From Balanoglossus misakiensis (taxonomy: Eukaryota > Animalia > Hemichordata): a DNA stretch of 64,000 bases. The notes beneath the pieces were generated by a model. That model was not told the origin of the DNA and searched no databases. It saw only the letters and a program-made list of their open reading frames with translations. The DNA is taken from positions 11,441,654-11,505,653 of the forward strand of contig CM082577.2 of NCBI GenBank assembly GCA_040954595.2, read 5' to 3'. Made by a program: the position numbers and the translations under genes. Below are positions 1 through 64,000 of the stretch, piece after piece. Position 1 is the first letter of the stretch, and every line of letters begins with the position of its first letter.

Positions 1-239
1 TACCTACAATAAGTAGTTGTAGAGAGCAGTGCAATTAAAAGAAGCTATTGACATACTTTCAAAATTGAACAAAAAAACACTTCAAGAAGATGACATCAGT
101 GTTCAATACACTGGCAAAAAATATAATACATGTACTTATGAAGTATTAACAGTTACAATGCACAAAAATACCTACAATAAGTAGTTGTAGAGAGCAGTGC
201 AATTAAAAGAAACTATTGACATACTTTCAAAATTGAAAA

Positions 240-1217
240 ACAAGTTACCTATCGGTCAAAAGAGCTCTGCTGACTTAAACAGTGAAACCTATAGCTGGGC
301 AATGATATGAATACCCTAGGTTTTAATCATAACAATTGTATTCTATTAAACAAAACCAAACATAGACATCACAAGTATTTAATATCCACATTCAGCTTGA
401 TTCATTGTGCTAAAGAAAGAAAAAATAAAGAACAACATCAAAAGAAAGCACCAAGGTTCTAATTTGCATATTCATGACCCCATCAAAATTCCAATTAACA
501 AAATCAGGTAGAGGCGCACCATAACTCACATTCCTACCAAATTTCAGCTCCATCGTACATGTATTTAGGGAGAAGATTTTTTACCAAAAATTCTATTTTT
601 AGATCTAATTTGCATATTTATGACCCCATCATATCCAAATTAACAAAATCAGGTAGGGGCACCATAACACACATTCCTACTAAATTTCAGCTCCATCGTA
701 CATGTAGTTAGGGAGAAGAAGATTTTTGACCAAAAATTCTATTTTTAGATCTAATTTGCATATTTATGACCCCATCAAATCCAAATTAACAAAATCAGGT
801 AGGGACACTATAACACACATTCCTACCAAATTTCAGCTCCATCGTACATATAGTTAGGGAGAAGAAGATTTTTTACCAAAAATCTATTTTTAGATCTAAT
901 TTGCATATTTATGACCCGATCATATCCAAATTTACAAAATCAGGTAGGGACACCATAACACACATTCCTACCAAATTTCAGCTCCATTGTACATGTAGTT
1001 ATGGAGAAGAAGATATTTACCAAAACTTCTGTTTTTAGATCTAATTTGCATATTCATGACCCTATCAAATCCAAATTAACAAAATCAGTTAAGGGCACCA
1101 TAACACACATTCCACCCAAATTTCAGCTAAATATGCCATGTCGTTTTAAAGAAGAAGATTGAAATACCAAAAGTTGACGGACGCCGGACGGACACTTATC
1201 AGCCTACTGCTACAGCT
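240..1217. mobile_element. Non-autonomous Helentron/pearl-like element with ~146-bp internal tandem array
   Basis: About 5 copies of a ~146-bp unit (ctaatttgcatatt..atgaccc..., starting near 460, 605, 750, 896, 1040), then gacggacgccggacggac near 1176-1193. It interrupts the second copy of a ~168-bp host repeat in an A-run: the uninterrupted copy is aaaattgaacaaaaaaacacttcaagaagatgacatcagtgtt (61-103); the interrupted copy resumes at ~1218. Family assignment is inference. Confidence 0.6.
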
Positions 1218-1343
1218 AAAAAAACAATTCAAGAAGATGACATCAGTGTTATTTTACATTTTCAATTGTTCGATTTTACTGGTGTACCCCACACCTGGGT
1301 CAGAATACTGGCTGGCTTCCTTGATATAAATAATTGCCAAGAG

Positions 1344-2567
1344 CTATGTACTGTCAAGTGATTTGGTGTGGATGGCCATATGCCTTTTTAGGTTCCCAGA
1401 CTGGGAGAAACATTTACCACACGTTTTGCATTCATAAGGCTTTTCATTGGTATGATTTCGCTGATGGACTTTTAGATGTGACCGCGAGGAAAAACATTTA
1501 CCACATGTTTTGCATTCATATGGTCTATCGTGGGTATGGACTCTCATGTGTGTTTTTAAGGTCGAACTGTGGGGAAAACATTTACCACATGTTTTGCATT
1601 CATATGGCTTTTCATTGGTATGGACTCTCATGTGTGTTGTTAAATTCCCCCTGTGGGAGAAACATTTGCCACATACTTTGCATTCATGTGGCTTTTCATT
1701 GGTATGGATTGCCATGTGTGTTGTTAAGGTCCCATTCTGGGAGAAACATTTTCCACATACTTTGCATTCATGAGGCTTTTCATTGGTATGAATTCTCATG
1801 TGTATTGTTAGGGAGCCTTTCCTGGTGAAACATTTTCCACATACTGTGCATTCATGAGGCTTTTCATTGGTATGGACTCTCATGTGATTTGTTAAAATCC
1901 CACTCTGGGAGAAACATTTTCCACATACTTTGCATTCATGAGGCTTTTCATTGGTATGGACTCTCATGTGTGTTGTTAAATCCCCCCTGTGGGAGAAACA
2001 TTTGCCACATACTTTGCATTCATGTGGCTTTTCATTGGTATGGACTCTCATGTGGTTTGTTAAAGTCCCACTCTGGGAGAAACATTTACCACATGTTTTG
2101 CATTCATATGGCTTTTCATTAGTATGGACTCTCATGTGTGTTGTTAAATCCCCCCTGTGGGAGAAACATTTGCCACATACTTTGCATTCATGTGGCTTTT
2201 CATTGGTATGGACTGCCATGTGTGTTGTTAAGGTCCCATTCTGGGAGAAACATTTACCACATACTTTGCATTCATGAGGCTTTTCATTGGTATGGACTCT
2301 CATGTGTATTGTTAGGGAGCCTTTCCTGGTGAAACATTTTCCACATACTGTGCATTCATATGGCTGTTCATTGATATGGATTCTCATGTGATTTGTTAAA
2401 GTCCCACTCTGGGAGAAACATTTACCACATACTTTGCATTCATGAGGCTTTTCATTGGTATGGATTCTCATGTGTGTTGTTAGGGAGTCTTTCCAGGTAA
2501 AACATTTTCCGCATACTGTGCATTCATATGGCCGTTCATTGGTGTGCCTTCGTTGATGGATTTCCAT
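1344..2567 (-). CDS. Tandem C2H2 zinc-finger protein (14 fingers, TNEKP linkers)
   Basis: 14 CxxC-x12-HxxxH units with 84-bp periodicity. First in-frame ATG at 2567 (the ORF track start at 2591 is TTG). In-frame stops lie upstream, and there is a candidate acceptor ttttcctttag at ~2722. Confidence 0.9.
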
Positions 2568-3169
2568 TTGTGAGCTCTCCGTGCCTGACAATCTGCCTGT
2601 CTAGTCAGATACATTTGTAGTAATTGCCTCCATGAAATAGATATCTTCAAATGCTTCACTAGTACGCCGTGCCGTCTTCGATCATAAGTATCCTTGTTTG
2701 CAAATCAGATCAACTGAGCTGCTAAAGGAAAATGAAAGTCATAACGATATACAGTCCAGTGTGATTTCATACAAATAAATTCATAGAGGTGACTAGAATA
2801 AGTCTTACTTCAGTGTGAATGCAGCAGTTTTGATGAGACATGGACAAAACAGAACTTACACTTATTAGAGTGTTTGGGATGAAACAAACAGCAGATACAC
2901 CGATAGACTGTAAGATATACAGCCGGTTTGTTTTAGGGCGCTCCATACCTCCACCCTGGAGCACCCTTAAGCAAAACAACTATACCTTACAGTCCAAGAC
3001 ACCGGATGAAGTCGATAGATCACCAGACCAGTGGTAGTAAAACTAATTAATTAATTAATTAATTAAACCAGCACAGTGGGTAATCTGTAATAAACAACCA
3101 GGAGGAAGTCAAAGGCAGGGAAGCCATTACAACCACTGTTGAATCCAAAACTGACTTTGCTACAACACT

Positions 3170-3861
3170 AGCTGTGGTAATGCAGCTGTACCGTTTTTTG
3201 TTTTTCTGTTTTTTTTTGTTTTTTGTTTTTTGGGAGGGGGGGGGGGGTGCTGATTACCCCCACGGACAGCTGCGGCCCAACTCCTATTTTAATTGTGCAG
3301 TTGCAACGACCCCACTTGGGTTGCGACATTTGAACGGCAACAGAAAGCAAAGTGAGCGTGAACTCTGATTATTTCTGGTCCCAAAACTGCTTTCGTGAAA
3401 AAAAAATCACTGGTCTGTTTACGTATTTTCATCCGATTTTCTTCAGAGTACTACCTGAGTATACACGGATTAACACTCCTGCAGCGAACTTTGACCCTGA
3501 GTGTCCCTCACTCACTTCCATTGAGCGAGATCCTTTTTAGCATATTAATGGCAGTCACTTCCAGCGGGTAGTACTCCTTGGAAATTGCGTAAACAGACCA
3601 GTGATTTTTTTCACAAAAGGAGTTTCGGGACCAGAAATAATCAGAGTTCAGGCTTATATAGGTGGTTTTATTGATTTACTCTCACTTTGTTTTCTGTTGG
3701 TGGTTTTATTGAATTACTCTCACTTTGTTTTCTGTTGCCTGTTCAAATGTCGCTGAAACTACACGTTTAGAATGGGAGTAGGGCCTCAGCTGTTCGTGGG
3801 GGGGGGGGGGGGGGGGATAATCAGCCCCCCCCTCCAACGGTACAGCTGCGTTACCGCAGGT
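3170..3861. mobile_element. MITE-like element with long (~250 bp) imperfect inverted repeats
   Basis: gctgtggtaatgcagctgtaccgtt (3171-) is the reverse complement of aacggtacagctgcgttaccgcagg (~3836-3860). The inner arms tgaactctgattatttctggtccc...tcactggtctgtttacg pair with cgtaaacagaccagtga...gggaccagaaataatcagagttca. Confidence 0.75.
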
Positions 3862-4659
3862 TCTACAACTTGTGTCACGTCTATCCTGAACTATCTTGTT
3901 ATCTGCCCAAATTGTGTGTATTGTACGATAAAACGAACATAAAAACTAACAAGGCAATTGAAATTCCCTGTAGCAGAGAGTCTGAGAGTGACTGTGGCGT
4001 AATGAAAAAGGTATTAAACAAGTGGTTTGACACATCTGCAATGACTGTATGTACCGGGTGCTGTTAGGTTGAGTGTAGATGCAGCGATTGTAATGGGTGC
4101 TGCTGGGTGGACTGGTTGTTGCATAACTGCGACAACCATACAATGTACCTAGCAGCACCCGCTACACTGGTGTCCTGAGAAGTCGACCAGTAAGAGAAGT
4201 CGGCCTGTGGGAGGGAACCGTTGGTACTTTGTGTATACAATGTAACCATGGAGGGGGAACAGGTCGTTTCGGCACCAGAGTTTTAAGTCCCCAGTCATTT
4301 CGGCACTTATCAACGCAGCCCCCAAGCGTAAGTTGTTACTAATAACCCAACAAAAACGCTGCATTTAAAGCTGAAAGTTATACGAATTTTGTATTTCTTC
4401 CTTACGAATACGTTAAACTTAAAGTGTGATGTGCATGTGGAGCAGAACACATGTATATTTTACATAATGAACGATATCAGATGGTTGCCATCGATTGTGT
4501 TTATCGCTGGTATGAATTTGCACTTTCCCAATTCGGTCTGCTTGAGTTTTACTTTGCTAGCGTTACCACTATTACTTTTATAACAGTCTAAGGAAAAATA
4601 CTTACATTTTACTATATGTAACTCAAGGCTGTCAGTAAGTGCCGATCGACTGGGGTCGT

Positions 4660-4915
4660 GAAAAATGGGGGCCGAAGCAACTGGGGCCGAAACGACTTGA
4701 AACCCATGGAGGTACCTCCATGGTATAACACAGTTAGGGTTAGGGTTAGGGTTCAAGTTCAACAACTGGCCGACTTCTCGTACTGGCCGACTTCTCATAC
4801 GCGAGTACTGGCCGACTTCTAATCTGGCCGACTTCTCATATATTCGCTACACTCATTGCAGCTACGTTTGACCATGGAGCTATCACTATGAGCTGTCGTA
4901 GCTCCATGGTTTGAC
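4660..4915. repeat. Short repeat cluster: ctggccgacttct x4, (TTAGGG)3 and two small palindromes
   Basis: ttagggttagggttaggg at ~4734-4751; four ctggccgacttct copies at ~4766-4837; palindromes ccatggaggtacctccatgg (~4703-4722) and ccatggagcta...tagctccatgg (4872-4909). Confidence 0.6.
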
Positions 4916-5219
4916 ACGGCCACTAACCTCAAATATCCTTATTGCCGGTTATCCCCAACAAAGACCGCGGCCACTATCCTACTTCAGAGACAATACACGA
5001 TCCAACCACCAACTCACCAGGCGCAGGAATCACGCTGCCTGATTCAACATGTAAACAAGAAATGTAAAGGTGAAAAAACTACGGAAGCAATGGACGGTCG
5101 GTCAAGATTTTCAACCGACGATTTCGCCCTCAAAAACACGGTCACAGCTCAATAACTAGGGTCGATCGATGTTCGAAACATTAAACTTCATGAGTACTCA
5201 CACAAAATTACAAAAATCT

Positions 5220-5560
5220 TACCGTTAAGTCAGTAAAACGACGTATTTTTCGGAGCCTGTCAACCAGAAAAACACAACACTTCGAATATGGCACATGTAA
5301 GTGTTAGCAGGGTCAAAGGTTATGACCCCAAACCGACGTTTCTTATTGGACGACCACGCGTAAACTTAGCTATGGCGGCGTATTCTTTAAGTACCAGGCG
5401 AGCTTCAATGTTCTGATACCGTTTTAGTTTCTCTGCGACATTTTAAATTTTTTAAAGAATATTGTAACTCGGCGACGTACTTAGCACCACGGTCACGCGT
5501 TAGCACCCACTGGAATGGATGACGTAAGGCCTTCAAAGCGACAGCCAATCAGGAGCTCTT
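5220..5560 (-). promoter_or_regulatory. Candidate promoter / first non-coding exon of the zinc-finger gene
   Basis: CpG-rich relative to its flanks; minus-strand donor (cttac at ~5218-5222); CCAAT boxes (attgg 5345, ccaat 5546); YY1-like atggcggcg (5372); CRE-like tgacgtaa (5520). Link to the ZNF gene is inference. Confidence 0.35.
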
Positions 5561-5727
5561 CCTGTGAGGTCACATAATGAAAACGCGGTGGGTTGTGGGA
5601 TAGCTCGAGGCACTCGGGGAATATACGCCAAGCGTTCATACAACAACTTTAACAAAAATAACAATTAACAAATTTTAATGGCGCCAAAATCCAGAAGTTC
5701 TGTTCAGTTGCGCCCAATGGTTGTTTT

Positions 5728-6039
5728 GTCTGGTCCCCTGCCCCAATCCCACCGCTGGCTGCGCTACACTAAAGGGAAAGGGGTCAGGTATGGATGCCTC
5801 CAATGTCCGTACGCCAGTCAAGATTCATCAAGGCAGTTTATTTTGTTTCGTTTGTTGTAAAGTTGGAAATCGAATGATAAACATTCATGGAGGTGAAGGA
5901 CGGGAAATGAATATCTTACAACAACTTATCAACTTAATGTTCATGACCAATGAGAGCCATGTTTATAATAGGCCGTGCCTGACCTTTTCCCTTTAGCGTA
6001 GCGCAGCAAGCGGTGGGATTGGGCAGGGAACCAGACTAG
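5728..6039. mobile_element. MITE with ~60-bp terminal inverted repeats
   Basis: gtctggtcccctgccccaatcccaccgctggctgcgctacactaaagggaaaggggtcagg pairs with cctgaccttttccctttagcgtagcgcagcaagcggtgggattgggcagggaaccagac. Confidence 0.75.
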
Positions 6040-6989
6040 GAAAGTGAGTGACTTCAGAGGGGTATGGGGTTTTATTGGGCCAGTGGCATGAGGCTAAACG
6101 TTAGTTTTGGAAGCAAAGTATGGGTGCCATGTGTTAACTTATTATTTAGCTATATTATTTGTTCAAAAGTCGTTATTTAGCATACTTATATGTATGTAAT
6201 TATAGATTTGCAAACCATTTAAGTCCTGACAATTTATTTATAAATAATTTCAAGTTGATTCAATTATATACATAAAATGTATTTTATGCTCTTTTATTTA
6301 TATATAATAAATTATTTATAAACAATGTCAGTGTCAGTCTATTATATATATATCATGAGTGATTTACATAATTATCGGTCAGCGAGTACTTGGTATAACA
6401 AGAGGAAGGCCTCTTCTTTTACCGAGTAAGAACTGACCGATGTTTACTTAATCCACTAAATCTGTGGATGGGGCACACAGATTAAGTCGTTAGCAGGTGC
6501 TTAATGGGAAATGCAATAGCTTTTATTCTGGATTAGCAACTAATAAGACAGGTGGAGGTAACACAGAAAAATAAACAAGCACAAAGACTGTTCATCAAGT
6601 AATGTTTATTGGGGGAAAATGCAGAAACTCCGCCATTTATTACTTTCATGTTTGCAGCCCCCTGTGGTTTTACAGTATAGAAGATGCTGATTCATTCTCA
6701 CATTCTCGATCCCACACTCCAAATTGCAATGAATGTGAGAAATTTCCATTCTTTAAAAATTCCTTTATGTCACTGCCTTTATGTCAAGCCCCCCCGTCAG
6801 CGATACCAACCCACCAGGGCTACAATTATTACAGCTAGACCACACACTAGCCAAATTCACATTATAAACAATGAATAATTGACTGTGTAACTGTCGCCCG
6901 GCACATTGTAGTTTCTGTCCTTGTACATGTATTACACATCTTGCCATTGGATGATTTGTGAAGTGTGTTAATTAAAGAACGTTTATCAG

Positions 6990-8223
6990 TCAATCAGCGT
7001 TCACGTCATACGTAGCAACATCTGTTCCATGGTAACGAAGTAGGGGTATCGGTGGCATACAGAAGACGTTTCCTACACTTAGGAGCTGGTCTGCGTGATA
7101 GGGGCTTACCCCAGTTGTTGTACTCAAACGAGGTTGGTACTGGAGAGTCAGGTGAGGGGCCCAGCTGACCCCCTTCGAAATATCGCGAGCACAATCTTGA
7201 GAATTTGTTGGGCATGCAACACGATCTTCACTGAGTAGCGTGTCTAGCCTGTCAATTAGCCGGTGTGTCTGGGATGACATCATCGCCAGGGCTGCTTCAC
7301 CGCTCCCTTCTATAATAGCTGCCTGGAAGCGAAATAAATAATAAAACATACATTATATTTAATATATGCGTCGGGTACTGCCAAGTCAGAACTTACCGGT
7401 TGCAATCTAATTTGCATGTTCTGGAAATTATTAAAAGTCTTGAGAAATTTTGTTGAACAATGGTCACTGTTATTGAGTTTCAAGTCACACCGCAGCTACA
7501 GATTTTCCTCCTCTGAAATTCCAAGTATAAGGTGCCATCAACTGCAATGAAGACAATGAAATCACTTACTGGTTTCTCGCTGCTTGTTTTCTTTCTCTTC
7601 GTCGTTTTATTATGGTTACCACCACCACCACCACCACCACCACAACCACCAGCACCATTGACTGCAGATTTACGCTTTCCGCCGACTGCTTTGTTACTCT
7701 GTTTAAAAAATTAAACAAATGTTTGTGTGAGTGAGCAATGTCTTGTGTAGCAATTTACGGCATTTTACCCATCGTCCGCTAGCACGTGGCCAGTTTACAG
7801 ACATCTTATACCAGTATGTGGCTAATATCACTAAATACACATCAGGCAAGTAAATTTAACCAGCTTTGACCCCACTTTTATATGTCCTCCCCAGATACAT
7901 TGTAGCATTTTCAAAGTTAAACGACTACAATGATGTAGATATATAGTGCCTACCTTGTCTGGGATATTTGGTGGGCGAGGGCTGGCTTCACTCGTCAGAT
8001 GCGGGTCTCTGTTCTTTTCGTCTTCCGCCAGCCTCACTTCCAATGTCTTTGCCCGACGCCGCGATGACAGTGACTGATAATAGCTCCCACGTCCTGGACC
8101 CACACTCCAGCCATCTCACCCTAACCGTTTCCCCCGGAGCCAAGTGTCCTTCTCGAATCTTTTGTGATGTTGCCACAATCGTTTTATGATCAATGTCAAA
8201 TCTGACCAGTGCATATGCTGGTA
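6990..8223 (-). pseudogene. Decayed multi-exon nuclear-protein gene (possibly transposon accessory or BEN-family-like N-terminus)
   Basis: GT-AG exons 8223-7954 (..AYALVRFDIDHKT..VRVRW..VIAAS, then a frameshift into ..LEVRLAEDEK..PDK), 7698-7570 (SNKAVGGKRKS..GGGG..TKRKKTSSEKP, NLS-like), 7420-7397 (NMQIRLQP) and 7322-~6990 (AAIIEGSGEAAL..). Internal junctions are all phase 0. Family is a guess. Confidence 0.45.
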
Positions 8224-10424
8224 CTAGAACATAACATAATGCACAGGTGGTACAAGACAAAGGAAAGAGTAATTTGATGTAACCCATCTCTGTTTAGTAA
8301 GTTTTTATTATTACATGACTTGGAGTGCTCGTACATGAACTTTACCCTGCCTACTCAACCACACACAATGAACGTGTGTCTGCTTAGGGGCAACATCAAA
8401 AGTTCAATATAATAAATCTAACTTAATTGATCTTGCATTCCCTGAAAGTGTTGCTCAGGTGTCATAAGTCTTGCATCCAGAGTAGCTAATGTAGTTTCTA
8501 ACTGGCTTTCTACATGCTAAAATTCCAGGGATGATTTCTGAAAAATAAAAATAAAATATTGTTTAACAGGCAAAATTATTGCGACAGGAAACACTTCTCC
8601 TTGTGTTATCTGATGATGGAGGAAGGTGCTTGTTTAATCCTGTCGTGAATATGCAGCTTGTCTTGGAATTAGCAAATCAGAACATTACCAAGTCATAATC
8701 TACGCCTGTTTGAGTAATTTTGTAATCAAAAACTTATGTCCTGTCTTTTTTGCATACACTGGCAAGAAAGAGAGAAAATATAACCACTGTTGTCCCCATT
8801 TTTTGTTTTCAGTGAGATATAATTTACAGTGAAAATTAAGTTTTCCACAATAAATAACTTTTAAGATGAGTTACATGGAAAGATCCTGATAGAGTTGCTA
8901 GATGTGGTAGTAAATGTCACACATGTTATGTAGAGTTGCCACAAAACGCTAGTCTTCTACAAACATGGACAGACCATGTGCCTGTGGGTCTGATGCTTCT
9001 CGGTGGAGGTTCATGATAACACTTGGAGAAATCTGCATTACAGCGAACTGCCTTTCCTTGTTTTGGCTTCAGTGTCTGATTCTCCATGGTCTCTTGAAAG
9101 TGAGATAAAGACAAACAAAATAAACATTATGGACGTGACTCATTCATGAACTGTTATTTCTATGGCATAAATATCATACTTTTGATCCAACCTATAGCCT
9201 AATATCTCTCGCCCTTGGCCTCTAACGACCGCTGAGATAAAAAAAACTTTCCCCTGATTACGTCATACCCACTGAGTATATATACCACCTGTCCAGCCGT
9301 GAATAGTCAGTATTGCTCAGCTCGAGAATAACTGCTCAGACCGAAATTATATGCTGCCCACGCACTGAGGACCCCATCCAAAATTTATAACGACATAAAA
9401 AATGGAATTACACAGTTACAGGTCAAGTGTGGGGAGGCGGGTGGGTATGTGGTTGGATCAAAGGTGTATTTATTTACAGAAAAGAAAAAAAATAGTTTTT
9501 GTTAGTTTAGATGACAACTTTGAATTTTTGCATATTGTGTACAATTACTTTAAGTAAGGTGTGGTATATTTTCGGGGTTGATGAAGGTTCCCGATATTAC
9601 AGATTCAAATTTTTCGAATGTTGATTGGCTTACCTAAACTTTGTGTAATTACAAATAAAGCTAATAATTCTACCTGTATTGCCTTCAGTCCACTAGTCCT
9701 AACTGGAGAGTTCTCATAATATCACAAGATATGGGTCCAAGGTGTTGTTAATTTTTGTAATGTAGGAAACATCTGTTGCTGTCTAAATCCGTAGAAACAC
9801 ATCTGTTTACAACACCCTGTGATCTGTACATAGCCACTTTTGTGTGAACAGTGTTCAACAGTTTGATCCCATCTTTTTTGTTCTTCTTATTTCAATATGA
9901 ATTTTATGATTTTGTCAGTGTTTGCTTTTGAAGTGCAAATTTATGTAGACAGTATTTTGGATGAGATTTATTCTCATATACCGGTTCATTAAGTTCCACT
10001 ATTTGACAACTCTTTCAGTAATTTTGATCAGTGAATGAAGCATTACTTCATGTGTACATAATCAGCATTGTTATTGTAAAAATTTGTATTCAAGTCTGGA
10101 ATTAAATGCATTTGCCAATAATAACAATTTTCTGTTCCAAAAGTTACAGGTTTTTGCTCTTTAATTGTAAATCTTATATGTAGAACAGTGTAACACCAAA
10201 GAAGTTTTAAGATACTGAGAAAACTTTATTCATTCAGAGATGAACCATTATTTTTTGTTATTTTTACCTTAATCTTTCAATACAAAATTTTGCTTGATGT
10301 TGTAAAAATTTCAATATTTTCTTTCCCTAAATTTACAAATTTGTAGGCCAGATTATCATCTTCCTTTGAAAGTTAGTTTTTTTCAAGAGGCATGAATTTA
10401 AAGTACATTTTTTTTTATTTATTT

Positions 10425-10531
10425 AAACGATAAATCCACTGAAGTTTCGCCGATGTGTTCCGCCATGTTTGAGCAAACATGGCGGACAAAGTTTGAAAAC
10501 ATCGGCGAAACTTCAGTGGATTTATCATTTT
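10425..10531. repeat. ~105-bp palindrome/hairpin (likely MITE core)
   Basis: gataaatccactgaagtttcgccgatgt ... acatcggcgaaacttcagtggatttatc, with an inner tccgccatgtttg/caaacatggcgga stem. Confidence 0.7.
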
Positions 10532-11291
10532 TAGTGGAAGCAGGACAATTTTGGGGGAAATTTGGGCGTCGGAGGTGTTTTTTTTTTTGGGGGGGGGATG
10601 CACCCGTTCGGTTTTCAAATGTTATCGGAGGTAAGAGTTAAACCCCGTAACTGAGCTAACGACCGAAAGTTGATTGGAAAATTACACACAAGGCCTTGTA
10701 GCGGTTATGCACCTAGCAGCACCCGCTACAATCGTTGCAGCTAGTGTTACAGGTGATGGTCATAGAAGTCTACAAATCTTCCAAATGTTTACTGAGTAGT
10801 TTGCCCTTTTCAGCTGTCTTCGTTGGCACTACCTCCTTTCGGGTGGCATCAACCTGCAGCATTAATGGTTGCCTTCAAATACTTGTACGTTTTTTTTAGA
10901 AACGACCTAATTACCTTTCTTTGCCTTCGTGTATATTGTACACGACTATGCACAAGCATACATCATTTGCATTTGAATATAGCGACTATTTATAGATATA
11001 CTGGAGCAAAGACGGTAAACAGCGACAAAGAAATCCTTTTTCCGGGTTCAAAGTTTCATGCGATTCTATTGTGGTTTATGTAAAAATCGACCTGTACATT
11101 TTGAGCTCACACTCTTGTTTAATTCATGTAGGAATGGGGTCAGTGAATGTTCCACGACCTCCTCCACCTTTCCCAGGCCTTTGAAGTATTTTTTGTTTCC
11201 TGTTGGTGTCGAAGGTGTACTTGCAGTCTGTACATTTAGTTCTCGCATTTCCTATACATACATCACACCTGTGTAGAAATCCTGAGCTGTC

Positions 11292-13315
11292 ATGGCTAGT
11301 AGACCAACACTCCTACTGGTGTTGTGTACCATTATCTACCAACAGCGCTTCGTGTCTGTTGTAGGGCAGTCAACTGTCAGGGGAGAATATCGGTGCCTGA
11401 ACCGACGCCATGATTGCTACAAGGATGACTCGTGTTCGTACACTTTCACTTTACCTCGGACGGATGGACAGGAGTGTCCAGCACTTCGCGATGCTATCCT
11501 AGATGTACAAGCACTGAAGAGAAAGATTGAGGAGTTAACACTTGGCAGTGACGAGCAGCGGGGTTTGATTGAAAGGCAGCAACGACTAATGGAGGAACTA
11601 AACGAAACAGTGACAGAGCAGCAACAGTCATTACAAGAAATGAACGAAACGTTGGCAGAGTTGAAGAGTGACCTCACTTCAGGTAGCTGAGCTGTAATTT
11701 ATTTAAAAAATACTTTAAATGATAAATTTCATTATCTTAAGATACTAAACAGCTATGCTGTATGTCTAGATATGCCCAAACCAAAGAATGTAGTTTATTC
11801 ATGGTTGATCATTTCGGGATAACACGTTTATACTTTTAGTGACAAGTTGCTTTCTTAAATGTTGGTGCATTCAAGATTGTTGAACTAACTATCCCCAACA
11901 TTTGTCAATCACCTCACCTGGACATCTTCAAGCAAAATTTTAAGTCGTATTTCTTTTCCAACGTGTATTATTTGCATTGCTTAGATGAATTCCGAGCCTC
12001 ACAACAAACATCGCTAATAGATATTATATCATTCTAATTGAACTTTTCCTAAATAATATCTGTTAGTATCTTTACGGTGGAAAATCTCAGCCTCTTATTA
12101 TTTATATTGAATTAACCATACGTATTCAAATGTTAATGCCAATCAACGAATACAACATTTCTTTATTTTGTCCTGTCAAATGCAATCACTGAAGTTAAAT
12201 TAACACAATCATACTCTTTTTTTACAGGCACATGTCTTGCAGTTAACAAAGACTTTTTGAAGTTTGAAAGCAGTCTAAATCTGACCGCGGTTACATCAGA
12301 AATCACAGAAACAAGTCTAATAGCTGGTTTGCATGCTTTTAACTCGGGCGGTAACACATATCTACAGGTCGCCACACCAGAGGAATTGTACGTTTACATG
12401 TTTTCAAGTGATCACGAGGCATTGGAAAAAATACAAACAGTAACAACAGAGGCATTGGTTTACCCTTGGATTGGCCCAGATTCCTTCGAAATGGATGAGC
12501 AACATTATGTTATCGACAGCGCACAACAGTGGGCAAGAAGTAATCATGTTTACTGGTGGAATGGAACACAGTTCTCTGAAGTTGACATTATCCAATTTCT
12601 GGGCTATACCGGATGGAATGAACTGAGCATGGCATGGTCGTTTGTACAAAGTCAGATATATGAAGTGACCTTTCTGGCTAATGCGTTTTCTAGCACTGCA
12701 GATTTAGCAGATTTTAATTACATAATAGTTTATATTTTTAATGGCAGTCATTTCCAGTATTTTCAGGAAATCAATACAGGTCTGAATACGGGAGACCTTG
12801 AGTTTTTTCAACCCAACAACGAAGATATCTATCTTTGTCTCGGTACCTCGTCCAGCCCGGGAGATCATACATCATTCGTTTACAAATATAATGCCTCGGT
12901 TTCCCAGTTTGTTCACCATCAAAGTTTACCGGTGCAGGGTGCAACACAGGACATGTTAATTTTTGACATCCGGGATAAGACATTCTTACTGCAAACAATG
13001 TACGAGCCTACTACTTTTAGGAGTATCTCAATTCTGTATACATGGAACACAACAACTTCTTCCTTTGAAGTTCATCAGAAAATAATCATAGACTATGCAC
13101 AACAGGCGTGCTACATCGAGTACTGTGATCAACACTTCTTAGTAATTGTGAGCTCGAACGTCGGTTTCATCGTGTATAAGTTGCGGGGCGACTATTTTCG
13201 TGAGCACCAAGTCTTCCACACGTTCAAAGGTACGTGGATGCACAAGTGTGACGTCTTCCGTGTAGATGGTGTTCAATATTTGGCTGTCGATAAGATGACA
13301 TACGTTCTGGCGTAA
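11292..13315 (+). CDS. Secreted coiled-coil + EAR/EPTP-repeat (TSPEAR/LGI-type beta-propeller) protein, ~492 aa, 2 exons (11292-11682, 12228-13315)
   Basis: Exon 1: hydrophobic signal-like N-terminus, angiopoietin-like CSYTFxLP motif, heptad coiled coil, ending TCA G|gtagc (phase 1). Exon 2 follows tttttacag in frame with ORF 12257 and has EAR-like repeats (VYWWNGTQF, VYIFNGSHFQYFQEI, SFVYKYNASVSQFVHHQSLP, SILYTWNTTTSSFEVHQKI). Confidence 0.8.
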
Positions 13316-14289
13316 ATCTGTTTATGATTAGCCATCATAGTTAATTTCTTGGTCGTCTGCAATTAGATTATAATATCATGATATAGCGTGGAATCTGAAA
13401 ACGAGAAAAAATAGATACATGTATCGATGTGCAACAGTATAAACGTCAACCTGTTATAATATGTTGATCGTAGCAACTATAATGAATTGTAGAAGGTCAC
13501 TGCAAAGACCTTGCCCTACACAGATTCTTTTTAATTGTATGTCCTTTATGTTTTGTTTAATTTTGTTTTCAATATATTTTGTACTGTGTTTGTAATATAG
13601 GGCAATATATTAACTAAGTGTTTATGCTTTATGTAATTGTATGTTATGAAATAGGTGAATATATATTACCTGATATCATGTTTAATCTTTGATATTAGGC
13701 AACACTGTCAGCTCAGCTAATATTTCATGAAACGATTTTAAAATCCTATGAGTAACAATAAGTAAATAATTTTTTTGCAAATTACAAATTGAACTTGTTT
13801 TTTTGCATTTGTAAACTGTGTCGGTATGAACTAATCGATAACTAGATGTAATTGTTCTTGTTTGACATCGCGATACTTGCCGATGTCACCCCATATCAGA
13901 AAAGCTCCCAAAAAGTGAAGCACTGTGATAGCACGGAAGGGGACAATATATATATATATATATACAACTGTATACGGATAGTTTCCTTTCGAACGAATAT
14001 GATTGACTATTTCGTTTCTCGCATTGATTTTTTACATACAGATAGATAGAATGACTGACTACCAGAATAGTTATCGACTCTTAAAATGGATGATTGAGTA
14101 CTTTATTTTGTTCATATTTCTATGTACAGCTATACAGTCAGAGGTTGATAATCATTGGGTTTACGAATCGATTAGCTCATTTAAATGGACCATTCTAAGT
14201 TCGAAAAAAAATAATGAACACAACGCGAACATGTCTTTTTTTTCTGTTTGGCACAAGGTGAGGCTATATTGCCCCAGTAAAAAACAGAA

Positions 14290-15545
14290 GGGGGGGGTAT
14301 TAGAAAGGGTGTTAAATTTCATTTGCCAACTTCAAAGTAATGCGGCTCGCTTATATAAGAACCTAGGTTACTGTAGCGATCAACTTGAATAGGCAGGCCT
14401 GTGGCAAACTTTTAACACCCCTTTTAACCCCATGGTACCGTGAAAGCAAGCATTCTTGCACGGCTTGCTATAACCTAAGGACAGCGGGGAAAAGAATGCG
14501 TTCAAAATGGTATGGCTATCGGTGACAGATTTTCAGACAAAATGATAGTGCCCAAACTTTCAAAGTCTTTGCTGTTTAAAATGTGTTGCGTGTGATTTCG
14601 GAAAGTCAGATAAGCTCCTCGAAAGTGAAGCACTGGTATCGCAAGGAAGCGGAGGAAACCGAATTTATTTTCCTTCCGATATGAAAAACAGTAAAGTAGC
14701 ACCGTTTAGGGATAAGGTAAGTTGGACCATGGGCTTGAAAATTAGAATTGCAGTCGCACTCAATATGCTGATAATGAATGCGTGACATGAATGTTTGATA
14801 TCAGGTATTTCGCCATGGTAAACATACAGCAGTCATCGGCTTTAAGACTACGTCGATCTGATGGTAAAATCCAAACTTGAGAAAATATTTGTAATGAATG
14901 TGCTGTATCCGTGAGGAAATGTTAATAGTTCAGTCAAAATAGTTGCCTAATGAATTTAACAGGTAACATCCACCAAATTCAGCTAGATGTGGCAAAATAG
15001 TCCTCGACGAGAAATTTCAAACATATCTTAAAGAGATGAAGTCGCTCTTTTTGAACTTTTTTTTCCATAAATTTTGTTTAATTTGAAAAGTCGTTTCTCT
15101 CTTTTGTTACAAGCCGGTCTTACTAAATCAAATCTCATAAAAGAGCGACTTGAATGAGTCTTTCTGGTTGTTTCAGTAGGTTTTTAAGGTACCAGCGGTA
15201 AGTCCGGGTTAGGTTTTCTCAGGCTTGTTTTGTGTTTTGTAATGGTGGATTGGGGGAGAGGGAGGGGGAGGGAGATAGATAGAGAGAGAGATTGAGATTA
15301 AAAAGAACCAAGCGCTTGCTGCGTCAAATAAGATTTTTTTCACTTTGGCTTTAGGTTATAGCAAGTCGACAAGGAATTCTTGTTTTCATGGTGTCACGAT
15401 GTTTAAAAGGTGTTAAAATTTGCCACCGGGCTTCTTACTCTAGCTGCTCGCTTCTGGACCCTCCGATCTGGTCTTATATTAGCGAGCCGCGTTATCTCGA
15501 AGTTTGCAATTGAAATTTTAATACACTTTCTAATACCCCCCCCCC
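14290..15545. mobile_element. Non-autonomous DNA transposon with long diverged TIRs (GGGGTATTAGAAAG...)
   Basis: The left arm ggggtattagaaagggtgttaaatttc...gctataacctaa (~14294-14478) pairs with ttaggttatagc...aatacactttctaatacccc (~15351-15540). The left arm recurs at ~24667 and ~42197. Confidence 0.7.
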
Positions 15546-15915
15546 ACCCGTAAGTCTCTTTTAAGTGTCTAAACCGTTTCTAGTATGCTGTATTCTATTT
15601 CCAACGACCTGCAGATACGCCGGTGAAAATTTGTGATACAAAGAACTACCTTCAATGAACCATACAAAACTCCCGAAAACAACATTTTCCCTCTCAAATA
15701 CTAATCAATAAGCTTGCCATGTGGGCTTTGACAGAGGCTATTGGGACATGTTAAGCCGATCTTCACAAATTTTTCACTTTCCCTTTTGTAGTTCGCATAG
15801 CGACTGGGCTTATTTGGTCATCTTATAACATTGTATACGAGTGCCCTTTCAATCGAAGCATTTTATTTAATCTGATGATGATTAGAAACGCTTAATACTG
15901 AATACTTCGTCGAAA

Positions 15916-16086
15916 ATGAGTAGCCCCTAGACAGAATTGACGAAAACTGGGGTTAACATTGCGACTCGTCTGTGTTGCAATAAAAGTACGAACACATATG
16001 CCAATACTCACCAATGTGGTTAACGATTAAGATGCCAACGAGAGAGAGGGGGGAGAGAGAGAGAGTGAGAGAGAGACAGAGAGAGT

Positions 16087-16124
<38 letters not shown>

Positions 16125-19100
16125 TGGAGAGATACAGTAAGATTGATTCAATTCTTTAGACAGATGCAGAGAAAAATAAAGCAAGAAGAGTTTCCATCGG
16201 GATATTTATTGCAACGACAGGATTATTCCTCGTGGGAGCTGGTCTGTTTATCGGTATGCTTATTTTTATTCTTAAAGTGGTAGATGAACGTTCATGAAAC
16301 TGGAGGTGAACCGCAGGTGTTGTCAATAAAATAATTTTGGGTTAGAAAGAAACGGTTACGACATGCATGCATAACAATACATTACAGGATGATCCACAAT
16401 AGATAAAAGTCAAGAAAGAGTATTGCTCCAATTAAATCTTCACTGTCAGCAAAATCAATGAATTAATTATGTGGGGGAGAATAATTTGAAGCCCACGTGC
16501 AAGTGCGAGTGCAAAGATTTTGTAGTCGATATTCAAAAGACTGATTGGTCCTCAGTTGTTTATCAGCTGGCGGTTGTACATGTCTTTTTTGTGTAATAGA
16601 CGAATGCTTGCACGACACTGAGAGGTAGATAGTTTTTACCAGCTTGCAAACCTTCCACTAGAGAATCATACACAAAGGGGGCCAACATACTTCCAACATC
16701 TTTTGTAAACTCAACAGGCAGTCCATCAGGTCCAGGTGTGTGTTTTTTTTTTTTGCATTTTAAATGTTCAACAGCTTTGGTGCTATGCAAACATTTCCAG
16801 TGTCCTTTCGTTGCAGTATCAGTGTCAGTGCTCTCTTGTACAGAATCTGGTGCAGACAGACAGGATAATCTAATCATTCTACGTGCGTTGTTATTTTCAA
16901 GGCGGTTTGGCCAAGGCTGTGAATTTTATGTCTGACAACACACAAGAACAGACATCAACGGAGAATGCTACTACTGTTACTGTTGATACAACACTGGCAA
17001 GGACATTGCAGCCAACAGTTCGAGGTAAACTCCAACAAAAGACAGAACGATTCGGTGCTGATGACTTTTTCTCTTTACGCTTTGTCCATGTATGCCACAT
17101 TTCCAACTTTATGAGTAACCCTGAAAATATGAGTATTGTTTTCCATCAAAGGGGAAGTTACACATACTGTCGTTTCCAATATTCACTCTCAGTGTGTGTG
17201 TGGGGGGGGGGGTGTTTTCGTCATGCACTGTTGAGGCGTTTGACAAGAAAACAAAATCAAGAAAAGGATGACACCAAGACAATTGGTACTCGAATTTCAA
17301 CCACGTCATATCCAGCGATTTTGCAAAGTAGGGTATAATTAATAGAAGACGCCTTTCGTGCTCCAAATCGTGTTGTCTGTACTTCTACTTAAAATTATTG
17401 CTTTTAAATCTGTAATCATGTTATCTTATTAGAATTGGTTCGAGTGCGAGCTTCAAGCATCGACCCGTTGCGAATCAATGGGAGTTTTGACGTTGTCATG
17501 GGCGAACCCAACAAGTTTCTTCTGTCGCTGCTACTGGCTACAGCAAGCAGCAACACAGGATTCATATCGGGTCAAGCGAAGGATCTGTTCAAAGTTGAGC
17601 TGTTCGTCTCCGCTTCGAGCAAAGCTAACGACGCCAATGGTGACAGGTACGAAGCGAATATTACGTCCGGTGAAATAACCCTCCAATCGAGTACAGTTGT
17701 CGCGATCGCAGCCGCCGAAAATATTGACCTCTCATACGGGACCTGTGCTAACTTCTCTTACATCTGCGCCGAGGTGTCTCCGGCAGAACATTCTGGCTGG
17801 ATTTGGGACGGGTCGGTTAGTCTCCTTGGCCCCGCGTGTCAGCCTTTTCGTTCTTGCGGAAGTAAGTATTAGTGCGTGTCTGTGAATTATCAGAAATATG
17901 CATCATTGGAAAGAATACACTTTGCAGCAGATAAAGCGTAGCTTCATTTTTATCTCATTTCAAATCTGCTTTGAAATAACTTCTATTGGCTGACAGTATA
18001 ACCAAAAACATTCAAAACAATGAAGATTTAACTAATGTTCCAGTAGGTACAATATACACTATGACGTAGGTGCCTTTAATCAGAATTTTGGTAAGACAGG
18101 TTTGAGAAGTCCATTCTATGTAAAAAAAAATACACTGATTCTAAAAAAGCAGTCTTATTGGCCCAACTCAGGACAAAATTGCCGTTTTGTCAAAGTTTTT
18201 GCCCCAAAAGGGCCATTTTTAGAAAACATTAAAACAATTTTTTTTTATATTCCGGGATCTGATGATGTTTGATAAAATTTGATGGAAATTCCAAGAGAGA
18301 TGAGAGACTGATTGACCCCACAAAAGACAAAATTGCCTTTTTGACCGCTTTTGCTCAAAAAAGCCATTTTAGACCAGATTTAAAACAAAACTGTTTTCTT
18401 CATATTTGCTGATGATATATGGAAAGTCAATTCTACGTTAAAGTGGTGACTCTTACAACTACAACAGTCTTTTTGACCCCGCTCGATACAAAAATGCCAT
18501 TTTGGCAACTTGTTGCCAAAAGTGTCATTTTAAGAAAATATTAAAAACATACTGTAATCTTCACTTTGGTAATCTAAAGATAAATAAAAAGAAACCTTGC
18601 CGAATAATTATTTGAAATCGGATATATGTATTTTTTAAATCTTGCGCACAGAGTTGTCCCATATATACCTCGGCCTTAAAAGAATAATCCTCAAATGTTA
18701 ATACAAGTTGTATATACAAATTGACTACGCGATTAAAAATTAATATTTTGCACTCCTTCAGGCCAATACTACTCTATACGATGGCAGACATATTTGTGTT
18801 GTCGATTCTGTGAACAACATTGTAACGAATATAAAAAATACCAGTAATAGTTACAATGCCTTTTAGTGGGGCAGTTAACCAAAAAATCGTGCACTTTGGG
18901 TTAAAGGCATGAAACTTGGTAGACGTATGCATTGACCCATGGCGGCCATTTTCTGATATGGATCCAAAATGACAGCGCCCTCTAGTGGCCAGAAACAGAC
19001 ATTCATACTTTTTAATCGTGCACTTCGGGTTAAAAGCATGAAACTTGGTACAATTATTCATTGACCCATGGCGGACATTTTCCAATATGGATCCCAAAAG

Positions 19101-22100
19101 ACAGCGCCCTCTAGTGGCCAGAAAGTGACATTCACACTTTTTCCCCCATTAATGGCACTGTTTGGTCAATTGTAAGACTCAGAAACAGGAATGTGGGTTG
19201 TAAAACATGCTTGCTACCATACATTGATGTGTATTGATGTGTATATTATCCTAATCCTGATGTACATGTATCAGATCAATCTTGATGACAGAAACAAAGA
19301 GCAGTGCTGTCAGACTAGACCTAAAGCACCTACAGAAACATGTGCATGACTTTGTGCAACTGATTTCCTGAGGTTGACTCTTTTCTTGGGCTTGACTAAG
19401 AGTTGTCCACTTTGATTTCCACTGGGATTCTGTTGGTTTGATATAGCTTTGCTAGGTTTCTCATAGCACATGTACTTTAAGAGCTACATGTGAAGAAGGA
19501 ATATTCTCAAGAACCTTGACTTTCTGGAGAAGAGGTGTTGTCTTACCCCTTTGCATGACTTAGTGTATTCAACTGGTTCTGTTATTTCGAAGAACAAATC
19601 GTTCAATTCGTAACATACAAGATTGATCTGATACATGTACATCAGGATTAGGATAATATTAAAAGGAATGTATGGCAGCAAGCATGTTTTACAACCCACA
19701 TTTCTGTCTCTGAGTGTTAAACTTGCCCAAAAAGTGTCATTAATGGGGGAAAAGTGTAAATGTCAGTTTCTAGCCACTAGAGGGCGCTGTCTTTTTGGAT
19801 CCATATTGGAAAATGTCCGCCATGGGTCAATGAATAATTGTACCAAATTTCAGGCTTTTAACCCTAAGTGCACAATTTTAAAGTATATATGTCTGTTTCT
19901 GGCCGCTAGAGGGCGCTGTCGTTTTGGATCCATATCAGAAAATGGCCGCCATGGGTCAATGCATAAGTGTACCAAGTTTCATGCTTTTAACCCTAAGTGC
20001 ACAATTATGCCAAAATTTGGGGTTTAGCTCCTGCACTATTTTTTAATTTAAATTTAAACCAATCGAACTTGCATTTTATGACAAACTTTTCTGTCTTTCC
20101 GTCTTTCAGCTAAGAGAAATACTCTTGAATTACTTTCAACTCAAACGGATGTTGCTGTTCAAATCGATGTCCCTGATTTGACAAATGTGACTGCATGTCT
20201 CTGGGTCAAAGCTGTTTCGCCAAAAGCAACGGCAACATTGGTTTCTTACTGTGTCAGCCTTTCCAACTGTAACGAGTTCGTCTTGTATGGTACAACCTCT
20301 CTCAAACTTTACGTCAAAGAGGAAGGCGCTCGGACAGGATTGGGGGTAGATGATGGCGCTTGGCATCATATGTGCGTGACATGGTCCTCAAGTGGTGGAA
20401 ACTGGGCAAGTTACCATAATGGTGACTTGTATCTGACTGGAGATGGTTTAGCGTCTGGTGAGACTATCAGAACTAATGGGACATTGGTGTTAGGTCAAGA
20501 ACAGGATGACCGGAGGGGTGGATATAACGAGTCACAAGCATTTGTTGGCAGCATCACTCAATTCAACATGTGGTCCAGAGTCTTAACAGATGGGGAAGTT
20601 GCCATGGTAGCACAAGACTGCTCAATTGGAGGAGATGTCTTTACTTGGAATACTGCTTCTCTCTACATGTCAGCTAATGCAGAGCTGGGAAAGAGTGATG
20701 TTTGTGGTAAGTTTCATTTAGAGTTCAACCATTTGATGCCCCAAACATAAAAGAATAACACGAAAATACTATAGTACTTAAAATGCCTGTTTAAAAATTA
20801 AACCAATCCAAATATCATAACTATAATGGATTTACATTTTATAACAAACTTGTCTGTCTTTCCACGTTTCAGCAAAGGGAAACACTCTTGAATTACTTTC
20901 AACTCAAACGGATGTTGCTGTTCAAATCAATGTCCCTGATTTGACAGCTGTGACTGCGTGTCTCTGGGTCAAAGCTGATTCGCCAAAAGAAAATGCAACA
21001 TTGGTTTCTTACTGTGTCAGCCGATCTAGCTGCAACGAGTTTCTCTTGTATGGTACAACCTCTCTGAAACTTCACGTCAAACAGAAAAGCGCCAAGACAG
21101 GATTGGGGGTAGATGATGGCGCGTGGCATCATATGTGCGTGACATGGTCCTCAAGTGGTGGAAACTGGGCAAGTTACCATGATGGTGAATTGTTAAGCAG
21201 CGGTCAAGGTTTAGTGTCTGGTCAGAACATCAGAACTGGTGGGACATTGGTGTTAGGTCAAGACCAAGATGACCGGAGAGGTGGATATGACGAATCACAG
21301 GCATTTGTTGGCAGCTTCACTCAATTCAATATGTGGTCCAGAGTTTTGACAGATGTGGAAGTTGCGATGGTGGCACAAGACTGCTCAATTGGAGGAGATA
21401 TCTTTGCTTGGAATACTGCTTCTCTCTACATGTCAGCAAATGCGTATCTTGGAAAGAGCCGTGTTTGCTGTAAGTTATGTTTTTAATTAGAGTTGAACCT
21501 CTTGATCCCCTAAACATATGAGAATAATACGAAAATACTAGTAGTTCAAAATTGCCTGTCTTAACTTTAAATCAATCCAAACCTCACAGCTATAATGACT
21601 TCGCATTTTATAACAAACTTTTCTATCTTTCCATCTTTCAGCTAAGGGAAACACTCTTGAATTACTTTCAACTCAAACGGATGTTGCTGTTCAAATCAAT
21701 GTCCCTGATTTGACAGCTGTGACTGCGTGTCTCTGGGTCAAAGCTGTTTCGCCAAAAGAAACGGCAGCATTGGTTTCTTACTGTGTCATCCAGTCCAGCT
21801 GTAACGAGTTCCTCTTGTATGGTACAACCCATATGGACATTCATGTCAAAGAGAAGAGCGTTAAGACAGAATTGGGTGTAGATGATGGTGCCTGGCATCA
21901 TATATGTGTAACATGGTCCTCAAGTGGTGGAAAGTGGGCAAGTTACCATAATGGTGACTTGTATCAGAGTGGAGATGGTTTAGCGTCTGGTGAGACTATA
22001 GAAACTGGTGGGACATTGGTGTTAGGTCAAGAACAGGATGACCGGAGGGGTGGATATGATGAGTCACAAGCATTTGTTGGCAGTATCACTCAATTCAACA

Positions 22101-22929
22101 TGTGGTCCAGAGTCTTAACAGATGGGCAAGTTGCGATGGTTGCACAAGACTGCTCAATTGGAGGAGATGTCTTTACTTGGAATACTGCTTCTCTCTACAT
22201 ATCAGCTAATGCGGATCTTGGAAAGAGCGATGTTTGTTGTAAGTTTATGTTTTAATTAGAGTTCAACCACTTGACTAAACTGGCGAAAACGCAAGGGGGA
22301 AGACGTGGTTATATGCAGGTACACAGGTGGTGGAATGCTGTTTGGGGTGGGCAGTTTTGCATAACAATGTGTAGTTGGCGATGTGAATGTGTTGTGTGGG
22401 GTGTGTTACGCAACAATTAAATCTAGAAACCCTGTTACATTCCACAAACATAACACCACCTGTGTACCTGCATATAACCAGTCTTCCTCCCCCCCCCCCC
22501 CCCTTGCATATTCGCCAGTTTAGTCTCCTGATGAGCGAGTCCAGTGACTCATGAAACAACGTTGAAGAGATTATACCGCCAAAGTTTTCTCCAACTACCC
22601 TTACTACATATTCTACTCTACTTTTGTATTGAGCACTTTGTATCGGACCAGTCAAATCGCGTACTTTGGACATACATACATACATACATACATACATACA
22701 TACATACATACATACATACATACATACATACATACATACATACATACATACATACATACATACATACATACATACATACATACATACATACATACATACA
22801 TACATACATACATACATACATACATACATACATACATACATACATACATACATACATACATACATACATACATACATACATACATACATACATACATACA
22901 TACATACATACATACATACATACATACAT

Positions 22930-22980
<51 letters not shown>

Positions 22981-23058
22981 TACAATTGTAGTTTTAACAT
23001 CCCTTTTTCTTGCCTTACAGAACTCAGAGTATTGGGGACGTGCAAGAATAATGGATAA
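15916..23058 (+). CDS. Gene 1: type II membrane protein with TM, Thr-rich stalk, unnamed Cys domain and 3 pentraxin domains
   Basis: Phase-1 exons 16164-16253 (AEKNKARRVSIGIFIATTGLFLVGAGLFI), 16902-17024 (GGLAKAVNF..TSTENATTVTVDTT..), 17433-17861, pentraxins 20110-20706, 20873-21469, 21642-22238, and a candidate last exon at 23021. The putative first exon 15916-15985 has TAG at codon 5, so the true start is uncertain and this may be a pseudogenised allele. Confidence 0.6.
16040..16125. repeat. (GA)n microsatellite
   Basis: Imperfect gagagaga run. Confidence 0.9.
16590..16760 (-). mobile_element. Degenerate L1/Tx1-type LINE ORF2 (RT N-terminal) fragment in an intron
   Basis: Translation TPGPDGLPVEF..LAPFVYDSLVEGLQAG..LPLS matches the PGPDG(L/I)PxEF motif that precedes non-LTR RT domains. 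Confidence 0.7.
17433..17861 (+). CDS. Gene 1 exon: ~143-aa extracellular domain of unknown family (GTCANFSYICAEVSP...ACQPFRSC)
   Basis: Open between ttattag| and |gtaagt, phase 1-1, four Cys in the C-terminal third. Confidence 0.7.
18864..20038. mobile_element. Foldback/MITE element with long inverted arms carrying tandem ~128-bp subrepeats with CTCF-like motifs
   Basis: The left arm (18864-~19285) is the reverse complement of the right arm (~19620-20038); ORFs 18774- and 19635+ share the same translation. cagcgccctctagtggcc at 18973 and 19102, reverse at 19773 and 19901. Confidence 0.8.
20110..22238 (+). CDS. Pentraxin exon cluster 1 (20110-20706, 20873-21469, 21642-22238)
   Basis: Each exon is 597 bp, tttcag|..|gtaagt, phase 1-1. 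Motifs TACLW, WHHxCVTWSS (HxCxS/TW signature), LGQ(E/D)[16 protein letters not shown]. Confidence 0.92.
22273..22575 (+). mobile_element. Penelope-like element remnant: inverted repeat plus degenerate hammerhead ribozyme
   Basis: 22273-~22345 pairs with ~22441-22526, followed by tctc CTGATGA gc GAGTC cagt GACTC at GAAAC aac GTT..gaga (22524-22570). It starts exactly where the pentraxin intron consensus breaks off. Confidence 0.5.
22671..22984. repeat. (TACA)n + (CA)n microsatellite
   Basis: Directly visible; source of the YIHT/MYVC spurious ORFs. Confidence 0.97.
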
Positions 23059-26000
23059 TTATATGCGTTTCGAAGATTAGCATATAATTACTATCTATTC
23101 GTTACGTAAGTGAATTCCGTTGATTGGTATTCGTCACAGGTGTTCGTACGTATATATAGTGTGAGAAGTCCTTTGTCTGTCAGTCTCGGTTGTCACTCCA
23201 CGATGGCTACAACAGCAATTTTTGTAATAATGTTTGATGTCCAATTTCCTCAAGTAAGCTTATTGGTTATTGAAATTTGCATGGACGTATTTAAGTTCCT
23301 AGTTCATGAGTAGATCCTTTTGTATGTAGCAGTGCTTTTTTCTTTCTTTATTTTCGTGATACTGAAGTTTGATGTCGAATGTAAATCTAATGTCCTCAAA
23401 GTAAGCGTATTAATTATTGAATATTTCATGGATGCTGTACTTATAACTTATAATTCAATTGTAGATCATTTGTATATAACAATGCTTCTGTAAGGGGGGA
23501 TCATGAAATAAAAGTGGTGGATATGGTGGGGGGTACACAGTACTCGTGGGGTATAAGACAACCACCGCATGATACCGCATTTATTGTGTTTTGTCTTAAT
23601 TTCTTAGTATGATCTAGTTTAGTATAGATCTGAAATGCATGGATATTCTCCTCCGTTTTCAGTAATTACTGCATGGAATTATTTATTCAAGGATGATAGA
23701 AAATGCATGCTTTCTATCCGTATATAGAATAGAGAACACTGATCATTAATCAAGTTACATTTTCTTGCTGATTGTTTTTCGAAGCCCACACTGATGTGCG
23801 ATTTCACAATATTACAAATTGGGGACAGTTAACACAGTCTGCGCTGTCTGAAATTGAGATCGTGACAATCAGCCGGACAATGTCGACATTCCTGTACAAT
23901 TTTGTGCATTGTGATGAAGTTTCTTATTTGTTTTGTTTCGTGGCCAGGTGCACATATGTTGATTTCTTTATTTAACATATTAGCGTGACCAGGTGTTAGG
24001 TTGTGGTCTATAAAAGCCACCCAGTGCCACGTTGTCATTTTGATTCTGGTCTGGTAGCTGTGCCGTCGCCTTGGAGGAGTTTTGGGAGCTCACCGTACGG
24101 ACTTTGAATGTCGACTGTGGTAGCTGAAGATTGACACTGCCGAAGGGACTTGGTGAAGCCGTGATGGATGTTTTCGAGGACGCCGCGTGGAATTTGGGTG
24201 CCGTCCTGAGCGAGCGCGTCTCCGTCTCACTGTGGAACTGCATTTGAGGTAATACGTGGCTGTCTTTAATTGTACCCAGAAAGGCCAGAATTGTTGTGCG
24301 TCGAGTGAAAGGCCAGTATCGTCGTGCGTCGAGTCACTGAACTGTTTGTGAAACTTTGAGCTTGTAAAAGTAGATTCTGGTTTTGTCCCTCCTTTTCACC
24401 CAAGCTAGTGTCTTTTCCCGATCTCCGACACTGATAATGGTCGCCGCCATCTTCTCTGTTGTTAGGACAGAGCACTGCCTTATGGGATTGGCTGTTCACT
24501 AAACGTCTGTAACCAGCGGCTACAGTTGGAACATGCATGTGAGACAAGCTACCCGGTTTAAATGGACCATTCTGAGTTACAAAAAATAATGAAAACTCAA
24601 ACATGTTTATTTTTTGTTTGGCACAAGATGAGGTTATATTGCCCCATTAAAACAGAATTTTTTACAGGGGGTTATTAGAAAGGGCGTTAAATTCCATTTG
24701 CCAACTTCAAAGTAATGCGACTCGCTTATATAAGAACCTAGGTTACTGAAGCGATCAACTTGAATAGGCAGGCCTGTGGCAAACTTGAACACCCTTTTAA
24801 ATCCCATGGTTCCGTGAAAGCAAGCATATTTGCATGGCTTGCAATAACCTAAGGACAGCGGGGAAAAGAATACGTTCAAAATGGTATGGCTTTCTGCGCT
24901 GTCTGATAATGAAATCTTGATCGTCAGACAAAATGTCGAAATTTCTATACAGCTTTGTGCATAAACAATCTTTCATATTGCCGTCGAATTGAATTTTCAA
25001 TGCATCCACGTTCAGTACACTATCAAACACAATGGTCGATGTGTTCAGATTAAATGCACATACAAAAATATTTTCTTACCAGCAGAGAGGATAAAGTTCT
25101 TGTCGTATAGTGGAGAATAAAAACGACGGAACTTCTGCGTTGTGAGAACATTGCAGTGACTCAACAACGGCAGTGTGTCATGTGACCGTGGCGGCAATTA
25201 CAATGATTATCAAACAAATGGCTGCAACTTGATGTCACATTTCTGGTGTTAATTTGAAACACAAAATGGCCTGGGAATTGTTAACTGGTTTTGTGCCATG
25301 TAGATTTTAATATTCGGTCATGTGCGGGCGCTCCGGCAAGTCTTAGTCCCTTTAGTCTTAGGTCTTAGGAGCGCCCGCACAGAGCGCCCGCACAGGACTG
25401 AATCTTTCAGTCTAATCCACTTGGTAATCATCACCCTAACATCAGGCAATGAAAGTTATATTTTGTTTTTATATTTTATATTTTGCAATAGTTTCGACAA
25501 TCGTCTACCAAAGATATTTCGTATAATTTCTCCAACAATGCTAACAGAGGACGCCTTTTGCCTTTCACATCAACCAACAAGTACCGGTCTCTTGATATGA
25601 AGATATGACAAATAATCACACATTGTCGAGAGTCAGTGACCCGGGTCATACTGACAGCTCAGCCAATCAGGCGATGATCAAAATCCTGACATCGGCCATT
25701 TTGTTTTACAAAGCTTTCAATAGTATTTCCCCAGACCCTTTTCTGGAGAGCATCGGAAGAGCAAAGGCGTCTGGGTAACCGAGACTACCCCGTCACATGA
25801 ACCTTACAAAGCCGGGTATACCTAACCAACAAGGCAAAGTACATAACATACAAGGCTAATTGTGCAGCAGCAAACAAAGGCTCCTCAATAAACTACGTCT
25901 CCAGATTAACGATACATCTGTGCCTAAAATTCCACGACATAAACTACATGGATTAAAAAAAACACCTGTGACATTTAAACTTGCATCAAAATATGACACT

Positions 26001-29000
26001 ATCCATAAATGATCACATCGACAGCGAATAAATAAATTGGCATATTAAATCAGAGAGGCGGTAGACACATGAGTTTCCTTGGTACACCCAGGACAAGTTC
26101 TTTATTGAGAATAGAGACGGTCCATAATTGACTTAAGAACAGAACATTCTCCCAAGGTGTTAACGCATATTCACTGGATATATTCGGCTAACAGCATGAC
26201 GTCAACGTCTGCCTTACCTCAGGCACTAGAGTCACCACAAACACGTTCTGCTTCCCCGCACCCTACGACCATGTAGGCAATGCACAGCCCTGATGACAAA
26301 ACAACAACATATTTTATAGAATTCAATAGGATACTATAAATCTTGACATTTCCATAGAATTCGACAGCAAATGGGCCAACACTGTGCATGTACATAACTG
26401 CTATATATTCCCATAGAAACTGTTTAATTATAATCATCATTTTATATGATGAGAATTCTTTATTTTTTTTTCAAGAATCTTCTTCGTAGCTTTGACGTCC
26501 GTTGTCATTTCCGAAACGGATAAATTAAACACTAAACACAAATACAAGAAAATAAATCTTGTATGTATCTTTGCAAACCGTACCCCTGACAAGTGGAATC
26601 CACCAGTGCCATCCATTTCATGTTGAATTTTCTACTCAACTCTGAGACTGCAAAATGTGACGACCTGCACGATGGGCAATGTTTGTCTGTTTCGAAATAT
26701 TTGGCAGGTGATAATTTGAGTACAGCACGCATGCAAAATTTCCCAGTCCCAGAGGTTCTGCATTGGAGTATTGTTAGTAAAATGTTATTAAATTAAAATG
26801 TCATGTTGACATGATCATGTGGGTGGCTAACTCGTTGTAGTCTTGCAAAAAAAGACGCCATCGGTTCACATACCATCATTTTGTCAAAGTTCTATTAATT
26901 AGATATTTCCAATATGGAAACCTTTCCACCATTTACTTCAACGTAAACAATACTGGTATTTTTTTTTGGGGGGACACACTATGCTCTGTTCAGTATGTCA
27001 GGAATGGGATTACTTGCACCGTAGGTTTTTAAATTGTCCAATCGCTGTAAGATGGCGGGATAGTGCAAACAATGTTATCAAAAGATTTCTGGGGAAATAA
27101 AGTGAAATTTCACCATCGAATATCATTTCACGGAGTGTGTTCTTTGAATCGGACAACAGTGTGGTAAGTTTTATCAGCGGAATTCACCCGACGTGCCAAG
27201 CTCAATGAAATGAAATGCGGGGCCGTATGGAAAGCCGTGGTTATTTTGAGTGGAAGTATAGCGGAGCTGGCTTCTCAACATCTCCAGATGATCATCTTTA
27301 AATCATATACAAACAGTATCAAAAAGTTCCAGTTTTTTAAAATAATTTTAAACTTTATGGTCGTTTCTAATGTCCATCACACGCTTTGCTGTAAAGATTT
27401 TTGACATGAGTACTAGTAACATTTTGAGAAATATAAATCATTTTGCGGGTATTTTCCAACACAGAAAAAAAAACAATTACAGACCGAGTAGACGGAAGTG
27501 TTGGGTGTTTTGTTGACCTTTAGTGAGAAATGTAATGACTAATGAATCCGTGGCCGTTCAACCACGGCTAGCGGCTGTCATAAACAGGAAAATACGTTAA
27601 AGTATAGATATGTCTGCGCGTGCGCATGTAGGATGTGACAAATAAGGCAGGGCGCACAATATCAGGTGACATTGCAATCATGACGAGCTTTCTGTTGGAC
27701 TGCAAATGCATATGTGGCAAATCCATGCTCAGAAATTGTACTATGTTTTCCAAAAACTTCACACGAGGAAGATAAAATTGCCAAGAGTGGTGGGTTCATA
27801 AATCAGTAGTACATTATTCAATACATGCTAGTTTTATTCCAGTGATAAACAACACATGACTATTCTTTACTATCAATCACGTGATCTTGCCATGTGACCC
27901 ACGGCGTTGTCATTTCCAGATGACGGGCAAGCAATATTTCGACATCCAGTAAAAGTTTTTTTCCGAGTATGTTTTACTTTAAAAGCGCCAAACACGTAAT
28001 ATGTATCAGGTACGGTGCCTTATCAGCCCCATGGAGTTTCGTTTGCGCAGTCTTTGCCTGGACCACGTTGTTGAAGTTGCCCATCATCTGGAAATTTGAA
28101 TGCTAACGTAACTGCCGCCTGGACAATTGAGGAAGCGTAATTTGAACGGGAAAAGACCACAAATGCAATCATAGATTATTTATTGTCATTTTCCGTGCAA
28201 TTGATGACTATCCTGTCAAGCGGACCTTCAGAACAAATCTATAAGTGTGTTTGAAAAACATCGTTGATCAAAACACAGTTTTGTTTTGTTTTTACAAATT
28301 AAATTTGTAATTTACTTGAAAGTCAAAGAATACTGCATAATAAACTCCTAAGGTACTCCTGGGCCACCTGTTTAAGCAAAAGTACAATTCCATAGCGTCG
28401 AGAATAAGGCAGGGGTCAAAATAATGAAAGTTGATTGGAGTGGGACAAAAAAGTCAATCGTTCATGTTGCGGGTAGTGTTGTCAGGATGATTGATTTATT
28501 TTCGCCCATGCAAAATGAGACCTTATGATGCGTTGAAATAACAACGTGTTTTAAAATATTCAATATGCATGTAATTAAGATTGGATGTAAATATCAATGC
28601 AAAGTAAAACACTTTAAAACAACTGCTCTTCAACACATCCAGTTAGTATCACTCGGTACGGCGACAAAGTCTCTTGACAGTTCGACTTGCACCAGTTGGA
28701 TGATAAACAGCGGCGGTAACAAAGGTATGTTTCTTGAAGCTTTCACTATTCGACAGAGTTAGTTTCACACGCGTGTTGAACTACATTCAACGTATTAATG
28801 AAATGGACAGAATACTTTTTGAACAAAGTTGACAGTGATACTGTTTAAAAACCATCATGTGACATCAACCGGTGTGAGTATTTTGATACAATGCCTAATT
28901 GTCACAGAAATGGTCCATAAAAACCGAGAACTTTGCGATTGCAGAACTTTCGTTATATTTTTAACATCTTGATTCCATTGGTCAGTCGGAAACTCTGTCC

Positions 29001-29335
29001 ATTTTTCGCAGCCCCGGAAATTGCACCAAAAGGAACAGATATTGTTCTAATGTTAATGACGTAAATTTTCTGAAAGACGCATTTCTTTCGCTGTTAAACA
29101 CAATCGACCGTGGTACGATGTCCTGAAAGTGTTCACGGCATCGAATTAGTTATTTAAACGGGGCATTTTTAAACACTGTCTAATTGTGTTGTTAAAAAAA
29201 AAAAAAAACATGCGCGCGATTTGGTTGAAAATATTTTATTACAGGGTCACACGTGTATGATTCCGATTATTGAGATTATCTTAAAAGCTTAATTTCAATA
29301 ACAGTTTATCACATATTATTGCATTTCAGACAATC

Positions 29336-39533
<10,198 letters not shown>

Positions 39534-40519
39534 AATGCATGGATATTCTTCTCCATTTCCAGTCATCACTGCCTGGAATTATTTATTTAAGTATTATTGA
39601 TAGAAAATGCATGCTTTCTATCCGTATATAGAATAAAAACACTGATTATTTATTCAATGATAATTGATAGAAAATGCATGCTTTCTATCCGTATATAGAA
39701 TAAAGAACACGAATCACGAATCAAGTTACATTTTCTTGCTCTGTATTTTTTCGAAGCCCACACTGATATGCGATTTCACAATCTTACAAATTGGGGACAG
39801 TTAACACAGTCTGCGCTGTCTGATAATGAGAACGTGATAATCAGCCGAACAATGTGCATACACAATATTTCATAAGAGTGTATAAAAGCAGTGAAAATTT
39901 TAAAAAAAAACTTTAATAGGGAAAATATGAGGATGTCGAGACCCCCAGTATAGGTTGGAGCAGTACAATTACCAGCGCAGTGGGTAGAGTACAATTTCAC
40001 AACAGGTCGCATTAACTCAACGCCGAAGTACTTTGCCGGAAATCCTGATTTCTATTCGGAGTACTTTGCCGGAAGTTTGATCAATGCACAGTAAACAGTA
40101 AAACAAGCGCGGACCCTAGTAATTGTTACTGTGACACAAAATCAAATCAATGAATTGGCAATTTTATCCCGCTCCACTGTATCTGCTAAGAATACTTGTT
40201 TGCAAATTTGTCTATTTTGCTGGGCGCTTTGGATAATGTTGTATCGCTGACAGCGGAGCTAATAAATCATTTGACTGAGTGAAAAATTCAACTGTCATCT
40301 CAAAAACATCGTAATTCTTGTGAAATTCAATATGACACATTTAAAATTCAATCGTGAATACAAATCTGACTTAAAATAATGCATTTTCATGATTTTGTAG
40401 CAATATTCAGTGGGTTGATTTTACATTCAAAATGATGTAGCTTGTGCAAACTATGTCTTTGCCTTCGACCCATTCGCTACAGTACGAATTCTTTCTGTCC
40501 AATTCTTTGGGCGTCCGTT

Positions 40520-41107
40520 TCACTGCCTAGCCTTCACATTCAGTTTGATTCTATTTGGAGGTGATAAAAATGCACTTGTTCCAAGTTTCACGGGGATCTG
40601 GGAAAATGGCAAATGTTGAAAATGAGGAAATAAGTACCGGTAATACGCAAGTGAAGCTGTATAAGGTAGTCATTACTAGAGTTTAATACAATTATTTATG
40701 CAACATGAAAAATTGAGATGATCTTGACATAATTCGAGACCACGCCATCATTAACATTAGTGTAACGGGTTGTTTTCAACTGTGACTTTGTATCTGTCGT
40801 CTGCTTTCTGTTATTTATTACACAACGCGCCATTGGATAGCATTTCGTGCGCATTAATTAAAGAACGTTTATCATCCAATCAGTGAGATCGATTAATCTC
40901 ACTCTATCGATCCCACACTCCTATTGGCCAGCATTAAATCATACCTCTGTCTCCGCGCATGGCTCGAATGTGAAATTCTGGAAGATACGGACCAGTCCAA
41001 TTTTAGCTTCCAGGAGAGCAAATCTCATTCCAATGCAATTTCGTGGACCAGCTCCAAATGGTAACCATGCATAAGGATGACGTTTCCCCTTTTCTTCCTT
41101 GGTGAAT
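40520..41107 (-). pseudogene. Orphan last two exons of a cytochrome P450 (CYP3-clan-like)
   Basis: Exon 41107-40945 reads FTKEEKGKRHPYAWLPFGAGPRNCIGMRFALLEAKIGL..CAETE and contains the heme-binding FxxGxRxCxG. Exon 40597-40520 reads IPVKLGTSAFLSPPNRIKLNVKARQ*. No upstream exons found before the duplication boundary at ~42143. Confidence 0.85.
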
Positions 41108-41242
41108 CTAAATAACCGTTTCTTGTTAAACAGATAACATGAGTGGGGCATATGTTACGAGTATTTATTTTAAAGGTGTATTCCGTATAATACATCTGGT
41201 ACCATTTTTGTATTATTTCGTTTAAAACGGTTTTAATGCATA

Positions 41243-41246
<4 letters not shown>

Positions 41247-41275
<29 letters not shown>

Positions 41276-41309
41276 CATACATACATACATACATACATAC
41301 ATACATACA

Positions 41310-41338
<29 letters not shown>
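41247..41338. repeat. (TACA)n microsatellite
   Basis: Directly visible. Confidence 0.97.
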
Positions 41339-41341
<3 letters not shown>

Positions 41342-41400
41342 GAATGAAGTGGTCAAGAAGCACCAACTCTTGGACACAATGTTCTTCAATGCAAACTAAT

Positions 41401-41448
41401 TTTATTTCCGACGTTTCGTGGGATTAATCCCACTTCATCAGGGTAAAA
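41401..41448 (-). ncRNA. Minimal type I hammerhead ribozyme (Penelope-type)
   Basis: Minus strand reads ttttacc CTGATGA a GTGGGA ttaa TCCCAC GAAA c GTC ggaaataaa: conserved core, perfect 6-bp stem II, palindromic ACGT mini stem III, GUC cleavage triplet, short stem I. Confidence 0.7.
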
Positions 41449-41989
41449 ACTGAAATAAACGAGACAAAGCGTAAAAGTAACAAATAAATGATATAAAAAT
41501 GGTGTAAAATAAGAGGTTTAAACTAAAATACGCCCAAAATGAATAGGAGGTAAAGTAACACGTACTCACTTGCCGAGAGCCAAAGTGGAACTGACAGAGG
41601 TTTTGAATGTATGGTAGGTGTTACGTAAGACTGACCAGTTGGGGTGATTTACATAAAATGCGGGAAAATTATGATGTGTAAATTACCTAGTGACTAAAAA
41701 TAGCTGGAGTGTATACAGAAAGCAAAGCTGGGAGGGACTGTAGTAACAAGAACTTAAAATAGTAAAAAATGGAATAAAAAGAACGCCTACTAAAACAGCT
41801 CAAAATAAGATAAAATATCGAAAGATGCGTTCAACGGGTTTTTACAAGATTGCAGGTATGGGTGACTCTCTATTGAGTCCCCTAGGATACATAGTGTCCA
41901 ATGAAAAAATCCACTTTGTTTCTGTAATGTCCCTGATGTGTTTATCATCTTTACACAACGATTCCAAGATGACATACATACATACAAGA

Positions 41990-42142
41990 TGACATACATA
42001 CATACATACATACATACATACATACATACATACATACATACATACATACATACATACATACATACATACATACATACATACATACATACATACATACATA
42101 CATACATACATACATACATACATACATACATACATACATACA
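41990..42142. repeat. (TACA)n microsatellite at the left boundary of duplication copy B
   Basis: Directly visible; homology to 24617 and 14247 (tttggcacaag) begins immediately after it. Confidence 0.95.
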
Positions 42143-45100
42143 TTTGGCACAAGATGCGGTTATATTGCCCTAGTTAAACAGAGATATTTTTTTGCAGGGG
42201 GTATTAGAAAGGGTGTTAAATTCCATTTGCCAACTTCAAAGTAATGCGACTCGCTTATATAAGAACCTAGGTTACTGTAGCGATCAACTTGAATAGGCAG
42301 GCCTGTGGCAAACTTTTAACACCCTTTTAAACCCCATGGTACTGTGAAAGCAGCATTCGTCACGGCTTTCTATAACCTAAGGACAGTGGGGAAAAGAATG
42401 CGTTCAAAATGGTATGGCTTTCTGCGCTGTCTGATAATGAAATCTTGATCGTCAGACAAAATGTCGAAATTTCTATACAGCTTTGTGCATACACAGTCTT
42501 TCGTATTGCCGTCGAATTGAATTTTCAGATGCATCCACGTTCAGTACACTATCAAATACAATGGTCGATGTGTTCAGATTTAATGCACATATAAAAATAT
42601 TTTCTTACCAGCAGAGAGGATAAAGTTCTTGTCGTATAGTGGAGAATAAAAACGACGGAACTTCTGCGTTGTGAGAACATTGCAGTGACTCAACAACGGC
42701 CGTGTGTCATGTGACCGTGGCGGCAATTACAATGATTATCAAACAAATGGCTGCAACTTGATGTCACATTTCTGGTGTTAATTTGAAACACAAAATGGCC
42801 TGGGAATTGTTAACTGGTTTTGTGCCATGTAGATTTTAATATTCGGTCATGTGCGGGCGCTCCGGCAAGTCTTAGTCCCTTTAGTCTTAGGTCTTAGGCG
42901 GTGAGCCAGAGCGCCCGCACAGGACTGAATCTTTCAGTCTAATCCACTTGGTAATCATCACCCTAACATCAGGCAATGAAAGTTATATTTTGTTTTTATA
43001 TTTTATATTTTGCAATAGTTTCGACAATCGTCTACCAAAGATATTTCGTATAATTTCTCCAACAATGCTAACAGAGGACGCCTTTTGCCTTTCACATCAA
43101 CCAAGGAGTACCGGTCTCTTGATATGAAGATATGACAAATAATCACACATTGTCGAGAGTCAGTGACCCGGGTCATACTGACAGCTCAGCCAATCAGGCG
43201 ATGATCAAAATCCTGACATCGGCCATTTTGTTTTACAAAGCTTTCAATTCATAGTTCCACTCTACGGTAATAAGCCACGCCCCCCTTAGTTACTGTTGCT
43301 ACGCCCCACAAGCTCAAAGCTTGTGGGACATTGACCTCCATAGCTCTACAACGTGGTTGGGGAAACTAGATTCGTTCAGCGATAGTCTGCGCAACGTTCC
43401 TGGCGATATTTCTGTATGCTACCTACCAGAGTTAAAAAACCTATCCAAGAAGTCACAGGAAAAGGGTTTAATGAGGTATAATTCCCCCGTATTTCGAACG
43501 AGAGTGCCTGCATCGCGGACGATAGCGGCCGTATCCCCCCGGGCCGCGACGCAGACACACGAGTGAGGAATACGGGGGAATTATATGTTTATCACATACA
43601 TAGACCTAGTTTCCATGAAATTGAGCTTCTTTGTGAATTTAAAACATTTCAGCAATAAAATAGCACTATTTTAAAACGATCGAAAGATCATGTTATGCGG
43701 TCGGGGTCACACGCAAACGGGCATTAAACCGCGATCAGCTGTAGCAGTGGCTATAGTACTAGTAATAACGGACCTCGAAGGTTAAGTTTATCGTGCTATT
43801 TCTGAGTGAAATCAGACGAAATACGAGACACAAGAGGTATCACTTCAACTGAAGATATTTTTGGTAGGTAAATATGGATGAAAGCACTGATAACACGGCG
43901 AATTCAGAAAACTACGTGAACGTTACTTGGATTGACAGCGCGCGGCCCCATTGTTTACAACGCCGGAAATTTTATAACGGGTCGAACATCATTGACTTAT
44001 CGAATGAAAATTGCAAGCAGCATATGAATTTCAAAATTTTCAAACACTTTAGCAATAAAATCATTGTTAAATATTTATATTGAAGACGTGTCAGTTTAAA
44101 ATCTAAACGCAAACGTTTAATATCCACCACCTGAGACACCTCTCTCTCTGCGTTTTTGGCTTCGGAAACGGAACAAAAAATATACTCGATGTTGGGTCAA
44201 GGTACCTTTCATCCGATTTACACGTCCCCCAGGCGCATCTCTTCACTATTCTGGCCGATATTTTAAAACCATTAAGTTCCTAAAACTGAAAAAAAACTTC
44301 CAGTCTGTCTATCTCTACCTGAGCGTGTACTGTAGGCTGGGCCACGTTGTTGATTATATGTGGGACAAAATGGCGGTTGTGTGAACAGCATGACTTTTCT
44401 CGGCTCTGATTGGCTGAGGGTTCAGTGTGATTGACAGCTGTGGAACCATGAATAGTATTTCCCCAGACCCTTTTCTGGAGAGCATCGGAAGAGCAAAGGC
44501 GTCTGGGTAACCGAGACTACCCCGTCACATGAACCTTACAAAGCCGGGTATACCTAACCAACAAGGCAAAGTACATAACATACAAGGCTAATTGTGCAGC
44601 AGCAAACAAAGGCTCCTCAATAAACTACGTCTCCAGATTAACGATACATCTGTGCCTAAAATTCCACGACATAAACTACATGGATTAAAAAAAACACCTG
44701 TGACATTTAAACTTGCATCAAAATATGACACTATCCATAAATGATCACATCGACAGCGAATAAATAAATTGGCATATTAAATCAGAGAGGCGGTAGACAC
44801 ATGAGTTTCCTTGGTACACCCAGGACAAGTTCTTTATTGAGAATAGAGACGGTCCATAATTGACTTAAGAACAGAACATTCTCCCAAGGTGTTAACGCAT
44901 ATTCACTGGATATGTATATTCGGCTAACAGCATGACGTCAACGTCTGCCTTACCTCAGGCACTAGAGTCACCACAAACACGTTCTGCTTCCCCGCACCCT
45001 ACGGCCATGTAGGCAATGCACAGCCCTGATGACAAAACAACAACATATTTTATAGAATTCAATAGGATACTATAAATCTTGACATTTCCATAGAATTCTA

Positions 45101-48100
45101 TAGCAAATGGGCCAACACTGTACATGTACATAACTGCTATATATTCCCATAGAAACTGTTTAATTATAATCATCATTGTATATGATGATAATTCTTTATT
45201 TTTTTTTCAAGAATCTTCTTCGTAGCTTTGACGTCCGTTGTCATTTCCGAAACGGATAAATTAAACACTAAACACAAATACAAGAAAATAAATCTTGTAT
45301 GTATCTTTGCAAACCGTACCCCTGACAAGTGGAATCCACCAGTGCCATCCATTTCATGTTGAATTTTCTACTCAACTCTGAGACTGCAAAATGTGACGAC
45401 CTGCACGATGGACAATGTTTGTCTGTTTCGAAATATTTGGCAGGTGATATTTTGAGTACAGCACGCATGCAAAATTTCCCAGTCCCAGAGGTTCTGCATT
45501 GGAGTATTGTTAGTAAAATGTCATTAAATTAAAATGTCATGTTGACATGATCATGTGGGTGGCTAACTCGTTGTAGTCTTGCAAAAAAAGACGCCATCGG
45601 TTCACATACCATCATTTTGTCAAAGTCCTATTAATTAGATATTTCCAATGGAAACCTTTCCACCATTTACTTCAATGTAAACAATACTGGTATTTTTTTG
45701 GGGGGGGGGGACACACTATGCTCTGTTCAGTATGTCAGGAATGGGATTACTTGCACCGTAGGTTTTTAAATTGTCCAATCGCTGTAAGATGGCGGGATAG
45801 TGCAAACAATGTTATCAAAAGATTTCTAGGGAAATAAAGTGAAATTTCACCATCGAATACCATTTCACGGAGTGTGTTCTTTGAATCGGACAACAGTGTG
45901 GTAAGTTTTATCAGCGGAATTCACCCGACGTGCCAAGCTCAATGAAATGAAATGCGGGGCCGTATGGAAAGCCGTGGTTATTTTGAGTGAAGTATAGCGG
46001 AGCTGGTTTCTCAACATCTCCAGATGATCATCTTTAAATCATATACAAACAGTATCAAAAAGTTCCATTTTTTATAATTTTAAACTTTATGGTCGTTCCT
46101 AATATCCATCTCACGCTTTGCTGTAAAGATTTTTGACATGAGTACTGGTAACATTTTGAGAAACATAAATCACTTTGCGGGTATTTTCCAACACAGAAAA
46201 AAAAACAATTACAGACCGAGTAGACGGAAGTGTTGGTTGTTTTGTTGACCTTTAGTGAGAAATGTAATGACTAATGAATCCGTGGCCGTTCAACCGCTAG
46301 CGGCTGTCATAAACAGGAAAATACGTTAAAGTATAGATATGTCTGCGCGTGCGCATGTAGGATGTGACAAATAAGGCAGGGCGCACAATATCAGGTGACA
46401 TTGCAATCATGACGAGCTTTCTGTTGGACTGCAGATGCATATGTGGCAAATCCATGCTCAGAAATTGTACTATATTTTCCAAAAACTTCACACGAGGAAG
46501 ATAAAATTGCCAATAGTGGTGGGTTCATAAATCAGTAGTACATTATTCAATACATGCTAGTTTTATTCCAGTGATAAACAACACATGACTATTCTTTACT
46601 ATCAATCACGTGATCTTGCTATGTGACCCACGGCGTTGTCATTTCCAGATGACGGGCAAGCAATATTTCGACATCCAGTAAAAGTTTTTTCCGAGTATGT
46701 TTTACTTTAAAAGCGCCAGACGCGTAATATGTATCAGGTACGGTGCCTTATCAGCCCCATGGAGTTTCGTTTGCGCAGTCTTTGCCTGGACCACGTTGTT
46801 GAAGTTGCCCATCATCTGGAAATTTGAATGCTAACGTAACTGCCACCTGGACAATTGAGGAAGCGTAATTTGAACGGGAAAAGACCACAAATGCAATCAT
46901 AGATTATTTATTGTCATTTTCCGTGCAATTGATGACTATCCTGTCAAAATATGATACTATCCATAAATGATCACATCGACAGCGAATAAATAAATTGGCA
47001 TATTAAAGAATTCTATAGCAAATGGGCCAACACTAGTACATGTACATAACTGCTATATATGCCCATAGAAACTCTTTAATTTAAACTTGCATCAAAATAT
47101 GACACTATCCATAAATGATCACATCGACAGCGAATAAATAAATTGGCATATTAAATCAGAGAGGCGGTAGACACATGAGTTTCCTTGGTACACCCAGGAC
47201 AAGTTCTTTATTGAGAATAGTGACGGTCCATAATTGACTTAAGGACAGAACATTCTCCCAAGGTGTTAACGCATATTCACTGGATATATTCGGCTAACAG
47301 CATGACGTCAACGTCTGCCTTACCTCAGGCACTAGAGTCACCACAAACACGTTCTGCTTCCCCGCACCCTACGACCATGTAGGCAATGCACAGCCCTGAT
47401 GACAAAACAACAACATATTTTATAGAATTCAATAGGATACTATAAATCTTGACATTTCCATAGAATTCGACAGCAAATGGGCCAACACTGTGCATGTACA
47501 TAACTGCTATATATTCCCATAGAAACTGTTTAATTATAATCATCATTTTATATGATGAGAATTCTTTATTTTTTTTTCAAGAATCTTCTACGTAGCTTTG
47601 ACGTCCGTTGTCATTTCCGAAACGGATAAATTAAACACTAAACACAAATACAAGAAAATAAATCTTGTATGTATCTTTGCAAACCGTACCCCTGACAAGT
47701 GGAATCCACCAGTGCCATCCATTTCATGTTGAATTTTCTACTCAACTCTGAGACTGCAAAATGTGACGACCTGCACGATGGACAATGTTTGTCTGTTTCG
47801 AAATATTTGGCAGGTGATATTTTGAGTACAGCACGCATGCAACATTTCCCAGTCCCAGAGGTTCTGCATTGGAGTATTGTTAGTAAAATGTCATTAAATT
47901 AAAATGTCATGTTGACATGATCATGTGGGTGGCTAACTCGTTGTAGTCTTGCAAAAAAAGACGCCATCGGTTCACATACCATCATTTTGTTAAAGTCCTA
48001 TTAATTAGATATTTCCAATGGAAACCTTTCCACCATTTACTTCAACGTAAACAATACTGGTATTTTTTTGGGGGGGGGACACACTATGCTCTGTTCAGTA

Positions 48101-51100
48101 TGTCAGGAATTGGATTACTTGAACCGTAGGTTTTTAAATTGTCCAATCGCTGTAAGATGGCGGGATAGTGCAAACAATGTTATCAAAAGATTTCTAAGGA
48201 AATAAAGTGAAATTTCACCGTCGAATATCATTTCACGGAGTGTGTTCTTTGAATCGGACAACAGTGTGGTAAGTTTTATCAGCGGAATTCACCCGACGTG
48301 CCAAGCTCAATGAAATGAAATGCGGGGCCGTATGGAAAGCCGTGGTTATTTTGAGTGGAAGTATAGCGGAGCTGGTTTCTCAACATCTCCAGATGATCAT
48401 CTTTAAATCATATACAAACAGTATCAAAAAGTTCCATTTTTTATAATTTTAAACTTTATGGTCGTTCCTTAAATCCATCTCACGCTTTGCTGTAAAGATT
48501 TTTGACATGAGTACTAGTAACATTTTGAGAAATATAAATCATTTTGCGGGTATTTTCCAACACAGAAAAAAAAAACAATTACAGACCGAGTAGACGGAAG
48601 TGTTGGGTGTTTTGTTGACCTTTAGTGAGAAATGTAATGACTAATGAATCCGTGGCCGTTCAACCACGGCTAGCGGCTGTCATAAACAGGAAAATACGTT
48701 AAAGTATAGATATGTCTGCGCGTGCGCATGTAGGATGTGACAAATAAGGCAGGGCGCACAATATCAGGTGACATTGCAATCATGACGAGCTTTCTGTTGG
48801 ACTGCAGATGCATATGTGGCAAATCCATGCTCAGAAATTGTACTATGTTTTCCAAAAACTTCACACGAGGAAGATAAAATTGCCAAGAGTGGTGGGTTCA
48901 TAAATCAGTAGCACATTATTCAATACATGCTAGTTTTATTCCAGTGATAAACAACACATGACTATTCTTTACTATCAATCACGTGATCTTGCCATGTGAC
49001 CCACGGCGTTGTCATTTCCAGATGACGGGCAAGCAATATTTCGACATCCAGTAAAAGTTTTTTTCCGAGTATGTTTTACTTTAAAAGCGCCAAACACGTA
49101 ATATGTATCAGGTACGGTGCCTTATCAGCCCCATGGAGTTTCGTTTGCGCAGTCTTTGCCTGGACCACGTTGTTGAAGTTGCCCATCATCTGGAAATTTG
49201 AATGCTAACGTAACTGCCGCCTGGACAATTGAGGAAGCGTAATTTGAACGGGAAAAGACCACAAATGCAATCATAGATTATTTATTGTCATTTTCCGTGC
49301 AATTGATGACTATCCTGTCAAGCGGACCTTCAGAACAAATCTATAAGTGTGTTTGAAAAACATCGTTGATCAAAACACAGTTTTGTTTTGTTTTTACAAA
49401 TTAAATTTGTAATTTACTTGAAAGTCAAAGAATACTGCATAATAAACTCCTAAGGTACTCCTGGGCCACCTGTTTAAGCAAAAGTACAATTCCATAGCGT
49501 CGAGAATAAGGCAGGGGTCAAAATAATGAAAGTTGATTGGAGTGGGACAAAAAAGTCAATCGTTCATGTTGCGGGTAGTGTTGTCAGGATGATTGATTTA
49601 TTTTCGCCCATGCAAAATGAGACCTTATGATGCGTTGAAATAACAACGTGTTTTAAAATATTCAATATGCATGTAATTAAGAATGGATGTAAATATCAAT
49701 GCAAAGTAAAACACTTTAAAACAACTGCTCTTCAACACATCCAGTTAGTATCACTCGGTACGGCGACAAAGTCTCTTGACAGTTCGACTTGCACCAGTTG
49801 GATGATAAACAGCGGCGGTAACAAAGGTATGTTTCTTGAAGCTTTCACTATTCGACAGAGTTAGTTTCACACGCGTGTTGAACTACATTCAACGTATTAA
49901 TGAAATGGACAGAATACTTTTTGAACAAAGTTGACAGTGATACTGTTTAAAAACCATCATGTGACATCAACCGGTGTGAGTATTTTGATACAATGCCTAA
50001 TTGTCACAGAAATGGTCCATAAAAACCGAGAACTTTGCGATTGCAGAACTTTCGTTATATTTTTAACATCTTGATTCCATTGGTCAGTCGGAAACTCTGT
50101 CCATTTTTTGCAGCCCCGGAAATTGCACCAAAAGGAACAGATATTGTTCTAATGTTAATGACGTAAATTTTCTGAAAGACGCATTTCTTTCGCTGTTAAA
50201 CACAATCGACCGTGGTACGATGTCCTTAAAGTGTTCACGGCATCGAATTAGTTATTTAAACGGGGCATTTTTAAACACTGTCTTATTGTGTTGTTCAAAA
50301 AAAAAACATGCGCGCGATTTGGTTGAAAATATTTTATTACAGGGTCACACGTGTATGATTCCGATTATTGAGATCATCTTAAAAGCTTAATTTCAATAAC
50401 AGTTTATCACATATTATTGCATTTCAGACAATCATGATCACATCGCGATCCACAGCGATTTGGTTCTGCATGTTTGCACTACTTGTGGTGCAGATTACAG
50501 CTGCCAGCAAAAATAAGAGGAAGATTGAGGAAGAGCGAAGGATCCGTGCACTGCGTCCGAGCTTCGTCAAACGTGAACACCAAGCGCCACTGATTCACGC
50601 TGGAGACGAGAAGATAGACGAGGAATACATCGTAAAACTGAGGGTTAGTAGATGTTGTGGCGAACACACATTTATCGATTACAGACGGTTTGTTAGAGCC
50701 ATTTGGTGTTCACAACTGATAAATTCTTTTCAAATTCACAGTCACGGTTGTGTACGCAGCTAAAAGGCATATTGGCTATATCTATAGAAATGCCCACGTC
50801 CACATGTATGGATGGACGGTTAAAACATGCCAAATAGACTGCTCGTGTGTATAGCAAAATTAAACAAAACGAAAACACGTCAGAGTCTCGTTATATTATT
50901 GGGTACATAATAACCTAAGATATTTTTAATTGGACGCAGAAAACTAAAGAAGAGTAGAAGTCGCTCATTTTTTTCATTTCTTTGATATTGTCCAGAAGAT
51001 GGGTGCTCTCAAATTATATTGACGTTTAAGGTATCAAAATCTATCTCTAAATTCTCAAAGATGACGGACAAAAACGCTGCATTTACATTCGTATCTGGTA

Positions 51101-51239
51101 TCAGTTACATCAGGTTTTTCAAATAATGTGTAATATTGCAACCATTGGTACACTCATTACATGATTTGAAACCACTTTGCACATAACAGTGTATATTGTT
51201 ATGTCATTTTATTCAGGACGGCCTTACTGATGACGAACT
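42143..51239 (+). repeat. Segmental duplication copy B, with a 1.2-kb TE insertion and an internal ~2.25-kb tandem duplication
   Basis: Matches 24617-30141; ~44705-46947 and ~47081-49320 both match ~25974-28218. Confidence 0.92.
43249..44451. mobile_element. 1.2-kb non-autonomous DNA transposon present only in copy B
   Basis: Empty site ctttcaatagtatttcccc in copy A (~25714-25732). In copy B, TCATAGTTCCAC...GTGGAACCATGA TIRs are flanked by a 2-3 bp (AT/AAT) duplication. Internal hairpin at ~43478-43583. Confidence 0.85.
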
Positions 51240-54205
51240 AGCCGCTTTCGAAGAAAAATTCCAAGCACTTTCTGAAGAGCACGGCTTACATATTGATTTT
51301 CAAATAAATGTGACAAGACTGATGAAAGGTTTTGTCGCCAGAGTTCCTGGAGACGCAGTCGAAATAGTACGTGCGCATTTCGTTGTTTTCAAAAGCCTTT
51401 GGCTATATGTCTGTCTGTCTCTCTGTCTCTCTGTCTCTCTGTCTGTCTGTCTGAAACAAACTGACGAAATACAAAAGCTTGCTGTTGTATATCCATTGTA
51501 TGTATGTATGTATGTATGTATGTATGTATGTATGTATGTATGTATGTATGTATGTATGTATGTATGTATGTATGTATGTATGTATGTATGTATGTATGTA
51601 TGTATGTATGTATGTATGTATGTATGTATGTATGTATGTATGTATGTATGTATGTATGTATGTATGTATGTATGTATGTATGTATGTATGTATGCATGCA
51701 TGCATACATTTTCGTTTCTTTTAGCAAAACATTCCATGCCTATGTTTTTTTTCATTTAGCTCCGTTGGCTAGACGAGGTTGAGTATGTTGAAGAAGACGA
51801 AGTTGTCCATGGAAATGTAGAGTGGGGTTTGGACAGGATTGATCAGCCTGACCTGCCTTTGGATAACGTTTATTCATCAGCACCACTAGGTATTTTTTTC
51901 TAATACCTATCTTCCTCAAGTAATATACCCCAAATCGTTTATCACTTCAGAATTTGACTTGGCCAGCTTCATGTTTTAGTGTATGTTTAACGAAGTTAAA
52001 TTCAATTATCTGAAATTCATTTTAAACATTATGATTGCAATACTTTTTGTATTAAATTTTTATTTAAAGGGGACGGTAGTGGCGTTAATGTCTTTGTATT
52101 GGATACTGGCATACGTTTCTCACATAACGAGTTTGGTGGTAGAGCACATAGATTTTTTGACGCCATTTCAGATGGGCAAAATGTAAGTTGCACTATAAGA
52201 CACCATTGTTTTTGGGAAGTAAAGCGTCAATGGACAATGTTTCCATCAGATTCTTCTGTCGTACTACGTTGTGTGTATGTTGAGAGACACACACTTATAT
52301 GACAAATTCACAACTGAAATTGTTGCATGCACAGTGTTTTATTCGTTTTTTGCCCCAAAAAACAGTTTTACAATGACCATGACAGAAACCAATTTATTAG
52401 AATAAGGTCTTGACTTTATTCTGTTTATATGATTACTTTTTAGAGTGTAAATCTTTTACTTTTACTGCAAAACTGCAAGTAACTTGCAAAACTGTCACAG
52501 CAGTTTCAAAGAAATCATTTGAATAATTAGATATTTCTTAATTTCTTAAAAATCTCAAAATAGTTTTAATTGTGTGACTGTATGAAAAGTCAATGAAAAA
52601 GTTCACCTGTTTTAACACATTTGATCCCTGTTGCGTTTGGGAGACAATACAGAACGATATTTCGGTTTTACGTTCTAAATTTCAGATCTATGTAATAATA
52701 ATATTTCTGGATATATTGCATGTTTTTTCAGGGGAACGACTGTTATGGACATGGTACTCACTGTGCTGGTACTATTGGTGGGAATACTGTTGGTGTTGCA
52801 CCTGGTGTTACATTGTATGGGGGTCGTGTTTTGGATTGCCGAGGATGGGGGGCAAACAGTGGCGTTGTTGCAGGTAAGACTGAGTCATCGTAATTAGTGT
52901 TCAATTAGTGTTCATTTATTACAAAAAATAATTGTCAATAAGGAACATTGTAATTTTGCCTTTTTAATACAAGGTGAACGAAAAGCGCGAAATCCGAAGT
53001 TGTTTTAAATTATATTCATAGACGCTTACAGCATGGAGGTTCTCTCATGATTTTTCCCTACAGGTATGGATGCAATCGCTGCTTCCAATATGAAACCAGC
53101 AGTGGTCTCCATGTCGCTTGGCAGTGGACGCTCCACATCTACGAATTTGGCAGTCAAACGTTTAACCGATGCTGGGTACATCGTGGTTGTTGCTGCTGGA
53201 AACGACAATAGAGACGCCTGTACCAAGTCACCCGCTTCGGCTCCTGAGGTATGAAATTTAAAGTGGCAAAAACAAGTAGAATATAGTGAGGCATGACCCC
53301 AAGCAGAAAGGTGACAAACGATCACCAAGAATATGCGTACCATCTCAGAAATGTTTAAAAATGCAGGTGTTAACGCCCCTATGTGTTGCTGTATCTGTTT
53401 GTATTTAGCTCAGCAAAGTCGACACCAAATCTTGTGAGTTCTGCGTTTGATTTCACCGTGAAGTATACGTATAGCGACGATTAAATACCTTTCGCTCGAT
53501 TGTACATTGTATTCGTTTCTGAAAATATCAGGCCCACGTACGTCCATTGTAGATATGCATTTTTTTTTGTGTCGTACATGACCAGACTGAACCACAAATG
53601 ACTGAAAGTTGGCAACTGTTTCTGTATGTTACAGGCAATTACGGTGGGAGCTACTGAATCTGACGATGATTTAGCTTGGTATTCTAATTACGGCAGCTGT
53701 GTTAATATTCTGGCACCCGGAAGTGACGTCAGAAGTGCTTACAAAAACGCAGACGACAGCTACACCACTATGAGTGGCACCTCGATGGCAACTCCTCACG
53801 TTGCTGGTAAGTGTGTCTTGATATATTGATATTTTCGGAGGTCTTGATGTATTCTGGGGGCATTTTAATATAACAAAATTGAACAGTTTTGGTGACTTAG
53901 TTTTTTTTGTTGAAGATGTACATAATTAACGCAGTGTTCATCTTGCAGTCTTCTGTTCATTCCAAATGATGCATGATGTCGACAGTGGGGATCATGGCTT
54001 TCAGCGTGCCTGTTCCTGTAATAAATTTCTCTCTATTTCCTCAATCAAGGTGTTGCCGCCCTGCTGCTTCAAGCGGATCCATCTCTCACACAATCGGCGA
54101 TGTTGAACAAGTTGTTGGACGCTGCCCAAACAGGAAAAATTGACCTGTCCCGCCTGTCTGACAGTTCATCAACACCGAATAAACTCGTAAATATTCCCGC
54201 CATTG
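50434..54205 (+). CDS. Subtilase part of gene 3: exons 50434-50643, 51217-51366, 51760-51889, 52070-52182, 52732-52873, 53064-53248, 53635-53806, 54050-54205 (419 codons)
   Basis: Signal peptide; I9-like prodomain (EYIVKL..KGF..VEYVEED); [14 protein letters not shown]; catalytic Asp VLDTG, His GHGTHCAG, oxyanion AAGN, Ser [12 protein letters not shown]; C-terminal STPNKL. All introns GT-AG with consistent phases. Confidence 0.95.
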
Positions 54206-57200
54206 GTGAGTATATACAAATTTGCTTCTATACACCTTTTTCATTTAACCACTGTTACGAGAAAACACCTTTCTTACTTATTTTAATGTCTAGAAAACAA
54301 CAGAATGAAGTTGATAATACAATGTAATATCACAATTAACTCTATACATGCACATATGCCTTAAGATGGGTCCCCCGGATCTTTTTGCCCGTTGCTATGG
54401 ACCTTTGCAGGACATTACACCCCGATTTGGACTAAGCCGTTTTCAGAGTCTAACAAGGGGTTGGTAACTAGTTGAAAATCTGCACGATTATGAGTGTGCG
54501 CCCCCTGACGCCATTGATATGCAAATTAGCTAGGTCAAATTTCAAAAGCCTAAGGCTTTTTATTCCGTGACCTCAAAAACGAACTTGATACGTATTCATT
54601 AGTTGCTTGAACCAGGGAAGATCGTGACGGATTTTGTTTTCGAATATTATCGTTGTATCCTACGATTTCAGCATACCCGTATCACACCTGAAAAAGTCAT
54701 CGATTTTGGGTGTTTTTGGACGCACTCTTCCACCGGTATCGCTTCTTAGCACGACGAAAACCGAAAAAACGATCCGTCACACTGTGCGGAAGTGCGTTCT
54801 CAACAAGCAGGTCAAATTTGACTGGCGTACGTGGCCTATGAAAAAAGCCTTAGGGATTTTCGTGAACGGTACAAAATCTCTGTGTACAAAACATTGGATT
54901 TTTAGCGTTCGATCCAGTTACTGTGGTTACAGGACGCGCACGCTATCGCTGACCGCTGCTTTGCCGTATTAGCGTGGCGGCCTATGGCCGGGCGGTAGCT
55001 GCCGTAAACATACTCGGACAGTGGGTGTGCGCACAATCGTGTGTATTTTTAACTAGTTACAAGCCCCTTGTCGGACGTTCATAACGGTTTCGATCAAAAT
55101 TGAGTGTAGTGTCCTATAAAGGCCCATAGCAACGAGCAAAAAGATACGGGGGACCCATCTTAAATCGTGCTATATATTGTGGTATACCCGCCCTAGGCGG
55201 GAGATTATTCAAAAGAGTTCGGGCGTTCCATCTGGCCAGGGTGGGAGGTGGCGGAGGCAGCAGAGCGCCCGCTAACGACAGGCAGAGTTCTGATCTTATC
55301 AGTGGGTCTATCGCAGACTGTATCTAGTGAGAATAAAAACACGCGTACCATTGAGGTTAGACACACGCGTGGCCCGACATTCACGTCACCTGCGCGCGTG
55401 GAAGAAGATACTGGAGCGTACTACCCAGCCTACACACTCTGTGCTGCGTAGATTTTCATTGTACTGGAAATGTCGCTTATGCAGAAAAATACGAGAAACC
55501 ATGTATAGCCAAAATAACCAGCTACCAGAACGTATACTAAGAGTATTGAGTCAGACACAAGCTAACGCGTACCGGTGACCTCAGACACACGCTTGGTCCA
55601 ATCTTCACCTCAACTGTGCGCTTGCGGTGGTGGACACTAGAGCGTACACCCGGCGTATTATGCCAGAGAAAAATGGCGAGAATGCGCATTACGTAGTAGG
55701 CCTAGGCGAATGCATTGGGTCGCACTGTTTGCGAAATTCGAGGTCACAATTTCGTACGATCTTTGGTGCTACCGCAAAAGCGAGACAAAATGTACATTCC
55801 CTTTCTATAACAACGCGTCGTAGGTTTGTATTAAAATTGACTCATACGACAAGCCAAAACGTCAGTAAATCCATGACAGCAAACCAAGACTATTCGGAAA
55901 CATGGCAGGGCAATGTTCCAACCGAGAATGATTTACGTGATGCATCGGAGATTTAGTACCGTCCGGTAGATGGCATAAAGTGGGTGTACCCTCTACGGAA
56001 CAATGTAGCCTCCACGTATATAACATCTGTGACGAATTAATGTTATTTAAAAATATATCAATTATCTACCAGTATGAGTGAACTATCGAGTGTAAAGTTT
56101 CCAATGTTATTCTGCACCAGCTTTGGGCAAAGCCCTACGGGCTATCATTACTTGAGCATGTATATATTTCAGTCCTTATACATCTGTATGGGATAATAAT
56201 AGTACAGATTGAAAACAAGTTCCATGATAATTATCCCAAACGTTGCTGCTCATTGGGGTGAATTCCAAATGATTTACCACCTAGCCAATGCTTGTATACT
56301 GTTATAACTGTACCCCAGTTGTCCCGCCCCTAAACACTGAGATTTTTGTGTTAATGGAATCTCCTTGATCAGTTTGTTTTTTCTCAGAAGCTTCTTGCAA
56401 TGCCAGACAGGTTGTGTTTAATTTCTGTAGGGCGTCCAATATCTTCAGCGAGTTCATCAAATTCGGCCCAGTGTCTCTTTATTTATGAAGATAATAAAAC
56501 AAGTTCGTTGAATATGCAAATTAGGGGTAATTTATATGATATAAGTAACTGTTTCGATACAGTACCCGAACACAAGTTCGTTGCAACTTAGAACAAATTC
56601 GATGCTGGATGTCTGGATTCATACAGCTAATTGCACAAATTCATTAAATTTGCAAATTAGCAATTACTAAATAAGGCACTTCTAAATGTCTCACAACACA
56701 GTCAGATCCAGTCAGATAAACATTTTTTGTAGCATGTTACAATAATTTAAGAAATATAGCTCTAATTTTAAAAGTTCATAAATTATGCAAATGAGCACTC
56801 TATTGATATGATATTATGATCTATTGTTCCACAAGGAAACACTCTTGAATTACTTTCAACTGAAACGGATGTTGCCGTACAAGTGGATGTCCCTGATTTG
56901 ACAGCTGTGACTGCGTGTCTCTGGGTCAAAGCTGATTCGTCAAAAGAAAAGGCAACATTGGTTTCTTACTGTGTCAGCCGATCTAGCTGCAACGAGTTCC
57001 TCTTGTATGGTACAACCTCTCTGAAACTTTTCGTCAAACAGAAAAGCGCCAAGACAGGATTGGGGGTAGATGATGGTGCCTGGCATCATATGTGCGTGAC
57101 GTGGTCCTCAAGTGGTGGAAACTGGGCAAGTTACCATAATGGTGAATTGTTAAGCAGCGGTCATGGTTTAGTGTCTGGTCAGACCATCAGAACTGGTGGG

Positions 57201-60200
57201 ACATTGGTGTTAGGTCAAGAACAGGATGACCGGAGAGGTGGATATGACAAATCACAAGCATTTATTGGCAGCATCACTCAATTCAACATATGGTCCAGAG
57301 TCTTAACAGATGGGGAAGTTGCCATGGTAGCACAAGACTGCTCAATTGGAGGAGATGTCTTCACTTGGAATACTGCTTCTCTCTACATGTCAGCTAATGC
57401 AGAGCTGGGAAAGAGCAATGTTTGCTGTAAGTTATGTTTTTAATTAGAGTTCAACCACTTGATCCCCTAAACATATGAGAATAATACTAGTAGTTAATTG
57501 CCTGTTTTTTTAGTTTAAATCAATCGAAACTTCACAGCTATAATGACTTCGCATTTTTAACAAACTTCTGTCTTTCCATCTTTCAGCTAAGGGAAACACT
57601 CTTGAATTACTTTCAACTCAAACGGATGTTGCTGTTCAAATCGACGTCCCTGATTTGACAGCTGTGACTGCGTGTCTCTGGGTCAAAGCTGATTCGTCAA
57701 AAGAAAAGGCAACATTGGTTTCTTACTGTGTCAGCCGATCTAGCTGCAACGAGTTCCTCTTGTATGGTACAACCTCTCTGAACCTTTACGTCAAAGAGAA
57801 AAGCGCCAAGACAGGATTGGGGGTAGATGATGGTGCCTGGCATCATATGTGCGTGACGTGGTCCTCAAGTGGTGGAAACTGGGCAAGTTACCATAATGGT
57901 GAATTGTTAAGCAGTGGTCATGGTTTAGCGTCTGGTGAGACTATAAGAACTGGTGGGACATTGGTGTTAGGTCAAGAACAGGATGACCGGAGAGGTGGAT
58001 ATGACAAATCACAAGCATTTATTGGCATCATCACTCAATTCAACATGTGGTCCAGAGTTTTAACAGATGGGCAAGTTGCCATGGTGGCACAAGACTGCTC
58101 AATTGGAGGAGATGTCTTTACTTGGAATACTGCTTCTCTCTACATGTCAGCTAATGCAGAACTGGGAAAGAGCAATGTTTGCTGTAAGTTATGTTTTTAA
58201 TTAGAGTTCAACCACTTGATCCCCTAAACATATGAGAATAATACTAGTAGTTAATTGCCTGTTTTTTTTAGTTTAAATCAATCCAAACTTCACAGCTATA
58301 ATGACTTCGCATTTTTAACAAACTTCTGTCTTTCCATCTTTCAGCAAAGGGAAACACTCTTGAATTACGTATACTTTCAACTCAAACGGATGTTGCTGTT
58401 CAAATCGACGTCCCTGATTTGACAGCTGTGACTGCGTGTCTCTGGGTCAAAGCTGATTCGTCAAAAGAAAAGGCAACATTGGTTTCTTACTGTGTCAGCC
58501 GATCTAGCTGTAACGAGTTCCTCTTGTATGGTACAACCTCTCTGAACCTTTACGTCAAAGAGAAAAGCGCCAGGACAGGATTGGGGGTAGATGATGGTGC
58601 CTGGCATCATATGTGCGTGACGTGGTCATCAAGTGGTGGAAACTGGGCAAGTTACCATAATGGTGAATTGTTAAGCAGTGGTCATGGTTTAGCGTCTGGT
58701 GAAACTATAAGAACTGGTGGGACATTGGTGTTAGGTCAAGAACAGGATGACCGGAGAGGTGGATATGACAAATCACAAGCATTTATTGGCATCATCACTC
58801 AATTCAACATGTGGTCCAGAGTTTTAACAGATGGGCAAGTTGCCATGGTGGCACAAGACTGCTCAATTGGAGGAGATGTCTTTACTTGGAATACTGCTTC
58901 TCTCTACATGTCAGCTAATGCAGAGCTGGGAAAGAGCAATGTTTGCTGTAAGTTATGTTTTTAATTAGAGTTCAACCACTTGATCCCCTAAACATATGAG
59001 AATAATACTAGTAGTTAATTGCCTGTTTTTTTTAGTTTAAATCAATCCAAACTTCACAGCTATAATGACTTCGCATTTTTAACAAACTTCTGTCTTTCCA
59101 TCTTTCAGCAAAGGGAAACACTCTTGAATTACTTTCAACTCAAACGGATGTTGCTGTTCAAATCGACGTCCCTGATTTGACAGCTATGACTGCGTGTCTC
59201 TGGGTCAAAGCTGATTCGTCAAAAGAAAAGGCAACATTGGTTTCTTACTGTGTCAGCCGATCTAGCTGTAACGAGTTACTCTTGTATGGTACAACCTCTC
59301 TGAACCTTTACGTCAAAGAAAAAAGCGCCAGGACAGGATTGGGGGTAGATGATGGTGCCTGGCATCATATGTGCGTGACGTGGTCCTCAAGTGGTGGAAA
59401 CTGGGCAAGTTACCATAATGGTGAATTGTTAAGCAGCGGTCATGGTTTAGCGTCTGGTGAGACTATAAGAACTGGTGGGACATTGGTGTTAGGTCAAGAA
59501 CAGGATGACCGGAGAGGTGGATATGACAAATCACAAGCATTTATTGGCAGCATCACTCAATTCAACATATGGTCCAGATTCTTAACAGATGGGGAAGTTG
59601 CCATGGTAGCACAAGACTGCTCAATTGGAGGAGATGTCTTTACTTGGAATACTGCTTCTCTCTACATGTCAGCTAATGCAGAGCTGGGAAAGAGCAATGT
59701 TTGCTGTAAGTTATGTTTTTAATTAGAGTTCAACCACTTGATCCCCTAAACATATGAGAATAATACTAGTAGTTAATTGCCTGTTTTTTAGTTTAAATCA
59801 ATCGAAACTTCACAGCTATAATGACTTCGCATTTTTAACAAACTTCTGTCTTTCCATCTTTCAGCTAAGGGAAACACTCTTGAATTACTTTCAACTCAAA
59901 CGGATGTTGCTGTTCAAATCGACGTCCCTGATTTGACAGCTGTGACTGCGTGTCTCTGGGTCAAAGCTGATTCGTCAAAAGAAAAGGCAACATTGGTTTC
60001 TTACTGTGTCAGCCGATCTAGCTGCAACGAGTTCCTCTTGTATGGTACAACCTCTCTGAACCTTTACGTCAAAGAGAAAAGCGCCAAGACAGGATTGGGG
60101 GTAGATGATGGTGCCTGGCATCATATGTGCGTGACGTGGTCCTCAAGTGGTGGAAACTGGGCAAGTTACCATAATGGTGAATTGTTAAGCAGTGGTCATG

Positions 60201-63200
60201 GTTTAGCGTCTGGTGAGACTATAAGAACTGGTGGGACATTGGTGTTAGGTCAAGAACAGGATGACCGGAGAGGTGGATATGACAAATCACAAGCATTTAT
60301 TGGCATCATCACTCAATTCAACATGTGGTCCAGAGTTTTAACAGATGGGCAAGTTGCCATGGTGGCACAAGACTGCTCAATTGGAGGAGATGTCTTTACT
60401 TGGAATACTGCTTCTCTCTACATGTCAGCTAATGCAGAGCTGGGAAAGAGCAATGTTTGCTGTAAGTTATGTTTTTAATTAGAGTTCAACCACTTGATCC
60501 CCTAAACATATGAGAATAATACTAGTAGCTAATTGCCTGTTTTTTTAGTTTAAATCAATCCAAACTTCACAGCTATAATGACTTCGCATTTTTAACAAAC
60601 TTCTGTCTTTCCATCTTTCAGCAAAGGGAAACACTCTTGAATTACGTATACTTTCAACTCAAACGGATGTTGCTGTTCAAATCGACGTCCCTGATTTGAC
60701 AGCTGTGACTGCATGTCTCTGGGTCAAAGCTGATTCGTCAAAAGAAAAGGCAACATTGGTTTCTTACTGTGTCAGCCGATCTAGCTGTAACGAGTTCCTC
60801 TTGTATGGTACAACCTCTCTGAACCTTTACGTCAAAGAGAAAAGCGCCAGGACAGGATTGGGGGTAGATGATGGTGCCTGGCATCATATGTGCGTGACGT
60901 GGTCATCAAGTGGTGGAAACTGGGCAAGTTACCATAATGGTGAATTGTTAAGCAGCGGTCATGGTTTAGCGTCTGGTGAGACTATAAGAACTGGTGGGAC
61001 ATTGGTGTTAGGTCAAGAACAGGATGACCGGAGAGGTGGATATGACAAATCACAAGCATTTATTGGCATCATCACTCAATTCAACATGTGGTCCAGAGTT
61101 TTAACAGATGGGCAAGTTGCCATGGTGGCACAAGACTGCTCAATTGGAGGAGATGTCTTTACTTGGAATACTGCTTCTCTCTACATGTCAGCTAATGCAG
61201 AGCTGGGAAAGAGCAATGTTTGCTGTAAGTTATGTTTTTAATTAGAGTTCAACCACTTGATCCCCTAAACATATGAGAATAATACTAGTAGTTAATTGCC
61301 TGTTTTTTTAGTTTAAATCAATCCAAACTTCACAGCTATAATGACTTCGCATTTTTAACAAACTTCTGTCTTTCCATCTTTCAGCAAAGGGAAACACTCT
61401 TGAATTACTTTCAACTCAAACGGATGTTGCTGTTCAAATCGACGTCCCTGATTTGACAGCTATGACTGCGTGTCTCTGGGTCAAAGCTGATTCGTCAAAA
61501 GAAAAGGCAACATTGGTTTCTTACTGTGTCAGCCGATCTAGCTGTAACGAGTTCCTCTTGTATGGTACAACCTCTCTGAACCTTTACGTCAAAGAGAAAA
61601 GCGCCAGGACAGGATTGGGGGTAGATGATGGTGCCTGGCATCATATGTGCGTGACGTGGTCCTCAAGTGGTGGAAACTGGGCAAGTTACCATAATGGTGA
61701 ATTGTTAAGCAGCGGTCATGGTTTAGCGTCTGGTGAGACTATAAGAACTGGTGGGACATTGGTGTTAGGTCAAGAACAGGATGACCGGAGAGGTGGATAT
61801 GACAAATCACAAGCATTTATTGGCAGCATCACTCAATTCAACATGTGGTCCAGAGTTTTAACAGATGGGCAAGTTGCCATGGTGGCACAAGACTGCTCAA
61901 TTGGAGGAGATGTCTTTACTTGGAATACTGCTTCTCTCTACATGTCAGCTAATGCAGAGCTGGGAAAGAGCAATGTTTGCTGTAAGTTATGTTTTTAATT
62001 AGAGTTCAACCACTTGATCCCCTAAACATATGAGAATAATACTAGTAGTTAATTGCCTGTTTTTTTAGTTTAAATCAATCCAAACTTCACAGCTATAATG
62101 ACTTCGCATTTTTAACAAACTTCTGTCTTTCCATCTTTCAGCTAAGGGAAACACTCTTGAATTACTTTCAACTCAAACGGATGTTGCTGTTAAAATCGAC
62201 GTCCCTGATTTGACAGCTGTGACTGCGTGTCTCTGGGTCAAAGCTGATTCGTCAAAAGAAAAGGCAACATTGGTTTCTTACTGTGTCAGCCGATCTAGCT
62301 GCAACGAGTTCCTCTTGTATGGTACAACCTCTCTGAACCTTTACGTCAAAGAGAAAAGCGCCAAGACAGGATTGGGGGTAGATGATGGTGCCTGGCATCA
62401 TATGTGCGTGACGTGGTCCTCAAGTGGTGGAAACTGGGCAAGTTACCATAATGGTGAATTGTTAAGCAGCGGTCATGGTTTAGCGTCTGGTGAGACTATA
62501 AGAACTGGTGGGACATTGGTGTTAGGTCAAGAACAGGATGACCGGAGAGGTGGATATGACAAATCACAAGCATTTATTGGCAGCATCACTCAATTCAACA
62601 TGTGGTCCAGAGTTTTAACAGATGGGCAAGTTGCCATGGTGGCACAAGACTGCTCAATTGGAGGAGATGTCTTTACTTGGAATACTGCTTCTCTCTACAT
62701 GTCAGCTAATGCAGAGCTGGGAAAGAGCAATGTTTGCTGTAAGTTATGTTTTTAATTAGAGTTCAACCACTTGATCCCCTAAACATATGAGAATAATACT
62801 AGTAGTTAATTGCCTGTTTTTAGTTTAAATCAATCGAAACTTCACAGCTATAATGACTTCGCATTTTTAACAAACTTCTGTCTTTCCATCTTTCAGCTAA
62901 GGGAAACACTCTTGAATTACTTTCAACTCAAACGGATGTTGCTGTTAAAATCGACGTCCCTGATTTGACAGCTGTGACTGCGTGTCTCTGGGTCAAAGCT
63001 GATTCGTCAAAAGAAAAGGCAACATTGGTTTCTTACTGTGTCAGCCGATCTAGCTGCAACGAGTTCCTCTTGTATGGTACAACCTCTCTGAACCTTTACG
63101 TCAAAGAGAAAAGCGCCAAGACAGGATTGGGGGTAGATGATGGTGCCTGGCATCATATGTGCGTGACGTGGTCCTCAAGTGGTGGAAACTGGGCAAGTTA

Positions 63201-64000
63201 CCATAATGGTGAATTGTTAAGCAGTGGTCATGGTTTAGCGTCTGGTGAGACTATAAGAACTGGTGGGACATTGGTGTTAGGTCAAGAACAGGATGACCGG
63301 AGAGGTGGATATGACAAATCACAAGCATTTATTGGCATCATCACTCAATTCAACATGTGGTCCAGAGTTTTAACAGATGGGCAAGTTGCCATGGTGGCAC
63401 AAGACTGCTCAATTGGAGGAGATGTCTTTACTTGGAATACTGCTTCTCTCTACATGTCAGCTAATGCAGAGCTGGGAAAGAGCAATGTTTGCTGTAAGTT
63501 ATGTTTTTAATTAGAGTTCAACCACTTGATCCCCTAAACATATGAGAATAATACTAGTAGTTAATTGCCTGTTTTTTTAGTTTAAATCAATCCAAACTTC
63601 ACAGCTATAATGACTTCGCATTTTTAACAAACTTCTGTCTTTCCATCTTTCAGCAAAGGGAAACACTCTTGAATTACTTTCAACTCAAACGGATGTTGCT
63701 GTTCAAATCGACGTCCCTGATTTGACAGCTGTGACTGCGTGTCTCTGGGTCAAAGCTGATTCGTCAAAAGAAAAGGCAACATTGGTTTCTTACTGTGTCA
63801 GCCGATCTAGCTGTAACGAGTTCCTCTTGTATGGTACAACCTCTCTGAACCTTTACGTCAAAGAGAAAAGCGCCAGGACAGGATTGGGGGTAGATGATGG
63901 TGCCTGGCATCATATGTGCGTGACATGGTCCTCAAGTGGTGGAAACTGGGCAAGTTACCATAATGGTGAATTGTTAAGCAGCGGTCATGGTTTAGCGTCT
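50434..64000 (+). CDS. Gene 3: secreted proteinase K/aqualysin/PCSK9-like S8A subtilase fused to at least 10 tandem pentraxin domains (runs off the window)
   Basis: Protease exons splice in frame. Exon 8 ends ATT G|gtgagt (phase 1) with no stop, and the next recognisable coding exon is pentraxin 56836 (aag|GA AAC ACT), giving Gly at the junction. Confidence 0.8.
51498..51694. repeat. (TATG)n microsatellite in protease intron 2
   Basis: Directly visible. Confidence 0.97.
54365..55159. mobile_element. 795-bp TTAA-target MITE (Kolobok-like termini)
   Basis: TTAA|GATGGGTCCCCCG...CGGGGGACCCATC|TTAA with ~115-bp imperfect TIRs; empty site cttaaatcgtg in copy A at ~30367. Confidence 0.88.
56836..64000 (+). 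CDS. Pentraxin exon cluster 3 (56836-57426, 57587-58183, 58345-58947, 59109-59705, 59865-60461, 60622-61224, 61385-61981, 62142-62738, 62897-63493, 63654-window end)
   Basis: ~757-bp exon+intron tandem unit; all exons open and phase 1-1; introns ~160 bp and nearly identical. Confidence 0.93.

What the first reader, a model, noticed from the sequence alone, without database searches (positions are those of the whole stretch)
50434..64000. Proteinase K-type subtilase fused to at least 10 tandem pentraxin domains
Seen: the D/H/S triad and oxyanion Asn are intact, the last protease exon has no stop and ends in phase 1, and all following pentraxin exons are phase 1-1 and open. The predicted chain exceeds 2,300 aa within the window. 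Known: CRP/SAP gain avidity as non-covalent pentamers/decamers and recruit separate complement proteases; PCSK9 carries a Cys/His-rich tail, not pentraxins. Inference: a single-chain multivalent sensor directly wired to a broad-specificity protease, which could be targeted to microbial or glycan surfaces.
Basis: partly seen in the sequence, partly recalled or inferred. Interest (0 to 1): 0.88.

Follow-up and report, generated by a model that had tools for sequence, protein, structure and literature searches.

The report
Protease gene trailing ten pentraxin exons
An intact proteinase K-type protease gene, most similar to acorn-worm genes, is followed in frame by at least ten near-identical pentraxin exons and is predicted to make one secreted enzyme with a long binding tail that would likely hold it on microbial or mucus surfaces, a pairing we did not find in any other animal.

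Summary
Eight protease exons (50434-54205) and nine complete plus one cut-off pentraxin (PTX) exons join through GT-AG, phase-1 sites into 2,328 stop-free residues with an intact D/H/S triad. The protease falls in an acorn-worm clade (72% identical to Ptychodera flava). The join itself is inferred: no RNA could be examined. For it: the array has no leader exon of its own, PTX exons in the window are under purifying selection (median dN/dS 0.46), 6 of 9 acorn-worm relatives carry a C-terminal module at this point, and a broken duplicate upstream keeps the exon-8/intron/PTX order. Against it: the first PTX acceptor is weak, a rival last exon exists, and no relative shows the fusion. Tandem PTX arrays (4-10 domains) already stand in acorn-worm and amphioxus gene models, and enzyme-PTX fusions are known (carbonic anhydrase VI). 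The ten copies are a young amplification, and a CRP-like ring got no support. The subtilase-PTX pairing was not found in another animal. Verdict: likely real (about 0.7), a new variant by exon shuffling; microbe targeting is untested.

The parts
50434..50643 (+). Exon 1: signal peptide and start of the I9-type propeptide (phase 0 end)
   Evidence: hydrophobic 9-residue window 3.09, like relatives' 2.1-3.9; I9 hit on relative P0020
51217..51889 (+). Exons 2-3 (51217-51366, 51760-51889): rest of the propeptide and predicted maturation site near residue 138/139
   Evidence: site inferred from the alignment of relative P0020 to mature aqualysin-1
52070..53806 (+). Exons 4-7 (52070-52182, 52732-52873, 53064-53248, 53635-53806): catalytic D175, H208, N295, S360
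54050..54205 (+). Exon 8: end of the S8 domain, no stop, phase-1 GTGAGT donor
   Evidence: donor score 6.1 against 4.4-10.0 for the gene's other seven donors
54206..56835 (+). Predicted 2,630-nt intron; holds an inverted-repeat element (54361-55163), no signal-peptide-like exon, no Cys-rich tail exon, and a rival acceptor at 56388
56836..57426 (+). First PTX exon (591 nt, phase 1-1), with its own weak AAG acceptor
57587..64000 (+). Tandem array of about 757-nt units (597/603-nt PTX exon plus 158-161-nt intron): 8 complete exons and one cut by the window end; partly a three-unit higher-order repeat
29336..38953 (+). Broken duplicate: exon 1, an in-frame deletion from exon 2 into exon 8 (hybrid exon 30119-30206), intron, a remnant of the first PTX exon with its acceptor (about 36649), and three open PTX exons (36806-37402, 37581-38177, 38357-38953)
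20110..22238 (+). Third PTX cluster: three open phase 1-1 exons, downstream of an unrelated membrane-protein gene

Best explanation
An intact proteinase K/aqualysin-type protease gene ends its last protease exon in phase 1 and is followed by at least ten open phase 1-1 pentraxin exons; it is likely spliced into one secreted chain whose pentraxin tail would likely bind repetitive surface ligands through calcium and hold the enzyme there. Steps: (shown) exon structure, open frame, catalytic residues, pentraxin identity, coding constraint on PTX exons. (Inferred) a symmetric PTX exon entered the phase-1 intron where related acorn-worm proteases carry other small modules, and unequal crossing-over then multiplied it recently. 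(Inferred from the S8A family) the zymogen is secreted and removes its own propeptide near residue 138. (Inferred) each domain binds Ca2+ and an acidic or phosphorylated ligand weakly, and a flexible string of ten or more gives avidity without a non-covalent ring. (Speculative) the setting is gut or skin mucus of a sediment-dwelling worm, where defence and digestion of microbes overlap. The splice join alone I put at about 0.7; join plus surface-targeting at about 0.5.
For: Stop-free 2,328-residue model with GT-AG sites throughout. No ATG in the 2.6-kb gap starts a hydrophobic stretch scoring 2.3 or more, and the best of 14 ATG-to-phase-1-donor candidates scores 2.01, while six stand-alone PTX relatives begin with leaders scoring 2.13-3.87; so the array appears to need an upstream donor, and exon 8 is the nearest known one. 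All 15 complete PTX exons in the window are open and keep frame while their introns vary from 158 to 179 nt; dN/dS is below 1 in 28 of 28 pairs among 8 distinct exons (median 0.46, range 0.29-0.74; Fisher p<0.05 in 21 of 28, pairs not independent; 0.29, p=0.012 for array copies 1 and 2). 6 of 9 acorn-worm relatives continue past the same point into Cys-rich modules, whereas 15 of 16 echinoderm relatives examined stop at the domain end (one tail not shown). The broken duplicate keeps the exon-8 donor, 1.3 kb of intron and the same first acceptor ahead of its PTX exons. By motif spacing, 5 of the 7 CRP calcium ligands listed in PMC6503050 are identical (N61, E138, Q139, D140, Q150), E147 is Asp and D60 is Cys; neuronal pentraxins have Ala there. 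Precedent: a single PTX exon appended to carbonic anhydrase VI (PMC5723433); an amphioxus model with peroxidase plus PTX domains (P0279); a bacterial S8 with three LamG/PTX-like domains (P0367).
Against: No transcript was seen. The first PTX acceptor ranks 11th of 142 AG sites in the intron by a crude score trained on 15 window sites, one misplaced by a base, although skipping to the strong second acceptor keeps the same frame. The top-scoring site, 56388, would give a 33-residue last exon with AATAAA just after the stop. In the duplicate, read-through of exon 8 stops after two codons with AATAAA about 50 nt later, as a true last exon would. No animal S8-PTX fusion among 413 retrieved proteins (242 with S8, 172 with PTX, 1 with both, bacterial), and the nearest P. 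flava protease has a different tail. No ligand, tissue or activity data exist. The 3' end of the gene lies outside the window, so a membrane anchor or other last module is not excluded.
Confidence: 0.5

Rival explanations
1. The fusion is transcribed and translated, but the broad-specificity protease likely cuts itself free, so the PTX tail would act as a secretion, storage or matrix-anchoring piece (or as a separately released lectin polymer) and not as a standing targeting arm.
For: The closest solved structures are aqualysin-1, a keratinase and bacterial proteinase K-type enzymes; that aqualysin and Vibrio enzymes shed C-terminal extensions by self-cleavage is recalled, not checked here. 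Only about 3 residues separate protease and first PTX domain. Low-confidence linkers in the five-domain relative suggest exposed joints.
Against: Very short, cysteine-ended joints may resist cleavage; calcium-site residues are kept and PTX exons are constrained. No processing data either way.
Confidence: 0.2
2. The protease ends on its own (read-through to 54327 or the short 56388 exon) and the PTX array is a neighbouring cassette that is either rarely spliced in, spliced from an undetected leader, or left over from segmental duplication.
For: Weak first acceptor and a higher-scoring rival acceptor with stop and AATAAA; stop plus AATAAA right after exon 8 in the duplicate; 2 of 9 acorn-worm relatives and 15 of 16 echinoderm relatives end at the protease domain; the region is heavily rearranged and a PTX cluster also sits behind an unrelated gene.
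Against: No leader exon found. The rival exon shows no coding constraint: by my reading of the alignment, five residues change and two are inserted against one silent change, in a segment more diverged than the surrounding intron (2.7%). The main copy has no AATAAA or ATTAAA until 55332. The read-through tail differs between the two copies (40 residues against 2). PTX copies 1 and 2 show dN/dS 0.29.
Confidence: 0.2
3. The ten-copy length is a young, probably polymorphic or partly mis-assembled expansion with little functional meaning; the working unit would be a protease with about three or four PTX domains.
For: Internal introns of the array are 99-100% identical and exons differ by 1-13 bases; the two other clusters hold three exons each; a Glandiceps model has five repeats at 98-100% identity, so such bursts recur.
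Against: Units carry distinct, patterned differences (32 variable columns of 766 over 8 units; units 3 and 6 share a 6-nt in-frame insertion, units 4 and 7 share other variants), as expected from real unequal crossing-over and not from one sequence written repeatedly. Older arrays of 8-10 diverged domains exist in relatives.
Confidence: 0.1

Closest known systems
Acorn-worm 'extracellular serine proteinase-like' S8A proteases (P. flava XP_070543375.1 = P0020, P0147; Glandiceps P0157)
   Same: 72% identity over 391 residues to P0020; same signal-I9-S8 layout; one clade with the window protease (99/100 support, 11 rows, including one partial protist sequence); a C-terminal module begins at the same point in 6 of 9.
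   Different: Their tails are 50-100-residue Cys-rich modules or absent; none of the 9 carries a PTX domain; no such Cys-rich exon is in the window.
Tandem-pentraxin gene models of acorn worms and amphioxus (Saccoglossus XP_006812501.1, 9 domains; P. flava XP_070546223.1, 5; XP_070535667.1, 10; Glandiceps XP_077982065.1, 5; Branchiostoma XP_078594462.1, 5)
   Same: Head-to-tail PTX domains, the nearest 43-55% identical to the window's, sometimes near-identical repeats, joined to varied partners: WSC, C-type lectin, F5/8, tectonin, fibrinogen, peroxidase.
   Different: None of those retrieved carries a subtilase; all are automatic models with no functional study found.
Non-mammalian carbonic anhydrase VI-pentraxin (PMC5723433)
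   Same: Secreted enzyme with a C-terminal PTX domain proposed to have been gained as a single exon (passages read).
   Different: One PTX domain per chain, pentameric in solution; not a protease; no tandem array.
Neuronal pentraxins NPTX1/NPTX2, CRP and SAP
   Same: Best solved matches: NPTX2 E 3.7e-37, NPTX1 E 1.4e-36, SAP 4.6e-14, CRP 3.9e-11; most calcium ligands kept.
   Different: They carry one PTX domain per chain and multimerise non-covalently or through N-terminal regions; no enzyme domain. The CRP Asp60 position is Cys and the Phe66 position is Tyr here.
Bacterial proteinase K-type subtilases with C-terminal binding modules (aqualysin-1; P0367 from Dehalococcoidia with three LamG/PTX-like domains)
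   Same: Same S8A fold family (aqualysin-1 E 7e-87 to P0020); appended PKD, Fn3, ricin or LamG modules occur.
   Different: Intronless prokaryotic genes with distant LamG domains (E about 1e-11 to 1e-12 against the window's PTX); most simply an independent origin.
PCSK9
   Same: S8A catalytic domain, I9 propeptide, C-terminal accessory region (E 1e-58 to P0020).
   Different: Scores well below aqualysin-type enzymes; different tail. That PCSK9 stays bound to its propeptide and works non-catalytically is recalled; whether this protein does was not tested.

Membership tests
Subtilase S8A, proteinase K/aqualysin type | Asp-His-Ser triad in that order with oxyanion Asn | tested here: met
   D175, H208, N295, S360; PF00082 above cut-off on exon 6 alone
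Subtilase S8A, proteinase K/aqualysin type | Signal peptide and I9 propeptide | tested here: met
   hydrophobic leader; propeptide aligns without gaps to P0020, which hits PF05922 above cut-off
Subtilase S8A, proteinase K/aqualysin type | Closest structural relatives are proteinase K-type enzymes | tested here: met
   tested with relative P0020: aqualysin-1, keratinase and proteinase K-type enzymes rank first; tree
Subtilase S8A, proteinase K/aqualysin type | Self-maturation and proteolytic activity | not testable with these tools
   needs recombinant protein
Pentraxin domain | PF00354 match, HxCxS/TWxS-type signature and fold | tested here: met
   PF00354 E 7.5e-29; HMCVTWSS in the sequence; domains of relative P0268 match NPTX1 at TM 0.92, rmsd 1.6
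Pentraxin domain | Calcium-binding residues | tested here: met
   5 of 7 CRP ligands identical, one conservative, one changed, mapped by motif spacing; binding itself not measured
Short pentraxins (CRP/SAP) | Single-domain protomer | tested here: not met
   ten tandem exons with no separate leader
Short pentraxins (CRP/SAP) | Cyclic pentamer or decamer geometry | tested here: inconclusive
   only a five-domain relative could be folded: pTM 0.47, weak linkers; the window's own tandem was not folded
Short pentraxins (CRP/SAP) | Phosphocholine pocket (Phe66, Glu81, Thr76) | tested here: inconclusive
   Phe66 position is Tyr by spacing from the conserved Asn; the other two could not be placed without a CRP alignment
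PCSK9 orthologues | Cys/His-rich C-terminal domain after the S8 domain | tested here: not met
   the downstream exons are PTX; PCSK9 was not placed in the tree
Acorn-worm/amphioxus tandem-PTX proteins | Three or more head-to-tail PTX domains of this subfamily in one transcript | tested here: inconclusive
   nearest relatives by sequence and phase-compatible exons, but no transcript seen

The most novel reading that the evidence does not exclude
Acorn worms use a mobile, self-amplifying phase 1-1 pentraxin exon as a plug-in recognition cassette. In this one locus it is wired to an active subtilase (ten or more copies), to a protease-deleted duplicate (three copies, a possible decoy or pure binder) and to a membrane-anchored protein (three copies), with variation gathered near the calcium site. 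The protease form would be a one-chain sensor-plus-effector that binds and digests microbial surfaces without a complement-type cascade.
Probability: 0.2. Interest if true: 0.8.

Novelty: new variant of a known kind. Interest (0 to 1): 0.55.

Why it matters
If spliced as modelled, it is an animal protein in which a pattern-recognition fold and a broad-specificity protease sit on one chain, with avidity from tandem repeats instead of oligomer assembly. It would show exon shuffling and copy-number growth at work on a very short timescale (array introns 99-100% identical), and it points to a family of tandem-pentraxin proteins in acorn worms and amphioxus for which our searches found gene models but no study. 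One RT-PCR or long-read experiment decides the main question. If the join is not used, the locus is an ordinary secreted protease beside a pentraxin repeat.

Tried and rejected
No whole genome is held for the window, so the 3' end and true copy number could not be read. The RNA look-up for 51750-57500 listed no RNA holder; this is no evidence either way, and with no run ids no reads could be laid. Folding the single PTX exon without an alignment failed (pLDDT 33.7) and was not used. The dN/dS values and alignment are invalid for the six upstream exons (starts off by one base) and were redone; the first script had wrong boundaries, fixed. Self-BLAST of relatives printed nothing and was redone by domain. 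A search of the window for the P. flava Cys-rich tail found nothing better than E 1.2. Literature: no paper held pentraxin+subtilisin+hemichordate, 'pentraxin domain'+'peptidase S8'+'domain architecture', PCSK9+hemichordate+deuterostome+horizontal or amphioxus+subtilisin+pentraxin; each listed one unrelated paper; none of the 20 papers listed held 'tandem pentraxin' and none of the 20 held 'acorn worm'. My recollection that the hemichordate genome paper (PMC4729200) treats PCSK9-like genes was not borne out: 0 hits in the main text and in the 2 supplements held. Three look-ups of earlier scan findings returned nothing. Atlas searches of a relative's Cys-rich tail (weak structural rows with chitin-binding proteins, all under the naming bar) and of the 142-residue exon at 17435-17860 (best score 0.77) named no family. 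No complex prediction was sent. Rejected: assembly duplication of one unit as the whole story (patterned differences); PCSK9 as the closest relative; the 56388 exon as a constrained coding exon.
Full report
Observation. The window shows an eight-exon protease gene from 50434 to 54205. Of the four canonical boundary combinations tried, one is stop-free and gives 419 residues: signal peptide, propeptide and a subtilase domain. D175, H208, N295 and S360 are intact. Exon 8 has no stop and ends in phase 1; read-through would stop at 54325-54327. After 2,630 nt come nine complete pentraxin (PTX) exons and a tenth cut by the window end, all phase 1-1 with GT-AG sites. The joined frame is 2,328 residues with no stop, about 246 kDa without the leader. 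Pfam confirms both domain types.

Source and relatives. The protease is 72% identical to Ptychodera flava XP_070543375.1. In a 37-row tree of catalytic domains it falls in an 11-row clade (99/100) made of nine acorn-worm proteins, itself and one partial protist sequence, apart from the echinoderm, fungal and bacterial rows. The best PTX hits are also acorn-worm proteins. The window is therefore probably from an acorn worm that the databases do not annotate (inference). The closest solved structures to the P. flava relative are aqualysin-1 and other proteinase K-type enzymes, with PCSK9 well below. The PTX domain is closest to neuronal pentraxins (E 1e-36 to 1e-37), then PTX3, SAP and CRP.

Is the join real? 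No RNA could be examined (one search listed no holder), so the case is indirect. First, the array has no leader of its own: no ATG in the gap starts a stretch with hydropathy 2.3 or more, and the best of 14 candidate first exons scores 2.01, while six stand-alone PTX relatives score 2.13-3.87. Second, the PTX exons behave as coding sequence. The window has 15 complete ones in three clusters, all open and in frame while their introns vary in length; dN/dS among 8 distinct exons is below 1 in 28 of 28 pairs (median 0.46; p<0.05 in 21, pairs not independent). Third, this position is a module-swapping point in the family: 6 of 9 acorn-worm relatives continue into Cys-rich tails, 2 end within a few residues and 1 is a truncated isoform, while 15 of 16 echinoderm relatives end at the domain. 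No Cys-rich exon lies in the window. I could not check intron phase in those relatives. Fourth, a broken duplicate at 29336-38953 keeps the order exon 8, intron, PTX. Its 5' part is 99.1% identical to the main gene, its exon-8 piece differs at 12 of 69 bases, the shared 1.3-kb intron segment differs by 2.7%, and it retains the same first acceptor before a deletion.

Evidence against the join. The first PTX acceptor is weak, 11th of 142 AG sites by a crude score (trained on 15 acceptors and 13 donors from the window, one of each misplaced by a base). Skipping to the strong second acceptor would give the same fusion less one domain. The top-scoring site, 56388, would add 33 residues, a stop and AATAAA; against the duplicate it shows mostly residue-changing differences, so it does not look constrained. 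In the duplicate, exon-8 read-through stops after two codons with AATAAA about 50 nt on, which is what a true last exon looks like; the main copy has neither feature. No relative shows the fusion. I put the join at about 0.7.

The array. Copies 2-9 differ by 1-13 coding bases and their introns are 99-100% identical. Variants fall in a pattern: units 3 and 6 share a 6-nt in-frame insertion, units 4 and 7 share others. This fits recent unequal crossing-over with a three-unit step and argues against a simple assembly repeat, but reads were not available to prove it. The number ten is thus young and may vary between animals.

What is already on record. Tandem PTX chains occur in automatic gene models: 9 domains in Saccoglossus, 5, 8 and 10 in P. 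flava, 5 in Glandiceps (98-100% identical repeats), 5 and 7 in amphioxus, with WSC, C-type lectin, F5/8, tectonin, fibrinogen or peroxidase partners. Of 413 proteins retrieved, 242 matched the protease, 172 the PTX domain and one both, a bacterial S8-LamG protein. This is a sample: the best 150 of 4,780 PTX hits, the best 120 of 7,981 and of 154 protease hits, within set length ranges. Papers: PMC5723433 (passages) shows a pentameric carbonic anhydrase VI-PTX and proposes gain of a single PTX exon. PMC9848320 (passages) lists PTX among domains found in astacin proteases, without detail in what I read. PMC6503050 (passages) gives the CRP calcium and phosphocholine residues. PMC6015868 (passages) reports a subtilisin-like protease among genes of amphioxus gut phagocytic cells; its relation to this gene was not tested. 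PMC5712786 (passages) shows PTX with F-type lectin domains. PMC4729200 (term search of text and two supplements) had no hit. Ten searches listed no paper on a subtilase-PTX fusion or on acorn-worm pentraxins; the library lacks most subscription papers.

Likely mechanism. Shown: catalytic residues, leader, PTX identity, coding constraint. Inferred: secretion and self-removal of the propeptide near residue 138, from the aqualysin alignment. By motif spacing, five of seven CRP calcium ligands are identical, one is conservative and one is Cys, so calcium-dependent binding is likely; the ligand is unknown. Among the 8 distinct exons 63 of 198 positions vary, and 10 of the 19 with three or more states lie in residues 48-74 and 130-142, which flank the calcium ligands (not tested statistically). 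A ring like CRP's is not supported: the joints are about 3 residues, and a five-domain P. flava relative folded with pLDDT 87 but pTM 0.47 and weak linkers; its domains match NPTX1 at TM 0.92, and no multi-domain structure matches the arrangement. That test is on a relative and is inconclusive. The simplest picture is a string of weak binders giving avidity for repetitive surfaces such as microbes, food particles or mucus, and keeping the protease there. The main functional rival is that the enzyme sheds its tail.

Wider locus. The duplicate's deletion is in frame, so it could give a 696-residue protease-free product with three PTX domains if the remnant acceptor is skipped; use of the remnant would stop the frame early, and decay is at least as likely. 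The third cluster (20110-22238) can be joined in frame, 810 residues without a stop, to three phase 1-1 exons of an unrelated membrane protein. Neither join is shown.

Verdict. A real, well-formed locus; the fusion is likely but unproven. Each half is known and so is the strategy of adding a PTX exon to an enzyme, while this pairing and scale were not found in another animal. New variant of a known kind; interest 0.55.

Noticed in passing
window 16164-17861 (+), with PTX cluster 20110-22238: Three phase 1-1 exons: a transmembrane segment, a Thr-rich stalk and a 142-residue domain with no Pfam or Atlas name; they join in frame to three PTX exons (810 residues, no stop). The start of the gene was not found. 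An inverted-repeat element (18885-20006) lies between.
   Followed up: partly
window 29336-38953 (+): Duplicate of the protease gene with an in-frame deletion from exon 2 into exon 8 and a second deletion of almost all of the first PTX exon; mosaic of a 99.1% identical 5' part and an older 3' part; pseudogene or protease-free binder.
   Followed up: yes
window 11292-13315 (+): Two-exon gene for a predicted secreted protein of 492 residues: leader, coiled coil and EPTP-type repeat region.
   Followed up: partly
window 1344-2600 (-): Open frame of 418 residues made of about 13 tandem C2H2 zinc fingers (84-nt period).
   Followed up: no
window 30558-35748 and 44451-49321: Local tandem duplications: a 2.6-kb unit at 99.8% identity and a 2.2-2.5-kb upstream block present three times at about 98%; the region is structurally unstable.
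   Followed up: no
proteins P0020, P0147, P0149, P0152, P0154, P0157: Acorn-worm S8 proteases carry small Cys-rich C-terminal modules with no Pfam match at E 0.001 for the two scanned; one tail has weak structural rows with chitin-binding proteins, below the naming bar.
   Followed up: partly
protein P0279 (Branchiostoma belcheri XP_019615365.1): Gene model joining haem peroxidase with three to four PTX domains, another effector-plus-PTX-array design.
   Followed up: no
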